Origin: Trypanosoma brucei
Lineage: Eukaryota
Reading direction: 5' to 3'
Assembly (NCBI GenBank): GCA_000002445.1
Contig: CP000068.1
Coordinates: 544,001-608,000, forward strand
DNA length: 64,000 bases
Shown: one piece after another, positions 1 through 64,000 of the stretch
Position numbering within the stretch: position 1 is the first letter of the stretch
Layout: each line of letters begins with the position of its first letter
The notes under the pieces: model-generated
The model's input: the letters and a program-made list of their open reading frames with translations, nothing else
Database searches by the model: none
Told to the model about the DNA's origin: nothing
Program-made: the position numbers and the translations under genes

Positions 1-902
1 GGGCCTTTGCGTACGATCTAGTTGACCCGCATGAAGTGGGAAAGTGGCGTGATTGTGAGGTTTCTCTTTTAGCACCGCATATGCGGTTCTTCCGCAACGG
101 CTTGAATGGCGCCGAGGCAGTGGGTATTATTGCCTCCTCACAGGTCGCACAGCAGCGGCGCTTGTACCTGGGCGAGTTTGAAGCCCCAGCCATAACGGCA
201 CTCGATGCTGTTCAACAGCTGGCACATGCATCCGCCCTGCGCTGCAAATTGGTCACACCTGTTGTAGATCCTAATGGAGTGGGGGGTACCGGCAGTGGGA
301 GTTTAGGGGACGAAAACATGGATAAGCATATCGATATGGAAACACTCCTTCCTCTTAGTTGGGCAACGCGTACTCCACCACCTTATGTTCCACTGGAGGC
401 CGATCTTCCTTTTAAACTACAAATGTCGCGGCCGACTGTATTCGCCGAGAGTCATCAGCAGAATCAGGCGTACCCAACAGGTGGAACGGTGGGTTCTCCC
501 TTTGTTCGTGGGGCCCCGATGATGATGTTTGAATACAACATGCATCAGGGTGTGGATCATTATGTTTACGATGACGCGCCAAGTGCGCGGCCCATGAAAT
601 GGTGGTCGCAAAAAAGCAACATGCCTTACAGTGGATACATGTACTTCGCGCGGAGTGGTCTCGTTGATCGATTTACACCATCAGAGGACATACCAAATCC
701 GCTTGAACCCACATCAAAGCGCAAGCCTCTGCATGCCGTTGTCCCACCAACAAAAGTTGTACAGGAACGTCTAAGAAAATACAGACGAAAGCAACAGGAG
801 GGACACAAGCAGAGAAGAAGGGCATCAAGTGGAAGTGGAGTGAGCAATGAACCCGATGCAGTGAATCGCCAAGAATCCGTATCGAGGGGAACATGTGAAT
901 AA
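1..902 (+). CDS. 3' portion of a hypothetical protein; the frame is open to the window edge, so the 5' end is truncated. Basic C-terminus (RKYRRKQQEGHKQRRR).
   Basis: The reading frame has no stop from nt 3 through 902. The ORF track begins at a GTG at 36, and the first in-frame ATG is at 81. GC-rich coding-like composition on the + strand, consistent with the surrounding gene array. Confidence 0.45.
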   Translation, partial: AFAYDLVDPHEVGKWRDCEVSLLAPHMRFFRNGLNGAEAVGIIASSQVAQQRRLYLGEFEAPAITALDAVQQLAHASALRCKLVTPVVDPNGVGGTGSGSLGDENMDKHIDMETLLPLSWATRTPPPYVPLEADLPFKLQMSRPTVFAESHQQNQAYPTGGTVGSPFVRGAPMMMFEYNMHQGVDHYVYDDAPSARPMKWWSQKSNMPYSGYMYFARSGLVDRFTPSEDIPNPLEPTSKRKPLHAVVPPTKVVQERLRKYRRKQQEGHKQRRRASSGSGVSNEPDAVNRQESVSRGTCE

Positions 903-1300
903 TTTCATCTTCAAATATGCAGTGACAGACGGCAGGAGAAAGCCAGGTAATTTAAAGTGGCTGCGATGGCGGCGGTATTTGGTGAGGAGCGTTCACGTAT
1001 CGTAGTGGGCATGGTTGGTTTTTTTATGTTCCCTTTCCTTTGACTCCTTTGCTTCTCTTCGCTTTTTTTTTTACTGCGGAAGACGTTTACGGAGCGAAAA
1101 AAAAAAATGGGGAATGTATGAGGGACCTGCTCACGGGAAGATCAACACAGGGATTAGTGTGGTGTTAATCCTTCAAAAGTTTCTTTTTTTTTTTAATTAA
1201 AAAAGAAAAAGATGAAACTTGGGGGTTAATAGAATAGTCCTTGTGGCGTGCGTATTATCGCCTTATATTTCATGTGTTTGTTTTGTGACATGTGCCGCTC

Positions 1301-1352
1301 CTTCCTTCTCTATGCGCATTTATTATCATTTTCCTTTTCCCCCCTTTCTGCT
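1301..1352 (+). promoter_or_regulatory. Polypyrimidine tract upstream of the 1498 gene; a candidate trans-splicing / polyadenylation-coupling signal.
   Basis: A run of more than 90% C/T (ccttccttctctatgcgcatttattatcattttccttttcccccctttctgc) followed by AG dinucleotides before the ATG. Confidence 0.5.
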
Positions 1353-1450
1353 ACAGAGGTTACTTATCTCCTTTCGAGTGCTTACCTCACTGCCTCGTTG
1401 AAGGAGTTGCGTGTTTATCCCGTTCGCACAATACTGACAAAAGTGGAATA

Positions 1451-1497
1451 ACAAAACAAAACAAAACAACAACAACAACAACAACAACAAAAACAAA
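1451..1497. repeat. (ACAAA)n/(CAA)n microsatellite abutting the start codon of the 1498 gene.
   Basis: acaaaacaaaacaaaacaacaacaacaacaacaacaacaaaaacaaa. Confidence 0.9.
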
Positions 1498-1995
1498 ATG
1501 TTTGGTTCCCGGAAGGCGTCTCGACGCAGGTCGTACAGGAGCAGGTCGACAATGGGGTCACGTGTGGATATTGATTTTTGTAAGTTTGAGGAACCTCCGT
1601 CACCACGGGAAGGGGAGAGACGCTGCTTATTTGTACTTGATCCACTTGAGCACTACGTGGAGAGCAAAGATCGCATGGTGGAATTACTACCGGGACGTGT
1701 GGAGACGGTTGATGGTGTGAATACATATTACATCAATGGGTGTACCACAGAAGAGAAGTTTCCTGGACTTGATTACACTTGTTACAGGGTGGATCTCCGA
1801 GACACGTACCGATCGCGATGCGCAGTACCACCTGAGGCCACACCTGAGGAGAAATTTATTTCACATCGACACCGAAAGTTGATCCCGTACAACAGTCGGA
1901 AGCCGGTGGTGGTTTACCTGCCCGAGGACGCCCAGTTGCACTACCGTATTTGGACGGGTGGCCAGGAGGTGGTGGCCAAGAAAGCCGAAGAATAA
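1498..1995 (+). CDS. Small conserved hypothetical protein (165 aa); paralogue of the 39505..39969 gene.
   Basis: ATG at 1498 directly after an A/C-rich microsatellite, with a polypyrimidine tract further upstream (1301-1352). Shares collinear motifs with the 39505 ORF: [17 protein letters not shown], and [36 protein letters not shown]. Confidence 0.6.
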   Translation: [165 protein letters not shown]

Positions 1996-3333
1996 TGATT
2001 TAAAAAAAAAAAAGAAGGAGAGTCGAAAATATATGCGTCATGTGTGCCTATGTGCTTTTTTTTGTTTTTGTGCGTTGAAAACACATTTTCTGCTCGCCAC
2101 TTTCGCTCGTCTTCCTTCATTTCAGTGGGAACAACCGACATTCTCCTTGTCTTTTTTTTTTCTTTTCCATCTTGCTCTCCTCCTTACTTTCCATATTTAC
2201 ACCACCGTGATGTACATGTTTGAGTTTGCGTGTGTAGTGGTAGGAGAACCCTTCTCAACCCTGTTATAACTTTTCAATTCACTACATGTGTATTGGTTCC
2301 TTCAATCAAAGATGGGAAGTGTGCACATATGTATTTTTTTTTCCTGTGTATGTGCGAGCGTGTATGAGGGTGGAACGCAGAGAAAAAGGATGGAAAGAAA
2401 ACAAAAGAAGACCCGTTCGATGTACAGTTTTGTTGTTTTTTTTTTCAAAAAAAGAAAGGATTTTACTGCCGTTTTAACTTCTTTCCTTTTCTTTCCTTTC
2501 CTTTCTTTTTTTCTTTTTTGTCTCCTCTCCTTTGTCCCACCTACTTCTCAGGACGTGATAAAGTGTATATTTACGGGAGAGCATCACAAGAAAGCGACGG
2601 AAGCTTGGGGGACAAGCGCACACATAAACATACATAAACACACACACACACACAAAAAGAAGGAAGCGATGAAGGGGAAGGCAAAGGAGGGGAGTGAAAG
2701 GAGTTGTATAAAATTTGCAGGGCTGTTAGTGAGTGTTGCATGCTTGATTAGCTGCGGTATGGAGTGATGGCTCTGTATTGCAATTTGTTCTAGTGATGTC
2801 GTTTTGTTTTTTTTGTCTTTTAACTGTTTTGGTTCTCCTTTCCATTTTTTCCATCTTACGGTATGGTTGGTGGTATGTAATTCTTTTGAAAGGGCGCTCA
2901 TTGATGTGTTATGAGTGTTGGCGTACAATTTGCCGTCTTGAGGTGTGTTAAACCTCTTTATGTTTCTTTCCTCCTCCTTTCCCCGTCCTCCCGTTCATTC
3001 TTTTGGTTGTCTGCTTTTTGTGTTTCCGCAGGAAGGAAGGGTGCGTGAATTTTCATTATCTTGTTTTTCTCATGGTCGAAATTTATATTATCCTCCTTTT
3101 TGTTTTGTTTTCTTTTTCTCTTTAGTAGCGCTCGCCACTCCTCTTCCCGGGTACTCCGCACACCAACGGCGATAATAATAATTTAAAAAAAAAAGAACGT
3201 GTGATTGGCGGACGGGCAACGGAGTTTTGCAGAGGGGCAATATAGTGAAACCAAAAAAGAGTCACAGCCGGTAGATAGTGCACGGTGTCAACGAGTTTGT
3301 GTGCGCGTGTGCGTGGTTTCTTCATTGCTCCTT

Positions 3334-4830
3334 ATGTACGCAAAGGGTACGCGAGGTTTGCGTAACCTTGATGAGACACTCGCGGCGCTACGGCAGAATG
3401 CCCGCCAGGAAGCGCGTTTGACTCGGGAGGAATTACGACGCTACGTAATCCGTGAGGACATTCGCCGCCAGAATGCGGAACGTCGGTTTCAGCAGCAGGG
3501 GGAGTTGCTTAATGGTGCCCGCTCCGGTAATGTCACTTCGGCTTCTGTTGGGTGCGAGAGCGATGCGGCGCTGCCTGGTTGGTATGATGGCCAATTCGCC
3601 CCCCCTGATGCGGGAGATATGAACTCTGATGCCGCCATCCATCACGGTGATGCGGGTGATATCGTGGAGGATGTGACGGAACGGGTATCCCGGGCTGCAC
3701 ACACGCTTTACCCTCAGCTTCTCAATGAGATAGATGCTTGTGCTGTTGACCTATGGCCTCGGCAGCATGACTGTGTAGATGGAGATGAGGATGAAGAAAG
3801 CGTGCAAGTATTTAGTGGTGACTGTGTGGTGGAATGGAGTGGAAATAGATCACCTCTTTTGCTACGTTGCACGCGTCCTTCGAGTACCGGCTATCTTCCA
3901 CTAGTACCATCATCTACAGGGAAGGAAGTGCTGCCTCGCGGGCGGAGCGGTAACACATCGAAAGTAACCGAAACCAAACCACCGGTTGTTTGTTTTGATG
4001 GGGATATGTGTTCGAGGTTGTATGAGTATGATGGTGGGGCTGATCCACTGAAGTCTGCTCTGCTTTCCGCCAAACGAATGTGTGAAGGGCGAGGAGTTGT
4101 GTCGGGTAATTCACCCAGCGAAACGAAGGGTCCTTTAGCCCCCCAGCGGCCAACGAAGCGTTGTTGGGACCCACGAGCTGCCAACAAGCCTGTGCTACAC
4201 AGCGTAGGCACTGCTGTAGCTGAGAGCTCTGCGAAGTCTATTGCGAAGAAGATTCGCCAGTCAGTGAAGCAGCAGCCGCATGGTACGGGTGACAAGGGGA
4301 GTCAGGATGTATCGGAGCGCATTTTTGTTGAACCGCGAAGCTTCGTTACGGAGCCCAAGGGTGAAGAAGTTATTTATGTCCAAGTCGCACAACCGCTCAT
4401 GGCTCACTTCTGTGATGGTTGTGGTGCTTGTGCGGCGCGGGACGTAACCACCGGTCTGCCGGATTCGTGCACATCATGCGGTGAGACATTTGGTCCCGTG
4501 GCACCGATGCGGCGGTACATTTCATCAGATGATGATGGTGAGGGGTATTCAATGAACCGCACTGCGGCGCGCGGGAGGTCGGGGTCTTCAGAAGTGAAGG
4601 CGGATGTGGGAGTTGGTGGCTTGGAGGCGCACGGTGTTCCCCCTGATGTTTCACGTGCCAAATCTCACAGGGCAGCAACGATGGGAACTGAGGTGCAGAG
4701 GCCCTGTTCCGTTGGCGGTTCCGCTGTTGCCACACAGGCTGGTGCAAGAAATGGTCCAAAGCCCCTTCCGCTGACTGCAAAGGGACTTTACTTCCTTTAC
4801 TTGTGGGACCAAGCGGTGTCTCGCAGCTAA
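3334..4830 (+). CDS. Hypothetical protein with a CxxC...CxxC zinc-ribbon-like motif (FCDGCGACAARD...CTSCGETF).
   Basis: Long + strand ORF. The track start at 3205 is a TTG, and the first in-frame ATG is at 3334. An upstream polypyrimidine tract lies at 2964-3148. No recognisable catalytic domain. Confidence 0.5.
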   Translation: MYAKGTRGLRNLDETLAALRQNARQEARLTREELRRYVIREDIRRQNAERRFQQQGELLNGARSGNVTSASVGCESDAALPGWYDGQFAPPDAGDMNSDAAIHHGDAGDIVEDVTERVSRAAHTLYPQLLNEIDACAVDLWPRQHDCVDGDEDEESVQVFSGDCVVEWSGNRSPLLLRCTRPSSTGYLPLVPSSTGKEVLPRGRSGNTSKVTETKPPVVCFDGDMCSRLYEYDGGADPLKSALLSAKRMCEGRGVVSGNSPSETKGPLAPQRPTKRCWDPRAANKPVLHSVGTAVAESSAKSIAKKIRQSVKQQPHGTGDKGSQDVSERIFVEPRSFVTEPKGEEVIYVQVAQPLMAHFCDGCGACAARDVTTGLPDSCTSCGETFGPVAPMRRYISSDDDGEGYSMNRTAARGRSGSSEVKADVGVGGLEAHGVPPDVSRAKSHRAATMGTEVQRPCSVGGSAVATQAGARNGPKPLPLTAKGLYFLYLWDQAVSRS

Positions 4831-5135
4831 GATTTTTGTACTCATTCATGAGTAGAGAACTGTGGCTCCCTAATTGTGCCTCTAGTTTTATGGTTGATGC
4901 GTTTTATTTTTCCCTTTTCCCCCTTCTTGTTTGTTGCTTTGTTTTGTGGGAATTTGCAGTAGGGGAGGAATTGAGTGGTTGGACTGTGGTGGGGTGTCTC
5001 AACTTGCGTGAACGTCTAGCTGTACTGTGACGCTAGCAGTGGTGTACTTGACTTTGCGCGTGTTCATTGGTAGCGCAGAGAGGTGGAGTGATATTTCCTA
5101 ATCTGTTGTGTATACCTCCATCGCTTAACATAGGC

Positions 5136-5157
5136 GTGTGTGTGTGTGTGTGTGTGT
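5136..5157. repeat. (GT)11 microsatellite.
   Basis: gtgtgtgtgtgtgtgtgtgtgt in the intergenic region. Confidence 0.9.
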
Positions 5158-5452
5158 TTCCGTCTGTTTTTCGTTGGTCGCTTCTCGTAAGCATTTTCTT
5201 TCTTTCCTTCCTGTCTTCTTTGATGAACCTATATGCACGTGTCAGAAGTGTTGGAACGTGTTAGTGGTGGTGTGCAGGGATTCAACCGGGGGTGCGCTGA
5301 AACGCGTGGAGCGGATAGGAGATCTTTGGTAATTCACCATATTTTGCCTCTTGTATTCTGTTGGCATTCTTGGGCGGCGGTATAATCGCGCTGAGTCTGT
5401 GCGTACTAACCCATCCTCGTTCTGTTTTTCTCCGGTCTTCGGCGTTCGAGCA

Positions 5453-7438
5453 ATGCGGAGTTATGTATTTGGCCAACTGTGTTGGATATGCAGGGTCACG
5501 GTGGAGCTCCTCATGGCGATGGGAACGGGGGCAAAGTGGATGTTCATGCTTACGCGCCTAGTCATCTTTGCTTTTATGAGCTTCTCGTACTTTGTTCCGA
5601 TGGTTTATTGGTACTTCTCTTCTCCCAACATCATTCATCGAGTGGCGTATCGGTCCGCCAAAAGAAGCAGACAACGTGTTCCGAGGATAGAGCCCGGACG
5701 TGCACTGGGATCGAAGAGAACTGTGGGGAGCACAGGATTTGAGAACTGTCCGAAGGTGGAGGAGCCGGATGACATTGATACCCTGAAAAGCTTGGTGACG
5801 CCGCTCCTGTTGTCACGGGATGGTAGAAACTCGGAAGCGACATGTTCAGTTGAATGTGCGGTAAATGACGATCCAAAGCAGGGAACTACTTCCTCTATCC
5901 TTTCTGACGAGTTGCGGGGCTCGTGCGGAGGCTCGGTGGCTTTCAGTTCGGTGTATTTGGGTGGGGAAAGGAATGGGAATGGGACAATCAGCGAAAGAAC
6001 AAAGGAAACCCGGTGTGACAATCCACTGGAGGACGTTGTTTCAAGCGATGATGATGAGGATAGGCAGAACTTAAACAATCGCGCCCGCCTCGATATATAT
6101 CTTCCCGTGTCACCCGATTCGTCGTCCAACCCAACGGAAGGCGAAGGAACCCCTTCCGCGGGAGTAGAAAATAAGAAATCTCCTATCGTTATTTGTATTT
6201 CTGGTGGTGCGTGGATTGTTGGGTGCTACCTGTGGAGCGGGTTAGTAGCGAGGCTTCTAGCGACTCGGGGCTATGCTGTGTTTTGTCCCGACTATCGTAA
6301 CTTCCCCCAAACAGACATGGAAGGGATGGTTGTTGACATTTCCGATGCCATTGCTTGGGTGGTGCACAACGCCGACCGGTACAACGGGGATGTAAGCAAC
6401 ATAACCCTTGTGGGGCAGTCCGCTGGTGCACATCTTTCGCTCATGTCACTTCTCTCACAAGCGCATCTACACGCTGAAGAGGCCTCCGGAGGGGAACCAC
6501 CAAGCGGCGCAGCGTATTACGTCAAGCGGTACAACCCCCGTACTTCCATTCGCCGATACATTGGGCTAAGTGGAATATACAATCTTCAAGAGCTTGTTCC
6601 TCACTTTGATAAGCGCGGTCTCTACAGCAGCGTGCTCTATAGAATCGCTGGTGGGGAGGATAAATTGGCGAACTTCTCACCTACTGCGTATTTTGGTCCG
6701 AAAGTGCTCGGTAGCACCGAAGAGTCGCTTCCAGAGAATATATTTGACTTTCTCCCGAGGTATATATACTTTCTTCATGGTGATGCAGACGAGAGTGCAC
6801 CCCTGTCTGAGTCAGCGGATATTGCTTTCGCCATGCGTGAGAAGCAGCGGCTCCTGACAAGGCGTAGGTGTGGGAAAAGTGTGGGAAGATGTGCCCCATT
6901 TTTCACTTGCGACTCCTCGAGTTCTATCCCGTGCCAACATACTCATTGTTCGCCCTCTCATATGAGTTCCGATGAGAATGGTATGACCAGCATTAGTCCC
7001 TGTGCATCATTTGCCAGTGGGGAACCGAAACATCAGTCCAATGGCGGAATACGTGGGCGGGGGTCGTCGGAGTCGAGTGACAAGGAACACAGAGCTTCAG
7101 CGGTTGAGATTCGGTGGGTGAAAATACCGGACGCTTCCCACACCGATCCTTTTGTGGAGGAGGTGTTAGTGGGTCATCAGAGCTCACTTGTGGAATTTAT
7201 TGTCAAACAAGATGATTACCTGGTGCCGGGTCATCGGTGGGAAATAGAGGCAGAATCCAGCGAACCAGACGAGGATGAGTGCAACGGCGCAACTGTTAAC
7301 ACGCCTGGGGATTCCCCAGCAGAGTATTCGGATTCTGTGACCCCAGTGATGCTTCCCGATGCCATTTTGCCACTTCGTGTTCCTCACGAGTCGCGCCCGC
7401 TGTTGATGCGAGCTGCTTCATACGTGTGCCCATTCTAG
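5453..7438 (+). CDS. Alpha/beta-hydrolase-fold esterase of the isoprenylcysteine alpha-carbonyl methylesterase (ICME/PCME) / Abhydrolase_3 type. It has an N-terminal hydrophobic segment and a long Ser/Cys-rich C-terminal extension.
   Basis: Motifs LDIYLP...ICISGGAWIVG (an HGGG-type oxyanion hole), CPDYRNFPQ, and the nucleophile elbow LVGQSAGAHL (GxSxG), followed by HGDADESAP near the acid/His region. These match the ICME / kynurenine-formamidase-like family. The track start at 5351 is a TTG, and the first ATG is at 5453. Confidence 0.75.
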   Translation: MRSYVFGQLCWICRVTVELLMAMGTGAKWMFMLTRLVIFAFMSFSYFVPMVYWYFSSPNIIHRVAYRSAKRSRQRVPRIEPGRALGSKRTVGSTGFENCPKVEEPDDIDTLKSLVTPLLLSRDGRNSEATCSVECAVNDDPKQGTTSSILSDELRGSCGGSVAFSSVYLGGERNGNGTISERTKETRCDNPLEDVVSSDDDEDRQNLNNRARLDIYLPVSPDSSSNPTEGEGTPSAGVENKKSPIVICISGGAWIVGCYLWSGLVARLLATRGYAVFCPDYRNFPQTDMEGMVVDISDAIAWVVHNADRYNGDVSNITLVGQSAGAHLSLMSLLSQAHLHAEEASGGEPPSGAAYYVKRYNPRTSIRRYIGLSGIYNLQELVPHFDKRGLYSSVLYRIAGGEDKLANFSPTAYFGPKVLGSTEESLPENIFDFLPRYIYFLHGDADESAPLSESADIAFAMREKQRLLTRRRCGKSVGRCAPFFTCDSSSSIPCQHTHCSPSHMSSDENGMTSISPCASFASGEPKHQSNGGIRGRGSSESSDKEHRASAVEIRWVKIPDASHTDPFVEEVLVGHQSSLVEFIVKQDDYLVPGHRWEIEAESSEPDEDECNGATVNTPGDSPAEYSDSVTPVMLPDAILPLRVPHESRPLLMRAASYVCPF

Positions 7439-7789
7439 CTGGTAGTTTACATTCTGTTCTTGTCAAGGTTGCTTCATGCATATACACGCTCTCACATGTA
7501 TATATATTTATATATGTGATTTCGCTGTTTTTTTTTCTTTAGCTGTTGTGGGACGCTACTTTCGTTTAAGCAGAATATTTCATGTTTTAGCGATCTCGGT
7601 TAAATATTTGTTGTTGTGGCCAACATCACCCTCTCCGTTTGTTTTTCGATTCACCTCTATGAGGTTTTGGCTAAATGTGTTGGTAGGGCCTAATCAACGC
7701 TACGTAAGGGTGCCCATTTGCCCTATCCTTTTTTCAAAGTGAGTCTAGGTTCTCTTCGTCTGTTTCCACGCAGTCTGTAAAGATTGATT

Positions 7790-7853
7790 TCTCACTCCTG
7801 AGTTTTTTTTTCCCGCCCCTCTTCCTTCCTTCCTTCCTTCCTTTTTTTTTTCA
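7790..7853 (+). promoter_or_regulatory. Polypyrimidine tract including (TTCC)n, between the esterase and pseudouridine-synthase genes.
   Basis: ctcactcctgagtttttttttcccgcccctcttccttccttccttccttcctttttttttt. Confidence 0.5.
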
Positions 7854-8514
7854 TCGCAGCGGTTTAAGGAAGGCATGCGTTTTTCCAGTACTAACTTTTG
7901 TCCCCGTAGCATTGTACGCGCGTGTGTGTGCCGACGCCTTGGCCTCTTCTTTCTTCCCGTAGACACTTCAAAATTTTATTGTTCTTTGTTGCAATGTTTT
8001 AGTACGATGCTTTGGTGTACACATAAATGTATTTCGGTGTGCACATATATTTATATAAGTGTATGTATATATGTTTGTTTAATTATAATTGATGGATGTT
8101 GATGCGACACCTTTCTCTTGTTGTGGGATATATATGTCCTCCAGTTTTTTTTTTTTTTTACAGGGGCAGCGTGTTTGTAAGTGGGGAATAAGGCAAGCCA
8201 AAGTCACCCGAGGCGACTGTGGAAGACATTTATTACCACTACCATCATCATTGATTACCTTTTCTTATTAGTTTTGGTCGGCAATGCTTGAGGTCATTTC
8301 TGATATCTACTGTTATTTAATTTCTCTCATGTGGCACGTTCGATGAAAAGGGAAATAATGTAATTTGAAGAAACTCACACGCTCAGGCAGGAGAGTTAGT
8401 AAATGGCTGTTGCGCTGATGTGTGTTTCGTGGCCGCTAATTATGAGACGGTGTCAAACCGTGTTGCCTTCGGTGTATATTTGCGTTTTTTTTGTTTTTAT
8501 ATCCTGTTTGCGCC

Positions 8515-8550
8515 TTGTTTTTGTTTTTGTTTTTGTTTTTGTTTTTTTTC
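8515..8550. repeat. (GTTTTT)n U-rich repeat. Similar runs recur at 19676-19700, 23756-23776 and 59896-59925.
   Basis: gtttttgtttttgtttttgtttttgtttttttt. Confidence 0.85.
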
Positions 8551-8899
8551 TTTTTACACGCTTACTTTTGAAGCGATTCAGCCACCTCCTCCCTTTCCTT
8601 TTCCCTCTGTGTTCCCGCAGTTGTCTCTCCCGGGAGAGAAATCACTTGGTCGTCACCGTTTAAATAACCTTCGTGTGTGACGTTTGTTGAGGTTCGTTGC
8701 CGCTTTATGTGGTTTTAGTCGGTTCGGAAGAAGGGAAGTGGTACAGTGAGTGTGGTGTGGGTTATCTGTACCTCTGTTGCTATCGTTGTTGGTTCCTTAT
8801 ACTTTACCATACGCCTCGCATGCGTTTTGAGTCGTCCACGCCCGAACGTATTTCAGGGAGGAAAGTAATTAGTGTGCGTGAGGTCCTCGGTGCCGTTGC

Positions 8900-11002
8900 A
8901 TGGACAACCAAGGTGATGCTGATACTCAGTATGTACCAGGTGACCGATATCCTCTCGAGTTGGCAGCAACGGAAGACTCCCAGTTGGTGTCTACTCGCAA
9001 CAATGAGTTGCCGCGGCGCATTTTAGTTGTGTGTCCTTACCGTTATACTTACCGAGCTCCCGTGAAGGGAAGGTGGGTGGGCTTACCGTTGCTCACGGTG
9101 TTTGTCAAGGAATTTGCGTACATTCCCGAAGCGTCGTCTGCTTGTTTGGCGGCAACTTTTAATGCTCCACAAGCTTGCCTCGACCCGCGTGTAACTATTC
9201 CCGCGTACGTCAATGAACTTGTGAACGGTGCGCTCAGGCTTCACGGACGGGAAGCAGAATGCCGCGCAGCGGGGCGTGCCTACACCGAGGAACTGAGCCG
9301 TATTTTGCATTCCACAACGTTAGCGCTGGCGACACGGGAGAGCTTTCCTGCGAGCGTGGGACATGAAGGAGCGCTCTGTGTCCGCGAAACCCAGCGAGTG
9401 CAAGATGGTGAGAGGGGCGAGGCACTGGGGGAAGGATCTGAAGTGGACTTGATCTCCTTGTTAAACACATTTCCACCTCGTCTTGTGCTTCGTCAGCGGG
9501 ATGTTATCCTGCACGATGTGCAGAGGCATGAGGCTCCCATGCCGTTTGGCGAGCCGCTTCTTATCCTGCGCTACGATCACACCACTCATGGGGCGTCAGG
9601 GCATCGTTTATTGGTACTGAAAAAGCCCTGTGGCATACCGGTTCACCCTTCCGGTCGTTGTCGCAAGAACACCGTCACTTCCATTCTTGAAGACGTGTTC
9701 GGTGGTGTAGACGCCCACCGCTATCATGCTGTTCCGCACGACGGAGATGATGGTGGGTCAACCCTAGAACCTGGAGTACAAAGTATTGCGATACGACATA
9801 AGTTGCATGATTTTGAGCTCATTCGTGTATGGGTGGGCGAGGGTTACGTAAGTTGCTCGGCATGGGAGGAGCTGCAAGCCATGATACAGCAGGAAACCAG
9901 CCCCGTTGGTGGTGGGAATGCCAAACTTAAGGTATACGTTGTTCATCGACTTGATAGTGGTACAAGTGGTGTACTGTTATTTGGACTTGACTCCACGAGT
10001 GCGCGAATGACGGCGGAGTTATTGTCGCAGAAGGATGATAAAGACGTAGCTGAGATCTCTTCTTCTGAGGGTGTAGCAGCAAATTCGACCGCTCCGACGA
10101 AAGAGCTAGGGTGTACAAAACAATATCTTGCTAGGGTTCACGGTCGCTTTGATGCTGCGAAGATTGCCGAAGATCAGCACAACTGTTCCCTTGTTTCTTA
10201 CACACATTCCTCACAACGAAGTGCTTGCAATAGCGGCTCCGTTGGCTGGCTGTGCATCGATAGACCCATTGGATGTTACTCTTACCACGACAGTTTGTAC
10301 TGGTGCCCTGGTGCACCCCAAATCAACTCGTGGTTGGAAGAGCGTGAAAAGAACGGAATGGTGGAATCTTCGGAGCGAAACCACAAAGAGAGTGAAGAGA
10401 CGTCAGAACGTCCATCTCCAATCAGGGGTAAGCGACCCAAATACAAAAACACCGATGAGCTGGAGGCCAAGCACACACGAATGAAAAAGTTAACAATCGG
10501 TCTACGCGGTGCGCATCTAACTGGCGAAGAAACAGACTATGATGAAGGAAATATTGAATGCCAAACCTCAACAGGGGAACGACAGCTACGTGAAACATTG
10601 AAACGAGCTACAACCCTTGTTAGACGTTGGTCATATGATGAGGACCTCGACGAATCGGTGGTGGAGTGTGTTCTGTTGACTGGACGCACCCATCAAGTGC
10701 GTGTCCACTTGGCGTCTGTTGGACATCCTATAGTCGACGACCACAAGTATATTCACCACCTTTCAAGGAATACACCATTTACGGGGAATTACCGGAAGGA
10801 AGTAAAATCCCGGTCGCCGCCCTATCCTTCAACGATCCCACACGTAGCAAGCAACTGTTCATCGGTAACCACTCAGGGAATATTTCTCCATGCCTGGCGA
10901 TACACATTGCAATATAAAAACAGCGAAACACCTGAAACATTAGAAGCCCCGCTTCCTGCATGGGCAAAGAATGCAGACCTCCGATCGGATGGAAACCACT
11001 GA
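8900..11002 (+). CDS. RNA pseudouridine synthase of the RluA family, with large insertions.
   Basis: Catalytic-Asp motif VVHRLDSGTSGVLLFGLD, followed by KQYLARVHGRF and the conserved LLTGRTHQVRVHLASVGHPIVDD motif. ATG at 8900 downstream of the polypyrimidine-rich region 8466-8630. Confidence 0.8.
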   Translation: MDNQGDADTQYVPGDRYPLELAATEDSQLVSTRNNELPRRILVVCPYRYTYRAPVKGRWVGLPLLTVFVKEFAYIPEASSACLAATFNAPQACLDPRVTIPAYVNELVNGALRLHGREAECRAAGRAYTEELSRILHSTTLALATRESFPASVGHEGALCVRETQRVQDGERGEALGEGSEVDLISLLNTFPPRLVLRQRDVILHDVQRHEAPMPFGEPLLILRYDHTTHGASGHRLLVLKKPCGIPVHPSGRCRKNTVTSILEDVFGGVDAHRYHAVPHDGDDGGSTLEPGVQSIAIRHKLHDFELIRVWVGEGYVSCSAWEELQAMIQQETSPVGGGNAKLKVYVVHRLDSGTSGVLLFGLDSTSARMTAELLSQKDDKDVAEISSSEGVAANSTAPTKELGCTKQYLARVHGRFDAAKIAEDQHNCSLVSYTHSSQRSACNSGSVGWLCIDRPIGCYSYHDSLYWCPGAPQINSWLEEREKNGMVESSERNHKESEETSERPSPIRGKRPKYKNTDELEAKHTRMKKLTIGLRGAHLTGEETDYDEGNIECQTSTGERQLRETLKRATTLVRRWSYDEDLDESVVECVLLTGRTHQVRVHLASVGHPIVDDHKYIHHLSRNTPFTGNYRKEVKSRSPPYPSTIPHVASNCSSVTTQGIFLHAWRYTLQYKNSETPETLEAPLPAWAKNADLRSDGNH

Positions 11003-11359
11003 GAGGGAAAGAAAAGTGGGAAGATACGAAGTAACTTACTTTAATAAGAGAAAAGGTATATGAGAAATACTCTAATAAAAAGTAATTAAACATCATTCTA
11101 AAATGGCAAAATCACATAGAAAACTGTTAACCATTGATTCCACTAATGCTTTTCTAGCAGTTTTTGCTGATTGTTACACTTAAAAGTTCTTTTTAATTAA
11201 TTGTTAATCAATTTTTTTGTGTTAAATGTTGTCAGAGTTCTGATTTTCAGAAAAGCAAGTAAACAGATATTAGTCAGTTCGAAGCTTAGGAAGCGAAAAC
11301 AAGCGTTGTGTAAAGGCGGAAACGATAATAATATTTCTGTTTTCACTTTTCTGCGAGAC

Positions 11360-12763
11360 ATGTCATCGGTGGGAATCGAGTGGAGCGCCCTTTCACTCCC
11401 TGTTGAAGGGGAAGTGGTGTTCGCTTCCTTTGTCTCGCTTATATGTCCACTGGACGGACGACGTGAAGGTGATGATGTGAGTAAGAAATGTTCTGCAGCC
11501 TCCGTTCTGTGTAATGAATGTGCTAACGCGATTGTATGTGTTCTTAAGGACCGTGAAGTTGCTTTCTTTGACCTGGCGGACGAATCTGCTGGCCCCCGGG
11601 AGGTCCGGCGCATTGGGGCTACTCCCCCGCTTCTCGTTTCCCGTTTCATGCGCAACGCCGATCCGTCAGTTGCAACGTGTGCGACGCTGCTGCCGAAGGA
11701 CGTTTCATTCATGTGCCGTGTACCGCCTGCAGCAGTGGAGAGGGTTTCCTCTTCAGATCCATCTGCTGGTCCTCACGATGGAGGTGCGGGTGCGGCGCAT
11801 TCAGTGAGAGGGACGGTGTACCTGTGTGGTGCTGTTGGTACCAGTGATGGACGCGTGGATGTGTTCTCTGAGGAGGGCTACGTGTTTGGGTTTGTCGCCA
11901 GCGATGGCCCTGTGGTTGCTGTGAGCGTCATCTACAGTACGAGCTTTTCCTCTGGCGGGTGTGCGGGTGTCAAGAGCTGGGAACAAATTCAACCTTCTGG
12001 TGTGTCGCTACCTGCGGAGGGTAGTGACGAGGAGCGTACTCTGGATCGTGCAACGGCAAACCTGGGTTTCGTGACGACTAATGCAGACGGTGTTGTGTCT
12101 GTTTGGCGCCAGGACGGTTGTGGGTTGAAGCCTGCTGTGTTTGGCAGCAGCGCGCTTTTCTCTCGGGTGTTTTGCTCGCGTGTAGTGCAGCCAAGCAGTC
12201 GTGACTGGCTGCTGAGTGGTACGGAAGTAACAAGGACACCATTCATTGTACACACATCGCCAGGTCTCACGGCTGACTTGTGTGCACGGAGCGCAGTGAC
12301 GTTTGAGGATGTGGAGAGCCGAGTGCGCCTCCCCGGGAATATGTTGACACGCACAACCGCGATTGCGTCGGATGGGGACTCGGCACTAGTGGCGAGGGGG
12401 CGATCAGTGTTCCACGTTACATTCTCTGGCTCTTCCTGCGACCTTGTTTGCACGGCCGACTGCAACGTGGACGGCCTGCACTTGCCTGGCAGTGGTCCCC
12501 AGAAAGAGGGCGGAGCGGCCCTAGCAGCTGCATGCGATGTGAAGGGGACGGTATATGTTCTGTGTGGGCAGCCGCTCTCTGTGCTTGGTCGCTACAGTGC
12601 TACGGGCGGTGGTCCTATTCGTTCCTTGTCTATCTGTGCGGTGTCGCGGCTTGTTACGATTGTTGGCGGCGATGGCACGGTGGATGTTGTACTGGTGCCT
12701 ACGGATGCCGATTCTGTTCCAACCGCGACCGTACACCAAGCCCTCGCATCGCTTCCTCGTTAG
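11360..12763 (+). CDS. Hypothetical protein with degenerate beta-propeller-like (WD-like) segments (DGVVSVW, DGTVDVV).
   Basis: Long GC-rich + strand ORF. The track start at 11201 is a TTG inside an AT-rich intergenic stretch, and the first ATG is at 11360. No confident domain assignment. Confidence 0.45.
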   Translation: MSSVGIEWSALSLPVEGEVVFASFVSLICPLDGRREGDDVSKKCSAASVLCNECANAIVCVLKDREVAFFDLADESAGPREVRRIGATPPLLVSRFMRNADPSVATCATLLPKDVSFMCRVPPAAVERVSSSDPSAGPHDGGAGAAHSVRGTVYLCGAVGTSDGRVDVFSEEGYVFGFVASDGPVVAVSVIYSTSFSSGGCAGVKSWEQIQPSGVSLPAEGSDEERTLDRATANLGFVTTNADGVVSVWRQDGCGLKPAVFGSSALFSRVFCSRVVQPSSRDWLLSGTEVTRTPFIVHTSPGLTADLCARSAVTFEDVESRVRLPGNMLTRTTAIASDGDSALVARGRSVFHVTFSGSSCDLVCTADCNVDGLHLPGSGPQKEGGAALAAACDVKGTVYVLCGQPLSVLGRYSATGGGPIRSLSICAVSRLVTIVGGDGTVDVVLVPTDADSVPTATVHQALASLPR

Positions 12764-13736
12764 TAATAGTTTCCGCTGTTAGTACATGTGGTGAACTTGT
12801 GGGGTGGGGTGGCTGAAGAATACCCCGCTTCTCATCATCCTCCTTTTTTTTCCCTTTTATTTTTAGTTCACTGTTTAATTTGTTCCTCATTCCAAGTGTT
12901 TTCTTTCTTGTGGCATTACCGTGTCGGTGAAAGAATGGCTTTGTTACAGTGGCACCCGCAGTACAGTGTGCTGTTGTAATGCAATTCCTTGGCTTCGCAG
13001 CCTTAACTATGACGTCTGTGAAGGGTTGTGATTGCGGCGCCGTTTTGTTTACTGTCAATCCTTCAATTGCATTACACCTTTCGCACAACTGGGGTGAGGC
13101 TGCATAGTAATAAGTATAACATTGGTTTCTAAACTCTGAATATGGCATGGGAGCCCAAGGGTCGTAAGTCCCTTGCCGCAACCATTGCGTCCTTTTCCCC
13201 CTTCATATGTTCTTTCATCTTTTTGAATGCCTAATTGTCTTTACGGGATTGCCGATAGTGCGATGTGTGGTGTGTGGCGGTTTCTTCGCTCGGAATGCGC
13301 ACTTACTCGCGGGTGCACACTCACATGGTATTATGTATTTACTGCCCCCCCCTTGTTTTTGATCATGATTTTCTTGCTTAACCCGCTTCCTCCCTCCACC
13401 ATTAGTGACTTCCCGTTATCTTTTCTACGCTGATCTGCTCTAAGTGTACATTCCCGCCCTTTACAACTTAACCAGTGTTTTTAGGGTTGCATGTGACACG
13501 TACTTTCGGCCGCTGTGTTCGTTCGTTGGTACTGTGCTAATCGCAGCTCTAAATGACTGCTACCTCGGGAGCAGGGAATGATTTCTGCGGGTTATTGTGC
13601 AGTGCTCACAGCTTATCCTTGATTGCCGACCTAATGGTGTTAGTGGTGAGACTTCGTTCTCTTGGCGCTGTTGTTGGTCACTCAACTCTTTTGTATTGAT
13701 TGCCCACAGTATGCAACCACTTGCTGTGGTTGTGGC

Positions 13737-13850
13737 TTTTTCATTTTTTGCTCCGTGGTGTTTCTGCAGTGTCGCTTCCACTACCTTGTTCTTTCTCCCT
13801 CTGTCTTTGCCCTCCCCCTCTTTGTCCTTGTCCTCGCCCGTCTGCATGTA
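13737..13850 (+). promoter_or_regulatory. Extended polypyrimidine tract upstream of the PPR-like gene.
   Basis: About 110 bp of C/T-rich sequence ending about 100 bp before the ATG at 13958. Confidence 0.5.
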
Positions 13851-13957
13851 TTGCTACGGACGCTGAAATGTTTGAGCATATGTCCTACAATGGTGTTGTG
13901 ACGTTTATAAGTTTTGTTAGGGTTAGGGGTGTGTATAATAGGTAGTGCCGGCGGTGC

Positions 13958-15853
13958 ATGTTCCGTCGTGCGATTCCCCTACTCTCTGCGAACATCCCGC
14001 GCAGCGTGTGGGATCCCGCACAGCACAACCCCAACTGGTCCGACAGCTACGGTCACGACATAACTAACCGACGAGCGTGGCCGGCGAGGAAGTGGACGGT
14101 TGGTCTGGAACCTTGCACTCCTCGGGAGTGGCTTCAGTTCTCACACCGCAATCTCGCTTATGCGTACAACGGAGCTCTCCGTGCGTGTCATTCGCTGCCG
14201 TCGATGCTTCTCTTGTATAAGGAGATGAAGCAGCGCGGAGTGAAGGTCGACGTTGACACCATGAATGTGTTGCTAACGCGCGCTGCCCGCCATGAGCATA
14301 TTCAAGTAGATGACGTGTTCCTGCTATTCGACGAGCTAGTGGCGCTGGGCGCGCGGCCAGATCTTGCTGCTGCTGAGACATTGCACACTGTGCTCAGCCA
14401 CAGTGCGTCGATGCCTGAGGAGTGGCGTGAGGCCCGACGGCTGCAACTTGTTGAGCTATACAATAATCTGGCGATGGAGGAGGTTGAACGCCTGGCACCA
14501 CACCGTGCGGATCGGCTACTGAAAGAGCAAATGAAGCGGTTTCGTGGCAACCTGCAGCAGCTTGGTTCTGGGCTCCGTCCCACTGTGTACTGCCGCTACT
14601 TACACACCACGCATACGGCTGCAGTGCTTCTTGAGGAGGTGCACAATTTCCTGTGGGAGCTTGTCCCAAATGACCACCCCGCAATGGAAATTCCCGCCCT
14701 GCAGTTGCGTGTTCCGTTCGTTGCATCTGTATTGAGACGTCCATCAGTTAATCCCGGCGTTTCATTAGCATCTGTGAGTCGTGCGGAGTTTGGGGACACG
14801 GATGTGTGTGCCGTTTTTCTTGCAGCCGCGGAGCGCATGGTGGACGCGGATTTTGATGACCAACGGCCTGTGTCTGAGCGCCGCTTGTTCCTCTCTCTTC
14901 TGACAATGATTTCATACAGTGGTGTTTTGTATACATCTGACCTCATGGCACAACTAATGGAGATGGTGAAGTACAGCAATAATGACGAGACACGAGACTC
15001 GGACGCGCAACGTGTGCTGCGGTATGCACTGCGCGGCTCTAGTGCGGCACAAGACAGTGCAAGCCGTACTCTATGGCACAGTGTGGAAAAAGTTGCTGAC
15101 TGCCGCGTTGTTGGGCGCTATATTGGGGCACGCAACCCATGGAATCCTATCCGTGTCTGCTTTGACGAGCAAGGTGTATTTAAGGCTTACCCAATCTCCA
15201 CCACTACTACTACAAGGGAAGTGTCCCCACCTGAGGGTAGCAGTGCGGTGACACAGGAGCAGCGCGCCTCATGTGTGGAAGGTCGGACTCTGGAGGCACT
15301 GAACATGCGATGGGATGATGTGCGGCGTCTTATTGAGTGTACCGGTGTCTTGGTGACGCCGCCATCGGAGCGGTGCCCACAACAGCAGAAAATGGAGGTC
15401 TTCACTGGAATGGCTGTGTATCTGCGCACTGTTGCTACAGGGCGACGGTATGAGGGTGGAGAAGATGTGCTGAGTGATGGTGCCGTAGCCACTTCATCAT
15501 GTGAGCAGCGTCGGCGTGGGACCCTGTTCGCTGAAGGTTATGACTTTGATGTATGGGTTCGACTCTTCTCGCTTGTGCAAGAAGTCCGGCATGATATGGA
15601 AAAGTTCATGGCAGATCATACTCTGCAGTGTGTGGAACCCGAGTTCGAGTGCTGGGAAGCGCTGCTTGTCACGCTTCGGTGCGCCTTAGACTTTTGCGTG
15701 GTGCAGATGCAAGGTGGTGGTGCGCGTGGTACTGAACGTGAGGTGGTGGAGAGGTTGTTTCGGGACGTTGTGGCACTCCGTGAGGAATTAATTGAGGAGA
15801 GCCGTACACGATTCGGAGGGCGGATGCGGGTGCTCTGGCTACAGGAGGCATGA
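13958..15853 (+). CDS. Hypothetical protein with pentatricopeptide-repeat (PPR)-like motifs; a possible mitochondrial RNA-binding protein.
   Basis: AYNGALRACHSLPSMLLLYKEMKQRGVKVDVDTMNVLLTRAA and DDVFLLFDELVALGARPDLAAAETLHTVL both fit the 35-aa PPR consensus (YN.L....G.....A..L...M...G..PD). ATG at 13958 after the polypyrimidine tract at 13737-13850. Confidence 0.5.
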   Translation: MFRRAIPLLSANIPRSVWDPAQHNPNWSDSYGHDITNRRAWPARKWTVGLEPCTPREWLQFSHRNLAYAYNGALRACHSLPSMLLLYKEMKQRGVKVDVDTMNVLLTRAARHEHIQVDDVFLLFDELVALGARPDLAAAETLHTVLSHSASMPEEWREARRLQLVELYNNLAMEEVERLAPHRADRLLKEQMKRFRGNLQQLGSGLRPTVYCRYLHTTHTAAVLLEEVHNFLWELVPNDHPAMEIPALQLRVPFVASVLRRPSVNPGVSLASVSRAEFGDTDVCAVFLAAAERMVDADFDDQRPVSERRLFLSLLTMISYSGVLYTSDLMAQLMEMVKYSNNDETRDSDAQRVLRYALRGSSAAQDSASRTLWHSVEKVADCRVVGRYIGARNPWNPIRVCFDEQGVFKAYPISTTTTTREVSPPEGSSAVTQEQRASCVEGRTLEALNMRWDDVRRLIECTGVLVTPPSERCPQQQKMEVFTGMAVYLRTVATGRRYEGGEDVLSDGAVATSSCEQRRRGTLFAEGYDFDVWVRLFSLVQEVRHDMEKFMADHTLQCVEPEFECWEALLVTLRCALDFCVVQMQGGGARGTEREVVERLFRDVVALREELIEESRTRFGGRMRVLWLQEA

Positions 15854-16297
15854 AGACTTTCTTTCACTTACATCATCACAGTGCGGGGGTTTGTATTCAC
15901 TCTGTGTAGATATCGGGCGAAACAGTGGGGACACATTGTAAATTGTGGTACCGTCTCTTCACAATGTTTTCTTATCTTCATCAGCTGGTAATTGCCACTT
16001 TTTGCATGAGGTGTGAGGTAGTGGCTCGTGAAATCTGTAGGTGCACTTCATCTGAGGTGTGTATGAGAAGTCATGTGACTGAATAAGATATCACTGTGTG
16101 GAACATATCGTTGTTTATTATGTTGCTTGCATGTACTGCTGTGTTGTGATGTTCATAATTAATTAATACCTTGCTTTCTCTGCCTGTGCACCTCTTTAAC
16201 TTTTCCTCTCCCCCGTTTCCTCCCGCATGGTATAGTGATACCTAACTCCTCTCGGTACCAGAGGCTGCACTCACGTCAGCACACGGGTTGTGGTGCA

Positions 16298-16669
16298 ATG
16301 GTGAACCTGCATGAGCTGGGAGGGCAGCAAGGCTGCGGGGGACCTCAATTTACTCCTGTGGGAGTGTCGTTGACACCGCTGTTGCAGTATTTCTCGCTGC
16401 TCGTTCATGTAGTTGGAAAGCTACCCGGATTTGCTGCCGGGTTCGTGACCGTGTGGCTAGTTTACATTATGTTTATAGGGCGTGATGTGCTTTTGAACAC
16501 GTGCGTTCCTGTTGCTGGGTTCCACATTACTGCACTGTTACTGCTGCGTGAACTATTGACACCATGGCAGGAAGGAATAGCTGGGGCTGCTGAGGTACGT
16601 CGGCGTGTGGCAGCACAGAGGTCGTTTGTGCGGGATGTGCAGTTACAATGGGGAGCAAAACTCGATTGA
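16298..16669 (+). CDS. Possible small hydrophobic protein (123 aa); speculative.
   Basis: GC-rich ORF between the PPR-like gene and the first p67 copy, preceded by a polypyrimidine tract at 16200-16230. The track start is a GTG, and the first ATG is at 16298. No similarity recognised. Confidence 0.25.
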   Translation: MVNLHELGGQQGCGGPQFTPVGVSLTPLLQYFSLLVHVVGKLPGFAAGFVTVWLVYIMFIGRDVLLNTCVPVAGFHITALLLLRELLTPWQEGIAGAAEVRRRVAAQRSFVRDVQLQWGAKLD

Positions 16670-16899
16670 CAGTCATGGAGGTGGACATTACATGTGTTAG
16701 TGGTGTGGCTTTCTTTTAGGTGATGCCCTGCACCCTTTCCATTGCACAGTGTGCAAAAGAGTGATATTTTTCAGGTACTGCTGTTGTTATTGTTGTTCCG
16801 CTATGGATTGAGTGCTTGTGAGCAGCGGCACCTGGCTACGCAGGATTGTGAGAGCAGTGTGCTTACCCTTATAGTCACTGTTTGTATATAATTATGCAC

Positions 16900-19740
16900 T
16901 CGTGTGTGTATGTGTGTGTGCTATTGATGTGCTTGCTTCCAACAACACTCGTTCTGTCTACCTTTGTTTACTCTTGTTAGACTCTCGAAGCGATTACCGT
17001 GCAATATTTCGTTGATAACAAGGTGGAATGATGTGTACCGCAACCGTTATGAGGACTCCCTCTGCGGTTTTGTGCCTGCTGCTTGCGGCAACCCTGACTC
17101 TCAGCACTCCCGTTGCCGTTCGCGGGGAAGTGCTTAAGGATGCGACCCCTACAGTTGTGACAGTCTGGTATAACGCCACGAGCGGCGGTTTCTATGCTAC
17201 GGATGGTCTTGCATCTGGTAAGTATGCTGCAATCGTGAATGTGAGTAACACTTTCAACAAGACCGGTTGGGACGTTGTGACTGCTGTGGCAAACGATGGT
17301 TTCATGCATTTGCCTGGAGAAGCGGAACCGTCAGCAGAGCGCGTGCTACTGGCATACAAGGCTGTAGGTTTTGGTGAAGGCTACGCCACGTATGAGAGCA
17401 TGAAGGCTTCCATAAACAATACGTTTGAGGGTCCTGAGGGTCTCTCTGCGCTTTTGTCTGATGCGCCGCAGGCACAACACTGGATTGAAGAGCACGTTCG
17501 GTATATGGACGCTGCGAAGTTCGAGAGCAGTGCATTCTACACCCAGCTGCGAAACATGTTAGCTCTCATTGATGGTATGGTTGCTGGTTACAACGCTCGT
17601 GCCCCTGCTGACGAACGGTTGGATCGGATGAAGCTGTTAATGTACAACATGCAAGCAGAGATTGGTGACATTGTGAGGGCCACATCCCCTGCGGAGGTAT
17701 TGGATGATATGCGTCAGATGATGCCGCGGTGGTTTGTTGACACCCACTGTTCTGCCTTTGTAAAGGTCGTAAAGGATGACATCTACTTTGGTCACGCCAC
17801 GTGGAGCAGCTTCAATACTATGTTGAGGCAGTACAAAACGTATGCCTTCGGCGGGCGCTTCGTTACCATGTCATCTTACCCAGGTTTGGCGCACAGTGTG
17901 GATGATTGGTACATGACACACAAGCGCCTCGCAGTCATGGAGACCACCAACGTCATACACAATGCAACGCTGCTGCGCAACCATGTCGGTTCCTCTAGCG
18001 TGGCTACGTTTCTGCGTGCGATGATCGCGAACTTCATTGCGGTGGACGCCCCCTCATGGGTGTCGAACTTCAGCAGGGAAAGCAGTGGGGCGTACAACAA
18101 TCAGTGGATGGTGCTCAACATGGGTGCAGTGGAGTCCGAGGCGATGTTTAAAAACATGGCACCCAACACCTTTTGGGTGTTAGAGCAGCTCCCTGGTACT
18201 GCTCCTCCGTTGGGTATAACATCTAAGGATATGACCAGCGTGCTGAACACCACTGGGTACTGGGCGAGTTATAACAGACCGTACTTCCCCAATGTGTACA
18301 ATCTTTCAGGTACGCTGAAGATGCAGGAGGAATACGGTGACTTCTATTCTTACAAGAATTACTCACGCGCCCGGATATTTGAACGTGATCAGGGTTCTGT
18401 GGTCGATATTGAAAGCATGAAGAGGCTGATGCGTTACAACAACTACACGAAAGACCCATTTTCTCTTATTCCCAACTGCACTGGTGCTGTTGGTATGGAT
18501 GACGATGGTAATGTGACTAATGTCTGCAAGCCTCCATACAGTGCGATGCTTTCAATCGCAGCACGTGGTGATTTGAACCCTCCTGGTAATGCGACCGAGT
18601 ACGGCCCACTTGTCCGAAGTGTAGGACACGTAAATAGTGGAGCTATCGATGCAAAGATAGCGACGTGGACGGGGATGGTGAAGAATCCTGAAAGTTATAC
18701 TGCTCATGTTGTCTGTGGCCCGACGACCGATAATCAACCACCGTTTCAGTGGGTGGACGGCATGTTCGATCCCATGCCCCCAACATATGGGTTGCTGAAA
18801 TTGTATAACTTTAGCTTCGTAGTCATGGAGACGCCGATCCGACCTTCCGGTGGTAGTAATAGTTGGAGGAGCACTGGCATCATTGCTGTTGTGGCGGCGC
18901 TGGTTGTGGGTGTGATTGCCGTCGTCCTCATGCGTCCGAGGCGGCGTACCGAAGAGGATGAACTTCTTCCCGAAGAGGCTGAAGGTCTTATAGATCCTCA
19001 GAACTAGAAGCTATGATAATGACGCACTTACCTCTCCTCTCTTCCCGAGGTGTAGATATTGCTGAACTGATGTGATGTGCGGTGGGGAGCTGAGAGGTGC
19101 ACCAGATGCAATGTACCAATGCTTTAAATGAACATTGTGTCTCCTCTGCTATGTAGGTAGTAGTTTTTATACTTGAGGGAGTAGCGTGTCTGTGTGTGGT
19201 TGCTCTGTGCTTGAAAGGGAGTGTGATGAGCGCTCCGGTTCCCGCAGAATCGGTTACAACTAAGGTAACTCTCTCCCTGATTTTGCTTGCTTCCTACGGG
19301 GATTCATATGAGGCCCGTAATGACGGAAAAAGAAGGTGCGAGAAAGAATGGTAAGTGTAAAAAATGGGAATGGTAATAAGCGATGGATGTAGGAAGTGAG
19401 GTGTATAGGAATAGAAGAGATGAATGTGCCCGCGCGTGAATATGTTGTGGTGGTACCAGCGATGTGGCATGTAGTGTTGGGGCGCAGTGTAGAGAAAGGA
19501 AGAGATCAGTTGCCGCATAGTTGATGCAGCACTCCTCCCCATATCTTCTACATCCTCCTCTAGTCGTACGTTAACGCGTGGTGATTCCCTCGCATGCCAT
19601 TGCCGCTGTTGCCAGTGCTGTGTTCCGTCCGTTCTGTGCGTCCCGTGAGTAATACACGGCGTAGTGTTGCATTGTTTTTGTTTTTGTTTTTGCTTACCTT
19701 CCTTTTGTTCCAACGCACATTCCAATGCGTGTGTTTTTTT
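16900..19740 (+). repeat. Segmental duplication unit A: the p67 gene plus about 130 bp of 5' flank and about 730 bp of 3' flank.
   Basis: Near-identical to 20980..23816, with a period of 4,070 bp. Identity begins at gtgtatgtgtgtgtgctattgatg and ends at ccaatgcgtgtgtttttt. Confidence 0.9.
17028..19007 (+). CDS. p67: Lysosomal/endosomal type-I membrane glycoprotein p67 (a phospholipase-B-like lumenal domain); canonical copy, 659 aa.
   Basis: An N-terminal signal peptide (MMCTATVMRTPSAVLCLLLAATLTLS), many NxS/T sequons, and a PLB-like core containing the NNQWMVLN motif. A single C-terminal TM helix (IIAVVAALVVGVIAVVLM) is followed by a 24-residue tail, RPRRRTEEDELLPEEAEGLIDPQN, which carries two dileucine-type motifs. 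The 659-aa length and tail match what I recall of T. brucei p67. Confidence 0.85.
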   Translation: MMCTATVMRTPSAVLCLLLAATLTLSTPVAVRGEVLKDATPTVVTVWYNATSGGFYATDGLASGKYAAIVNVSNTFNKTGWDVVTAVANDGFMHLPGEAEPSAERVLLAYKAVGFGEGYATYESMKASINNTFEGPEGLSALLSDAPQAQHWIEEHVRYMDAAKFESSAFYTQLRNMLALIDGMVAGYNARAPADERLDRMKLLMYNMQAEIGDIVRATSPAEVLDDMRQMMPRWFVDTHCSAFVKVVKDDIYFGHATWSSFNTMLRQYKTYAFGGRFVTMSSYPGLAHSVDDWYMTHKRLAVMETTNVIHNATLLRNHVGSSSVATFLRAMIANFIAVDAPSWVSNFSRESSGAYNNQWMVLNMGAVESEAMFKNMAPNTFWVLEQLPGTAPPLGITSKDMTSVLNTTGYWASYNRPYFPNVYNLSGTLKMQEEYGDFYSYKNYSRARIFERDQGSVVDIESMKRLMRYNNYTKDPFSLIPNCTGAVGMDDDGNVTNVCKPPYSAMLSIAARGDLNPPGNATEYGPLVRSVGHVNSGAIDAKIATWTGMVKNPESYTAHVVCGPTTDNQPPFQWVDGMFDPMPPTYGLLKLYNFSFVVMETPIRPSGGSNSWRSTGIIAVVAALVVGVIAVVLMRPRRRTEEDELLPEEAEGLIDPQN

Positions 19741-19965
19741 CGTGTAGCGAAGTGAATTCTCTCCCCCTCGAGTGGTGTGGGAGGACGACTGAGTGCCTTT
19801 CTTTGTGTGCTCAGAAGCCCATGTACCCCATTGTATTGGCTGTGCCGCTACTTTTGTACGGGTTGCATGCATGAGCAAATATATATCCCCTTTTCTTCGC
19901 CTCTAATTTGCATGGAAGTGGAACGAGCACATTTCACTCACACAAGGATTTGATTAAAGGAAGAA

Positions 19966-20289
19966 ATGTCGCAGCAGCTTGCATGCACATACGCCTCCTT
20001 GATACTCTCTGGCAGCGGGAATGTTGACGCCGCGAAGCTGCTTGCCGTAACAAATGCTGCTGGCGTTACTGTCAGTAAAGGTATGGCAGAAGCTTTTGCC
20101 TCAATTCTTGGTGGTATTTCCATTGATGAGGTTCTTGGCAATATTGCGTTCGGTGGTGGTGCGCCTGTTGCGTCTAGTGGAGGCGCCGCTGCTGCTGCTC
20201 CTGCCGCCGGTGGCGCACCTGCTGCCGCTGCTCCTGCAAAGGAGGAAGAGGAAGATGATGATGATATGGGCTTCGGTCTTTTTGACTAA
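19966..20289 (+). CDS. RPLP2: 60S acidic ribosomal protein P2.
   Basis: 107 aa with an Ala/Gly-rich hinge and the diagnostic acidic C-terminus EEEEDDDDMGFGLFD of ribosomal P proteins. ATG at 19966. Confidence 0.9.
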   Translation: MSQQLACTYASLILSGSGNVDAAKLLAVTNAAGVTVSKGMAEAFASILGGISIDEVLGNIAFGGGAPVASSGGAAAAAPAAGGAPAAAAPAKEEEEDDDDMGFGLFD

Positions 20290-20979
20290 GCGCGCTCCTA
20301 GCAGTGTGATTGTTGCTCGCACAGAAAGAGAGTTTGTTTCATTCCTTTTTTTAATTTTTATTTGTTCTTTGTTTTCAAGTAACTGGTACACGCTGTGGCC
20401 ACCCTGTTGACAGTTTAAAAAAAAACCTATTGTGTTTTAGTGTATGTTTTGTTTTGCAAACACGAAACGCTGCTTTCTAAAAAAAAAAATCACTTTTAGC
20501 ACCTTTTAAACGACACCTCCTATCACTCTCCAGTAAGGCAAAAAGATAGAAGATATATAATGGCGATCATACACCTGGTGGCTTTCTTTTCAAAGACTTT
20601 GCGTATCAGTTAATTACGTTTACGACATGACGTCTTTGCGAGTGCAACCTACTTGTTGGGTAAGTGTGCACTTGGCTGTTTTTGCTTATCGGTTCTTGTA
20701 TTGTGTTTAAAGGGCAGTGCCTCTGATGTCAGAATGTGTGGTGTGTGTTGCTGTGATCCGTCATCATACGCTACAGTTTTGTATGGTCGATGGCCGTATT
20801 TATGTACAGTAAAGAAAATGTGAGCGATGTCTGCAATATTATTTACTGGATACTCTGCCCAAGTGCTGTTTGTGGACGTGATTCTATGATGTTTGTAAAC
20901 TGTTAATTGTCGCTGTCACTAACCGTACATAATGCTCTACTGTGTGGACACGCTTGTTTACTCTAGTGTGTATGCGTGT

Positions 20980-23816
20980 ATGTGTGTGTGCTATTGATGT
21001 GCTTGCTTCCAACAACACTCGTTCTGTCTACCTTTGTTTACTCTTGTTAGACTCTCGAAGCGATTACCGTGCAATATTTCGTTGATAACAAGGTGGAATG
21101 ATGTGTACCGCAACCGTTATGAGGACTCCCTCTGCGGTTTTGTGCCTGCTGCTTGCGGCAACCCTGACTCTCAGCACTCCCGTTGCCGTTCGCGGGGAAG
21201 TGCTTAAGGATGCGACCCCTGCAGTTGTGACAGTCTGGTATAACGCCACGAGCGGCGGTTTCTATGCTACGGATGGTCTTGCATCTGGTAAGTATGCTGC
21301 AATCGTGAATGTGAGTAACACTTTCAACAAGACCGGTTGGGACGTTGTGACTGCTGTGGCAAACGATGGTTTCATGCATTTGCCTGGAGAAGCGGAACCG
21401 TCAGCAGAGCGCGTGCTACTGGCATACAAGGCTGTAGGTTTTGGTGAAGGCTACGCCACGTATGAGAGCATGAAGGCTTCCATAAACAATACGTTTGAGG
21501 GTCCTGAGGGTCTCTCTGCGCTTTTGTCTGATGCGCCGCAGGCACAACACTGGATTGAAGAGCACGTTCGGTATATGGACGCTGCGAAGTTCGAGAGCAG
21601 TGCATTCTACACCCAGCTGCGAAACATGTTAGCTCTCATTGATGGTATGGTTGCTGGTTACAACGCTCGTGCCCCTGCTGACGAACGGTTGGATCGGATG
21701 AAGCTGTTAATGTACAACATGCAAGCAGAGATTGGTGACATTGTGAGGGCCACATCCCCTGCGGAGGTATTGGATGATATGCGTCAGATGATGCCGCGGT
21801 GGTTTGTTGACACCCACTGTTCTGCCTTTGTAAAGGTCGTAAAGGATGACATCTACTTTGGTCACGCCACGTGGAGCAGCTTCAATACTATGTTGAGGCA
21901 GTACAAAACGTATGCCTTCGGCGGGCGCTTCGTTACCATGTCATCTTACCCAGGTTTGGCGCACAGTGTGGATGATTGGTACATGACACACAAGCGCCTC
22001 GCAGTCATGGAGACCACCAACGTCATACACAATGCAACGCTGCTGCGCAACCATGTCGGTTCCTCTAGCGTGGCTACGTTTCTGCGTGCGATGATCGCGA
22101 ACTTCATTGCGGTGGACGCCCCCTCATGGGTGTCGAACTTCAGCAGGGAAAGCAGTGGGGCGTACAACAATCAGTGGATGGTGCTCAACATGGGTGCAGT
22201 GGAGTCCGAGGCGATGTTTAAAAACATGGCACCCAACACCTTTTGGGTGTTAGAGCAGCTCCCTGGTACTGCTCCTCCGTTGGGTATAACATCTAAGGAT
22301 ATGACCAGCGTGCTGAACACCACTGGGTACTGGGCGAGTTATAACAGACCGTACTTCCCCAATGTGTACAATCTTTCAGGTACGCTGAAGATGCAGGAGG
22401 AATACGGTGACTTCTATTCTTACAAGAATTACTCACGCGCCCGGATATTTGAACGTGATCAGGGTTCTGTGGTCGATATTGAAAGCATGAAGAGGCTGAT
22501 GCGTTACAACAACTACACGAAAGACCCATTTTCTCTTATTCCCAACTGCACTGGTGCTGTTGGTATGGATGACGATGGTAATGTGACTAATGTCTGCAAG
22601 CCTCCATACAGTGCGATGCTTTCAATCGCAGCACGTGGTGATTTGAACCCTCCTGGTAATGCGACCGAGTACGGCCCACTTGTCCGAAGTGTAGGACACG
22701 TAAATAGTGGAGCTATCGATGCAAAGATAGCGACGTGGACGGGGATGGTGAAGAATCCTGAAAGTTATACTGCTCATGTTGTCTGTGGCCCGACGACCGA
22801 TAATCAACCACCGTTTCAGTGGGTGGACGGCATGTTCGATCCCATGCCCCCAACATATGGGTTGCTGAAATTGTATAACTTTAGCTTCGTAGCCATGGAG
22901 ACGCCGTTTTTTAAAAGCGATGTTGTCGACGTAGTTTGGTGGATTATTTCGGGAATTGGAATAGGAGCTACTATTTTATTACTATCTATTGTTCTTTATT
23001 ATAATACCGAGTGTAGTGTCGGTGTTGATGAGGATGAACTTCTTCCCGAAGAGGCTGAAGGTCTTATAGATCCTCAGAACTAGAAGCTATGATAATGACG
23101 CACTTACCTCTCCTCTCTTCCCGAGGTCTAGATATTGCTGAACTGATGTGATGTGCGGTGGGGAGCTGAGAGGTGCACCAGATGCAATGTACCAATGCTT
23201 TAAATGAACATTGTGTCTCCTCTGCTATGTAGGTAGTAGTTTTTATACTTGAGGGAGTAGCGTGTCTGTGTGTGGTTGCTCTGTGCTTGAAAGGGAGTGT
23301 GATGAGCGCTCCGGTTCCCGCAGAATCGGTTACAACTAAGGTAACTCTCTCCCTGATTTTGCTTGCTTCCTACGGGGATTCATATGAGGCCCGTAATGAC
23401 GGAAAAAGAAGGTGCGAGAAAGAATGGTAAGTGTAAAAAATGGGAATGGTAATAAGCGATGGATGTAGGAAGTGAGGTGTATAGGAATAGAAGAGATGAA
23501 TGTGCCCGCGCGTGAATATGTTGTGGTGGTACCAGCGATGTGGCATGTAGTGTTGGGGCGCAGTGTAGAGAAAGGAAGAGATCAGTTGCCGCATAGTTGA
23601 TGCAGCACTCCTCCCCATATCTTTTACATCCTCCTCTAGTCGTACGTTAACGCGTGGTGATTCCCTCGCATGCCATTGCCGCTGTTGCCAGTGCTGTGTT
23701 CCGTCCGTTCTGTGCGTCCCGTGAGTAATACACGGCGTAGTGTTGCATTGTTTTTGTTTTTGTTTTTGCTTACCTTCCTTTTGTTCCAACGCACATTCCA
23801 ATGCGTGTGTTTTTTA
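20980..23816 (+). repeat. Segmental duplication unit B: the second p67 gene plus flanks.
   Basis: Same boundaries as unit A, with only a few SNPs in the flanks (for example gaggtgtagat versus gaggtctagat), apart from the replaced TM-encoding patch at 22907-23029. Confidence 0.9.
21098..23083 (+). CDS. p67: p67 paralogue (661 aa). It is identical to copy 1 except for T41A, a V-to-A change, and a replaced transmembrane segment (FFKSDVVDVVWWIISGIGIGATILLLSIVLYYNTECSVGVD).
   Basis: The nucleotide sequence is near-identical to 17028..18836. The two copies diverge over about 120 bp (22907-23029) and reconverge on the shared tail, DEDELLPEEAEGLIDPQN. Confidence 0.85.
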   Translation: MMCTATVMRTPSAVLCLLLAATLTLSTPVAVRGEVLKDATPAVVTVWYNATSGGFYATDGLASGKYAAIVNVSNTFNKTGWDVVTAVANDGFMHLPGEAEPSAERVLLAYKAVGFGEGYATYESMKASINNTFEGPEGLSALLSDAPQAQHWIEEHVRYMDAAKFESSAFYTQLRNMLALIDGMVAGYNARAPADERLDRMKLLMYNMQAEIGDIVRATSPAEVLDDMRQMMPRWFVDTHCSAFVKVVKDDIYFGHATWSSFNTMLRQYKTYAFGGRFVTMSSYPGLAHSVDDWYMTHKRLAVMETTNVIHNATLLRNHVGSSSVATFLRAMIANFIAVDAPSWVSNFSRESSGAYNNQWMVLNMGAVESEAMFKNMAPNTFWVLEQLPGTAPPLGITSKDMTSVLNTTGYWASYNRPYFPNVYNLSGTLKMQEEYGDFYSYKNYSRARIFERDQGSVVDIESMKRLMRYNNYTKDPFSLIPNCTGAVGMDDDGNVTNVCKPPYSAMLSIAARGDLNPPGNATEYGPLVRSVGHVNSGAIDAKIATWTGMVKNPESYTAHVVCGPTTDNQPPFQWVDGMFDPMPPTYGLLKLYNFSFVAMETPFFKSDVVDVVWWIISGIGIGATILLLSIVLYYNTECSVGVDEDELLPEEAEGLIDPQN

Positions 23817-24540
23817 GCGTACTGTAGTTGATTCATTTGTGGCGGTCGTTTTGCGTTGGTGTCATTTGTTCGTGTAATTTGTTGTTGTTGTTGAAGCAGC
23901 CTGCAGTTGCCAATTTTTTGTCTTTGATTTTTTTAAAAAATTTTTCGTTTGTTATGGTTTTGTTGTTCTATATCTTTTTTAAAATTTCTTTCCTTTCCTT
24001 TTATATTTCTTCGTTAAGTGGCTTTCATTGTGGTGGTGCTAATGCTTTTTTCCCTTGACGGGCTGCTTGTGTATGGTAACGGGGAAGGTGATGAAAGTGA
24101 ATCCTTACACAGCAACCTTAATGTTTCGGAGGGACGCCAATTAGTTTCATTGTATCGTTTGATGCATCGCCTTCATTGTACGGAGGAACGTGATACGGAG
24201 GAAGAAGGTACTCATCCCGTAGTATTTGCCAAATTTTTGGGAGCACAATGGAATGGGCCGTCGTCGGTGCATGATGATGTTGTGCCAACTGCCGGCGTCA
24301 TTGTTAATAATAACATCAATAGGGCTGCAAATGGCATGGAAGACATGTTTATACGCGAAGGGGCAGATGGTGGCTTCAGTAATGGCGCGTTAACTGTCAG
24401 CACGTCTACGCGAACTCTCGGATGCGTTCAGGTACCGTTGGATGATGCAAATGCCGTTTTGTTCTCGTGCACGGCATCCGATACAATGAGGCGGGAGGTA
24501 TGATTAGCTAAAGAGGACTCGATGCAAACCAAGACTTCCA

Positions 24541-24800
24541 ATGGATAATACTTTTCCGTTCTTTCTTTCTGTCCATTCAATTTTGTCATTATCTTTTCTT
24601 GTGCCTTTCCCTTTTGTGTCAGTCTGTTTTCGTGTTGGTTTGCGTGCGTTTTCTCTTCTTCTTTCGTTTCGCCTCTATCTTGTTACGTATATATTTGTAT
24701 ATGTTTCTTGTCCTGTTGTTTAGTTTATTCTAATTCCATTTTATTGTATTCCTTTGCTTCTCTTCTCTTTCCTTTTTCTTATTGTTTCTTTCAGTGGTGG
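24541..24800 (+). promoter_or_regulatory. A pyrimidine-rich region about 260 bp long in the 2.1 kb intergenic region between p67 copy 2 and the giant repeat gene.
   Basis: Almost uninterrupted C/T content (ttttccgttctttctttctgtccattcaattttgtcattatcttttcttgtgcctttccc...). Confidence 0.45.
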
Positions 24801-25156
24801 ACAAGTTAAAAAAAAAAAAGAATAGAATAACAAGAAGAAAACAAAGTGAAACAAAAAAAAGGAAAAGGTAAAAGCGGCCGCCCGGCTCTTCCACCGTAGA
24901 GCCCCGTTTTTTTTAATAAAAAGGTTGTCGCTTTCTCTTTGGTTTCTTTTTGCCACTGTTGCTGGGGAAATATTGAACTGTTTTCCCTCTTCTTTTTTTT
25001 TTTCGTATTCCCTCCGTGAGGTTGTAATTCTGTCAACATTTAATATTTTCCGGCTCTTGAGAGAACGCCACCAGTCATATAAATATTTACAATTTTGTTC
25101 AAAAGTAAATCTCTTTTTTTTTTTGCGGTGTGATTTGTAACAAACAACAACAACAA

Positions 25157-25184
25157 GGAGGGAGGGAGGGAGGGGGGGGGGAAG
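25157..25184 (+). repeat. G-rich tract GGAGGGAGGGAGGGAGGGGGGGGGG; a potential G-quadruplex motif.
   Basis: At least four consecutive G3+ runs separated by single A residues, in the long intergenic region upstream of the giant repeat-protein gene. Confidence 0.6.
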
Positions 25185-25920
25185 GTTACTAAAATAGTAG
25201 AGAATTGTGTGTGTGGAACCTCCTGCCCAACTTTAGCCGCATTTTTCTTTTTTACTTTCTCAGTCATTTGTTTTCCCGACTCCGTTTGGTCTTTTTTGTT
25301 TCTTTGTTTTGTTATTATTATCATTATTACCTTAGGTGCCGAAGAGGGACGTACAAGCGCCCCTCTTTTCCCCCCATCAACCCCCCCAAAAAAAAGTGAA
25401 TATTTAAGTTACCAGTACCAACATCAAAAGTGTCATAAAACAGTGAAAGTTTGATTTCAACTAGGCGTGCGTTGCAAGTGGGCAAAGAAAATAAATAAAT
25501 AAATAATAATAGCGAGGAAATATATCGCAGTCCGTGAGGAAAAAAAAACGGTAGAAAAAAACGAAAGAGGTTGGGAGGAACTTAACTGACGCAAAGGAGA
25601 AAAAGGAAAAAGAAAAGAGCAGCGTTCTCCTTAGCCAACACCCTCGTTTACTTATTGGCTCATTTTCTTTTTTTTAAAGAGCTCGTTTTTGTATTTTCAT
25701 TGCTTGAACTACGTTATTATTATTGCAGGCAGTGGAAGAGGAAGGGCGGACGAAAAAAAAAACAAGAAAACAGGACTGAAGCATTTTGGGGATATTTTCT
25801 TTCTTTTTGTTACTCCTTCTGCACAAGTACGCAACGAAAAACTACGGGGGAAAAAACTGTTTTGTCCATAAATATCAATATAAAAATATATCTGTTGAAA
25901 ACACGTGCATCAGCGTCGTG

Positions 25921-28900
25921 ATGCAACAACAGCAACAACAGAAACACTTGGTAGGCTCCGGCGCTACGAACAACACAATGGGTAGAGTTGATTTCTTACA
26001 ATTACCCGCTTCATGTAATGCTGAAGGCAGCAGCAGGTGGCGTTGGCGGTTTCAAACACAGCAACAGCGGCATCAACACGGTGACAGTGACAGCGGTGAA
26101 GGTGAAGATGGAGGAGTTTTTTATAACGTTCAGAGAGTTGAGGATGATGGGAAGGAGACTGACATCATGTATGTTGCTAAAACTATAGGAAACGAAGTGC
26201 TTCACCATGAAGTAACCCCACGTTACCCAAACAGTCGCAGCTCCATAAATGACGAGTTATCATCTGCGACCGGAAGCAGCAGCAGCAATGATATATGTGA
26301 GGAGCCCCTCCCTCTTTACTTTATCCGTAATGCGGGGAAGCGCAGGATCGGCCCCGTGTGCGAGTCCGTCACGGAGAAAGAACGAACCCACTTTTCCACC
26401 GAGAGTGTCAGAAAAGCCGATATTACCCCGCCTACTGAACCTTTACAGGTGGAAATAATATCAAAACGAACCTCATACATCGGCTTACATGTATTTCAGG
26501 AACAGAATGAGATTGTGGCGCACGTAGAAGAAGAGAAACACAGCAGCGACGATTCCGATTACCGAGAACAACGTGAAGGCGACACCCCAATGGTCCCAAG
26601 CTTTGTGTACTACAGTGCGCCGCGCCGCGGGCAACACACTTCTGAAAGCGAGGAATATGCCACAGAGTTTGATGAGAGTTGCGCACCAGCAACAAACAAT
26701 GAACACCACCACGCGTCACCACTAAAACCAACACTAATAAAAAAACGATGTTATATACCTGTACCCTCACCACCCGAAGGCCATACAAAGGTCAGCATGA
26801 GTTACCATACATCCATACAATCAGCAACACCACCTTCGGAAATAACATCGCCATTGCAAGTTAGCTTTATACGCAGCAAGTTATGCGGTAACTACAGGTC
26901 AGAAGCTGAGGCACAGCTTCCGATGAGTATTGAAGCGATAAAAGGTGCTTTCCAGAGGTCAGATAAGTCAGCAAAAGCAACGCTGCCCCCGTCTATGAGA
27001 CGGCAAGCAAGGGAGTGCAAGCCACAGCGTCAGCAGCAACCTGAATGCTTTCGTGAGCGAAGAGAAGTAAGTTCTTCTTCATCTGAAGACGAATACAACG
27101 GAGTGATGATACCCGCAAAAGAAGGCAGGAGGAATGCACACACATTTAAAAAGGTTAACACTGTCAGAGAACAAGAACACAAAAACGGGGGTCTAAAAGA
27201 AGAGCAACAGATGAGGGAGAGCGATATTCAAAAGAATAGAGCACAACAAGTTGTTTTTGGTTTTATGCCAAAGCAAAATCACAAACACACAGAGGTGCAC
27301 GAAGCATGTGATGAGCAAATGCCAGTGAGTGTGTGTGGTATTCTCGAACAACCACTTTCTATGGCTCATGTGTTTGACAGCTTAATGAAAGATGCGGAGG
27401 TGCACGAAGCATGTGATGAGCAAATGCCAGTGAATGTGTGTGATATTCTCGAACAACCACTTTCTATGGCTCATGTGTTTGACAGCTTAATGAAAGATGC
27501 GGAGGTGCACGAAGCATGTGATGAGCAAATGCCAGTGAATGTGTGTGATATTCTCGAACAACCACTTTCCATGGCTCATGTGTTTGACAGCTTAATGAAA
27601 GATGCGGAGGTGCACGAAGCATGTGATGAGCAAATGCCAGTGAATGTGTGTGATATTCTCGAACAACCACTTTCTATGGCTCATGTGTTTGACAGCTTAA
27701 TGAAAGATGCGGAGGTGCACGAAGCATGTGATGAGCAAATGCCAGTGAGTGTGTGTGATATTCTCGAACAACCACTTTCCATGGCTCATGTGTTTGACAG
27801 CTTAATGAAAGATGCGGAGGTGCACGAAGCATGTGATGAGCAAATGCCAGTGAGTGTGTGTGGTATTCTCGAACAACCACTTTCCATGGCTCATGTGTTT
27901 GACAGCTTAATGAAAGATGCGGAGGTGCACGAAGCATGTGATGAGCAAATGCCAGTGAATGTGTGTGATATTCTCGAACAACCACTTTCTATGGCTCATG
28001 TGTTTGACAGCTTAATGAAAGATGCGGAGGTGCACGAAGCATGTGATGAGCAAATGCCAGTGAATGTGTGTGATATTCTCGAACAACCACTTTCCATGGC
28101 TCATGTGTTTGACAGCTTAATGAAAGATGCGGAGGTGCACGAAGCATGTGATGAGCAAATGCCAGTGAATGTGTGTGATATTCTCGAACAACCACTTTCT
28201 ATGGCTCATGTGTTTGACAGCTTAATGAAAGATGCGGAGGTGCACGAAGCATGTGATGAGCAAATGCCAGTGAGTGTGTGTGATATTCTCGAACAACCAC
28301 TTTCCATGGCTCATGTGTTTGACAGCTTAATGAAAGATGCGGAGGTGCACGAAGCATGTGATGAGCAAATGCCAGTGAATGTGTGTGATATTCTCGAACA
28401 ACCACTTTCTATGGCTCATGTGTTTGACAGCTTAATGAAAGATGCGGAGGTGCACGAAGCATGTGATGAGCAAATGCCAGTGAATGTGTGTGATATTCTC
28501 GAACAACCACTTTCCATGGCTCATGTGTTTGACAGCTTAATGAAAGATGCGGAGGTGCACGAAGCATGTGATGAGCAAATGCCAGTGAGTGTGTGTGATA
28601 TTCTCGAACAACCACTTTCCATGGCTCATGTGTTTGACAGCTTAATGAAAGATGCGGAGGTGCACGAAGCATGTGATGAGCAAATGCCAGTGAGTGTGTG
28701 TGGTATTCTCGAACAACCACTTTCCATGGCTCATGTGTTTGACAGCTTAATGAAAGATGCGGAGGTGCACGAAGCATGTGATGAGCAAATGCCAGTGAGT
28801 GTGTGTGGTATTCTCGAACAACCACTTTCCATGGCTCATGTGTTTGACAGCTTAATGAAAGATGCGGAGGTGCACGAAGCATGTGATGAGCAAATGCCAG

Positions 28901-31900
28901 TGAATGTGTGTGGTATTCTCGAACAACCACTTTCTATGGCTCATGTGTTTGACAGCTTAATGAAAGATGCGGAGGTGCACGAAGCATGTGATGAGCAAAT
29001 GCCAGTGAATGTGTGTGATATTCTCGAACAACCACTTTCCATGGCTCATGTGTTTGACAGCTTAATGAAAGATGCGGAGGTGCACGAAGCATGTGATGAG
29101 CAAATGCCAGTGAGTGTGTGTGGTATTCTCGAACAACCACTTTCCATGGCTGATGTGTTTGACAGCTTAATGAAAGATGCGGAGGTGCACGAAGCATGTG
29201 ATGAGCAAATGCCAGTGAATGTGTGTGGTATTCTCGAACAACCACTTTCCATGGCTCATGTGTTTGACAGCTTAATGAAAGATGCGGAGGTGCACGAAGC
29301 ATGTGATGAGCAAATGCCAGTGAATGTGTGTGATATTCTCGAACAACCACTTTCCATGGCTCATGTGTTTGACAGCTTAATGAAAGATGCGGAGGTGCAC
29401 GAAGCATGTGATGAGCAAATGCCAGTGAGTGTGTGTGGTATTCTCGAACAACCACTTTCTATGGCTCATGTGTTTGACAGCTTAATGAAAGATGCGGAGG
29501 TGCACGAAGCATGTGATGAGCAAATGCCAGTGAGTGTGTGTGGTATTCTCGAACAACCACTTTCCATGGCTCATGTGTTTGACAGCTTAATGAAAGATGC
29601 GGAGGTGCACGAAGCATGTGATGAGCAAATGCCAGTGAATGTGTGTGATATTCTCGAACAACCACTTTCCATGGCTCATGTGTTTGACAGCTTAATGAAA
29701 GATGCGGAGGTGCACGAAGCATGTGATGAGCAAATGCCAGTGAGTGTGTGTGGTATTCTCGAACAACCACTTTCTATGGCTCATGTGTTTGACAGCTTAA
29801 TGAAAGATGCGGAGGTGCACGAAGCATGTGATGAGCAAATGCCAGTGAATGTGTGTGATATTCTCGAACAACCACTTTCTATGGCTCATGTGTTTGACAG
29901 CTTAATGAAAGATGCGGAGGTGCACGAAGCATGTGATGAGCAAATGCCAGTGAATGTGTGTGATATTCTCGAACAACCACTTTCCATGGCTGATGTGTTT
30001 GACAGCTTAATGAAAGATGCGGAGGTGCACGAAGCATGTGATGAGCAAATGCCAGTGAGTGTGTGTGGTATTCTCGAACAACCACTTTCCATGGCTCATG
30101 TGTTTGACAGCTTAATGAAAGATGCGGAGGTGCACGAAGCATGTGATGAGCAAATGCCAGTGAGTGTGTGTGGTATTCTCGAACAACCACTTTCCATGGC
30201 TCATGTGTTTGACAGCTTAATGAAAGATGCGGAGGTGCACGAAGCATGTGATGAGCAAATGCCAGTGAATGTGTGTGATATTCTCGAACAACCACTTTCC
30301 ATGGCTGATGTGTTTGACAGCTTAATGAAAGATGCGGAGGTGCACGAAGCATGTGATGAGCAAATGCCAGTGAGTGTGTGTGGTATTCTCGAACAACCAC
30401 TTTCTATGGCTCATGTGTTTGACAGCTTAATGAAAGATGCGGAGGTGCACGAAGCATGTGATGAAAAAACAATCTTACTTGTTGTGCGTGAGACAAATGT
30501 GGTTGTACATCAACTGTGCGCTGAGAGAGAGCTGTCTCCGCTATTGAGGTTTGGTCGGTATTTGAAGTCGGTTATTGGTACCGTTTGCAGTGTTGTAGGT
30601 GGGGTAGTCGGGTTAGGGACTTTATCTCCCCATCTTTTTAAGGGCTTCGTCGTGGAGGGGAAGAAGACTTCGTGTTTAATACCGAGGGTTTCTGGATATC
30701 CCTTCAAGAAGTGCTCTTACTTACCAAAGGGGTCATTGATGGTTGTTATGTTGATGGATGCTGAAGGGCGGCAGGTCCTCACAAAACATTTCGTATTGAA
30801 TAGTGGTAGCCTTGGTCTTTTCAAGGAATTAACTGTAATGGCAGATGAGGATGCGGCCTCGCGGCAGGACAGGGTGTTGAACGTAAGCCGAAGGTTGCGA
30901 AATGCCGTAAAACTCATTGGTGGTATCGAGGGTTGTGTGAGTGTGGCAGATTCACCTCAGAACCCGGGGAGGTTGAGGCTCCAAGTGATGCCGAGGCACG
31001 TTCGCACCTCCAAGCTGATTTCGTTGTGGGAAGTGAGCGTGATTCCTAGTATAATAATCACCGAAATTGCAAGTAAGCCGGACCTTTTTTTGTTTAGTTT
31101 GAGTGGTGGGATTGCACACTATTCCATGAAAGTCCCCCGTGCCGCATGTAGAGGCGACACGCGTAACATGTCGTGGATTTATGAAAAAGGAGAGATTCAA
31201 ACTGACGCATTGGATAAGCTGTCGGTGCGACGATGCCGACACAGACCCAACTGTGGAGATGGGTTGTCCACCCATTGTTTGACTGTAGAGGCGGTGCAAA
31301 ACCTTATGCACGGTGAAATGGTGGAAGTCGGCCTCGAGCATCTTTCCGGTTCCAAGGGGGAAACGTCGAGGCAAGAGTGCGGTAACTCTTTGACAAATGG
31401 AAGAGGGAGGTCAACCTCATCAGTTGCAATATCTGCAGTACCAGACGTGAGAGAGTCCGCTATCGACGACCAGGTTATGAGGGTGGTGCCGTGGTCGCCA
31501 AGCGCATTCGTGCGTGACCCGATAGTATCGCGGGATCGACGGGTTCTTGGCCACAGCGATGCTCCGCGGCTGTCGCCGTCGTTAGGCTCACTGTCCTTAG
31601 CGACAGGTGAAAGTGACCAGCATCCAGCGCACTGCGCATTGGTACGACTGGGGCCGTTGTCGTCGGCAAAACAGGAAACCAGGACCAACGAAAACCGGGT
31701 GGGGGCACTGCAGGTCGCCGGGGACGACACAAGCTTGAATGGGTTGTATGAACGAAAGAGATTGGGTCTACTGGACTTCGTGCGAGCTGGCAGACCTGAC
31801 GCCCCAAAAACCAAGGTCCTTTCCGACAGAACGCAGAGCGGAAGTGACTCTCCACAAGGAATGGGCGTTCGGCTGCCGCGTACGGCTGTTGCCAGACAAT

Positions 31901-33795
31901 TCCTTCCCGATCGAACGTACGGTGGTGTCGAGAGTGCCATTTTTGGTTGTGATGTGTCTCAGTGGCCTGGTGATTTTGAGAAACGGGAACAGCATTGTCA
32001 GAAAAGCCTCTCAGACATCATACCCATCACTCAGCGGGAGGCAGAGGAGTTAGGGAGAGAGCGACACTTCATCGAGAGGATACTCGGCAAGGCATCACGC
32101 CTAAGCCAACGTAACGTGACAGTGAGGGAGGTTGAGGCTGACGAGGTAGCAATGGAGTTGATATTTCAAAGCGAGGATCTCTCTCAGGCGTACAAGTGTC
32201 AAGTCTCACTTCTTGCTAAAGCATACCTTGAGGAGGTTGAGGCTGCGGCTGTTCGACGGGTTATCGAATTGTCTAGGGGCTCCCCTCGTGCGGATACTTT
32301 ACAACATGCGCTGGCGGTACGTGAAGGTCGGCGGATGCAACTTTCAGAGAAGGCAGCAAACGAGATGAAGGCTGGGACTGCTATTCATAACGGTCCAATC
32401 GACAGAGCCAACCCCCGTGGCGTGCCCCAGCCCTGGGCGCACCTGTGCCACCACGATCTAGTGGCAGATGGCAACGCACAAGCTATCGCTGCTGCTTGTA
32501 GAGGTGCCCAGCATTTTGGCACGAAAATGTTTGCGTACATTTGTGAGCTGTCGAAACAGAAGGAGGAGAAGAATGAGTCAATTTTCAATAAGTACCCATT
32601 CTTACCGCCGCTACCGTACGGTGTTCCTCTGTCGGACATAGAACTTTCCACCGACCTGGAGTTTAGGCAGTGTGCACTCAAGCTACGGGAGAATCCCAAC
32701 GACGAAGGCAGTAAAGATGAGATGCGCTGTATTGTGTTACGACTTGCAAAGGTCCATGCGATCGACCGCGTTAACACGGCTCCCGAAGGGTTAAGAGGGC
32801 TGTGGGATACAATTTTGCAACATCATCCTGTATCCGAGTGTGATAACGGGAGTGGCTTCTATGGCAACACTGCGGTTTGTGTTGATGAGGATCGTCTCCC
32901 GCAGCTTACTGGCCCAACTGTTGCCGATGTGAGAGTACTGCGGGGATTGGGCGGTGGGTCTGCTTATAAGCAATTCATTGCCTGTTGCAGGAAAGACCTA
33001 CCCTGCGCGTTGAAACGGTGGGGCACGCAGCTGGCACTTGGTGGAGCTGATGCTTTTCACTTAAGCACAGAGGACCTCGGACTCATCAGGGGTTTCTATA
33101 ATGGCGCAGCAGGGGGCAGTGGCAAGTTGTTGAGCTACGGAAACTTCGAGGAGTTTTTGGTGCAAACTCTGGGAAGTCGTCCAGACGTAACATTAGCGGG
33201 GCTCAACCAGCTGCTCCAAACGACATTTGCAGCACTGAGTAGACCACATGTTGTAAAGTTTGATGACTTTACCCAGTTCCTTACGGCGCTTGCTGCTTGC
33301 GAGTATCTTGGTGGTGGCAACCCTCTTCCAGCAGTGAGACGGCGCCCTGCTGGGAAACTGGCCCCTCTGCTGGTAACACCTCCTCGTGCATCCGTGGCGA
33401 CGCGTTTCCCCGATTCGTCGAGACATCGCTTCGATTTAGTCCCACTCTGCCCAAGAGAAACACGGTTACAGCCTTTAAGGGTTAATAAGACAACTGACTC
33501 TCCTGTGCCTGTATCGGTCGCCTCTGAAACGACAGAGGTGACTACGTTTGCAGGTGATGGTGCACACGAGCGGCGGTGCAGCACCGGAGCTGGTGGTGCG
33601 TTCCGACGCGCCGCGCTGCAGCGGCCATCAACTGCTCAGTGGAGCGTTGTGCCGAGAGAACGTGTTCCGCAACACGCGTCACCGCCCTTGATGCCACGCA
33701 ACGCAGAGGTATGGACACCTGAGGTTACTGGAAAAAGCGGAAGTGAGTCTGTTACGCCTGAAAGCACATCGGAATCGGGAAATGAAGAGGCGTAA
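25921..33795 (+). CDS. Very large repetitive protein (about 2,625 aa). It contains 30 tandem copies of a 35-aa unit, EVHEACDEQMPV[S/N]VC[G/D]ILEQPLSMA[H/D]VFDSLMKDA, between an N-terminal Q/S-rich region and a roughly 1,100-aa unique C-terminal region.
   Basis: A single 8 kb + strand ORF. The track start at 25786 is a TTG within a pyrimidine tract, and the first ATG is at 25921 (MQQQQQQKH). The repeats span 27292-30465. Confidence 0.7.
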   Translation: MQQQQQQKHLVGSGATNNTMGRVDFLQLPASCNAEGSSRWRWRFQTQQQRHQHGDSDSGEGEDGGVFYNVQRVEDDGKETDIMYVAKTIGNEVLHHEVTPRYPNSRSSINDELSSATGSSSSNDICEEPLPLYFIRNAGKRRIGPVCESVTEKERTHFSTESVRKADITPPTEPLQVEIISKRTSYIGLHVFQEQNEIVAHVEEEKHSSDDSDYREQREGDTPMVPSFVYYSAPRRGQHTSESEEYATEFDESCAPATNNEHHHASPLKPTLIKKRCYIPVPSPPEGHTKVSMSYHTSIQSATPPSEITSPLQVSFIRSKLCGNYRSEAEAQLPMSIEAIKGAFQRSDKSAKATLPPSMRRQARECKPQRQQQPECFRERREVSSSSSEDEYNGVMIPAKEGRRNAHTFKKVNTVREQEHKNGGLKEEQQMRESDIQKNRAQQVVFGFMPKQNHKHTEVHEACDEQMPVSVCGILEQPLSMAHVFDSLMKDAEVHEACDEQMPVNVCDILEQPLSMAHVFDSLMKDAEVHEACDEQMPVNVCDILEQPLSMAHVFDSLMKDAEVHEACDEQMPVNVCDILEQPLSMAHVFDSLMKDAEVHEACDEQMPVSVCDILEQPLSMAHVFDSLMKDAEVHEACDEQMPVSVCGILEQPLSMAHVFDSLMKDAEVHEACDEQMPVNVCDILEQPLSMAHVFDSLMKDAEVHEACDEQMPVNVCDILEQPLSMAHVFDSLMKDAEVHEACDEQMPVNVCDILEQPLSMAHVFDSLMKDAEVHEACDEQMPVSVCDILEQPLSMAHVFDSLMKDAEVHEACDEQMPVNVCDILEQPLSMAHVFDSLMKDAEVHEACDEQMPVNVCDILEQPLSMAHVFDSLMKDAEVHEACDEQMPVSVCDILEQPLSMAHVFDSLMKDAEVHEACDEQMPVSVCGILEQPLSMAHVFDSLMKDAEVHEACDEQMPVSVCGILEQPLSMAHVFDSLMKDAEVHEACDEQMPVNVCGILEQPLSMAHVFDSLMKDAEVHEACDEQMPVNVCDILEQPLSMAHVFDSLMKDAEVHEACDEQMPVSVCGILEQPLSMADVFDSLMKDAEVHEACDEQMPVNVCGILEQPLSMAHVFDSLMKDAEVHEACDEQMPVNVCDILEQPLSMAHVFDSLMKDAEVHEACDEQMPVSVCGILEQPLSMAHVFDSLMKDAEVHEACDEQMPVSVCGILEQPLSMAHVFDSLMKDAEVHEACDEQMPVNVCDILEQPLSMAHVFDSLMKDAEVHEACDEQMPVSVCGILEQPLSMAHVFDSLMKDAEVHEACDEQMPVNVCDILEQPLSMAHVFDSLMKDAEVHEACDEQMPVNVCDILEQPLSMADVFDSLMKDAEVHEACDEQMPVSVCGILEQPLSMAHVFDSLMKDAEVHEACDEQMPVSVCGILEQPLSMAHVFDSLMKDAEVHEACDEQMPVNVCDILEQPLSMADVFDSLMKDAEVHEACDEQMPVSVCGILEQPLSMAHVFDSLMKDAEVHEACDEKTILLVVRETNVVVHQLCAERELSPLLRFGRYLKSVIGTVCSVVGGVVGLGTLSPHLFKGFVVEGKKTSCLIPRVSGYPFKKCSYLPKGSLMVVMLMDAEGRQVLTKHFVLNSGSLGLFKELTVMADEDAASRQDRVLNVSRRLRNAVKLIGGIEGCVSVADSPQNPGRLRLQVMPRHVRTSKLISLWEVSVIPSIIITEIASKPDLFLFSLSGGIAHYSMKVPRAACRGDTRNMSWIYEKGEIQTDALDKLSVRRCRHRPNCGDGLSTHCLTVEAVQNLMHGEMVEVGLEHLSGSKGETSRQECGNSLTNGRGRSTSSVAISAVPDVRESAIDDQVMRVVPWSPSAFVRDPIVSRDRRVLGHSDAPRLSPSLGSLSLATGESDQHPAHCALVRLGPLSSAKQETRTNENRVGALQVAGDDTSLNGLYERKRLGLLDFVRAGRPDAPKTKVLSDRTQSGSDSPQGMGVRLPRTAVARQFLPDRTYGGVESAIFGCDVSQWPGDFEKREQHCQKSLSDIIPITQREAEELGRERHFIERILGKASRLSQRNVTVREVEADEVAMELIFQSEDLSQAYKCQVSLLAKAYLEEVEAAAVRRVIELSRGSPRADTLQHALAVREGRRMQLSEKAANEMKAGTAIHNGPIDRANPRGVPQPWAHLCHHDLVADGNAQAIAAACRGAQHFGTKMFAYICELSKQKEEKNESIFNKYPFLPPLPYGVPLSDIELSTDLEFRQCALKLRENPNDEGSKDEMRCIVLRLAKVHAIDRVNTAPEGLRGLWDTILQHHPVSECDNGSGFYGNTAVCVDEDRLPQLTGPTVADVRVLRGLGGGSAYKQFIACCRKDLPCALKRWGTQLALGGADAFHLSTEDLGLIRGFYNGAAGGSGKLLSYGNFEEFLVQTLGSRPDVTLAGLNQLLQTTFAALSRPHVVKFDDFTQFLTALAACEYLGGGNPLPAVRRRPAGKLAPLLVTPPRASVATRFPDSSRHRFDLVPLCPRETRLQPLRVNKTTDSPVPVSVASETTEVTTFAGDGAHERRCSTGAGGAFRRAALQRPSTAQWSVVPRERVPQHASPPLMPRNAEVWTPEVTGKSGSESVTPESTSESGNEEA
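27292..30465 (+). repeat. Tandem array of 30 copies of a 105-bp coding unit, plus 24 bp of a 31st copy.
   Basis: By direct reading, the distance from the first GAG GTG CAC to the last is 3,150 bp, exactly 30 x 105. The units are more than 97% identical. Variable codons are agt/aat, ggt/gat and cat/gat, plus a silent tct/tcc. Confidence 0.95.
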
Positions 33796-34528
33796 GGCAC
33801 AAGAGGGGTTATTATCTCCTCTTTCTGTTTTGTATGAGGCCCGTTGCGTCAAGAGGGACCGTGAGCTACGGGATCCCTCAGCGGGGGCTGTAGAGGGTGG
33901 AATTATGAGCTTGGCTGCGAGCAGCACTGGAGCTTCTGTACGTTCGTGTGGGAGGTGGGGTACGAAAAAAAGCAAAGGGGACCTTTACTGTTTATGGACG
34001 GGTGACATTATCTTTTGTTCATATTTTCCAAAGAATGAAAGGGGCGTTGTGTGACCAAGTGATACATATTTTTTGTGATTGCTTTAGTTTTGCTATCAGA
34101 TGCACTTCACGTTATGGATAGCAGATGTTTAAAACGACTATTGTGTGTATACATTTAGTGTTTACCTGCAAAAGCAGGAAATGGAATATTTGAAGGACGG
34201 ACGCTAGTGTATAATGTTTTTATGATCCGCCACAGTTGTGTGAATATCGTATTTTAAGTGTTTTTAATGTTTTTGCATGCTTTTTCTAGTGACTCAAAGG
34301 AGGTGGCACTTTCGCCGTGTTATACTTATCGAAAGCAACATGATGCATATGTACATATGTACTTGGTCAAATTAATAGTGCTAGTGAGGTTCTAACTCTG
34401 TCACTCGTTTCGATCTGTGACTATCCTTTTCTCCCATTTTATTTTACCTTATTTTTTATCATTATTGTTTGGGAAATATCAGATGTTATGGATAATCCAG
34501 TAGGGTAGGCTCACAAGGGAAAGGAAAG

Positions 34529-36058
34529 ATGCAATTCTCGACCTACATGACGAATATTGTTTCGGAGGTGAAGTCCTTTGGGAAGGCATATGTTGACTCG
34601 TTGGTGGCCCCCCAAGATGATGAAGATAATAAGAAGGAGCGTAGTGTTGGCGCAACCTTTGGGAGTGCAAGTGACGGCACTGATGTCGGCCATTCTTCGG
34701 TAGGCGCACTCGGGGATGTGCTCAGCAATTTAGTTTCAACCGCATCGCCTTCCGGTTCTCGTCTTATGGATGATAATGATGATGCTAACAGTGCCGGAGG
34801 CTTGAGTAAAATTGTAGAGCACGGGACTATGTGTAGTCATAACACCTGGGAGAGTAATTATTACAACGGCGCGGCGGTGTGGGAGCGCGGTACGGTAGAA
34901 CAGGGCTTCGCTGAGTGTGTGTCAGACGGCTCCGTCCATCCGTCACCCCTTGTTTTCAAGACGTCGCCAGAGACCACCGAAGCGCCATTAGTGGCATCGA
35001 CGACGAGCCTGCAGAAAAAAAATCTCAAGAGAGGAAATACGATCCGGTCTAAATTTGGTGCGGTGAAGCTGGTGTTGGACACTGCGCCCACATCTTCAAG
35101 TGCTGCTTTGACAGATACCGCTTCGGTTCCTCAAATCAGTCGGAGGCACGCGGAGGTGAATATGGTTAAGTTACCGCCCACACCATCGCCATGGGAAGAA
35201 AGGAGGGGCGCCGTGCTTCAACTCCTTAACCGCCACGCAAACAGGCGGTCGCTTCTGGTCCCATGGGCGCGCAATTTTTTGCGCAGCTTCGTTGACAGTG
35301 TGGCCAACCAGCTTCCGCCAGCTATCACGGAGAAGGGATTATCACTCGAAGCGGCACGACAATCAACGGAGCAGCTGCCGTTGGAAGGTTCATGGAACGA
35401 AATAGAGTCCTCGCTCAGGAAATGTTTGACACAAGCCATACCCATAGAGGTGTGGGGCCCTTGTGCCGGGAGCAGAGTGGAAGCTATTACCACTCCTCCC
35501 AAGTCGAGCCCGCTGTGCTCCTTTAACAATGCAGATTTGAGCCTATTGCTTCAGAGCTCGCTGCAGTCGCTACAGCAATGGCATCATCGCAGGCAGTTGT
35601 ATTCGGTGCTGGTATCTAAAAAGCAGGTGCAACGCCACCAGCGCCACTCACTGGATCATGCGGTGGAGCAGTGCATGATAGACATGTATTCCTCTTGTTT
35701 TTTTCCACACATACGTGTGGCGGCTGAGAGGGCGAAAGAATTACTGCAGCGTTGCGTTCCTCAACATGAGGAGGTAAAGGGACCAATGCAAGTCGCTACC
35801 CTCAATAATTCATTCGACCAGTGGGTAGCGAAGGTAATGTCACTTTTTTGTTCAGAGCTTACTGCTGCAGACGGCGAGTGGCAGCGCAGGGTCGACCACA
35901 CGGCGGGCGCAACTACATGCACCGCATCCGACAGTGAGGACGTTGTAGATGCTGCCGTAAGCGGTGTGGAAAGTGGAACGGCTGCGCTGTGGCTCATGTG
36001 TGAGGTGGCTGTGATGTCGTTGTTATTGGTTTGTACTCTTTTCTGTGAAGCTGAATAG
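34529..36058 (+). CDS. Hypothetical protein (509 aa).
   Basis: ATG at 34529 after a polypyrimidine tract at 34430-34470. GC-rich ORF in the + strand array. No recognised domains. Confidence 0.5.
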   Translation: MQFSTYMTNIVSEVKSFGKAYVDSLVAPQDDEDNKKERSVGATFGSASDGTDVGHSSVGALGDVLSNLVSTASPSGSRLMDDNDDANSAGGLSKIVEHGTMCSHNTWESNYYNGAAVWERGTVEQGFAECVSDGSVHPSPLVFKTSPETTEAPLVASTTSLQKKNLKRGNTIRSKFGAVKLVLDTAPTSSSAALTDTASVPQISRRHAEVNMVKLPPTPSPWEERRGAVLQLLNRHANRRSLLVPWARNFLRSFVDSVANQLPPAITEKGLSLEAARQSTEQLPLEGSWNEIESSLRKCLTQAIPIEVWGPCAGSRVEAITTPPKSSPLCSFNNADLSLLLQSSLQSLQQWHHRRQLYSVLVSKKQVQRHQRHSLDHAVEQCMIDMYSSCFFPHIRVAAERAKELLQRCVPQHEEVKGPMQVATLNNSFDQWVAKVMSLFCSELTAADGEWQRRVDHTAGATTCTASDSEDVVDAAVSGVESGTAALWLMCEVAVMSLLLVCTLFCEAE

Positions 36059-36366
36059 CAAATTGAAGAGTAGGTGCATAAATATTTGTCTGCTTTGTCC
36101 ATTGCTTTTGGTTTTGCTTTGCTTTGCTTTGCCATTAGCCACCCGTCCATAAATAAACACAAACCTTAACTTCAGTCCTTTGGTTCTATTTGAACCGTAT
36201 ACGTATACCTCGACATCGTTTCTTCAACTCTTTGTTTCTTCTCTTTCCTCCCCAATTCCATGTTTTTGGTTGAATGAACGTCCCTTTACTCAGGGTAGGC
36301 TACTCTGCAAAGCAGAGCAGGACATAGCTGCAGTCCCCGGTGGTTGCACCGGAGTTTACGTTTCGG

Positions 36367-39030
36367 ATGCTTTCATGTTTGCGTCAGATCCATCACAGGA
36401 AAAAAAAGGAACCATGCGTGCTTTCTACTGCCCCTGCAGAGGAGGGGGCGAATCTGTTGCGGCGCGCTGTGTACGACACGATTGTTTCCAGTGAACACCA
36501 TCATATTCAGACACTTCAGGAAAGTCAGAGAATAATAGAGAGTAGTGAGTTTGAAACACTCGAAGAGAAAAAAGCTATGCAGCGGATGGGAAGCTTCATG
36601 GTAAGCGTTGTCCAGAAGCATATGCAAGCGGTCACGTTTGAATCTACGCTTGCTGCAACCTGTCGTAAGCAGCAAAGACAGAAACCGCGAGGCGTGAGCA
36701 ATGTCATTATGGGAAGTGAGGAGGAGGTAGGGCAGCTGCTGCTCATGAACCGCACTATGGCGCTTGGTACAACATGTACGTTTCTAGAGGGCCTGATAAA
36801 TCACGACAAAGAACTCGCGTTGGCACCCATCTTATGTACGAGTGAAGAGCGCGAGGCAGAACCTGTCCGTCACCCCAGCGTGCAGGATCCGGTGCCTTTC
36901 CTTCGGCAGTCACATCCGGCGCTAGGGGCGATTTTGTTGGACACAGCAGAACAGGCGGTCGGTGCCACACAGAAAGACGGCAGAGAGCTCTCTATGACTC
37001 AAGGCTCCGGTACACTGAGCCAACTAGGTAATCGTTTCACTCAGTCGACTCTGACACAGCAGCGCGAAGGAGTTCTCAAACGGCGACGGCAAGACGACAA
37101 CAGCGACAACGACAACGACGGAAGTGTCACATCCTCGTGCAAGCGGAATCCCTCTTTTGTGGTCAGAATTGGCGAAGGGGTTTTGAAATCACGGAAACAA
37201 TGTGATCCCGACGTAGAAGGTACAGTTACTGGCAGCCTCCCTACCCCGGCGACCGACCAAACAAAACGACAGGAGACCCAGCGGTCTGAACAGAACAGAA
37301 TCGTTCAATCCCAGCGGTCCGCCACTTCATCACAACCGCATACCCAAAAAGGTCAACCGCTGCCGTCAGGTACCACCGACGAGAACAGCGCCCCCCGTCT
37401 GTCTCCTCTCACGGGAAGCACAGCAAAGGTTTCCGGGAGTCTGCAACGTTCTCAATTGGCCTCGGGCGAGGGAGAAGCAATTGAACGCGCGGAAAATTCG
37501 TCCACTGCCAATCGTAGGGGAGACCCTTGGACAGGTCGTCACAACGCTCACGGCAGCAGAGCTGGTAAAGGGGGCGACGAGGAAAATGAACGGGGACCTG
37601 GGAGCAGCGCCGGCGGCTTTGTTACTGCCTGTGAACAACTGAAAATGGACTTGAAGGCGGGGCGCGGGGTGCCACCTCAGTTTTCTATGGAGCGGCGAAA
37701 GCCGGCACCAGGCGTGCGATACCCGGGTTTCACACCACCGTTTCAGCGACAACCCGTGCGACCCAATGGTGATGTGCCGTCAGCTGACAAGGGAACTCAA
37801 GATTCTACTGGTGGCACTCCTCCTCCTCCTCCTCCGACAGGATCGGTAAGTTCCACCGTCAAAAGTAACAGATTGTCTCCGGCGCGGAGACTGAAGCAGC
37901 GCTCAAGAGCCTCCAGCTCCGACGATGACCGTAGCGATTTCCCCTCCTCTCTACTCCTGCCGGATGGCAGTATTCCTCCGATCCTCCAATCGCTGGATGC
38001 ACGTCTTGTAGCGCAAGTTGCTTCAGAAATCATTGAGCACAGCGGTGGTGGGGGTGGTGTTGGTTGGAATGCCATTGCAGGTCTTGAGCACGCCAAACGG
38101 AGCGTGGAGGAAGTGATTGTGTGGCCGCTGCAGCGACCGGAGTTTTTTGTCGGTCTTCGAGGTCCGCCGCGTGGGCTGCTGCTGTTTGGTCCACCAGGCA
38201 CGGGGAAGACGATGATTGCTCGCGCCATTGCGAACCGTGCACAGTGCACCTTCTTCAACATTAGCGCCTCTTCTGTGATGTCGAAATGGATGGGTGACGG
38301 TGAAAAGTTAGTTCGTTGCCTCTTTGCCGTTGCCGTGGTGAAGCAACCGAGTGTTATCTTCATTGATGAAATCGATTCCCTCCTCTCCATGCGTAGCGAG
38401 GGCGAAATGGACGCTGTGCGGCGCGTGAAGACCGAGTTTCTCGTGCAACTTGATGGTGTTGCCACGAACCAAGGGGACCGTGTCCTTCTCATTGGCGCCA
38501 CAAATAGGCCTGACGAATTGGATGAAGCAGCAAGGCGGCGGTTGGAAAAGCGGCTCTACATCCCCCTTCCCGACATCAATGCGCGCGCTCAGCTTATAAA
38601 GATGCTACTTGAACAGACAGGTACTAACTGTGGGCAGGCTGTTGGTCAAAGTGCGGAGAGCGCTGGAAAAGCCGCTTCTAGTGTGAGTGATATGGACGAG
38701 AAGAGCATCATGCATGTTGCCACGGCAACTGAAGGATACTCGGGTTCGGACATTAAACAATTGTGTTCTGAAGCGGCAATGTATGCGGTGCGTGAGCTTA
38801 AGGAGAAGCTGAAGGATCTCGAAATACGTGAGCTAAGGCCTATCCAAAGAAAGGACTTTGTTAGGGCGCTACGACGCTCTCGACCAAGTGTCGGGGCGGA
38901 TGAAGTTCGTCGTTATGTGGAATGGAATAAAAAGTTCGGCTCCTTTCCAACAGGAGTGATGGACGCGGATGAGGAGGAGGAGGAAGAGGACGAAGGTGAA
39001 GGTGAAGGTGAGGCAACCATCAAACGGTGA
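36367..39030 (+). CDS. AAA+ ATPase of the katanin p60 / spastin / fidgetin (meiotic) clade. It has a long low-complexity N-terminal region and an acidic C-terminal tail.
   Basis: GWNAIAGLEHAKRSVEEVIVWPLQRPEFFVGLRGPPRGLLLFGPPGTGKT (Walker A), VIFIDEIDSLLS (Walker B), and LIGATNRPDELDEAARRRLEKRLYIPLPD (sensor / second region of homology). The C-terminus is EEEEEEDEGEGEGE. The track start at 36340 is a GTG, and the first ATG is at 36367. Confidence 0.85.
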   Translation: MLSCLRQIHHRKKKEPCVLSTAPAEEGANLLRRAVYDTIVSSEHHHIQTLQESQRIIESSEFETLEEKKAMQRMGSFMVSVVQKHMQAVTFESTLAATCRKQQRQKPRGVSNVIMGSEEEVGQLLLMNRTMALGTTCTFLEGLINHDKELALAPILCTSEEREAEPVRHPSVQDPVPFLRQSHPALGAILLDTAEQAVGATQKDGRELSMTQGSGTLSQLGNRFTQSTLTQQREGVLKRRRQDDNSDNDNDGSVTSSCKRNPSFVVRIGEGVLKSRKQCDPDVEGTVTGSLPTPATDQTKRQETQRSEQNRIVQSQRSATSSQPHTQKGQPLPSGTTDENSAPRLSPLTGSTAKVSGSLQRSQLASGEGEAIERAENSSTANRRGDPWTGRHNAHGSRAGKGGDEENERGPGSSAGGFVTACEQLKMDLKAGRGVPPQFSMERRKPAPGVRYPGFTPPFQRQPVRPNGDVPSADKGTQDSTGGTPPPPPPTGSVSSTVKSNRLSPARRLKQRSRASSSDDDRSDFPSSLLLPDGSIPPILQSLDARLVAQVASEIIEHSGGGGGVGWNAIAGLEHAKRSVEEVIVWPLQRPEFFVGLRGPPRGLLLFGPPGTGKTMIARAIANRAQCTFFNISASSVMSKWMGDGEKLVRCLFAVAVVKQPSVIFIDEIDSLLSMRSEGEMDAVRRVKTEFLVQLDGVATNQGDRVLLIGATNRPDELDEAARRRLEKRLYIPLPDINARAQLIKMLLEQTGTNCGQAVGQSAESAGKAASSVSDMDEKSIMHVATATEGYSGSDIKQLCSEAAMYAVRELKEKLKDLEIRELRPIQRKDFVRALRRSRPSVGADEVRRYVEWNKKFGSFPTGVMDADEEEEEEDEGEGEGEATIKR

Positions 39031-39504
39031 GCGAAGGGTAGACCGAGCATGAATTAGGCAGAATGGAGTAGTGGGTGCTTTGGTCTTTGCGTGTGTGAAA
39101 CAACGCGTTTGTGCGACGGTAAGCTGGGGAGGTGTAAATCATGGGAGGGGGGGATATCTTTCTCTTGTGCGTCAGTGCGGTATCTGCCCTCCATACTTCA
39201 CCATTTGTTCTGTTTTGCCATTGCCCACCTCCCTCGCGCGTTTGTTATCATCGTTTTGTACAAGCGTTGGCATCCAACCCTGATTAAAAATAACTCTTTC
39301 TTTTGTTGCTGCAAACTTTGTGACTAACTCGTGCCATTTCAGCTTTTCCATTTTTGTCGTGTTTTGTTGGAAGTTTACGAACAAGTAGAACCACCATATA
39401 TCATAAATATTGTATTGCTCTAAAGAGGGCGCTGAGTTACCCGCGAAAGGAAGCGAAGCGAAGAAAAAGTTCGAAAGAGGAAACAAAAGTAAGGGGGGGA
39501 AGAA

Positions 39505-39969
39505 ATGACAGACCGACCTCCGACACTCGCTGACTTCAAGGCCCCTTACCCTGAGCCGGGTCCCGACCAGACCTGCTGCATTATACTGCTCGAAGAGAAA
39601 CCAGATGAAGAGGAAAACTACCGAGTGGAGCTCATCCCAGGTCGTGTGATGGAGGATGGGTTGGCCACGGGTACGGTCTCCGGCGTGGTGAGGGAGGAGG
39701 TTATTCACGGCTGGGGATATAGCTACTACGTGGTAGAGATGGAGCCACTCGTAACCACGCGTAGATCAATCCGTTCTTTCCACCGACCGACTCGTTTCGT
39801 CCCCGTTCCGACCAAGCACTTCATTCGTTACAACAGCCAACTACCAGTGGTAGTGTATCTCCCCCATAATACGGAGCTGAGGTATCGCGTGTGGACACCC
39901 ATTGATATGCAGAAGGTGGAACCCACAGAACCGGAGGGTCTGCTCAAGATCGAGGAGAGGGCGGGTTAG
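39505..39969 (+). CDS. Small conserved hypothetical protein (154 aa); paralogue of the 1498..1995 gene.
   Basis: ATG at 39505. Shares the ELIPGRV and PVVVYLP...LRYRVWT motifs in the same order as the 1498 gene. Confidence 0.6.
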   Translation: MTDRPPTLADFKAPYPEPGPDQTCCIILLEEKPDEEENYRVELIPGRVMEDGLATGTVSGVVREEVIHGWGYSYYVVEMEPLVTTRRSIRSFHRPTRFVPVPTKHFIRYNSQLPVVVYLPHNTELRYRVWTPIDMQKVEPTEPEGLLKIEERAG

Positions 39970-40840
39970 CTACAGTTCGTATGGATTCGTACGTTGTGTT
40001 TGGAGTGAATGGCTTAATGTACTGAAGAGTAAGCGGCAAAGAGAAGAGCCTCTCCCCTGTGGAGGGGGAAGAGAATACCTTTGTCAATACCCGGGGTGTG
40101 TGTGTGTGGGGGGGGGGGTAATGTTGTTAGGTGCCACCTTTGGTGGTTGCGTGCCTGTGTGTCATGTATTATTTTTTTTCAGTTGCTCAACTCTCGCCTC
40201 GTAAGGACCGCACATGGAGCAAAGAAAATGAGACAAAACAAGGAGGCAAAGAGTGGAATGAGTGATATGTACTAGTGTGGCCGTCAGTGTGCGTGTAACA
40301 TACCGAGTATGTATATATATATATATATCAAGATACACATATATCTGTTGCCATATACCGGGCATACAAAATCTAAAGAATATATGTATGTATATATGCC
40401 TCGATCTCTCCTCTTCTCATCTGTAAACGCTCAACATCGCTCGCGCGGTCTTTTGTTGCCTTCCGCAGTGTACCCACGCGGACCTTGGCACACTGTACCA
40501 GGGGAAGAGGGAGGTACTTGGTGTAGCAAAAGCACCCTTTAGTAGTACGGAGCGGTGCTGTGTTGGTGTCTGCGGCGAAGGGGGGGAAGGATATAGGAGG
40601 CGTAAGAACTCCTTTTTCGTGTCCCCTTTCAAACAGTTCAACGCGCCACCACCACCAACACAGTCACTCACAGCGTCACCTCGCCTGTCTTAAATAACAT
40701 CGCGGGAGGTGTAAAAGCGACCCAGAACTTGTTTACCTCTAATTTTGGGTGGCGCAGGCATAAATATATATATATATATATTTATTTATATATAAACGGC
40801 AGTCAACGCCGGGCGAGTGGCCTGTCAAAACTTGCGGCGT

Positions 40841-43800
40841 ATGCGGAGTTCCGACTCACATGGTGATCCACGTGTGGCGGATATGTCATCGGAGGGCCCT
40901 GGCTCATCGGGAGGGTCATTACACTTTAGTGGAGTGACAGATATGTTGTTGGGTGGCCTTCAACGGAAGGAAACATCCGCGCCACTCCACCCAACAGATA
41001 TAGATGCAGCACAACCATGTTCGGTCGGTGCCGCATTCGACGCTGTTATGCAAAGTGCATCAGATGAATCTCGAAGCGCAGATATCAATAGTGAGAGAAC
41101 TCGTAAAGTCAAGTCTTCTCAGTTAGTTCAGGACAGTGTGTGTCCGGGCTTCGTCCAGTCGAACGGAGTCACGTCGAGCGCTCATTACTTGGGAGTGAAA
41201 TATCAAGGGGGGTTAGTGCAAGAGTTGCAACAAAGCGGCCGGTCCCAAGAGGAAATGGATTTGTCTTCGTGTGGTCCAAAAGGTATGGAGGGCCAATCCT
41301 TGTCGATGGTGATAGAGGTGTCGAAGCAACGAGAAGGAGTATGGGGTGAATTCGCGGAAATCACATCCTGCAGCGACGCCACACCCCGTCGTGCGTCACC
41401 TGCTGCACAAACCTCCAGTATTCAACCCACACACAGCAGCATATTTTATCCCTACGGATTAGAGCACCTACCACCGGTGCTTTTGCACTACGTGACGTTG
41501 GGCGGTTGGCGAACTGTGGCTGGTGGTTGGGATTACTTCAGCCACAGGCGACTAGGAGACGGGGAGGTCAGTGGTCACACAGTACGTTGGCTCCACAATG
41601 CACGGCCACGTGACCGTTTCGCTTTTATCATCAGTCCCGTGGAGCGCAGGGACAAAACATCGCGGGACACATTACGAAATAAGCTTCGCAAGTATTTCTT
41701 TGGTACGCCGCCTGCATTCGCGGACTGTGGAAGGCAGTCAACTTTTCGGTGTGTACCGAGGGCGGATTGTGAAGAGTCGATGGAAAACTCATCAGCGCTG
41801 CCGCCGCTGCCTTTGCGTGGGCTTTTTCAGAAGAAGATAGGAGGTGCCATGTCAGGCAGTTGTGCGTCTAGCAAAGCGGAGGATCACAGTACAGTCGGTG
41901 TAGAAGTAGTTGAGGTGAAGCATGAAGATGTGACTGCAATGGACTACAACCCGCGCCTGGTTTCCAGTCGCTTTGCTATTGAAGCCAAGGTGGTTAATGT
42001 ATACTTTTTTCCAACATTAGAAGGAGCATTGGAGTACTACAACTGCCCCGGTGATCAGTACCTGATGGATCAGCAGGAGCAACGCGGGATAACGAACGTT
42101 TTACCGTGTGTTGGGGTTAGGCGTCACAAATATGCTGGTTGCACGGGAAGCTGCACAGGCTTAAGCCCTGCGCGTAGCCATGCGTCAGTGAGCACTGCAG
42201 CAGCTCCTCCTGAGATGAGTGCGGGAGAAGGGCGGTGGATACATGCAACACGGCAAGAACCGAGTATGCGCTATGCGGAGCATTCTGCAGCGCTTGATGA
42301 TTGCGGCAGGTGCGACTGCCGACAGCAACAAAATACAACAAATGATTTTCCCCGGGACGACGGGTGGGTGGGGACGTCATTGACACCTCAATGTAGCTTC
42401 GGTACTCGACAAACGAGTCAGCAGACAGTTGTGACGAGCGTGCAAACCGATCCGACAGTCAGCACAGGGGAGGGGAACGTGCTGCATGAAAGCGCGGAGA
42501 AGTTCCACTTCCTTCCTCAAATTGCGCCTACCATTCGGTCTCGTTTAATGCCGGAACTAACCGCTGTGCATTTTGATACAATTGTCACGCTGTATTCGGA
42601 AGACCCAAACTTTAATGCTGTGCTGCGGGAGGTGCTGATGCCTGAGCCCGGGACGCATCCCTACACCGCGTCCCTTAGGGAGCAACGACGCATGCTTGCC
42701 ATGTATGAGTTGGGTATGCCGACGTGGACAGTGTTTCTAGCGTCTACAGGTCTGCCATACAGGCGGGCTCTGCGGTTGACATTTGTAGGTTTGGTAAATA
42801 TATGGCCCATCATTTCTCTGTTTGTTGGACTCTATGATCTTTACAAGCATTTGCCACAAATGAAGAGGTTTTTCTCCTCTACGTTTGAGCCACTTCTGAT
42901 TTGGCTAGAGGAGCATGTTACCGTGCGTGTTTCAATGATGATAACGTACACGGTGTCCGTTTGTGTTACCGTTGCGTCCGCACTCGTCAGTTTTCTGACT
43001 CAGTTCTACCCACTGGAAATTGCGTCCTACCCGTTGAGTATTATAGTTTTTCTGTTAAAGCATCCGTCGCGGCTGTTATTGGATACCCTGTTAGCGTTTG
43101 TTTCGATCGTGGCATCGCTCGTGAAGCTTTTGTGGATTACAGTAAAGATCCTTTTTGCTGGGCCGTTCTTATTGGTGTCGAACTTCGCTTCTTTAGAGAT
43201 TGGCTGCTTCGGTGTTGGTGGGGGCGGCGGCGCGGTTTTCCCCGCTGCTGTGGAGGGCACATCTCTCACGTTGAAGTGGTGGCGTGCTTGGCAGGAGTTT
43301 TGGGTTACTGTTGCCGCTCCCGTGAAGAACCTTGCAAAAGCATGGTACGACAGCATCGTGCACGTTTGTGTCAGCGCTACACGACGTGAGGCATCGATAC
43401 GCCGATGGTACACGGCAAAACTGCACGGTATCACGCTCCTCACGGAAGAAGTCCATGAGGCTGTCGAACCTTCCCTCGTGACGTTGTGGGGACGAACAAG
43501 GGTGTTTGTGATTCCGCTTGTTTGTTTGGTTTGCCTTCTGTATTGGTTCTTTCTACCGTACGTGAGCGCGCTTGTGAGGGAAGAGATCAGCGCACTTACA
43601 AATCTGATGAGTGGAAATATAGGAAGCACGCAGATGGAATATGGTGAAGGTACGGTAAGTATCCCTGGAAGAGCAGAGGAGAAGGCCCCGCTGGAAGTGG
43701 ATAAACGCGAGTGGTCGTCCATGTTTGAGCTGTCGCAGCTTTACAATGGCGATATCTACCATTTGGCTGTTGAGTGCTTAACTGAGTCGAACGCTGGTTG

Positions 43801-43846
43801 GTTCTTGTTGTGGGCAATTGTTGAGACACTAGTCTACAAGTGGTGA
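40841..43846 (+). CDS. Hypothetical protein with several predicted C-terminal transmembrane helices.
   Basis: About 1,000-aa ORF. The track start is a GTG at 40817, and the first ATG is at 40841. Hydrophobic helices in the C-terminal third (ITYTVSVCVTVASALVSFL, LLAFVSIVASLVKLLWITVKILFAGPFLLV, VFVIPLVCLVCLLYWFFL). Confidence 0.5.
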   Translation: MRSSDSHGDPRVADMSSEGPGSSGGSLHFSGVTDMLLGGLQRKETSAPLHPTDIDAAQPCSVGAAFDAVMQSASDESRSADINSERTRKVKSSQLVQDSVCPGFVQSNGVTSSAHYLGVKYQGGLVQELQQSGRSQEEMDLSSCGPKGMEGQSLSMVIEVSKQREGVWGEFAEITSCSDATPRRASPAAQTSSIQPTHSSIFYPYGLEHLPPVLLHYVTLGGWRTVAGGWDYFSHRRLGDGEVSGHTVRWLHNARPRDRFAFIISPVERRDKTSRDTLRNKLRKYFFGTPPAFADCGRQSTFRCVPRADCEESMENSSALPPLPLRGLFQKKIGGAMSGSCASSKAEDHSTVGVEVVEVKHEDVTAMDYNPRLVSSRFAIEAKVVNVYFFPTLEGALEYYNCPGDQYLMDQQEQRGITNVLPCVGVRRHKYAGCTGSCTGLSPARSHASVSTAAAPPEMSAGEGRWIHATRQEPSMRYAEHSAALDDCGRCDCRQQQNTTNDFPRDDGWVGTSLTPQCSFGTRQTSQQTVVTSVQTDPTVSTGEGNVLHESAEKFHFLPQIAPTIRSRLMPELTAVHFDTIVTLYSEDPNFNAVLREVLMPEPGTHPYTASLREQRRMLAMYELGMPTWTVFLASTGLPYRRALRLTFVGLVNIWPIISLFVGLYDLYKHLPQMKRFFSSTFEPLLIWLEEHVTVRVSMMITYTVSVCVTVASALVSFLTQFYPLEIASYPLSIIVFLLKHPSRLLLDTLLAFVSIVASLVKLLWITVKILFAGPFLLVSNFASLEIGCFGVGGGGGAVFPAAVEGTSLTLKWWRAWQEFWVTVAAPVKNLAKAWYDSIVHVCVSATRREASIRRWYTAKLHGITLLTEEVHEAVEPSLVTLWGRTRVFVIPLVCLVCLLYWFFLPYVSALVREEISALTNLMSGNIGSTQMEYGEGTVSIPGRAEEKAPLEVDKREWSSMFELSQLYNGDIYHLAVECLTESNAGWFLLWAIVETLVYKW

Positions 43847-44123
43847 ACTGTGCATGCAGCACGAGTGTTTAGTAGCGTCTGTGGATGTGGCGCCCTGTGT
43901 ATATTTTCTGCTGCCGCAATTTCCCCCTTTCTTATCCCGCAGCGCAACATTATTTCTTCACTGAGTCAGTGAGGAGTGAGCAGTGTTATCATTGCGCAGT
44001 GATGAAAGCGTGTGCATTGCATATGTTGGGGGTGCGAACGACTTCACCGATGGGTATCAAGGAAGGGACGCCGGGGCAGCTTCCGAATAGGGGGAAACGG
44101 AAATTAAAGTGCCTCAGTAATGA

Positions 44124-44126
<3 letters not shown>

Positions 44127-44166
<40 letters not shown>
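44127..44166. repeat. (CA)20 microsatellite.
   Basis: A 40-bp perfect CA repeat in the 1.36 kb intergenic region downstream of the 40841 gene. Confidence 0.95.
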
Positions 44167-44168
<2 letters not shown>

Positions 44169-45099
44169 TCTTTCGTTTCTTGTCGCATTTGTCTTGTGAT
44201 GTGCTCCGCAAACTCATTAAGTTGTCATTGTGTTGATCTGTCATGTTTCCACCATCCCTCTGCCGCACATCAATGTCGTGTATGGTTACATCTGTAGCGT
44301 AAGAATCACAGTTTAACTCTAGGGAAGAGAGAATATGTGTAAGACCGACCGAACGCGAAGATATGAGGGTGTAAACGTTAGAAACGACTGAAAGGGAAGA
44401 TCTGCTCCTCAAAGGTGGTGAGGTTGGAAAGAAGTGAACCGTATCATGTGTAAATATGTGTTGCTGTGATTTTCACGCTCGAGCGTAAACGTCTGCGTGC
44501 GCGGTTCAGTGAGGAATGGGTCTGCTGTGCCCATTCAGCCTGTATTATTCCTCTTTCCCATTCCTTTCATTTCCCATCCGTGTTAAGTTTGTGGCCATTA
44601 CTTTGAACAGGCATGGATGATGCGGGGTATGGAAGGAAAAAGGGGTGTACGCCCTGCTGCAATGCGCACGGGACATTTAAGGGAGTGCGGCTGGGTGTTG
44701 ATGCAGCAAGAATATGTCACTTCGTTGTTCGTCACCTTTGCCTCTTTTTTGTTCACTTATGTGCACGTGTTTTTTCCCTCTTTCGTTTGATTACTTTAAT
44801 AATTTCGACTTGCTGTAGGACAACGTTTCTCACACTATCCATTCAGAACTTGCAGTTATCGCCTTCACAAAAGTAATGTGCGGAGCACTTAAACTGTGTG
44901 CATAGCAGTTAATGTATAATGACAACCTTTACTATCACCCGCGTTGTCGCTGCTTGTATTATCTGTTGTTTATTTATTTTTTTCTCTATGATGGAGAGGT
45001 ACTTTCGCGATTTTTTCCCCCTTCGCAATGGTCTCTTCGCGTCTATTCGTGCCAATGGGGATCCCTTTTGTTTCTCTTCTCCACTGCTTTGTTAATCCT

Positions 45100-45204
45100 T
45101 TTCTGTGTGTGTGTGTGTGCACATGTCATTTCCTGCTGTTCCCTCCTCCCACTTTTGCTCTCCGTCTCTCACCTTTTTTTTCCTTATTATTCTACTTTCC
45201 TGCT
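45100..45204 (+). promoter_or_regulatory. Polypyrimidine tract immediately upstream of the coiled-coil gene ATG at 45205.
   Basis: ttcctgctgttccctcctcccacttttgctctccgtctctcaccttttttttccttattattctactttcctgct. Confidence 0.55.
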
Positions 45205-47076
45205 ATGGCGAGAGTAGTAGGTGGCAAAAAGGGTAAAGGGCAAATGCACGAAGAGGACCCCGAAGTGGCCAAGTATAAGCAGAGCGTTATCGATGTGGGG
45301 CAACGAACACAGTTGGAGCTCCTGCAGGCAGAAGTGCGGCACAACAAAGAATGTCTCACAGCTTTGCGCCTGGAAAATAAACGACTTAATGTAATTCTTC
45401 AGCAGGCGCAGCGGGGTCAGCGACGCGGTGTAGAGATCGATCCGCTGCGCCGTGAGGAGGAGCAACTGCATAACAAACTTTGCTTGCTGAAGCGCAGCCT
45501 CAACAGTGTGCACGGAAAGAAAGAGGAGCTCACCAAAGAGATTGCGCGGACTGTAGAGGAGACGGGATATATTCTCCAGGAGGGAAAGTTCACAACGGAC
45601 AACTCCGCCATGGGCCAAAAGATTCGTGGCCTTGAGAACCGTTTGGACAAGTGCCTCATTAAGCACAACGAGGTGAATGCCATTCGCCGCACATACGAGG
45701 CGCTTTTGGAGCGGTTACAGCAAGAGCAGGCGGGATTTGATACTCAGCTCGCAGCAATGGAAAAAACGTTGCAGAACAAAGAGAAGGATCTCTGCGATCT
45801 CAACACAGTAGCAGCCGAGGCATCGAACGGAAGGGATGCGGCTAAGGCAGAGGTGCTGCGGCTGAAGGCACAACTTACGCGGGAGCGCCGGGCACAAAAT
45901 AAGGATCTGGAGGAGAGGCGGGCATTTGTGATGACGAAACAAAAACAGTTGGACCGCAAGGCGCAGCGGTTAAAGGATAAAATTGAAAGGGATGAGGAGC
46001 GTCGTGCTGGTCAGCACATGGCCGGTGGGAACCAACAAAAGAAAGTCTCTCGGGTGACCACACAGAAGCCAGAAAGGAGGGAGGATGTAGAGCAACAGCA
46101 GCAGCTGCGTGAGGCTTACAATAAACTCAAAGAGGTCACTATGAGTAACACAGTGGATGAAGTCATCTCAAAACTACAGGAGCGCCAGGATGCGAACGCC
46201 CAGCTAATGCAGACGGCGGAAGAGGCGGAGGAAGCAGATGCCATGCTAAAGGAGGAGCGAAGCCAACTTATGGAGGAGTGGGAGAAATTACAACAGCAGA
46301 ATGTTGTTCACAGGAGTGTGTTGAAGGGCGAAAACCAAAAGCCGCCGGCGACGGAAGAACGCACCACTGGGGGCGCGAACTCTGTCGCGAATGTTGCCGA
46401 GCAGCGCGCACTTGTGCGCCGCCGTGTGCTGGAAGAGTTTGAATCGTACCTCAACGATCGGAAGAACGAGCTTAATGTGGCGCAGCGCGTACAAGAGGGA
46501 CTTGGGCAGCTGCTGATGGATCTTGGCGCTGGCGTGCAGCGTCTAGCAGACACCGTGGCTTGTGCCACGATCAATGTCATGTCCGCTTCTACACACGTGT
46601 CGATGTTTGATGAGGTGTGTGAAGATGAATTAGCCTTCTGTAATGCACGCGGTGACTCAATCGTTAGCGTATTGAACTCGACGGCAGCAAAGCTGGAAAA
46701 TATGTTAGAGCTTGTGGATGTGGAGGATGTGGCATCGGTGGCGACGTCCATTTATAACTGGCGTTATTCTCTTCCTCCAACAAACGTATGCATTCGTCTC
46801 GAAACCTCCGCCACACCGGCAGATGGCGGGAGCGGTGAGTTGGGCAGTGATCACTCGGATTCCGGTGGTGTGAGCGGTAAAGGACGCCGCACTTCGGCGG
46901 ATGAAATGCCCGTCGGCTGCCGAAGATGGTTTGGACCAGCTCCTACCGACGATTTCCCAGAAAATGAAATTCACGATCGTCATGAGCTGAAGCAGATGTC
47001 CATCGCAACCGTAGAGAGGGAGCGGAAGAAAGCGCGGAAGCTGCAGCAGCAGCGAGTGAAGGATGAAACCATATGA
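45205..47076 (+). CDS. Coiled-coil protein (about 620 aa).
   Basis: The ORF track starts at 45028 inside a polypyrimidine tract. The first ATG after the tract is at 45205 (MARVVGGKKGKG). Heptad-rich E/K/R/L/Q sequence throughout. Confidence 0.55.
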   Translation: MARVVGGKKGKGQMHEEDPEVAKYKQSVIDVGQRTQLELLQAEVRHNKECLTALRLENKRLNVILQQAQRGQRRGVEIDPLRREEEQLHNKLCLLKRSLNSVHGKKEELTKEIARTVEETGYILQEGKFTTDNSAMGQKIRGLENRLDKCLIKHNEVNAIRRTYEALLERLQQEQAGFDTQLAAMEKTLQNKEKDLCDLNTVAAEASNGRDAAKAEVLRLKAQLTRERRAQNKDLEERRAFVMTKQKQLDRKAQRLKDKIERDEERRAGQHMAGGNQQKKVSRVTTQKPERREDVEQQQQLREAYNKLKEVTMSNTVDEVISKLQERQDANAQLMQTAEEAEEADAMLKEERSQLMEEWEKLQQQNVVHRSVLKGENQKPPATEERTTGGANSVANVAEQRALVRRRVLEEFESYLNDRKNELNVAQRVQEGLGQLLMDLGAGVQRLADTVACATINVMSASTHVSMFDEVCEDELAFCNARGDSIVSVLNSTAAKLENMLELVDVEDVASVATSIYNWRYSLPPTNVCIRLETSATPADGGSGELGSDHSDSGGVSGKGRRTSADEMPVGCRRWFGPAPTDDFPENEIHDRHELKQMSIATVERERKKARKLQQQRVKDETI

Positions 47077-47820
47077 GGTAGCGGACTGGGTGATTTTTGA
47101 TAGTGGTGAACTGAGCCCACTTTTTTAATTATTTTTCCTCACTGTTGTTAGCGTGTGTGTTGAGGGAAAGGGGGGGGAGGTGATGTTGTGGTAAATGACG
47201 GAGTACTTTCACGCCTGGTAGAGGTTGTGGAAGGATGGTGCGGTAGGGGGAGGGGCCCTCTGCCTGCCCAATGTAAAGGAGTGGATGGAAGGAGGTAAAC
47301 GGCAGGAAGACAGAGGTAAAGGAAAGGGATTGAAGAGAAAGGGGACGTGATCACATAAAAGCAAAATTAGAAGTAGGGACCAGCTTGGCAGACTGCGCGA
47401 AGAGAGCACCATGTGCATACCAAACAAACTGAAGCAAACAAGAACCCGAACAGGTTATATAAATTTGGTGATTTGGTTTCTCTTGTTTGGCGGGCTGGCT
47501 TGTTGCTTCTCACCGCTTTGTAGTTGTGCTTGAGAGGCTTGTGAAATTCCTCTCGCTAGTTTTCACCTCCACGCCTTACATGTATTTGTTCCCTTTTATT
47601 TTGTCACTTCCATTCAACTCGTTAAACGGTACACCCGTCTGTATATGTATATGTATATATATACACAGGTACTGTTTAGGGAAACAGAACGATTGATGTT
47701 TATTGATGCCCTGCTGCGGCTGCGATTGCAGAACTCAAAGACAAAAAGATATTGAAAAGAGGAAAGGACTCGAGGCGAAATGTTGGCTTCACGTTGCCAC
47801 CCTCGCCTTCGTGTGAAAAT

Positions 47821-47925
47821 AATTCTCTGTGTGTTGGCCTGCTTTTTCCAATTTCTTCCATGATTTTCTTTTTCTCACGTTCTGTTTTTCCTTTTGTTTC
47901 TGCTTGAATATCACCGCTAACCCAC
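47821..47925 (+). promoter_or_regulatory. Polypyrimidine tract upstream of the ATG at 47955.
   Basis: ttctctgtgtgttggcctgctttttccaatttcttccatgattttctttttctcacgttctgtttttccttttgtttctgc. Confidence 0.5.
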
Positions 47926-47954
47926 AAGGCAGTTGTTTATCCAATTGTTACCTC

Positions 47955-50900
47955 ATGGAGAATCTCTCTGATGAGGATAAATCCATCGGAGCCTTTGGTA
48001 CCAGACCTGGCACCCACCGACGGAAAAGACGTTACCGCCATTCGTATGCGGAATCCGACCTCTCGCGGCGAATGTATTTACTTGCAGCTTCCTTGTCTAT
48101 CGAACCGAATCTATTGCGCCACTATGTCGCCAGCGTGCGTGGCGGGGTAGTCCGGGGTCGGCGTGTAGTAGATACGGATAAGGATTCAATTAGTGAAGAG
48201 GGGTTGCTAGTTCCTACAGTTGATGTTTTTCAGCAGTCCGTATGCTCGCCGCTGTCGAGCGAAGCGGCGCCTTGTACAGGGGATGCGATCGAGCAGAACA
48301 TTCCGTCAGAACTCCAGGCAATACTTGAGGCGCTGGTCCTGCCTTTTGCAAAGAGGCAGTCGAATTTTAGAAGTCCCACGAGAAGGAAAGGTCCCTCTTC
48401 CGTACCAGTGTCAACCAATAAGTTGCTACTCAGGAAAAATAGGAAGGTGTCAAGTTTACATTGGGAAGTGACCGGGGGGACGTCCACTAAGAAAAATGGG
48501 AGTCATGCTGGAAGTTGGGGATGGGGTTCATTCATGAAGTCAGATGTAAGAGCATCAACAGCAAGCCGCAACCCACTCAGTTGCTCAGACCATGACGGTC
48601 TCGAATCAGCGTGTTATGAGGATAGGAGGGGAGATATCCGTAGTTCTAGCGCCACTATGATCAGCACGTGTAGCAGTTTTAGTAGCAGTTTCTCTTCCTC
48701 CTGTAGCCAGGGGAGCTACGTGCGTGAGGAAGAAGAAATATCGAACGGAGCATTTCCACTTTTGCTTGGGGAAGAAGGGGAACCTCAAAGTATTGACCCT
48801 CTCCCGTTCGATACGGCAGCGGAGGCAGAAATGCCGGTACCGAGGCGTCGTTGTAACAACGCAATCGAAGGGGACAACAGTTCCAACATGTGCCACGCCA
48901 CAGAAAAGCTTTTAGAGGAGTTGGTGAGGCCTCTTCTTCTGGCTCGAGAAAATTTGCGGCCACCTACCATTTCAAGTGGTGATGGCAACGCGAATAAGGC
49001 GGCTTATTTGGGACAGTGCATGCAGCTTCTGCCGCAGGAACTGCGCACCACAGCGGGGGTGACCCGACTATGCAGTCTGTACCCTCCATTCGCCTCATTG
49101 CTCCTCGAAGCATTCGTCAAGGAGAGTGCACAGAGATGTTCAATGAGTGCGATTACTCGCATCGTTGTCTCGCGTCTTACAGAACTTGTGGCTCCTGTTC
49201 TTCTTTCGCAACGGATGCGGCCGCGTAGCGATGACTGCGTCGACGTGGCGAAAACACCTGAGAAAGTGACCGGGGTACCCCAAAGCGAGACTTACCACAC
49301 CATGGCGATTCGTGCGCAACAATCTCTAGCAAGAACAATACTGTCCCTTGTTGGTATGCTTGATGACTCTTTGTGGACACTCACACTCTGCGGTATCCTC
49401 ATCCGATTGCAGCTGGTGAGCCCCACGGAGCTTTACCCTATACTTCACCGCCACGCACATGAGCTCTCCAAATTACCTCAGCAGTGGACACACGAAGTTG
49501 CACTTGCTTACTGCATTGTTACATACGAGGGATTGAAATGGGCGGCGTTGGCGGAAGAGGAGAGGTGTAATAATAAAAAAACATTCAAACAGGAAGAGAG
49601 TCTGTTGTCAGTTGGCAAGGAAGAGGGAGCACAACGTGCAACTCAGGACGGTGAGTCGGAGGTGATATCACAGATCAGTATCACACAAATTTTCATTGAA
49701 GACACGTTTGGCAGGACATCGGGCATCCCGAATGCGCGAGGCGGCGAACACAAGGAGATTGAAGAGCACGACTTGACAAATGTCTTTGAGATGATGGTGA
49801 GCTCTATGAAAGGCCAGAACATAAATTATACACAAGGCGAAGGAGGAGGCATCACTCCTCCCATTAATGCTCCATCTCCCTCCGCCGAAACGGCGTTGGC
49901 CGTGCCCCATCAACCACACGATGTTCAAAACAGCGGAAACAGTAAATCTAATTCGGTTGCTACTAATGAGGTTCAGTGGAACTTCCCAGAGAAGGTTCCC
50001 ACAGAAGTGTCGGTCCCCGTGGCTACTGTTATGACTTGCATGATGTTATGCGCCGGACCGCAGAGCGAACGAACTGTCGTAAAACTTGGGCAGTGGTGTC
50101 TTCGCTGCCTGATTGTCTTGCGTGCTGCACCGTGCGCAGTGGGGCTTACACATATCATGTTGAAGTACCCGCATATTTTGCAGAAGGCAGTAGTTCATTC
50201 AGTATTTCTTGAGCAAAACATTAACTATGTCTCGGCCTTGTTAACGGCAACCAATTCATTCAACACATCAAACGTTGGATCAAATGAAGGTGGTAACAGT
50301 AAGGGCGCCAACTCGAAGGCAACGGTTTCGTTTTGCGAGGCTGTACTCATGGAGGGTTGCCGCCTGGCTGATGCGGCACTACAGGAACAGTCACGAGTAC
50401 TCGCAGCTGGCCACCTGCGCTTTGTGTGGGACAATAGCGCACAAGCAAATGGCGCGTTCGTTGGCAAATTACATCCCTTGTTGTACGAGCTACAGGAGGT
50501 TCAATGCTACTTGCTCATGGTACTTCAGGCGCTGATAGTGCTGCGCACGGCCTCTCTCTGCAATGAGGCACAAGAGCAGTTGGCCAATTTGTTCGTAACT
50601 AGTGCTCGCCTGCGTGTGGCCACGGCAACCACAGGGGCAAATAACACGACCGCGCCCGCGGATCGAGGAGTTGGTGACAGTTGTGAAGAGAGTAGCTTGG
50701 TCTCAAGTCAGTTCGTGCAACTCGTAGACGAAGTGTTTCGCACAGTAGCGTGCGCTGCTGACGTTTTCCTGCATTTTTCTACTGGTTGTCCACGGCGGTT
50801 CTGCGAGTCCCTTGGGCCTTTGTCAGAACCTCAAAACACATTGTTTGATGAACTTCGGCGCAGTGGGGCATGGGATGCACACGTTGAGTATCTTGAGACT

Positions 50901-51458
50901 GTACAAGCTGCAGCAACCGCGTACTCCGTTTTACCACCTTCCCCTCTCATATCACATCCCTCAAAAACCAATGATAAGGGCGCAGAGGCGTCACATGCCG
51001 CCACGACTTCGTCAAGTGAACCACATGGTGAGGTGGCATGTGACTCGACGCATATGACGCCTTTGACGGTACGAGAGATGATTGCGCATACTGAAGCGGT
51101 GGTGGGGGACGCAGTTTCTCAACAGGATGGGGGTGAAGGTGAGACGCCACTAGTGGCTGGGAGGCTACCGTGTTCTGGCGAGCCCTTTAGTTTCTCGGAA
51201 GCAGTGGAAGAATGCAGTAATGGTAGCGCTGCCGGCGTTGGAGGTCTTACTGCAAGACAGAAGCATTGGTGGCTGCGGCGCATGATTGTATATTTTATGG
51301 AGCGGTGGTGGCATTGCCGGGGTGGTGTGCAGGTGGTTTTTCCGTTTGCCTCTTCGTTAGTTGGGTATGACAACCTCGGGTCAAACGCTGACAACCTTAA
51401 GTTGCTAAGCGGTGTCGCTGAGAGAAGTTTCCTTCAGTGCTGTGCCCAATCCTTCTGA
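47955..51458 (+). CDS. Large hypothetical protein (about 1,167 aa).
   Basis: The track start at 47829 is a GTG inside a polypyrimidine tract, and the first ATG is at 47955 (MENLSDEDKS). A long GC-rich ORF with no recognised domains. Confidence 0.5.
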   Translation: MENLSDEDKSIGAFGTRPGTHRRKRRYRHSYAESDLSRRMYLLAASLSIEPNLLRHYVASVRGGVVRGRRVVDTDKDSISEEGLLVPTVDVFQQSVCSPLSSEAAPCTGDAIEQNIPSELQAILEALVLPFAKRQSNFRSPTRRKGPSSVPVSTNKLLLRKNRKVSSLHWEVTGGTSTKKNGSHAGSWGWGSFMKSDVRASTASRNPLSCSDHDGLESACYEDRRGDIRSSSATMISTCSSFSSSFSSSCSQGSYVREEEEISNGAFPLLLGEEGEPQSIDPLPFDTAAEAEMPVPRRRCNNAIEGDNSSNMCHATEKLLEELVRPLLLARENLRPPTISSGDGNANKAAYLGQCMQLLPQELRTTAGVTRLCSLYPPFASLLLEAFVKESAQRCSMSAITRIVVSRLTELVAPVLLSQRMRPRSDDCVDVAKTPEKVTGVPQSETYHTMAIRAQQSLARTILSLVGMLDDSLWTLTLCGILIRLQLVSPTELYPILHRHAHELSKLPQQWTHEVALAYCIVTYEGLKWAALAEEERCNNKKTFKQEESLLSVGKEEGAQRATQDGESEVISQISITQIFIEDTFGRTSGIPNARGGEHKEIEEHDLTNVFEMMVSSMKGQNINYTQGEGGGITPPINAPSPSAETALAVPHQPHDVQNSGNSKSNSVATNEVQWNFPEKVPTEVSVPVATVMTCMMLCAGPQSERTVVKLGQWCLRCLIVLRAAPCAVGLTHIMLKYPHILQKAVVHSVFLEQNINYVSALLTATNSFNTSNVGSNEGGNSKGANSKATVSFCEAVLMEGCRLADAALQEQSRVLAAGHLRFVWDNSAQANGAFVGKLHPLLYELQEVQCYLLMVLQALIVLRTASLCNEAQEQLANLFVTSARLRVATATTGANNTTAPADRGVGDSCEESSLVSSQFVQLVDEVFRTVACAADVFLHFSTGCPRRFCESLGPLSEPQNTLFDELRRSGAWDAHVEYLETVQAAATAYSVLPPSPLISHPSKTNDKGAEASHAATTSSSEPHGEVACDSTHMTPLTVREMIAHTEAVVGDAVSQQDGGEGETPLVAGRLPCSGEPFSFSEAVEECSNGSAAGVGGLTARQKHWWLRRMIVYFMERWWHCRGGVQVVFPFASSLVGYDNLGSNADNLKLLSGVAERSFLQCCAQSF

Positions 51459-52007
51459 TCGTCGCCTTTCTGTTCACTTCGTTAAACCCAGTGCGTGTGT
51501 GTGTTTGTGCACCTTCACTCTGGACTACGAGCAACTCGGTGGAAAGGCGAAGTAAGGAAGGGGGACAGGGTATTACAGTTGATTTCGATGCAAACACACC
51601 CCTTAAAATCGAACAAAAAAGTGCCATTTTGCCCCTTCCAAGGCAAAGGTGAGGGCCAGGACAAAGTACAGAGGGGTGCGTACACGTAATTGTACAACAC
51701 ATGAAGATCGTGTACGCTCATGTTGCTGACATGTTGATTGGTATTCACCCCTCGGTGCGGCTGTGCGTGTGGCCAAGTTTTTGTGCTTCATATCGTACCC
51801 CCCCCCCTACCTCCCGCATTTTCCCCTCTTTACTTTTTGCTTCCCCTAATCCGGGTGCTGAGTTACACTCGGTACTTTAGCCGCATCTCAAGGGTTCAGC
51901 AGCGGCATTGAAAGAAAAAAAAAGAAAGGTAACCACTGTTATCGAGAACTAGTGGTGCAAGTGATTGACCACCTTCATTTGGCGTCGTGGCGTATGTTAA
52001 CAGCGCT

Positions 52008-53906
52008 ATGCACGCGGGAGGAACAAGTAGTAATTCCAGCGGTCACGATCCGGTTATGGATGATATCGCGGAATTGAAAGCACTGCTGCAGAACGGTGGT
52101 TTGACAAGTGATATTTTGGAGGGGAAATATTTAAACCAGCTGCGGCGTGCAAGGCAGTTAAATGTCCAGTTGGAGACTGAGCGGACACGCGCACGACAGC
52201 TAACGGTGCAGTTGGAAGCGCTAAGGGAAGAAAAGCGAAAGGCTGGTGATCGAAACTCTGAACAGGCAGGAAAGGAGGGCCGTCGGCGCCGTCAATCATC
52301 GGAGCGGGCCACGAACAACGAATCTGATGAAGGACAGCAAAATGTCACAGCTCTTCGCGAGCGCCTCGATAGGGCTTTTGTACAGTTAAGTGATGCCAAA
52401 GTACAGTTGGAGGAGCAGAAAAAGGAGTCACAGCGACTGCGAAAGATCATTCAGCAAGAGGTGGGTAACCCTCCACAGGATATAGAGGCACTGTTGAAAG
52501 GGTCATCCGATAGTTCGCGCGGATGGCGCGGCCGCGCACAGCAGATTGTGCTACTGAAAAGCAAGGTGAAGGAATTAGAACGGGCTCTGGGGGCAACTGG
52601 GGGCAGCTCGCCGGCAGCGATCGATGGTGGTGGTACTCCGTGTGTGACAAAAACGAGCACGCTCTCACTTACGACAGACGCCGTTACAACCACCACAGCG
52701 GGGGTGCGTGATAGGGATGACGTTGCGCGAGAGCATGTGGTGGAACTGCAAAGTCGGCGCCTGCTGCAGCAGCGCGAGCTACAGGATGAACTCGCCCGTC
52801 AAAAGGCGGAGCTCGATTCTATGAAGTTACGGTTGACAGCCTCTCAGTCAAGGCACGCCAATTTGGAGGCAGACAACAGGCAACTACGGGAACACCTGCA
52901 AGCTGTGCTTCAAAAAACCCAAAATGACAACGACCTGATTGATGCCTACCGTGAGGAGATGGAGGAGTTGCGGCACGTGAAAGTGGAACTGCACCAAGCT
53001 AAGGTGGAGCTGCAAAAATGGGAAGAGTGGTGTAGCAGCGCGCAGCAGCGGAACCCACGAGAGTTGGAACGTTTGGAAGAACAAACCCCTGGCATGTGTG
53101 ACAAGTCACGGGATGCACGGTATCGGACGGACGGTGGTGATGCAGGAATTGACGTGAATACTGCTGTGGCTCTCGCCGGTGCCGACACTGCCATTGAGTT
53201 GAACCGTTTGAGGCTGGAGAATTTGCAACTCAAGAGCTTGCTTACGCGTTATGAAGATCATGGCGATGGGGGTGCTTTAGGTAACGAATCTCCAACAGGA
53301 CAGAATAAGGGGCAGCAAGATGATATGGCGCTCTTAATGCATTGGTTGAAGAGTTTCATCTCTCCGCGGTCGGGTGAGGCTGACACCAACAAGGGGGTGG
53401 GCTCGCAGGCGGTGGTGAGTGATTCTGTTGTAGGGGTGGATTGGCAGGGGAGGGTGGCGGAGGTTTTGCGACGAGCTCATAGCGCCGTTACCTTTTTGGA
53501 GAAACAGCAACAAGAACAGGGTGAGAGGTTAAGCAAGTGCTATGAGACAATCCGGCAACTGCAGGCCGAACTGAAGCAACGACCCGGGAAGCGAGAGAAG
53601 AAACCGAAGGGAAACCATGTAGGTGATGGTGATGCAACCGGTGGTGAGAAGGATGATGATGATGGCGAATTGGTGAACATTCTTTTGCAGGAGAACGTGG
53701 CTTTGAAGCAACGTGTGAAAGTTATGCAGGACCTACTCAACAAAGAAAGGGCTGCGTACGAATCGCTGCGTTCCTTTTCAGCCGCATCAGGCACCAGCGA
53801 TGCGCCAACAGCAGCGGCGTACCTGAAGCTGAAGCGCGATTATGAGGAACTGCGTGCTGCTTTCAATTGTGCTCAGGCGGAGCTTCTTCGAAACGATGCG
53901 GCGTGA
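52008..53906 (+). CDS. Coiled-coil protein (about 632 aa).
   Basis: The track start at 51987 is a GTG, and the first ATG is at 52008. Extended heptad-like Q/E/L/R-rich stretches (for example LQNGGLTSDILEGKYLNQLRRARQLNVQLETERTRARQLTVQLEALREEKRK). Confidence 0.55.
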   Translation: MHAGGTSSNSSGHDPVMDDIAELKALLQNGGLTSDILEGKYLNQLRRARQLNVQLETERTRARQLTVQLEALREEKRKAGDRNSEQAGKEGRRRRQSSERATNNESDEGQQNVTALRERLDRAFVQLSDAKVQLEEQKKESQRLRKIIQQEVGNPPQDIEALLKGSSDSSRGWRGRAQQIVLLKSKVKELERALGATGGSSPAAIDGGGTPCVTKTSTLSLTTDAVTTTTAGVRDRDDVAREHVVELQSRRLLQQRELQDELARQKAELDSMKLRLTASQSRHANLEADNRQLREHLQAVLQKTQNDNDLIDAYREEMEELRHVKVELHQAKVELQKWEEWCSSAQQRNPRELERLEEQTPGMCDKSRDARYRTDGGDAGIDVNTAVALAGADTAIELNRLRLENLQLKSLLTRYEDHGDGGALGNESPTGQNKGQQDDMALLMHWLKSFISPRSGEADTNKGVGSQAVVSDSVVGVDWQGRVAEVLRRAHSAVTFLEKQQQEQGERLSKCYETIRQLQAELKQRPGKREKKPKGNHVGDGDATGGEKDDDDGELVNILLQENVALKQRVKVMQDLLNKERAAYESLRSFSAASGTSDAPTAAAYLKLKRDYEELRAAFNCAQAELLRNDAA

Positions 53907-54352
53907 TACCATAGATATTCTATTGTTGTTTAATATTGTGGATTTCAAATGGTGGTGGCGTGTTACACGCCACGCGTACTTTTGTCCGTCCACACATTCC
54001 CTCTTCTCAGAAAATGGTGGGTGAATACGTTTCCTTCTCCCCCTTCCCCCAACTGCGTGCGATGAGATGTTTTCCACCGTGCGACCCATTTATTTTTTTA
54101 TTACTCCCCTAACCTGCGTCTTCCCGTAATGATGTATTCACTGCTTCTTTTGTTTTCGTAAAGTGTTTTGAAAAGGAAAAAGAACAGAAGGCAATAACCC
54201 GAAAGGGAGGAGGGGGGTATAATATAATATACGAGACAACAGTGGTAAACGCGCGCCAAGTGGGGCGGGGTTTCACATAACTTATTTTCATTTCCGTTCT
54301 AAGGAAATAGTAATACAGAAGTATCTCCATATTGCATAAGTTGCTGAGGAAA

Positions 54353-55000
54353 ATGCATTCCCTTTGGGTGCGCGTGGCAGAGATTTGTTCAATGGCTATG
54401 ATGAGTTGCTTTACTGGTGTTATGCTTCTCGTGGCTAGCAGCATCGTCATGTCGCAACTCCAGCCCCCGAAACCCATTATCAAAGATTTTAATGTGGGAA
54501 TTAGTCCATTGGTGCAAACGCGATTACCTCTCGTCTTTGCTCAGGGTGAATACCCCCCGCCTATGCAAGATGTGTTGTTGGTTGGAATTAGCCTCAAAGC
54601 CGATTTCTCCGCAGTGTGGGATTGGAACACAAAACACATGTACGTCGCTTGCATCGGCCGCTACCACACCAAAAGCAACATGACCGTTGGAGGAGTGAAT
54701 CTACAAAAAACACATGATGTGACGATATTTGACAAGGTGCTGCGTAGCAAGGAGGAAGCAGCCAATTGGACACTCGACAACGCGAAGAAGTACGCCCTCG
54801 AGAACGAGGAACTCGGTTCACTTGCAGGAGCGGCTGTGGAATTGATGATCCTATACCACCCGATGCGGCATTACGGGTACTCACCGTACTATACAGTACA
54901 GCCTGGTAAGAATCCGGTGATGTTCCAACTGCCAACCGCTTATGAGAAAAGAACTGAGGAGGACGACAAGAATGCCATGTGCAGCAGAGGATACGCGTAG
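54353..55000 (+). CDS. SPCS3: Signal peptidase complex subunit 3 (SPC22/23 / Spc3) homologue.
   Basis: An N-terminal TM anchor (ICSMAMMSCFTGVMLLVASSIV), then KADFSAVWDWNTKHMYVACIGRYHTKSN...VTIFDKVLRSKEEA. This aligns with the Spc3 core DL..LFNWNTKQ.FVYL.AEY......VT.WDKII.SK.DA. The track start at 54332 is a TTG, and the first ATG is at 54353. Confidence 0.75.
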   Translation: MHSLWVRVAEICSMAMMSCFTGVMLLVASSIVMSQLQPPKPIIKDFNVGISPLVQTRLPLVFAQGEYPPPMQDVLLVGISLKADFSAVWDWNTKHMYVACIGRYHTKSNMTVGGVNLQKTHDVTIFDKVLRSKEEAANWTLDNAKKYALENEELGSLAGAAVELMILYHPMRHYGYSPYYTVQPGKNPVMFQLPTAYEKRTEEDDKNAMCSRGYA

Positions 55001-55754
55001 ACGCCAAGTGAAACTGTAAAAAAATAAAGAGAAGACATTGCGATGTGGCTGTGGGCCAAACTGACGGCAGCGGGAGGAGGGGGAGGAGAAACGAGTCCGG
55101 CACGCATTTCAGTTGTAATGGTCGTCGTATGCCTGGTTCCCTTTTGCGTATCGTTTGTGAGTCTTGCAGTCATGTCGCATGCGCTTGTTGGTGCCAATGA
55201 GGGTGGGCGCACAGGTGAGTGATGTTGGACGCCGTTAACTGTAAATGTTGCGTGTTTTTTTTGGGGGGGTGAAAGAGGGAAGAAGGGGAAATGTGTGTGT
55301 TTGTGGTGACGTCATATTTTCATCACGGTCATCACAAACATAAGGAACAGTTCGCTGCTCTATTTCCTATTGTTGAAGTAATTGGGGAGGATCATCCGTC
55401 TTTGTTTCGTCTACTTGCCTCCTTTAGCTCTGTTTCATCTGCTATTCCCTTGTTAAATTTTAGGCCCTGATTCCTCGTGAGAAATTTGTTTACCCTTTCT
55501 CTGGCATCATATGCATACACGCATTTGCATACGTTAGTGTGTGTCCGTGTGCATGCATCTGTGTGTTCGACATGGCTTGCCCCATTTCCTCTGTTGTGAA
55601 GCCACCCTGGTTTACTTGTACCTTTGTGCTCTCCATCCTTCTCCCGTGTATTTCCTCTCGTTGCTGGAATCTCGTGCGCGTCAATTTCCGTGTGCACTTG
55701 GGACCTCTTGATTTGCTGCCCACCGTTGCATATCTGCAATCTGTGAGGTGAGTG

Positions 55755-55756
<2 letters not shown>

Positions 55757-55788
<32 letters not shown>

Positions 55789-55796
55789 TATATATT
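55757..55796. repeat. (TA)n microsatellite.
   Basis: atatatatatatatatatatatatatataaatatatatat. Confidence 0.9.
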
Positions 55797-55870
55797 TGTT
55801 TACCTATTTGTCGGTTTGTACGCTTAGGTATATTCTCATTCGAGGGACCGTCATAATAGGCGATTAAAAA

Positions 55871-56446
55871 ATGCCAAAAAAGAAGCCACCATGTCCATCG
55901 GTTACGCCGCAGTTGTACGAGAAGAGCCATAAGCCTTCCGTAACGGTTGGTATGGGAATGAAGGGCAGCGCCGCCTCCACCGCGTGCTGGCGCGACCAAG
56001 TGGATAAAGAAGAACAGCTGCACGCCATTTGGGCAAAGCGGTACGACCGGCGGAGCAACGCACGGCTTGTAGAATCACTGAAGCGGACACTACAGCGAGA
56101 AAAGGACAGTGCTGAGCAGTATCGCAAAGACAATGATGCGTTGAGCACCATTTTATTCAGCAAAGACGTCTCTGATGCCGGGCGCCTGACAACTGTATAT
56201 TTAAAGGCTCGTAATCGGCTGGCGCCACAGGAAAAATATTTGAGAGCGCAAACAGCAGCACAAGAGGTGGGTTGGGGGATTCCTGAGGCCATGCGAGGTG
56301 GTGACAGCGTGGAATTTACCGGTACGCCTGCACTTCCTCGCCTAACAAAAGCATCTGCGATGGCATATAGGAGGCCGGACGACGAGGACCATGCGGAGTT
56401 GTTCGGCTACACATTGATGTGTTCGTTTTGCGGTGGGAAACCGTGA
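55871..56446 (+). CDS. Hypothetical protein (191 aa).
   Basis: ATG at 55871 downstream of a (TA)n tract. GC-rich ORF with no recognised domain. Confidence 0.4.
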   Translation: MPKKKPPCPSVTPQLYEKSHKPSVTVGMGMKGSAASTACWRDQVDKEEQLHAIWAKRYDRRSNARLVESLKRTLQREKDSAEQYRKDNDALSTILFSKDVSDAGRLTTVYLKARNRLAPQEKYLRAQTAAQEVGWGIPEAMRGGDSVEFTGTPALPRLTKASAMAYRRPDDEDHAELFGYTLMCSFCGGKP

Positions 56447-56533
56447 TTGTGTAAAGCCGCGGACAGGAGATGTAACGTCAGTTAGTGGGGATATGTAGAG
56501 AGGGAGAAGAAGAGAGGTGGTGTGGTGTCGTGT

Positions 56534-56557
56534 GGGATGGGATGGGATGGGATGGGA
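56534..56557. repeat. (GGGAT)4.8 minisatellite.
   Basis: gggatgggatgggatgggatggga, about 90 bp downstream of the stop codon of the 55871 gene. Confidence 0.85.
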
Positions 56558-56950
56558 CGACATGAGATGAGATTAATTGTCAACAACAATAACAAGAGCG
56601 GAGGCTGGGCTGAGGTCTGCGTGTGCGTGTGTGCAGCTGCAGTTGGTATGTACTAGAGAGAAGTGCGTGTACCGTGCACGGTTAGCCACAGGTGGCTGGG
56701 TTCCGAAACGGTCTGAAGTGTGTGCCTTTGGATTTTAAGCTATATGTGTATGAATGGAAGTGTACGGAAGCGATGGAGTAGGGAAAATGTATAAATATAT
56801 TTATTTGTTTATACAAACAACGTGCTCGTAAACGTGCGATTTACGAGGGGAAGGGGTCTATGTGTTTTACCTCTTTTCCTTACTTTTGCCGTTTGCAACT
56901 GATCTCCACTTCACTGTAATATTTATTTGACAAGAATTAGACAAGTAAAC

Positions 56951-56951
56951 A

Positions 56952-56976
<25 letters not shown>
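56951..56976. repeat. (TA)13 microsatellite.
   Basis: Perfect AT dinucleotide run. Confidence 0.9.
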
Positions 56977-56983
<7 letters not shown>

Positions 56984-57909
56984 CCACGCTGTTCCTTGAC
57001 TGATAGTACCGTAACTGTCTTGTGTCATTTCCTTTTTCCCCCGCTCTGGTGATATCGTTATTGATCCTCCGCTGCCCGTATCATTTAGTGAAGTTTCCTC
57101 CAAATAGATGTTCATATGTTGTTAGCGACGAGTCAATCACTAAGGGAGTCCGTAATTGTCCCGTAAAAGGATGTACGCCAATAAAATCCAGCAGGAGAAT
57201 GCCGAGGTGCATCAGAGCCCCGCACGATAAAAGAGGCGAAGGGTGAGGTTGCTCATACACTGTGAATTGGTAGTGTAGCGAGCGGATACTTTTCTTTTTT
57301 TAGGGGGATTTTTTTTTTCGTATGTCCGTTTTCGGGTGTTCATATGGATAGAAATATTCAAATTACACAGCACATACACTGTGCAGGAGAGTAGTAGATG
57401 TTGCCTCAGTATTTTTAAACTTTGTTTTGTTTTATTTTCTTTTTTCAAAGAAAAAAAATTCTGACAAAGGGGCCGCAAGGATGGATACGTTTGTGTGAAC
57501 AGTAGCATCATATGGTATGATCGTGCATGTATGTGTTTCTATCCTTGTGCTGATAATAATGATAGCTCTTGTACTTTCCCTCTTCTCCCTATTCATTCTC
57601 CACGTTTTTGTAATGTCACAGCGCGATACCACCACTTGTGATTAAAAAAGTGGGGAATTGGATAGAGCCCGCATCGCCGCTAGTGAAGAAAGCATCACAG
57701 CGGCTGCAGTTTGCGCATTTGAAATAGCGGTGGACACAAAGTGGGAAGGAAGGAAGACAATTTTACGAGCTTGCAGGCGAAAAGAGATTTAACACCGTCG
57801 CGTAGGTGAGGAGTACCCCTTCAAGTTGCGCCCATCACATCTCCAGGCGCGCACACGCGTACACAAATATATATATATATATTTGTGTTTATATAATTAG
57901 CTCCCTGAT

Positions 57910-59745
57910 ATGGAGGAAGTGCAACCGCTCAACGTCCGCATTGTGCGCGAAGCGGGGGATCGTAGAAAGGTGAAGCTCTTTTTGCATAATACATCAGGTA
58001 CAGAGCGGGAAGGGTACCCCGTCATGTTTTCGATTAGGTGCTGTGAACCTGATTTCTACATCCCTGTTGGTATAGAAACCACAGATGGAATATTGCTTTC
58101 AGGTGAGTGCCGTGGCGTGTTGCTTCAGCTCCGTGACCCGAAAAAACGGGCGCAGAGTTGGGGCATGGAGCGCGAGGGGAAGTTTGTAAAGTGGGGTGTT
58201 ATAAACGAACAACAGATGAGGGTGTCGTGTGGGCCGAATGTGCGAGCTTCTGTGGAGGCCGTAAGCCGTTTTGGTAATGGTAGTTTGGATGCACTGCACA
58301 GCTTTCGGGATTCGGACAGCTCTTTTTTGACAACTGGAAACAGGTATGATTTTGGTGTAGAATCGAGTGGGGGTGTTGTGAGAGGATCACCTTTGCAGCG
58401 CAGCAGTGTGAAGTCGTGGAATGCGGTGGTGCCATCCGTACTGCCAAGTGATGGTGGCAGCGCGAAACACTTGAGGTTATCCGCATCCGAGGAATCACAC
58501 ACCCCAGGCTCTCTGGAAGATGAGCTGGTTCATTCCAGTGTTCGCAGCTCGCGTTCTCCACTTTGTACGGATAGTTCCCGTTGCTCATCTTCTCTCTTTG
58601 TGCATTACACACGCTTGGGTGGAGAAAAACGGTCCATAGCTGCTGCTAAGGAGTGGTTGGAGGCTCAGCAGAGTAAGTACAACAGATGGTTGGAGAAGGT
58701 CCACCGCTTACAAGGAAAAGACACTGCTGGTGTGAATTCACCGCCAACAACTGTCGCCTCTGCCCCGGCTCCTGCCACCCCACATTTTTCGGCACTTTGT
58801 GAGCCAGTGCGCTGGGTGAAGAGGCCGCAAAAGGCACCCGCAAATCTGAAGTTGTCAGCTTTTTGGCGCAAGCCCTTTAGCAAGGGTTCAGCTAAACTAT
58901 TGAAGGTGGGAAAGGAGTCAAATCTCTGCATCCGAGTGTCGTGTGAACTCGACGATCCCAACAGGAGCGCAACGGACATCAAACATTCAGGGGGACCGCT
59001 ATCAGACGGACTGTTGCGTTTGAATACAGCGCCCTCGCACATTGGGTTTTTAAGGAGAGAACAACCACCGGTCACCGGTGAAGTTCAGCGGTACGAGCAT
59101 TCCGAAGACGTGCGGAGTAGCAACGGGAACCGCCGCAAAATCCCTGAGGACACAACAGATCGTAGTCCTACAGCACTATTCCGATTGGAAAGGCATGAGA
59201 ATCAGGTGGCCACCGGTCGCATTCCATTCGGGAAGTTGGACCCCCCTGCACGTGGTGATGTGGATGTGGGTTGTTCCGCATCAACTCGGTCGGATTTCGC
59301 TGCAACGCTGAATGGAAAACAATCCTTACACGCAGAGCCGCATGTTGTTCACAAGGAAGTGACAAACTGCCCGACGCCAAATGGCTCGGCTTCACCTTTA
59401 GACGATAGGGCTGACAAGCCGAGTATGTCAGAGAAACTGCATCTGATGCGGTGGGACAAAACCATGAGTATATTGAGGAATTTAAGTGCTCCACAGATGG
59501 GTGCTGCAATTTGTGAATTTGTTAAGCGGTGTTCTCCACATCTGGAGTCGTTGGGGACTGTGACTTTGAATACGGTGGTACGAGGCCTGCATTCGGTTGG
59601 TAACACAATTGAAGGTTCCATTAACACTTTGCACGTTGTAGTGTTATCTGTGCTTTTCGTGGCGACGATTTGTCTTTTGTTTGCTATTATTAGGGGGGAT
59701 AGTTACAGTAATGAATTAGATATTGCTATGAGTGAAATCGGCTAA
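57910..59745 (+). CDS. Hypothetical protein (611 aa) with a single C-terminal hydrophobic anchor (HVVVLSVLFVATICLLFAII).
   Basis: ATG at 57910 directly after a (TA)n tract. Long GC-rich ORF with a tail-anchor-like C-terminus. Confidence 0.5.
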   Translation: MEEVQPLNVRIVREAGDRRKVKLFLHNTSGTEREGYPVMFSIRCCEPDFYIPVGIETTDGILLSGECRGVLLQLRDPKKRAQSWGMEREGKFVKWGVINEQQMRVSCGPNVRASVEAVSRFGNGSLDALHSFRDSDSSFLTTGNRYDFGVESSGGVVRGSPLQRSSVKSWNAVVPSVLPSDGGSAKHLRLSASEESHTPGSLEDELVHSSVRSSRSPLCTDSSRCSSSLFVHYTRLGGEKRSIAAAKEWLEAQQSKYNRWLEKVHRLQGKDTAGVNSPPTTVASAPAPATPHFSALCEPVRWVKRPQKAPANLKLSAFWRKPFSKGSAKLLKVGKESNLCIRVSCELDDPNRSATDIKHSGGPLSDGLLRLNTAPSHIGFLRREQPPVTGEVQRYEHSEDVRSSNGNRRKIPEDTTDRSPTALFRLERHENQVATGRIPFGKLDPPARGDVDVGCSASTRSDFAATLNGKQSLHAEPHVVHKEVTNCPTPNGSASPLDDRADKPSMSEKLHLMRWDKTMSILRNLSAPQMGAAICEFVKRCSPHLESLGTVTLNTVVRGLHSVGNTIEGSINTLHVVVLSVLFVATICLLFAIIRGDSYSNELDIAMSEIG

Positions 59746-61543
59746 TGCGAGGTTTTGATGAAACGGAAAAGGAAAGAAAAAATATGAAACAGTGACAACC
59801 GGACTGCTGGCGGTCATGGCGGAAAACGTTTGTGATAAGGAGCCATATGCCCAATTCAGTAACGAAATAAAAGACGCAGGAAAAGGAAAAGAGGTTTTCG
59901 TTTTGTTTTTGTTTTGTGTTTCCCTACTTCTAATAAGTGCACGATAACAAGATATGAATGCGTCCGCGTGTGCAGGATATGCACACATATGTTCATGTAG
60001 GGGAGTAATGCAATTCGTCGGCGTAAGGAGGCGGCTGTGCGCTGGTTTATTAGTGACATGTGTGTGATTCCACACTTTCACATTTTCCCCGATCTCAGAT
60101 GAGCAAGGTGTTTCATCGTTCCTTTATATGTGTATCCTTACACTCTGTGCTTCATTTATTTATTTATTTCTTTTAAAACATGTTTATTTTGGTTCATCCC
60201 TGGGTCCGAGCGTAACTTACTCCGATTGTCTACAATTATTACTATTATTATTATTATTATCGTCCCACCCATGTGCCTCCGTTTCTTCTTTGTTGTTGTC
60301 CTTCCGGCAGACCTATGCATATCCGAAAGGGAGTTCAAGGGTAGTCGTGCGAATTTGTCGCTGGATGCTTTTCTTTTTTTTGTGTGTGTTATTGCTTGTT
60401 TCGTTTGGGCGTGTGATTATGAAAAGATGTGTGTGGGGAAAAGGGATTCTAAAGAAGGAAGAAAAAAAAACAATTTAAAGGGGAGGGGGAAAAGAAAAGG
60501 GGAAAGGGGGGAGGGAAGATGCACAAACACACGAATGGATGAAATTCTTTGCTGGTATATATATATATATATAATATAATATAATATTACTATATTTTCA
60601 TAAGTAATATGTGTTCCCATATGCATGAATGCCTGAGTGTATGTTTGTGCGTTAACGCACACCGTTTGGAAAGTCATTAAATCACTCGAGCGGTTCAAAA
60701 AAAAATAAATTGGAATCCAAGCAGTCGACTAAAGCAGTGGAGCGAATAGTGACGGGGGGGAAAAAAAATAAAAATGAGGAAAAGGAAAAAGGATCCGGTT
60801 AAAATATGCAGCGGAATAGTGCAAAGATGCTCAGTTCCCTCTTGGGTTGCGCTCAGTTGCCATTTTTTTTTCTTTTTTGCTTAACTGCCATATTTCACTT
60901 TAACCTATTCCCCTCTCATGTCTTCCAACCAAAGAAAAAAAAGAGAGAGATCGCAACGTTTTCACGGGCGCGTAACGCAAACGTAAAAATATAATCAAAG
61001 CAGTGGCTAAGGTTTGCAAAGGAGCGGCGGTAAAAGGAAAATGAAAGAAAAGAGGAAGATGTTGGGGTGCTGTCCTCTTTTTTTTTTTATTTCTTCACTT
61101 TTCTTTCCCAGCTCCGCCACCTCTGTTACCTTTTTTTTTTGATTTATTGTTTTTTTTTTAATTTTCTTATTTAACTTTTTATTTCGCTTTCAACCCTTTC
61201 AAAACAGAGCTCGTCAAAAACCCTTGCGACTTTAGCTCTTCTTTTTTTGTTGTTTTTATTCGTATTTGCTTGGGAAGGGGTGCGGGGCTTGCAGGAAAGG
61301 AAAGTGTGGGAATCTTAAAGGAAAATTAAAGTGCTAAATCTTTTTTTGTTTTGTTTTTTTTTTTGCTTCACTTTGGTGGTTTGGGTCAGTTCTGTAAATT
61401 TTACCGGCAGTTCGGGGCATCTGCTGGTGTTGAAAAGAAACGAAGAGAAGGAGCAGATATAAGCGTTGCTCATTTCCTTCATTTCTTGCCATTGTCTTCT
61501 TCTATCAGAAGAAGAAAAACAAAATGGAAACGTAAGCTCAAAC

Positions 61544-61546
<3 letters not shown>

Positions 61547-61583
<37 letters not shown>
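61547..61583. repeat. (TA)18 microsatellite.
   Basis: Perfect AT dinucleotide run in the 2.1 kb intergenic region. Confidence 0.9.
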
Positions 61584-61584
<1 letters not shown>

Positions 61585-61899
61585 GTATACGTGTGCCTGC
61601 GGGTGAATGCGTGTTTAACTGCTTGTAGCCGTATTTGCTCATGTGACGTGAAATTAGCAGACAAATATGTACGTATGTTTGTGTGTACAGTTTGTGCGGG
61701 TGAAAGAAAAGGAATGTTTTGATATGTTTAATGATATAGCATATGTGCTTGTGTATGGGCTGTCATTCTAATTGGCCGGGACCTGAAGCAAATTTTCTGT
61801 TTTGTTCTATTCTGTTTGTTTTATATATTTGCTCTTTCAACCTATAGCTGTAGTCCACGCACTGTGGTGAGGTAACTGGGTTTGTGCGTGTGGCTTTAA

Positions 61900-63042
61900 A
61901 TGATCAATGAAGCAGCTGCTGAAACCTCAAGCAGTACTGCTGTAGCGCCGCTAAACCCGATAGAATATCCCATCGTCTTTACTAAGGAAGATGGGGTGAT
62001 ACCTGCAGTGGGAATATTTAACGCACTACAGTGGTTATTGCCCCTGTTTCAACTTGCCACGTGGTTACCGAAACATGTCGGGCGCGAAGGGAATATAAAA
62101 GGGCTTGCGTCGGCCACAAAAAACACTTCTACAGCTTCCGAGGAGGAAATTGAGTTAACCCGCAGTCTCCTTCCTCATTTTGAGCAGTTCTTCACTGTGG
62201 AGAGTAAAGTTGTCCCCAACGGCTCGATGTTGCGCTCAGTGCAAACTTTCCGCTACCCAACGCCACGAGGGCCGCGTACCATCACACGAGCATTAGTTGA
62301 AGCCCCTAATAAATACTTTTCGCCTCTTCATGCAGCAAAGGGGGGTGGCCACTTCTTGTGTTGTTACGAAGACAGGGAGTTGTTACGTCATTTCACCTAC
62401 CTCGAACTGGACCAACTTCGCTTTGCATGGGTTGCGGGGAAGGAGTTGGTGGCGGAGCATAAAGCAGTACATCAGACGGACGGCACACTCACCGGGCTCG
62501 CCAGGCGCGATATAAAAAATAATAACAGCGGCACTGCTGCAGAAAATGGAGAAGGGAATGTTACAAACTCCCGTGCTGGACAGGGATGTTATGGCAATGG
62601 AAATAATAATAACAACAACAACGATAATGTGGCTGCTGGCAATGGCGCTACGGCTCCACCACCTGTGGTGAGGCGGCCGCATCCCAGCAGTAATGTTATA
62701 ACCGGCCCTAGTCAGGAGTTGCGTAAAGCAAGAGAAGAAAAGCAGGAAAAGAAATATATGAGTGATTTGTTGCGTGACGAATGCACCACCCGCTGGCCAC
62801 ACACACCAGTGCATAAATCCGTCATTTTTAGTTTGGAGGAACAACAGGCGGAAACCGTTGGGGGACGGCCAGGCCGTAAGGGTCCGCGCATGTACTTGGC
62901 AACGGTGGAGCTACCGCTGCTTAATGGTAAGAAAGGTGGAACCGCTTCCTTTAAGGCACAGCAGTGGTGCACAACAAAAAAGGATGCGGAGAATGCAGCG
63001 GCTGAGGTGGCGCTGCGTGCGTTGAGAACATTAAAACTATGA
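61900..63042 (+). CDS. Protein with a C-terminal double-stranded-RNA-binding-domain (dsRBD)-like region and an internal Asn-rich low-complexity stretch.
   Basis: The C-terminus, GPRMYLATVELPLLNGKKGGTASFKAQQWCTTKKDAENAAAEVALRALRTL, fits the dsRBD C-terminal consensus (G.G.SKK.AK..AA..AL..L). ATG at 61900. Contains a NGNNNNNNNDN run. Confidence 0.6.
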   Translation: MINEAAAETSSSTAVAPLNPIEYPIVFTKEDGVIPAVGIFNALQWLLPLFQLATWLPKHVGREGNIKGLASATKNTSTASEEEIELTRSLLPHFEQFFTVESKVVPNGSMLRSVQTFRYPTPRGPRTITRALVEAPNKYFSPLHAAKGGGHFLCCYEDRELLRHFTYLELDQLRFAWVAGKELVAEHKAVHQTDGTLTGLARRDIKNNNSGTAAENGEGNVTNSRAGQGCYGNGNNNNNNNDNVAAGNGATAPPPVVRRPHPSSNVITGPSQELRKAREEKQEKKYMSDLLRDECTTRWPHTPVHKSVIFSLEEQQAETVGGRPGRKGPRMYLATVELPLLNGKKGGTASFKAQQWCTTKKDAENAAAEVALRALRTLKL

Positions 63043-63061
63043 CTGCACCACTGTTTAGGGG

Positions 63062-63064
<3 letters not shown>

Positions 63065-63106
<42 letters not shown>
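63065..63106. repeat. (TA)21 microsatellite beginning 23 bp after the stop codon of the dsRBD gene.
   Basis: A 42-bp perfect TA repeat. Confidence 0.95.
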
Positions 63107-63109
<3 letters not shown>

Positions 63110-63843
63110 TATGTGTGTGTTGCCATGCACACAATACGTAGTGCAACGATATGGTTTATTTTTCCGAAATTACTGTGGCATTCAATTTTTTGGACGTATC
63201 GCTTACACTACGAGATGGCTCTTTGCAGATGTGCAAAGTTACGTCTTTTTCCTCCTTTACACAATATGTCGCTGTCGCTCCGTTTTCCTGAAGTAATAAT
63301 AATAACGATTACAACTTACAACTTGGACGGCAATGGTTGTACATTTCTGGAATTTGCCAGCGCGCAAACGGGTTTGCACAGGAATAGTACGTTGTGTAAA
63401 GAAAAGAGGAAAAAGATTGTCCTTCGCGGTTACGAAGTGTGTACAACTTGGGTGGGAGAAAATGCATATGTGTGCTTGTTAGTTTCTTTGTTTGCTTGCA
63501 TATATAAGTACATATCCTGTGTCTCCCTTTTTTTTCTTTTTTTTTTGTGTGTGTGTGTGCATGCGTCGTGGTTTCCAAGGTGAACAACGAAACAACAACA
63601 GCAACAATTTTGTAGAACGCGTTAAATCTCAGTAGCGACACAACCACGCATTGGTGAAGAAGGAACCGAAGGAAAAGGAGCTTGAACTAAAAAAGTAATA
63701 CGGTGGAAACAAAAAATACCTAAAGAGAGGCAATTGAGGAATATATAGGTGGATTCTTCCCTCCTTGCCTTTGTTATATTTGTTACTCGGTTTTGCACCC
63801 TCAAAACAAACAAAGACAAAAAGACAAAAAACAAATTTTTGAA

Positions 63844-64000
63844 ATGGAGTCATATCCCAACAGCCCAGACTCGAGTCCGTGCGAGGAACATGCGGCAGTG
63901 GTTCATGACCACCAACAATACCACGACATAATTGATGACATTCCCGTGGTGGAATCTTATGATTGCTCCCGCAGCTTCACAGTAACGGAATACAACCCCG
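63844..64000 (+). CDS. 5' end of a gene running off the window (MESYPNSPDSSPCEEHAAVVHDHQQYHD...).
   Basis: ATG at 63844 after the polypyrimidine tract at 63760-63840. The frame is open to the window end. Confidence 0.35.
   Translation, partial: MESYPNSPDSSPCEEHAAVVHDHQQYHDIIDDIPVVESYDCSRSFTVTEYNP

Follow-up and report, generated by a model that had tools for sequence, protein, structure and literature searches.

The stretch of Trypanosoma brucei DNA analysed here (the window, 64,000 nucleotides or 64 kb in length) contains two small open reading frames (ORFs) of the same family, both on the + strand. The first, at 1498..1995, encodes a protein of 165 aa with an ecotin domain at residues ~34-153 and corresponds to Tb927.5.1730 (UniProt ECOT4_TRYB2), here called ISP1; the second, at 39505..39969, encodes 154 aa with an ecotin domain at residues ~12-131 and corresponds to Tb927.5.1880 (UniProt ECOT2_TRYB2), here called ISP2. 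From start to start, the two ORFs lie 38,007 bp apart. A pair of related small proteins had been predicted from the sequence alone at exactly these two positions, on the basis of three ordered motifs common to both, and pairwise comparison bears this out: both ORFs are present and encode paralogues, with 44/128 identities (34%) and 53% positives (BLASTP, E = 9e-19). All three motifs were recovered, namely CLFVL (residues 43-47 of ISP1) versus CIILL (residues 25-29 of ISP2), VELLPGRVE (61-69) versus VELIPGRVM (41-49), and a 25-residue C-terminal block at residues 129-153 of ISP1 and 107-131 of ISP2. The alignment extends over nearly the entire domain, 128 residues that are not low-complexity sequence, which rules out low complexity as the source of the similarity. 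When each protein was searched against the whole window by tblastn, the sole match was the other copy (E ~3e-15), and a third, ISP3-like ecotin copy was not detected in the 64 kb with ISP1, ISP2 or Escherichia coli ecotin as query, nothing else appearing at E < 0.1. The idea that the similarity is due to chance or low complexity and that one ORF is not a real gene has a practically negligible probability, as it is contradicted by the pairwise E value of 9e-19 over 128 aligned residues, by the independent match of each ORF to the Ecotin profile, by the presence of both genes in intact form in T. b. gambiense, T. equiperdum, T. congolense and T. vivax, by the fact that all coding differences between subspecies are synonymous (three in ISP1, one in ISP2), and by the detection of the ISP2 protein of T. 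brucei (TbISP2) with monoclonal antibodies (PMC8248637).

In the window, the + strand carries every long ORF and every ORF with a Pfam match. This same-strand array is consistent with one polycistronic unit for ISP1 and ISP2, in agreement with the earlier proposal that the copies share a polycistron. Neighbouring genes include a BD-FAE hydrolase (5351), a pseudouridine synthase (8900), an AAA/Vps4_C ATPase (36340) and the signal peptidase subunit SPC22 (54332). A tandem pair of the Phospholipase_B family (PF04916, E ~1e-157) is found on the + strand at 17028..19007 and 21098..23083, encoding proteins of 659 and 661 aa that are 94% identical; their differences are confined to residues ~600-645 (predicted transmembrane segment and tail), the last 17 residues are identical and the repeat unit measures ~4.07 kb. 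We take this pair to be, probably, the genes of the lysosomal membrane glycoprotein p67 of T. brucei. Two further + strand ORFs match flagellar/axonemal families, at 45028..47076 (ODAD1 coiled coil, E = 4e-7) and at 55871..56446 (sperm microtubule inner protein SPMIP1, E = 2e-9), and these are simply part of the gene content of the unit. The spacing between ISP1 and ISP2 is 38.0 kb here, 38.9 kb in GCA_003543875.1 and 32.2 kb in T. b. gambiense (31 kb in PMC2659362). Between the two genes, the ORF at 25786..33795 (2669 aa, + strand) carries a 105-bp tandem repeat at 27292-30464 (30.2 copies, 98% matches), corresponding to a 35-aa protein repeat, and the gene at the same position in T. b. gambiense encodes 2031 aa. 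Part of the T. b. gambiense spacing difference is therefore explained by variation in repeat number in this protein.

In order to assign the pair to a family, both proteins were scanned against Pfam at E <= 1. ISP1 matched Ecotin (PF03974) with 117.1 bits (E = 6.1e-34) over residues 34-153, covering profile positions 6-121 of 122, and ISP2 matched with 126 bits (E = 1e-36) over profile positions 2-121 of 122, against a curated gathering cutoff of 22.2 bits. Searches of PDB sequences gave the same family: ISP2 aligned end to end with solved chains of "ecotin-like protein 2" (9h6o, 9h60 and 9h8w, E = 5e-32 to 3e-30) and matched E. coli ecotin at E = 1.7e-17, while ISP1 matched ecotin-like chains at ~1e-22, followed by the E. 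coli and Yersinia ecotins. An AlphaFold2 model of ISP1 had a mean pLDDT of 81, with residues 31-150 mostly at 88-95 (residues 51-60 at 72) and low values over the first ~30 residues. Foldseek returned 29 PDB matches for this model at E <= 0.001, all of them ecotin (TM on target 0.76-0.85, rmsd 1.4-2.7 A), so that, as modelled, ISP1 has the ecotin beta-sandwich fold. The exhaustive profile search that we used to collect homologues, which covered 1.84 billion representative proteins and yielded 605 ecotin family members at E <= 0.001, was needed because a word-indexed search, with only 2 matches to ISP1 and 12 to ISP2, recovered none of the Leishmania ISPs.

These results overturn two parts of the original prediction, which could name no family for the pair and left its function as unknown, offering as a weak possibility the small kinetoplastid calpain-related (domain-I-only, DUF1935) proteins. 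Each protein of the pair carries a full-length Ecotin domain and is hence clearly assigned to a characterised family. The calpain reading, which had rested on size and organism, is very improbable: Ecotin was the only profile matched by either protein at E <= 1, with no calpain or DUF1935 match, PDB sequence searches (E <= 1) ranked ecotins first and below them gave weak unrelated matches with no calpain, and every significant structural match of the ISP1 model was an ecotin.

The two genes have in fact been described before. By exact-sequence look-up, ISP1 is identical to AAZ11288.1, CBH11104.1, RHW72303.1 and SCU71856.1, and ISP2 to AAZ11303.1 and CBH11120.1 (ECOT2_TRYB2), the matches coming from T. 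brucei, T. b. gambiense and T. equiperdum. The database name on the entries identical to ISP1 is "inhibitor of serine peptidase (ISP), putative", and UniProt (ECOT4_TRYB2) lists as "Ecotin-like protein 4" what the literature calls ISP1. DNA identity over the first 12 kb of the window is 99.6% with a T. equiperdum contig, compared with 98.5% for chromosome 5 of T. b. gambiense (FN554968.1). Eschenlauer et al. (2009) named Tb927.5.1730 as ISP1 and Tb927.5.1880 as ISP2, at a locus syntenic with L. major ISP1 and ISP2/ISP3 (PMC2659362), and Levy et al. (2021) reported two ecotin-like genes on chromosome 5 and a TbISP2 of 17.8 kDa in which Arg87 takes the place of ecotin Met84 (PMC8248637); our computed mass for ISP2 is 17,810 Da, and Arg87 is present. 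Because the sequences are identical, the names and locus are those of PMC2659362, and the mass and Arg87 match PMC8248637, we have very little doubt that the window belongs to chromosome 5 of the T. brucei group and that the ORFs at 1498..1995 and 39505..39969 are the published ecotin-like genes ISP1 and ISP2, which encode members of a family of S1A serine-peptidase inhibitors (MEROPS I11/PF03974). The pair is thus already known, the genes having been described in 2009 and an ISP2 knockout studied in 2021, and we see no substantive difference from the published pair in protein sequence, chromosome 5 context, order or strand. Published identities are 54% for TbISP1 versus L. major ISP1 and 63% for TbISP2 versus L. 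major ISP2 (PMC8248637), above the 34% that we measured for ISP1 versus L. mexicana ISP1 and the 48% for ISP2 versus L. braziliensis ISP2, although the species differ; the paper may quote similarity.

The original prediction also held that the duplication is old and that both copies have been retained, and a search for kinetoplastid orthologues followed by a tree upholds this. In a neighbour-joining (NJ) tree that combined 30 domains of kinetoplastid type with 11 bacterial ones (500 bootstraps; top kinetoplastid matches named by exact look-up), ISP1 grouped with sequences of T. congolense, T. vivax and T. conorhini (99% bootstrap), and this Trypanosoma group joined the 146-aa ISP1-type sequences of Leishmaniinae (93%). 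ISP2 fell together with its counterparts in T. congolense and T. vivax (100%), the placement of this African-trypanosome clade relative to Leishmania ISP2 or ISP3 having a bootstrap of only 32%; in pairwise searches the best Leishmania match of ISP2 was ISP2 (48% identity, E = 2e-33), followed by ISP3 (39%) and ISP1 (34%). For ISP1, identity to L. mexicana ISP1 (34%) is lower than to L. braziliensis ISP2/3 (38-41%), and pairwise identity by itself is not diagnostic for its orthology.

Gene order adds a second, independent line of evidence. On L. mexicana chromosome 15, a 146-aa ecotin lies between orthologues of the window's upstream gene (53%) and of its downstream BD-FAE/alpha-beta hydrolase (53%), and the order RPA_C, PPR-like, upstream gene, ecotin, unnamed gene, BD-FAE hydrolase is shared between this locus and those of the T. 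brucei group. Similarly, the gene downstream of ISP2-ISP3 in L. braziliensis is orthologous (49-59% identity) to the one that encodes 1009 aa at 40817 in the window, and Tb927.5.1880 had been treated as ISP2 by synteny (PMC2659362). Synteny and tree together support positional orthology of ISP1 with Leishmania ISP1. Because of the 93% ISP1 clade, which unites Trypanosoma and Leishmaniinae, and the conserved gene order with Leishmania chromosome 15, we conclude that the ISP1/ISP2 duplication predates the split of Trypanosoma and Leishmania. The L. major ISP1 and ISP2/ISP3 genes also belong to one transcription unit (PMC2659362). Leishmania ISP1-3 are of the same family and, like the T. brucei pair, lack a signal peptide and the ecotin disulfide; the two genera differ in that Leishmania has an ISP3, whereas Trypanosoma has none (our tblastn search of the window; PMC2659362). 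Trypanosomatids probably obtained their ecotin gene through horizontal transfer from Proteobacteria (PMC2659362, PMC9904509). Stercorarian trypanosomes likewise have ISP1-type ecotins (P0021, P0164 and P0165, from T. conorhini and T. rangeli), which fall in the clade of T. brucei ISP1 with 99% bootstrap. For T. cruzi, both earlier studies (PMC2659362, PMC8248637) reported that no ISP1 could be detected; the gene may have been lost there or may be missing from the assembly.

Upstream of its ecotin domain, ISP1 carries an Arg/Ser-rich N-terminal extension (residues 1-26, pI 11.9), encoded at 1498..1575 on the + strand. It is predicted to be disordered, with pLDDT < 50 at residues 13-27, and could be a targeting signal. 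In the alignment, the ISP1 proteins of T. congolense and T. vivax carry a comparable basic extension, which that of L. mexicana lacks. Two Logan contigs have the gene called from Met19, whose ATG is at 1552 and gives a protein of 147 aa. However, the 165-aa form is probably the real one, because a sequence scan found no ATG between the putative trans-splice acceptor and position 1498, and because the extension differs from that of T. b. gambiense by two substitutions only, both synonymous. This acceptor, predicted from the same scan at 1329..1356 on the + strand, comprises a polypyrimidine tract at 1329-1349 and the first downstream AG at 1355-1356. The presumed 5' UTR also contains an (AAAAC)n/(CAA)n microsatellite at 1447-1497, directly before the start codon.

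We compared the regions that correspond to the inhibitory loops with those of E. coli ecotin, using a reference sequence checked to be that of PDB 1azz and 1ecy. The T. brucei pair has the same fold and domain length as E. coli ecotin, at 27-29% identity, and the core motifs VEL-x-G, RYNSKLP-VVY and YR-W are conserved, GWGY being kept in ISP2 only. The register of the reactive loop was taken from two MAFFT alignments, of 11 and 41 sequences, which are one residue apart. By alignment to E. coli ecotin Met84, the predicted reactive-site (80s-type) loop of ISP1 is S106-R107-C108-A109-V110-P111 (1813..1830, + strand), which the model shows without regular structure, flanked by strands 95-105 and 117-123. 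Its P1 residue would be C108 in the 11-sequence alignment and R107 in the 41-sequence alignment; an unusual Cys108 P1, which we had considered, was dropped as the larger alignment moves the register to Arg107. In ISP2 the predicted reactive-site residues are T85-R86-R87-S88 (39757..39768, + strand), with Arg at P1 in either register (R86 or R87), and Levy et al. (2021) gave Arg87 as the equivalent of ecotin Met84, that is, as P1 (PMC8248637). A basic P1 is found in either register in ISP2 of all three salivarian species (R/R in T. brucei, R/R in T. congolense, R/K in T. vivax), whereas ISP2 of Leishmaniinae has a non-basic P1 whichever register is used (Leu/Ala or Met; Met according to PMC8248637).

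The secondary site of ecotin, defined here as the 60s loop W67-G68-Y69-D70 and the 100s loop R108-L113, differs between the paralogues. ISP2 has kept its motifs, as GWGY and RYNSQLP, whereas ISP1 has GLDY and IPYNSRKP, with both Trp67 and Arg108 replaced. Trp67 is replaced in all four Trypanosoma ISP1 sequences (by L, L, M and H), unlike in L. mexicana ISP1, which keeps GWG, and the Arg108 position is Pro in ISP1 of T. brucei and T. congolense.

Neither ISP1 nor ISP2 has a Cys at the alignment columns of the Cys50-Cys87 disulfide of ecotin. Both cysteines are present in E. coli ecotin and in 6/10 bacterial-looking outgroup homologues, the other four having neither, and among the other kinetoplastid sequences examined only P0041 has a Cys at either column (the first). 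Trypanosomatid ISPs are known to differ as a subgroup in lacking this disulfide, which is no ground for excluding the pair from the ecotin family. No signal peptide was found in either protein, the maximum Kyte-Doolittle value of a 9-mer within the first ~40 residues being 0.27 in ISP1 and 1.54 in ISP2, where the segment concerned is the first beta-strand. The T. brucei pair therefore differs from E. coli ecotin, a periplasmic pan-S1A inhibitor with P1 Met84 and a disulfide, in having no classical secretion signal and no disulfide, in carrying Arg (ISP2) or Arg/Cys (ISP1) in place of Met84, and in belonging to a eukaryotic host.

In bacteria, the ecotin homodimer clamps two S1A proteases in an E2I2 tetramer, with exchange of the C-terminal arms. 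The reactive-site 80s loop acts as a substrate-like plug that places P1 in the S1 pocket of the protease, and the 60s and 100s loops of the other ecotin subunit, its secondary site, grip the same protease as well. Judging from family membership and loop sequences, the T. brucei ISPs would be canonical substrate-like inhibitors of chymotrypsin-fold (family S1A) peptidases, of host or vector. By analogy they may also dimerise as bacterial ecotin does, and the monomer model of ISP1 contains a C-terminal strand (146-153) and tail. Trypanosomatids reportedly have no S1A enzymes; these are absent from L. major, which makes host or vector enzymes the presumed targets (PMC2659362), and L. major ISP2 inhibits neutrophil elastase, trypsin and chymotrypsin (PMC2659362, PMC3440592). 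L. major ISP1 is ~10-fold weaker on neutrophil elastase (Ki ~107 nM) and does not inhibit trypsin, and its loss causes flagellar-homeostasis and flagellar-pocket phenotypes (PMC3440592). For T. brucei ISP1 and ISP2, we found no inhibition kinetics in the literature on these genes. The kept secondary-site motifs of ISP2, together with its Arg at P1, suggest an effective, even potent inhibitor that would be biased to Arg-specific trypsin-like host proteases, while ISP1, by comparison with its L. major counterpart, may be a weaker and more selective inhibitor with a role inside the cell, at the flagellum or flagellar pocket.

Several points count against this reading. The disulfide, which in ecotin braces the reactive loop, is lost from both proteins, and the P1 register shifts by one residue between alignments. 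The lack of a signal peptide and the localisation of TbISP2 as cytoplasmic puncta (PMC8248637) fit poorly with contact with extracellular proteases, and neutrophil elastase was apparently not the key TbISP2 target in the model of Levy et al. (PMC8248637). In its favour, T. b. rhodesiense ISP2 null parasites, which grew normally in vitro, gave lower parasitaemia, stronger early inflammation and longer survival in mice (PMC8248637).

An alternative is that ISP1 has kept the ecotin fold and is no longer an inhibitor, having been co-opted for a structural or regulatory function in the flagellum, the flagellar pocket or another compartment reached through its basic extension, so that ISP2 alone would inhibit. 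Such co-option would fit the replacement of secondary-site Trp67 in 4/4 Trypanosoma ISP1 sequences, the change of 100s-loop Arg108 to Pro in T. brucei and T. congolense, and the 26-residue Arg/Ser-rich extension (pI 11.9), which bacterial ecotin and Leishmania ISP1 lack; L. major ISP1 is likewise a poor inhibitor, with flagellar and flagellar-pocket phenotypes on its loss (PMC3440592). However, the reactive-loop region and the core (VELLPGRV, YNSxxPVVVY, YRIW) are still conserved in T. brucei ISP1, L. major ISP1 does retain inhibition of neutrophil elastase with that Ki of ~107 nM (PMC3440592), and the literature on Tb927.5.1730 yields no localisation or knockout data for T. brucei ISP1. We therefore regard complete loss of inhibition by ISP1 as unlikely, albeit with some points in its favour, and keep to the reading of both proteins as S1A inhibitors, ISP1 being the weaker.

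Regarding the targets of ISP2, the Foldseek matches of the ISP1 model in PDB included complexes of the engineered ecotin variant M84R with factor Xa and factor XIa. It is conceivable, and we offer it tentatively as possible rather than probable, that the basic P1 makes ISP2 of the salivarian trypanosomes, which are extracellular blood parasites, a natural counterpart of ecotin M84R, the targets of TbISP2 being Arg-specific plasma cascades (contact/kallikrein, coagulation, complement MASPs) and not neutrophil elastase, and, as a separate possibility, that ISP1 of Trypanosoma has given up inhibiting host proteases and taken on an internal function. The pair represents a textbook bacterial-type inhibitor gene that was acquired by trypanosomatids, duplicated and kept, and ISP2 has been published as a virulence factor of T. 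b. rhodesiense. To this the present analysis makes minor additions, namely the basic P1 of salivarian ISP2 and, in Trypanosoma ISP1, the degenerate secondary site and the basic N-terminal extension; these three could guide the choice of candidate host proteases for the T. brucei inhibitors.

Among the family members collected, many representatives of ~300-430 aa (P0019, P0020, P0026, P0030, P0032 and others) have two tandem ecotin domains and N-termini resembling signal peptides or those of lipoproteins, and look bacterial. A tandem two-domain ecotin would amount to a covalent, "pre-dimerised" form of the inhibitor, and thus to a variation on the dimer mechanism.

What the first reader, a model, noticed from the sequence alone, without database searches (positions are those of the whole stretch)
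22907..23029. p67 copy 2 carries a replaced, AT-rich transmembrane-domain patch and keeps the dileucine tail
The two p67 genes are essentially identical at the nucleotide level for about 1.8 kb of CDS and about 0.7 kb of 3' flank. The exception is a stretch of about 120 bp that encodes the membrane-proximal stalk, the TM helix and the first tail residues.

Copy 1 (18837-18953) is GC-rich and encodes IRPSGGSNSWRSTGIIAVVAALVVGVIAVVLMRPRRRTEE. Copy 2 is strikingly AT-rich (ttttttaaaagcgatgttgtcgacgtagtttggtggattatttcgggaattggaataggagctactattttattactatctattgttctttattataataccgag...) and encodes FFKSDVVDVVWWIISGIGIGATILLLSIVLYYNTECSVGVD. Both copies then rejoin on DELLPEEAEGLIDPQN, which is the tail motif established as the lysosomal targeting signal.

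The sharp boundaries, the composition shift and the preserved reading frame look like a gene-conversion or patch-insertion mosaic rather than gradual divergence. The result is two lysosomal glycoproteins that differ only in their membrane anchor. Copy 2 also loses the basic RPRRR juxtamembrane stop-transfer sequence.
Basis: partly seen in the sequence, partly recalled or inferred. Interest (0 to 1): 0.65.

Follow-up and report, generated by a model that had tools for sequence, protein, structure and literature searches.

The report
Ancient alternative membrane anchor of p67
The two tandem genes for the trypanosome lysosomal glycoprotein p67 are kept almost identical by ongoing gene conversion except for a ~120-bp segment encoding the membrane anchor, and T. 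congolense has the same two anchor versions, so the "patch" is an old, conserved alternative anchor and not a recent insertion.

Summary
The window is T. brucei TREU927 chromosome 5. Copy 1 is Tb927.5.1810 and copy 2 is Tb927.5.1830. The two 2.84-kb repeat units are 99.6-99.85% identical, except for one unalignable in-frame island. The island in copy 1 (type A) is 18837-18953 with GC 0.60. The island in copy 2 (type B) is 22907-23029 with GC 0.33.

It is not an assembly artefact: the B island occurs in four independent T. brucei-group assemblies.

The "patch insertion" reading is wrong in timing and direction. T. congolense has the same A/B pair, with the same boundaries and the same GC contrast. 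A matches A and B matches B across species (z = 19 and 16). A against B within a species looks random. The flanks group by species, and within T. brucei even by strain. So the island is the old part, and gene conversion keeps homogenising the flanks. T. vivax and T. cruzi have a single p67 gene at this locus.

Both helix cores show fewer amino-acid-changing than silent differences between species.

Koeller et al. (2020) already state in one sentence that the two T. brucei paralogues differ only in the TM domain. I found no paper describing the conservation across species.

Whether the two anchors differ in function is inferred, not shown.

The parts
16903..19739 (+). Repeat unit 1. It runs from 125 bp 5' of the ATG to 732 bp 3' of the stop of p67 copy 1.
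   Evidence: BLASTN of the two units. The unit ends were read.
17028..19007 (+). p67 copy 1 (Tb927.5.1810, A-type anchor), 659 aa. The Phospholipase B-like domain covers residues 68-600.
   Evidence: ORF. Exact match to AAZ11296. Pfam PF04916 at 523 bits. Cys241-Ser242 and 14 sequons.
18837..18953 (+). Island A: stalk IRPSGGSNSWRS, a 20-residue Ala/Val/Gly helix TGIIAVVAALVVGVIAVVLM (18873-18932), the basic cluster RPRRR (18933-18947), then TE.
   Evidence: Orthologous to the T. congolense A island.
18954..19007 (+). Shared cytoplasmic tail EDELLPEEAEGLIDPQN plus stop codon, copy 1. It holds two [DE]xxxL[LI] motifs.
   Evidence: The motif function is taken from the literature.
19966..20289 (+). 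60S acidic ribosomal protein gene (107 aa) in the 1233-bp unique spacer between the two repeat units.
   Evidence: ORF. Pfam PF00428 at 76.5 bits. The spacer is unique in the window.
20973..23815 (+). Repeat unit 2.
21098..23083 (+). p67 copy 2 (Tb927.5.1830, B-type anchor), 661 aa.
   Evidence: ORF. Exact match to AAZ11298. Pfam.
22907..23029 (+). Island B, the reported feature. It encodes the stalk FFKSDVVD and a 24-residue Ile/Leu helix VVWWIISGIGIGATILLLSIVLYY (22931-23002) with Trp-Trp and Tyr-Tyr ends. This is followed by NTECSVGVD, which has a conserved juxtamembrane Cys (23012-23014) and no basic cluster.
   Evidence: Identical peptide in TREU927, DAL972 and two T. equiperdum assemblies. 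Orthologous to the T. congolense B island.
23030..23083 (+). Shared cytoplasmic tail plus stop codon, copy 2. It is identical to the tail of copy 1.

Best explanation
Island B is one of two ancient, orthologously conserved membrane-anchor modules of p67. Shown: a single ancestral p67 gene, the state still seen in T. vivax and T. cruzi, is duplicated in T. brucei and T. congolense. Each species has one copy with an A anchor and one with a B anchor. Everything else in the repeat unit is continually homogenised within each species, and even within each T. brucei strain. That includes the 5' UTR, the whole lumenal phospholipase-B-like domain, the dileucine tail and about 0.7 kb of 3' flank. Inferred: the duplication and the A/B divergence predate the T. 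brucei/T. congolense split. Homogenisation works by gene conversion or unequal crossing-over. Conversion tracts that would carry one island over the other are removed by selection, because each anchor is needed. The outcome resembles alternative terminal exons in an organism that makes almost no use of cis-splicing: one lumenal enzyme and one AP-1 sorting tail are placed on two different anchors. The A anchor is a short, small-residue helix of 20 aa held by an Arg cluster. The B anchor is a longer, bulkier helix of 24 aa held by aromatic belts, with a juxtamembrane Cys that could be S-acylated. The dileucine motif sits 12 residues from the B helix and 10 from the A helix. I think the most likely consequence is a difference in membrane partitioning, trafficking route or turnover. 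This step is inference only.
For: The same dimorphism occurs in T. congolense IL3000: P0002, P0131 and P0135 are type A, and P0132 and P0133 are type B. At the DNA level the T. congolense A and B copies are 97.7% and 99.1% identical on either side of a 123/126-bp island. Those islands have GC 0.58 and 0.37 and the same boundaries as in T. brucei. Shuffle tests give TbA-TcoA z = 19.3 and TbB-TcoB z = 16.2, while A against B within a species gives z = -0.2 to 1.5. Third-codon-position identity between species is 0.45 in the flanks and 0.44-0.45 in orthologous islands. For paralogues it is 1.00 (T. brucei) and 0.98 (T. congolense) in the flanks but only 0.27-0.32 in the islands. Among 927, T. b. 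equiperdum and RNA-seq contigs, flank SNPs group by strain and not by copy. Between species, the B helix core has pN 0.21 and pS 0.58, and the A helix core has pN 0.11 and pS 0.51. Helix lengths are conserved within each type, at 20 and 24 residues. There is one p67 gene at the syntenic locus in T. vivax and T. cruzi. The B island is nucleotide-identical in T. b. equiperdum and T. b. gambiense.
Against: I have no expression or localisation data specific to the B isoform. The three RNA-seq-derived Logan contigs that carry full-length p67 all have the A island. The T. b. gambiense B copy has a 1-bp deletion next to an assembly gap. pS between species is close to saturation and the islands are only about 40 codons long, so the pN/pS values are rough. 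Heterology by itself reduces conversion, so some persistence without selection is possible. The T. congolense assembly is fragmented, so the order and number of its copies are not established. Only two species carrying the duplication could be examined.
Confidence: 0.85

Rival explanations
1. Neutral relic. The duplication and the A/B divergence are old, but B persists only because 120 bp of non-homology blocks or deflects conversion tracts. On this view the B copy is redundant, poorly expressed, or drifting towards a pseudogene.
For: Koeller et al. expect the same activity for both paralogues. Only A-type transcripts were recovered from the Logan RNA-seq contigs. The T. b. gambiense B copy has a frameshifting 1-bp deletion. 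The B island uses AT-ending codons, with GC3 of 0.23 in T. brucei and 0.36 in T. congolense.
Against: Both flanks have been homogenised repeatedly, since SNPs group by strain. The island sits between 1.9 kb and 0.8 kb of near-identity, so tracts spanning it should occur, yet B survives in two lineages. The B ORF is intact in TREU927, two T. equiperdum assemblies and T. congolense. pN is below pS in the B helix core, helix length is conserved at 24 residues, and the WW...Y.N..CS pattern is conserved.
Confidence: 0.15
2. Recent patch insertion or ectopic conversion. This is the first reader's reading: an AT-rich segment from another gene replaced the TM region of copy 2 in T. brucei.
For: Sharp boundaries, a composition shift and a preserved reading frame.
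Against: An orthologous B island is present in T. congolense, with synonymous divergence equal to that of the flanks between species. The B helix still resembles the stercorarian p67 TM, with W-I-x-x-GIGIG-A and z = 8.8 against T. rangeli. No donor was found in the window, and there were no hits among 1.84 billion representative proteins.
Confidence: 0.02
3. Assembly chimera or sequencing artefact in the reference genome.
For: Nothing beyond the general difficulty of assembling near-identical tandem repeats.
Against: The identical B peptide is found in TREU927, DAL972, T. equiperdum OVI and T. b. equiperdum. The exact 120-bp core is present in L007 and L008. T. congolense has a homologous island on two contigs.
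Confidence: 0.01

Closest known systems
p67 / phospholipase B-like (PLBD, PF04916) lysosomal type I glycoprotein of T. brucei (Tb927.5.1810/1830)
   Same: Both ORFs are exactly these genes. Both have the full PF04916 domain, the Cys241-Ser242 cleavage dipeptide and 14 sequons, and the dileucine tail. Koeller et al. [quoted passage not shown]
   Different: As far as I could find, the papers in the held library treat p67 as a single protein; the cloned T. b. rhodesiense sequence O76517 is A-type. I found no description of the B anchor's conservation in T. congolense, of the concerted evolution of the flanks, or of any B-specific property.
T. brucei tandem arrays evolving in concert while retaining isoform-specific segments: the PGK A/B/C array and the THT1/THT2 hexose transporters (Jackson 2007, PMC1855330)
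   Same: Tandem paralogues are homogenised by gene conversion or unequal crossing-over, while a segment that distinguishes the isoforms keeps its orthology across species. In PGK that segment determines the compartment.
   Different: Here the retained segment is a very small internal island of 114-126 bp, flanked on both sides by converted sequence. It is not a terminal extension or a copy isolated by rearranged UTRs. p67 is not named in that survey or in its held supplements.
Mammalian LAMP-2A/B/C isoforms (my own knowledge, not tested here)
   Same: A lysosomal type I glycoprotein is made in versions that share the lumenal domain and differ only in the TM helix and the cytosolic juxtamembrane or tail region.
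   Different: The LAMP-2 isoforms arise by alternative splicing of the last exon and also differ in the tail. p67 uses two genes kept alike by conversion, and its tail signal is shared. p67 is not homologous to the LAMPs (Koeller et al. note only a topological analogy).

Membership tests
Phospholipase B-like / PLBD (Pfam PF04916, NTN-hydrolase fold) | Full-length match to the family profile above the curated threshold | tested here: met
   Both copies score 523 bits against a cut-off of 27. The match covers residues 68-600 and profile positions 1-487 of 487.
Phospholipase B-like / PLBD (Pfam PF04916, NTN-hydrolase fold) | Conserved Cys/Ser dipeptide at the alpha/beta autocleavage junction | tested here: met
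   THCSAFVK with Cys241-Ser242. The position is as described by Koeller et al..
Phospholipase B-like / PLBD (Pfam PF04916, NTN-hydrolase fold) | Hydrolase activity and autoproteolytic maturation | not testable with these tools
   This needs biochemistry.
p67 lysosomal type I membrane glycoprotein | N-terminal signal sequence, one C-terminal TM helix and a short cytoplasmic tail | tested here: met
   Read from the sequence: a hydrophobic N-terminus, then one hydrophobic stretch of 20 residues (A) or 24 residues (B) followed by a 24-26-residue tail. No dedicated topology predictor was available.
p67 lysosomal type I membrane glycoprotein | Two acidic dileucine motifs [DE]xxxL[LI] in the tail, which are the lysosomal targeting signal in procyclic forms | tested here: met
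   Copy 1 has EEDELL and EAEGLI. Copy 2 has DEDELL and EAEGLI. Their function is taken from the literature. In T. congolense the first motif reads DDAL-P in both isoforms.
p67 lysosomal type I membrane glycoprotein | Lysosomal localisation of the B isoform | not testable with these tools
   No isoform-specific data were found.
Concerted evolution of tandem paralogues with an island that retains orthology | Paralogues are more alike within a species than orthologues are between species, outside the island | tested here: met
   Flank nucleotide identity is 1.00 (T. brucei) and 0.98 (T. congolense) within species, against 0.71 between species.
Concerted evolution of tandem paralogues with an island that retains orthology | The island groups by type across species | tested here: met
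   A-A gives z = 19 and B-B gives z = 16, against about 0 for A-B. Island nucleotide identity is 0.57-0.64 for orthologues and 0.34-0.43 for paralogues.
Concerted evolution of tandem paralogues with an island that retains orthology | Recent homogenisation, shown by strain-specific variants shared between paralogues | tested here: met
   In 927 against T. b. equiperdum, most variable flank sites are shared by the A and B copies of the same strain.
Concerted evolution of tandem paralogues with an island that retains orthology | Selection, rather than heterology alone, maintains the island | tested here: inconclusive
   pN is below pS in both helix cores and the island persists in two lineages. 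However, the segments are short, pS is near saturation, and there are no population data.

The most novel reading that the evidence does not exclude
The B-anchored p67 is a functionally distinct isoform kept by selection in both T. brucei and T. congolense. On this reading its longer, aromatic-belted and possibly S-acylated helix sends the same lumenal hydrolase and dileucine tail along a different route, or into a different membrane domain, or gives it a different lifetime or life-cycle stage. Examples would be the flagellar pocket or endosomes, a distinct lysosomal subdomain, or tsetse stages. That would make p67 a natural A/B swap experiment for TM-domain-based sorting in trypanosomes. It could also bear on why the requirement for the cytoplasmic tail differs between bloodstream and procyclic forms.
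Probability: 0.3. Interest if true: 0.55.

Novelty: new member of a known kind. Interest (0 to 1): 0.4.

Why it matters
p67 is the standard lysosomal marker in African trypanosomes. It is an essential protein and a determinant of sensitivity to human serum and to suramin. As far as I could find, none of the papers I could search treats the B isoform separately, and RNAi hits both genes. The two anchors have been kept apart since before T. brucei and T. congolense diverged, while everything around them is overwritten. That argues the anchor difference is not noise. It also provides a clean, naturally matched pair for testing how TM length, TM composition, basic clusters and juxtamembrane cysteines affect sorting in a divergent eukaryote. 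For genome annotation, it is a compact example of how gene conversion can hide the age of a duplication: the genes look a few thousand years old, while the island shows they are older than the species.

Tried and rejected
1. Two further searches of the 5.8-billion-protein index were meant to find B-type C-termini in other Salivaria. The queries were the 124-aa C-terminus, once as a T. brucei plus T. congolense alignment and once as a single sequence. They returned almost no candidates and no hits. The word index seems unsuited to short queries, so these results say nothing about other species.

2. phmmer of island B plus the tail (58 aa) against 1.84 billion cluster representatives gave no hit at E <= 0.001. 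This argues weakly against a foreign donor, since power is low for a short TM peptide.

3. tblastn and blastn of both islands against all six frames of the window found only themselves. The best other E-value was 0.17.

4. An Rfam scan of 16000-25000 found nothing in or near the island and nothing close to any gathering score.

5. An exact-protein look-up of copy 2 in the contig collection found no record. The absence of B from the Logan assemblies is therefore uninformative.

6. I tried to reconstruct the gene order in T. congolense. Contig L002 joins p67-A and the ribosomal protein gene to a second copy of the 3' end of the pseudouridine synthase gene. The draft assembly cannot settle the array structure, so I did not build on it.

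7. I tried to decide which anchor is ancestral. Both resemble the outgroup TMs. A keeps the IAxVLxRxRRR end, as in T. cruzi and T. vivax. B keeps the W-I-x-x-GIGIG start, as in T. rangeli. This is unresolved, although A looks less derived overall.

8. Peck et al. 2008 could not be retrieved.
Full report
**1. What is in the sequence**

The window holds two intact ORFs, at 17028-19007 (659 aa) and 21098-23083 (661 aa). They match GenBank AAZ11296 and AAZ11298 exactly, which are Tb927.5.1810 and Tb927.5.1830 of T. brucei brucei TREU927. Both carry a full Phospholipase B-like domain over residues 68-600 (PF04916, 523 bits). Both also have the Cys241-Ser242 cleavage dipeptide and 14 N-glycosylation sequons.

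BLASTN defines two repeat units, 16903-19739 and 20973-23815.
- The upstream 1934 bp differ at 3 positions.
- The downstream 789 bp differ at 3 positions.
- Between these blocks, 114 bp in copy 1 (18837-18950) and 120 bp in copy 2 (22907-23026) do not align at all.

The first downstream mismatch (18953 A / 23029 T) is linked to anchor type in every copy I looked at.

The units are separated by a unique 1233-bp spacer that holds a 60S acidic ribosomal protein gene at 19966-20289.

The composition contrast is real.
- Island A has GC 0.60 and GC3 0.58, which is like the rest of the CDS.
- Island B has GC 0.33 and GC3 0.225, giving P = 6e-6 against the CDS background.

**2. Not an artefact**

The B peptide is identical in four assemblies: TREU927, T. 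b. gambiense DAL972 (CBH11508), T. equiperdum OVI (SCU71848) and T. b. equiperdum (RHW72330). The exact 120-bp core is present in the T. b. equiperdum and T. b. gambiense chromosomes. T. b. equiperdum has three copies in the order A, A, ribosomal protein gene, B. In all three T. brucei-group arrays examined (TREU927, T. b. equiperdum, T. b. gambiense), the B copy lies directly after the ribosomal protein gene, as the last p67 copy annotated at the locus.

**3. The decisive comparison**

T. congolense IL3000 has the same two kinds of p67.
- Type A ends ...SLWSRTGIIAIVAALVVGAIAVVLMRPRKDSEEDDALPEE...
- Type B ends ...VVEFDVVWWLISGIGIVCTVVLLIIVLYLNIDCSSKKEDDALPEE...

At the DNA level the T. congolense A and B copies are 97.7% identical over 708 bp upstream and 99.1% identical over 697 bp downstream of a 123/126-bp island. 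Those islands have GC 0.58 and 0.37. The boundaries fall within a few codons of the T. brucei boundaries, namely just after ...YNFSFVxM and just before the acidic tail.

Shuffle tests on the island peptides:

| Comparison | z-score |
|---|---|
| TbA vs TcoA | 19.3 |
| TbB vs TcoB | 16.2 |
| A vs B within a species | -0.2 to 1.5 |

Codon statistics show a clear incongruence between island and flanks:

| Comparison | Third-position identity |
|---|---|
| Between species, flanks | 0.45 |
| Between species, orthologous islands | 0.44-0.45 |
| Paralogues, flanks (T. brucei / T. congolense) | 1.00 / 0.98 |
| Paralogues, islands | 0.27-0.32 |

So the flanks group by species and the islands group by type. 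Within T. brucei, most variable flank sites are shared by the A and B copies of one strain and differ between TREU927 and T. b. equiperdum. Homogenisation is therefore still going on.

T. vivax and T. cruzi have one p67 gene at the syntenic locus. The neighbouring genes are conserved on both sides, and tblastn finds no second copy.

**4. What it is**

The island is the old part of the gene and the flanks are the young part. The most economical history has four steps:
- a single ancestral p67;
- duplication before the T. brucei/T. congolense split and after, or apart from, the T. vivax lineage;
- divergence of the anchor segment into types A and B;
- concerted evolution ever since of everything else in the 2.8-kb unit.

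Both islands retain significant similarity to the single TM of stercorarian p67 (z = 5-9). In the multiple alignment, the Trp at the lumenal interface is nearly invariant. This fits divergence in place rather than import. Type A keeps the ...IAxVLxRxRRR end seen in T. cruzi and T. vivax. Type B keeps the W-I-x-x-GIGIG start seen in T. rangeli and relatives. Type B has lost the basic cluster and gained a juxtamembrane Cys. No donor for B was found in the window or in 1.84 billion representative proteins.

**5. How it probably works**

Shown:
- The two proteins share the lumenal enzyme and the tail with both [DE]xxxL[LI] motifs. In the literature these motifs direct p67 from the Golgi to the lysosome in procyclic forms through AP-1.
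- The anchors differ in a way that is conserved across species.

| Feature | Type A | Type B |
|---|---|---|
| Helix length | 20 residues | 24 residues |
| Helix composition | Ala/Val/Gly-rich, no aromatic residues | Ile/Leu-rich, bulkier, WW at the lumenal end and Y(Y/L) at the cytosolic end |
| After the helix | RPR(R/K) | N-x-[ED]-C-S |

- Between species, amino-acid-changing differences are rarer than silent ones in both helix cores: B has pN 0.21 and pS 0.58, and A has pN 0.11 and pS 0.51.

Inferred:
- Conversion tracts that cross the island are removed by selection because both anchors are needed.
- The anchors affect membrane partitioning, route or stability.
- The Cys is a candidate S-acylation site.
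- The dileucine motif lies 12 residues from the B helix and 10 from the A helix.

None of the functional points is tested. I found no isoform-specific expression or localisation data. The only transcript-derived contigs retrieved carry the A island. One of them starts with the spliced-leader tail joined at window position 16980.

**6. Rivals**

A neutral-relic reading remains possible, and I give it about 0.15. In that reading heterology alone shields the island and B is redundant. Points in its favour are the missing B expression evidence, the AT-ending codons and a 1-bp deletion in the T. b. gambiense B copy. Points against it are the intact ORFs in four assemblies and two species, the conserved helix features, pN below pS, and survival in two lineages despite repeated homogenisation of both flanks.

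A recent patch insertion and an assembly chimera are both contradicted by the T. congolense and multi-assembly data.

**7. Relation to what is known**

[quoted passage not shown] The bare observation is therefore published. RNAi screens list both gene IDs together.

Jackson (2007, PMC1855330) described concerted evolution in T. brucei tandem arrays, including cases such as PGK and THT where isoform-specific parts survive. p67 is not mentioned in that paper or in its held supplements. I found no paper noting the A/B pair in T. congolense.

The finding is therefore a new, particularly compact member of a known kind of locus. It is not a new mechanism.

**8. Verdict**

It is a mosaic made by gene conversion, but the AT-rich segment is an ancient conserved module and not a replacement.

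Interest is moderate at 0.4. The basic fact is known and the evolutionary mechanism is ordinary. The conservation across species does turn an overlooked annotation detail into a well-posed and easily tested question about TM-domain-dependent sorting of an essential lysosomal protein.

One point is unexplained: why the B island has such low GC3 in both species. Lack of GC-biased conversion or selection on translation of the helix are untested ideas. For comparison, Jackson reports a GC3 of 0.416 for singleton genes, and the B island at 0.225 is still lower.

Noticed in passing
window 25786-33795 (+): A 2669-aa ORF contains roughly 35 near-identical tandem 38-aa repeats (DAEVHEACDEQMPV[NS]VC[DG]ILEQPLSMAHVFDSLMK).
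   Followed up: no
window 22907-23026; L001 11724-11849: The B island is depleted in G/C at third codon positions in both species. T. brucei has 0.23 against a background of 0.58, and T. congolense has 0.36 against 0.69 (P about 1e-5 each). The A islands match their flanks. The cause is unknown.
   Followed up: partly
L007 (T. b. equiperdum CM010676) 2300-12720: This assembly has three p67 copies in the order A, A, ribosomal protein gene, B. The first spacer lacks window 20025-20657, so the ribosomal protein gene there is truncated. The number of A-type copies therefore varies among T. brucei-group assemblies.
   Followed up: partly
L002 (T. congolense CAEQ01002085) 1527-3383: Downstream of p67-A lies the ribosomal protein gene (1791-2114). 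After that comes a 645-bp stretch that is 99.7% identical to L001 4514-5158, which is the 3' end of the pseudouridine synthase gene plus the start of the next gene. Either the duplicated block is larger in T. congolense or the draft is misjoined.
   Followed up: partly
L004 (T. vivax) 2881-3207: In T. vivax the 60S acidic ribosomal protein gene sits between the pseudouridine synthase gene and the next gene, about 7 kb upstream of the single p67. T. cruzi has no such gene in the locus. Its position between the p67 copies is therefore specific to T. brucei, and probably also to T. congolense.
   Followed up: partly
L008 (T. b. gambiense FN554968) 9889-11100: The B copy in DAL972 is annotated as a fragment. 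It has a 100-N gap just upstream and a 1-bp deletion at about window position 22361. This could be a sequencing error or a real frameshift.
   Followed up: partly
L011 1-30 / window 16980: An RNA-seq-derived contig (Logan ERR7929157) begins with the spliced-leader tail joined at window 16980. That gives a 48-nt 5' UTR that lies inside the repeat unit, so both copies should have the same 5' UTR.
   Followed up: partly
L009 3' end / window 19740-19760 and 23836-23899: A Logan contig with the A island continues from the copy-1-type end of the repeat directly into copy-2-type downstream sequence. This is either a strain difference or a graph-assembly chimera.
   Followed up: no
window 16235-16669 (+): A small ORF (144 aa, no Pfam match) just upstream of p67 is conserved in position and sequence in T. 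congolense, T. vivax and T. cruzi (tblastn E 1e-25 to 1e-30).
   Followed up: partly
T. congolense p67 tails (P0002, P0132): The first acidic dileucine motif of T. brucei (EDELL) reads EDDAL-P in both T. congolense isoforms. Only the second motif (ETEGLV) is conserved as a Leu-hydrophobic pair.
   Followed up: no
window 18823 / 22893: A Val/Ala difference five codons upstream of the island is present in the B copies of TREU927 and T. equiperdum OVI. It is absent from the B copies of T. b. equiperdum and T. b. gambiense. This is consistent with conversion tracts ending at slightly different points next to the island.
   Followed up: partly

What the first reader, a model, noticed from the sequence alone, without database searches (positions are those of the whole stretch)
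27292..30465. Thirty near-perfect 105-bp coding repeats built from two repeat haplotypes plus recombinants
The 35-aa unit EVHEACDEQMPVxVCxILEQPLSMAxVFDSLMKDA is repeated exactly 30 times.

The variation is not random. Units are mainly NVCD or SVCG types. There are a few recombinant units: SVCD at units 5, 10 and 13, and NVCG at units 16 and 19. A third site, H to D (MADV), occurs in units 18, 26 and 29. This pattern is the signature of concerted evolution by unequal crossing-over or gene conversion.

Each unit carries two Cys residues and is strongly acidic. The array is embedded in a protein of about 2,600 aa that has a large unique C-terminal domain. The repeat number in any assembly is likely to be an underestimate or to vary between strains. 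I do not recognise the protein family. It could be a cytoskeletal or flagellar repetitive protein of the kind common in trypanosomes.
Basis: seen in the sequence. Interest (0 to 1): 0.55.

Follow-up and report, generated by a model that had tools for sequence, protein, structure and literature searches.

The report
Lineage-specific acidic repeat in Tb927.5.1850
The 30 near-identical 35-amino-acid repeats are real and lie in an uncharacterised Trypanosoma brucei gene (Tb927.5.1850) whose relatives in other trypanosomatids carry a different, flagellum-type repeat at the same place, so T. brucei has swapped the repeat module of a conserved protein and keeps the new array uniform by recombination.

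Summary
Window 27292-30441 holds 30 in-frame 105-bp units plus a 24-nt partial unit.

The ORF (first ATG at 25921, 2,624 aa) is identical to T. b. brucei TREU927 XP_844859.1/Q57ZQ4. It is gene Tb927.5.1850, "hypothetical protein, conserved". I found no paper that mentions it, and TrypTag records no cell line and no localisation.

The C-terminal ~460 aa form a domain conserved across kinetoplastids. Downstream synteny (Tb927.5.1860, Fidgetin, ecotin/ISP) establishes orthology. Every non-brucei orthologue checked with Pfam has DUF7623 repeats upstream of this domain; DUF7623 is also found in proteins annotated FLAM3 and calpain. T. brucei keeps one relic unit and has the unrelated 35-aa array instead.

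Copy number differs between assemblies (30, 13, 10 and 5). Variants private to one strain are shared by many of its units, which indicates concerted evolution.

Function is inferred only: a flagellum- or cytoskeleton-associated scaffold with a strongly acidic, probably helical spacer. This is a new variant of a known kind, of moderate interest.

The parts
25921..33795 (+). Complete CDS of Tb927.5.1850 (old ID Tb05.1P6.650): 2,624 aa plus stop, equal to XP_844859.1 / AAZ11300.1 / UniProt Q57ZQ4
   Evidence: ORF and translation. Exact-sequence look-up. The TrypTag C-terminal tagging primer for Tb927.5.1850 matches 33711-33792 exactly.
25921..27291 (+). N-terminal 457 aa. Hydrophilic (GRAVY -1.03), with a Q-run and Ser/acidic patches. 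No match outside the T. brucei group among the sequences collected.
   Evidence: phmmer against all collected orthologues hits only T. brucei-group proteins. tblastn of orthologue N-termini against the window finds nothing here. dN/dS against T. b. gambiense is 0.23, from 8 synonymous and 7 non-synonymous differences.
27292..30441 (+). Thirty complete 105-bp (35-aa) units with consensus EVHEACDEQMPV[N/S]VC[D/G]ILEQPLSMA[H/D]VFDSLMKDA. Four variable nucleotide columns (38, 47, 69, 76) and nine DNA haplotypes.
30442..30465 (+). Partial 31st unit (EVHEACDE), the 3' edge of the array
30559..30639 (+). Gly-rich hydrophobic stretch, aa 1547-1573 (YLKSVIGTVCSVVGGVVGLGTLSPHLF). Kyte-Doolittle peak 1.83. 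Borderline as a transmembrane segment.
   Evidence: No N-terminal signal-like hydrophobic segment is visible in the translation.
31006..31950 (+). Region from aa 1696 where similarity to the T. congolense orthologue begins
   Evidence: phmmer aligns C-terminal-piece residues 189-1098 to P0022 residues 417-1321
31951..33330 (+). C-terminal domain conserved across kinetoplastids (aa 2011-2470). All-helical; model residues about 40-285 have pLDDT mostly near or above 90.
   Evidence: Deep search found 18 hits, 13 at E<=1e-10. Alignment A1. AlphaFold2 model. dN/dS 0.24.
32599..32772 (+). Single relic DUF7623 unit (aa 2227-2284, ...YPFLPPLPYGVPLSDIELSTDLEF...)
   Evidence: Pfam PF24610 scores 21.5-23.5 bits, below the 27-bit gathering cut-off. 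An orthologue-derived DUF7623 HMM scores 25 bits at this site.
32956..33309 (+). EF-hand-pair-like helical subdomain (aa ~2346-2463). The loop corresponding to the EF-hand-like loop of the Leishmania-clade orthologues has no acidic residues in T. brucei.
33331..33792 (+). Basic, Ser/Thr/Pro-rich C-terminal tail (aa 2471-2624)
   Evidence: model pLDDT below 50 from residue 466 (aa 2465) to the end of the modelled segment (aa 2480), which covers only the first ~10 tail residues

Best explanation
The array is a genuine coding minisatellite inside Tb927.5.1850.

**What the gene is.** It is the T. brucei orthologue of a kinetoplastid-wide family of giant repetitive proteins. The family is defined by a conserved, all-helical C-terminal domain. 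That domain contains one DUF7623-like unit and an EF-hand-like pair. The gene sits at a conserved position upstream of Tb927.5.1860, Fidgetin and the ecotin-like ISP gene.

**What differs in T. brucei.** In the other lineages the region upstream of this domain is an array of DUF7623 units. In the T. brucei group it is instead a lineage-specific 457-aa N-terminus followed by tandem copies of an unrelated 35-aa unit. The unit is strongly acidic, has two Cys and two His, and is probably helical.

**How the array evolves (shown).** It is homogenised and resized by unequal crossing-over and gene conversion. This explains why units within a strain share private variants and why copy number differs between assemblies.

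**What the protein does (inferred).** It is a flagellum- or cytoskeleton-associated scaffold. The conserved C-terminal domain would provide the anchoring or partner interaction. The repeat array would be a length-variable, polyanionic spacer or multivalent binding platform, not a microtubule binder.

**My confidence in each step.**
- Real coding array evolving by concerted evolution: about 0.9
- Orthology and replacement of the repeat module: about 0.85
- Scaffold or spacer role with flagellar association: about 0.35
For: **Array and identity.** Array structure. Exact identity to XP_844859.1/Q57ZQ4. Gene ID fixed by TrypTag primers for Tb927.5.1840.1850 and .1860 and by the Fidgetin assignment of Tb927.5.1870.

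**Coding status.** The ORF is intact in TREU927 and in T. b. gambiense (2,031 aa). The unit length is a multiple of 3, and only the coding frame is open on the + strand. dN/dS is about 0.23-0.24 in the N-terminus and in the C-domain.

**Family and orthology.** The C-domain is found in T. congolense, T. vivax, T. grayi, T. conorhini, T. theileri, Leishmania, Porcisia, Novymonas, Strigomonas and Angomonas. Downstream synteny holds in T. vivax, T. theileri and T. grayi.

**Module replacement.** The five orthologues scanned carry Pfam DUF7623, with E-values from 1e-11 to 1e-73. T. conorhini has a precomputed PF24610 hit, and Porcisia, L. infantum and Angomonas members are named DUF7623 domain-containing by UniRef. 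T. brucei has only one relic unit. The orthologue N-termini find nothing else anywhere in the 64-kb window.

**Concerted evolution.** Linkage, four-gamete and block-duplication results. Variants private to one assembly are shared by many of its units, and copy numbers are 30, 13, 10 and 5.

**Flagellar association, indirect.** Other DUF7623 carriers are annotated FLAM3 and calpain cysteine peptidase. A published enrichment analysis finds DUF7623 enriched together with FAZ1 signatures and flagellum-related terms in trypanosomatid repeat proteins (PMC13309793). LmxM.15.0440 fragments are detected in isolated L. mexicana flagella (Yanase 2024 Supplementary Data 1). They are the two most up-regulated proteins in attached haptomonads (bioRxiv 10.64898/2026.09.15.751656).

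**Nature of the array.** Net charge -200 and pI 4.05. A low-confidence model predicts helices.
Against: - There is no localisation, expression or phenotype for Tb927.5.1850. TrypTag lists both termini as 'tagging attempted'.
- The gene does not appear in the text held for three supplements I searched: Urbaniak 2012, Dejung 2016 and Savage 2016. Those files may be incomplete.
- The link from LmxM.15.0440 to this family rests on gene naming (LmjF.15.0440 in the name of P0014), not on a sequence comparison. The enrichment in attached-cell flagella was not significant: 5 against 1 spectra, p = 0.058.
- The repeat model has pLDDT 49.
- The EF-hand-like signal is statistically weak and the T. brucei loop is degenerate.
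- dN/dS is above 1 in the 500 aa between the array and the C-domain, though on very few substitutions.
- Copy-number differences could partly reflect collapse of the array during assembly.
Confidence: 0.6

Rival explanations
1. Divalent-metal binding or buffering array. Each unit would offer His3, Cys6, Cys15 and His26 plus eight carboxylates. Thirty units would then form a high-capacity Zn2+, Cu or Ca2+ binding module next to an EF-hand-like domain, comparable in principle to calsequestrin-type polyanionic buffers.
For: Each unit has two Cys and two His, at fixed positions in nearly all units, and net charge about -7. No Cys varies in any of the 58 units seen in four arrays. An EF-hand-like fold lies downstream.
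Against: No known metal-binding motif or Pfam family matches the unit. His26 is replaced by Asp in three units. The spacing H-x2-C-x8-C-x10-H is not a recognised zinc-finger pattern, which is my own assessment. The model is too poor to test the geometry. The T. brucei EF-hand-like loop lacks liganding residues.
Confidence: 0.12
2. The array is a selectively near-neutral minisatellite that happens to lie in a tolerant, disordered part of the protein. Its sequence and length would have no specific function beyond not disrupting the conserved C-terminal domain.
For: Across the arrays, five variable sites are non-synonymous and two are synonymous, close to the neutral expectation. Copy number ranges from 5 to 30 between assemblies with the ORF otherwise conserved. 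The neighbouring 500 aa show dN/dS above 1. Lineage-specific repeat expansion is a general trait of the family: the DUF7623 hits recur at regular intervals of about 650-700 aa in Leishmania, Porcisia and T. vivax.
Against: The reading frame is kept over 3.15 kb. The unit is not low-complexity and is predicted helical. All orthologues keep some large repeat array upstream of the C-domain, which suggests that a long repetitive segment is itself required.
Confidence: 0.25
3. Immunodominant repetitive B-cell antigen, like GM6, MARP or T. cruzi H49/FRA. The repeats would mainly matter as a serological target or immune decoy.
For: High-copy perfect repeats are typical of trypanosomatid tandem-repeat antigens. 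Repeats of the calpain-like cytoskeletal protein H49 are recognised by antisera raised against them and stain the FAZ (PMC3214072).
Against: No serological data exist for this protein. It is absent from the main text of the repeat-antigen papers I searched. There is no signal peptide, and the protein is probably intracellular. Antigenicity would be a consequence of the repeats, not a cellular mechanism.
Confidence: 0.15
4. CRAM-like membrane protein. The acidic, Cys-containing repeats would be displayed outside the cell and anchored by the hydrophobic stretch at aa 1547-1573.
For: A hydrophobic 19-mer with Kyte-Doolittle score 1.83 lies about 40 aa after the array. The acidic, Cys-containing composition recalls CRAM, listed as 80 x ITGDCNETDDC with 1 TM in PMC2254594.
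Against: There is no N-terminal signal sequence, and about 1,550 hydrophilic residues would have to be translocated. The segment is Gly-rich and borderline. More than 1,000 aa, including the conserved domain, follow it. There is no sequence similarity to CRAM repeats.
Confidence: 0.05

Closest known systems
[quoted passage not shown]
   Same: They share the conserved C-terminal helical domain (21-36% identity over about 460 aa, with invariant motifs such as NPR.VP..WA and YPF.P.LP.G). In T. vivax, T. theileri and T. grayi they share the position upstream of the Tb927.5.1860 homologue, Fidgetin and ecotin. All have a giant repetitive region upstream of the domain.
   Different: Their repeats are DUF7623 units of about 64-73 aa. 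T. brucei has an unrelated 35-aa unit, which scores only 3.7 bits against a DUF7623 profile, and a lineage-specific N-terminus. The genes upstream of the T. vivax and T. theileri orthologues have no match in the window.
FLAM3 (Flagellar Member 3) and calpain-type repeat proteins (T. cruzi proteins annotated 'calpain cysteine peptidase'; H49 in the literature)
   Same: They carry DUF7623-type repeats, and T. brucei Tb927.5.1850 keeps one relic unit of this type. They are giant repetitive proteins. H49, a T. cruzi calpain-like protein with 68-aa repeats, was localised to the flagellum attachment zone. That H49's 68-aa repeat is itself DUF7623 is my inference and was not tested.
   Different: I detected no CLU or calpain domain in Tb927.5.1850. 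The similarity is confined to the one DUF7623-like unit. Its array is not DUF7623.
MARP-1/2, the microtubule-associated repetitive proteins of T. brucei (38-aa repeats; from my own knowledge, not tested here)
   Same: They have very high-copy, near-identical tandem coding repeats of similar unit size in a giant T. brucei protein, and the array is hard to assemble.
   Different: As I recall, MARP repeats are basic and bind microtubules. This unit has net charge about -7, so binding to the acidic microtubule surface is unlikely. I did not run a sequence comparison.
CRAM (cysteine-rich acidic repetitive membrane protein of T. brucei)
   Same: It has acidic, Cys-containing tandem repeats, and a hydrophobic segment follows the array.
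   Different: CRAM has a short repeat, listed as 80 x ITGDCNETDDC with 1 TM (PMC2254594). From my own knowledge it also has a signal peptide, and I see none here. Here more than 1,000 aa follow the borderline hydrophobic stretch.
True Tb-292/Tb-291 membrane-associated proteins (EARLRAEE 8-aa repeats)
   Same: Only the name, which was transferred to the Leishmania chromosome-15 family member.
   Different: The L. infantum orthologue of Tb-292 is described as having an N-terminal region of about 160 aa, 30 repeats of an 8-aa motif and C-terminal transmembrane segments (PMC5619722). No such repeat is present in the translation here.

Membership tests
Kinetoplastid 'DUF7623-array plus conserved C-domain' orthologue group (LmjF.15.0440 / T. 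vivax KAH8612070 type) | Conserved C-terminal helical domain of about 460 aa | tested here: met
   phmmer E-values range from 5.5e-88 (T. congolense) to 4.3e-16 (Strigomonas, Angomonas) over C-terminal-piece residues ~500-960. Alignment A1 has 29 invariant columns.
Kinetoplastid 'DUF7623-array plus conserved C-domain' orthologue group | Conserved genomic position upstream of the Tb927.5.1860 homologue, Fidgetin-type AAA ATPase and ecotin/ISP | tested here: met
   T. vivax L003, T. theileri L002 and T. grayi L004 show the same downstream genes. tblastn of those neighbours hits window 34529-35494, 36367-38946 and 41390-43555.
Kinetoplastid 'DUF7623-array plus conserved C-domain' orthologue group | Array of DUF7623 units N-terminal to the C-domain | tested here: not met
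   The orthologue-derived DUF7623 HMM hits only aa 2227-2284, inside the C-domain. The N-terminus gives no hit and the 35-aa repeat scores 3.7 bits. tblastn of the T. vivax, T. grayi and T. congolense N-termini finds nothing else in the window.
Pfam DUF7623 (PF24610) | Score at or above the Pfam gathering threshold of 27 bits | tested here: not met
   Scores are 21.5 bits (E 2.6e-4) and 23.5 bits (E 6.1e-5), covering only profile positions 1-39 of 64. This is a relic partial unit, so I do not file the protein as a Pfam member on its own score.
EF-hand pair | Sequence match to an EF-hand profile and a canonical 12-residue Ca2+-binding loop | tested here: inconclusive
Tandem arrays under concerted evolution (unequal crossing-over or gene conversion) | Variants private to one lineage but shared by many units of its array | tested here: met
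   47A (17 units), 69T (11) and 76G (3) occur only in TREU927. 1A and 85A occur only in T. b. gambiense, 1A also in T. b. equiperdum, and 57G in both. Only the column-38 polymorphism is shared by all arrays.
Tandem arrays under concerted evolution | Evidence of exchange within the array, and copy-number change | tested here: met
   All four gametes are present in 5 of 6 site pairs. Units 2-5 have the same haplotypes as units 7-10, with a 493-bp exact run. Unit counts are 30.2, 13.2, 10 and 5.2 in four assembled copies. I cannot exclude that assembly collapse contributes.
Tb-292/Tb-291 membrane-associated proteins | Array of the 8-aa EARLRAEE-type repeat plus C-terminal transmembrane segments | tested here: not met
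   No such motif is present in the translation. The family is described in PMC5619722 and listed as Tb927.3.5530, 49 x RLRAEEE with 2 TM, in PMC2254594.
Flagellum or FAZ cytoskeletal repetitive proteins | Experimentally shown flagellar, FAZ or cytoskeletal localisation | not testable with these tools
   TrypTag lists 'tagging attempted' for both termini, with no cell line and no image. The only support is indirect, from Leishmania LmxM.15.0440 in flagellar preparations.

The most novel reading that the evidence does not exclude
In the T. brucei lineage, a conserved flagellar protein has had its whole ancestral DUF7623 repeat module replaced by a newly arisen polyanionic Cys2/His2 35-aa repeat. 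The Leishmania counterpart of this protein is among the most strongly induced proteins when the parasite attaches to the insect through its flagellum. The new array would bind divalent metal, or act as a length-tunable spacer, in the attachment structure of tsetse salivary-gland epimastigotes. Strain-to-strain copy-number change would then alter that structure.
Probability: 0.1. Interest if true: 0.7.

Novelty: new variant of a known kind. Interest (0 to 1): 0.4.

Why it matters
Giant repetitive proteins make up much of the trypanosome flagellum attachment machinery and supply several of its diagnostic antigens. Here the anchoring domain and the genomic position are conserved across kinetoplastids, but the repeat module has been exchanged for an unrelated one in a single lineage. 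That makes this a natural experiment on what the repeats are for: a specific binding surface, or a generic long spacer.

The gene is uncharacterised, and TrypTag lists no cell line or localisation for it. Its apparent Leishmania counterpart is the protein most strongly up-regulated in attached haptomonads. That gives a concrete hypothesis to test in tsetse-attached stages.

In practical terms, the array is a 5- to 30-copy length polymorphism specific to the T. brucei group. It could serve as a strain-typing marker or as a candidate serological peptide. It also marks a place where reference assemblies are unreliable.

Tried and rejected
1. **Descent of the 35-aa unit from DUF7623.** By eye, MPVNVCDI...VFDSL resembles T. 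congolense VPLRFLDF...LFDSL. A profile built from 161 orthologue units gave the repeat only 3.7 bits, and on a different part of the model. Pfam gave no DUF7623 hit to four units. Rejected as unsupported.
2. **Pfam hits of the repeat itself.** Ribophorin_II_2nd, Annexin_3 and KaiB appear, with no individually significant stretch. These are summed-repeat artefacts.
3. **Word-index protein searches.** Searches with the N-terminus plus repeats and the N-terminus alone returned nothing. They did not even return the 98%-identical T. b. gambiense protein, so these negatives are uninformative. Lineage specificity rests only.
5. **AlphaFold2 of seven repeats.** pLDDT was 49, usable only as a hint of helicity.
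6. **The 'Tb-292-like' name of the Leishmania homologue.** This is a loose annotation. True Tb-292 is a different family.
7. **Gene fusion with the upstream neighbour.** The T. vivax and T. theileri upstream genes have no match in the window, so there is no support.
8. **Literature.** No main-text mention of Tb927.5.1850, Tb05.1P6.650, Q57ZQ4 or XP_844859. The gene is absent from the held supplement text of Dejung 2016, Savage 2016, Urbaniak 2012 and the 2026 repeat-landscape paper. Alsford 2011 is not held.
9. **T. congolense genomic context.** Not on record.

Full report
**1. The observation**

Tandem Repeats Finder reports a single array at 27292-30464, with period 105, 30.2 copies, 98% matches, no indels and score 6059. 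Cutting it into register gives 30 complete units (27292-30441) and a 24-nt partial unit, EVHEACDE, ending at 30465. All are in frame with the ORF 25786-33795 on the + strand.

Only four of the 105 columns vary:
- column 38 A/G, giving Asn/Ser13
- column 47 A/G, giving Asp/Gly16
- column 69 C/T, which is silent
- column 76 C/G, giving His/Asp26

NVCD occurs in 14 units and SVCG in 11.

The array carries net charge -200, 60 Cys and pI 4.05. On the + strand only the coding frame of the unit lacks stop codons.

**2. Identity of the gene**

All ORFs of 200 aa or more outside other ORFs are on the + strand, which is the layout of a kinetoplastid polycistronic unit. From the first ATG (25921) the product is 2,624 aa. 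It is identical to XP_844859.1 / AAZ11300.1 / UniProt Q57ZQ4, "hypothetical protein, conserved", of T. brucei brucei TREU927, on a 1,608,198-bp record.

The gene ID comes from the TrypTag primer tables:
- The C-terminal tagging primer for Tb927.5.1850 (old ID Tb05.1P6.650) matches window 33711-33792 exactly.
- The primers for Tb927.5.1840 and Tb927.5.1860 match 24421-24500 and 35976-36055.
- Tb927.5.1870 is the published Fidgetin homologue (PMC6144804). It corresponds to the AAA/Vps4_C ORF at 36340-39030.

Upstream lie two phospholipase-B-like ORFs. I take these to be the p67 genes, which is my own reading of the annotation.

TrypTag lists both termini of Tb927.5.1850 as "tagging attempted", so there is no localisation. 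No paper in the searchable library mentions the gene or its accessions in the main text.

**3. The family**

A full HMMER scan of 1.84 billion representatives with the 1,117 aa downstream of the array found 18 proteins. Apart from T. brucei-group copies, the strong hits are one protein each from T. congolense, T. vivax, T. grayi, T. conorhini, T. theileri, Porcisia, Leishmania, Novymonas, Strigomonas and Angomonas. [quoted passage not shown] All align over query residues ~500-960, which is protein aa ~2011-2470. Alignment A1 has 29 invariant columns.

Orthology is supported by synteny. In T. vivax, T. theileri and T. grayi the gene is followed by homologues of some or all of Tb927.5.1860, Fidgetin, the ecotin-like ISP and the next large ORF.

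All five orthologues I scanned have significant Pfam DUF7623 (PF24610) repeats N-terminal to the conserved domain. Source annotations or a precomputed Pfam hit indicate the same for T. conorhini, Porcisia, L. infantum and Angomonas. DUF7623 is also present in proteins annotated "Flagellar Member 3" and "calpain cysteine peptidase". A recent survey found it enriched together with FAZ1 signatures among trypanosomatid repeat proteins and describes it as associated with calpain-family proteases (PMC13309793). T. cruzi H49, a calpain-like protein with 68-aa repeats, has been localised to the flagellum attachment zone (PMC3214072). I did not test whether the H49 repeat is DUF7623.

The "Tb-292-like" label is misleading. 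True Tb-292 is an 8-aa-repeat membrane protein (PMC5619722; PMC2254594).

**4. What is different in T. brucei**

A DUF7623 profile built from 161 orthologue units finds just one unit in Tb927.5.1850, at aa 2227-2284 inside the conserved domain, scoring 25 bits. Pfam itself gives 21.5-23.5 bits, below its 27-bit cut-off. The N-terminal 457 aa give no hit, and the 35-aa repeat scores 3.7 bits.

Similarity to T. congolense starts only at aa 1696. The N-terminal parts of the T. vivax, T. grayi and T. congolense proteins find nothing else anywhere in the 64-kb window. None of the orthologues has a near-perfect 35-aa periodicity or the EVHEAC motif.

So the first ~1,700 residues, including the array, are specific to the T. 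brucei group. They occupy the place of the ancestral DUF7623 array. The genes upstream of the T. vivax and T. theileri orthologues also have no match in the window. That is compatible with a rearrangement at the 5' side, but it does not prove one.

The lineage-specific N-terminus is nevertheless under purifying selection between T. b. brucei and T. b. gambiense. dN/dS is 0.23, from 8 synonymous and 7 non-synonymous changes. The C-domain gives 0.24. The ~500 aa between the array and the C-domain give values above 1, on very few changes.

**5. How the array evolves**

TREU927 has nine DNA haplotypes. Columns 38 and 47, which are 9 bp apart, are strongly associated (14/2/3/11, Fisher p = 6e-4). 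Even so, all four gametes occur for 5 of the 6 site pairs.

Units 2-5 have the same haplotypes as units 7-10, with a 493-bp exact run. This indicates multi-unit duplication, although the permutation test is only marginal at p about 0.056. The three SVCD units are therefore probably one event that was later copied.

| Assembly | Units | Column 47 | Private or shared variants |
|---|---|---|---|
| T. b. brucei TREU927 | 30.2 | A in 17 units | 69T (11 units), 76G (3 units) |
| T. b. gambiense DAL972, chromosomal copy | 13.2 | G in every unit | 1A (Lys), 57G (silent), 85A (Asn) |
| T. b. gambiense DAL972, second partial copy | 10 | G in every unit | 1A, 57G, 85A |
| T. b. equiperdum (GCA_003543875.1) | 5.2 | G in every unit | 1A, 57G, plus a 1-bp deletion |

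The second T. b. gambiense copy sits next to N-gaps near the end of the record, so it is probably an unplaced allele. In the T. b. equiperdum assembly, Fidgetin is also split into two ORFs, so the 1-bp deletion is probably an indel error. The T. equiperdum OVI protein starts at the last repeat unit.

Asp16 (47A), 69T and 76G are thus TREU927-private yet present in many units. Only the Asn/Ser13 polymorphism is shared by all arrays. This is the signature of concerted evolution. It also implies that NVCG and SVCG are ancestral, and that NVCD is the derived type, not one of two primordial haplotypes.

**6. Structure and likely function**

AlphaFold2 on alignment A1 gives a confident all-helical core: model residues ~40-285 have pLDDT mostly near or above 90, and the overall mean is 70.2. 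A second helical subdomain (residues ~347-464) has pLDDT 64-79.

Seven repeats folded alone are predicted helical at pLDDT 49, which is a hint only. A Gly-rich hydrophobic stretch at aa 1547-1573 is borderline for a transmembrane helix. With no signal sequence and ~1,550 hydrophilic residues before it, a cytosolic protein is more likely.

There is indirect evidence from Leishmania. LmxM.15.0440a and c were detected in isolated flagella. Fragment c gave 5 spectra against 1 in attached versus non-attached cells, p = 0.058, which is not significant (Yanase et al. 2024, Supplementary Data 1). LmxM.15.0440b and c were the two most up-regulated proteins in haptomonads (bioRxiv 10.64898/2026.09.15.751656). 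The equation of LmxM.15.0440 with this family rests on gene naming, not on a sequence test.

My best mechanistic reading is a flagellum- or cytoskeleton-associated scaffold. It would be anchored through the conserved C-domain. Its upstream repeat module would work as a long spacer or multivalent platform. In T. brucei that module is polyanionic, and so it is not a microtubule binder of the MARP type. This step is inference, and I put it at about 0.35.

**7. Verdict**

The feature is real and correctly described, and the concerted-evolution reading is right in substance. The gene is already in the reference annotation but is uncharacterised. What is new here:
- it is placed in the DUF7623 orthologue family
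- its repeat module has been swapped in the T. brucei lineage
- the unit haplotypes have been re-polarised
- copy number spans 5-30 across assemblies

This is a new variant of a known kind, of moderate interest.

Noticed in passing
window 17028-19007 and 21098-23083 (+): The two tandem phospholipase-B-like ORFs, which I read as the p67 genes, are 94% identical overall. They are virtually identical up to aa ~600 and in the last ~17 aa. They are completely different across the transmembrane and juxtamembrane segment (aa ~601-645), as if that segment alone had been replaced.
   Followed up: partly
L001 (T. b. gambiense DAL972 FN554968.1, 1337568-1362136): A second, partial copy of the repeat gene (10 units, protein CBH11506.1) lies near the end of the chromosome-5 record. 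It is flanked by runs of N and sits next to an ISG65/LRR gene array. This is probably an unplaced allelic contig, which would imply a 10-unit and a 13-unit allele in one diploid strain.
   Followed up: partly
L005 (T. b. equiperdum CM010676.1), 18022-20450 and 11741: In this assembly the Fidgetin gene is split into ORFs of 408 and 279 aa, and repeat unit 5 has a 1-bp deletion. The assembly therefore probably carries indel errors, and its 5-unit array length should be treated with caution.
   Followed up: partly
window 39505-39969 (+): A 154-aa ORF (MTDRPPTLADFKAPYPEPG...) occupies the position of the ecotin-like serine peptidase inhibitor (ISP) gene seen in T. vivax, T. theileri, T. grayi and T. 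b. equiperdum.
   Followed up: partly
window 24018-24503 and 34529-36058 (+): Two flanking genes do have TrypTag localisations. Tb927.5.1840 is listed as 'endocytic, cytoplasm[points]' and Tb927.5.1860 as 'Golgi apparatus'. Neither has a Pfam domain.
   Followed up: no
window 45028-47076 (+): This ORF has an ODAD1 central coiled-coil domain (PF21773, E 3.8e-7, 29.9 bits against a cut-off of 27). It is a candidate outer-dynein-arm docking-complex subunit.
   Followed up: no
window 28409-28930, 28934-29455 and 29879-30400 (-): Three 173-aa antisense ORFs lie inside the array. They are by-products of the repeat: one reverse frame of the unit has no stop codon. They are not evidence of genes.
   Followed up: yes
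P0014 and P0012 (Leishmania and Porcisia orthologues): The DUF7623 hits in these 4,934-7,614-aa proteins recur at regular intervals of about 653-658 aa. T. vivax shows an interval of about 700 aa. Large, lineage-specific repeat amplification is therefore a general trait of the family.
   Followed up: no
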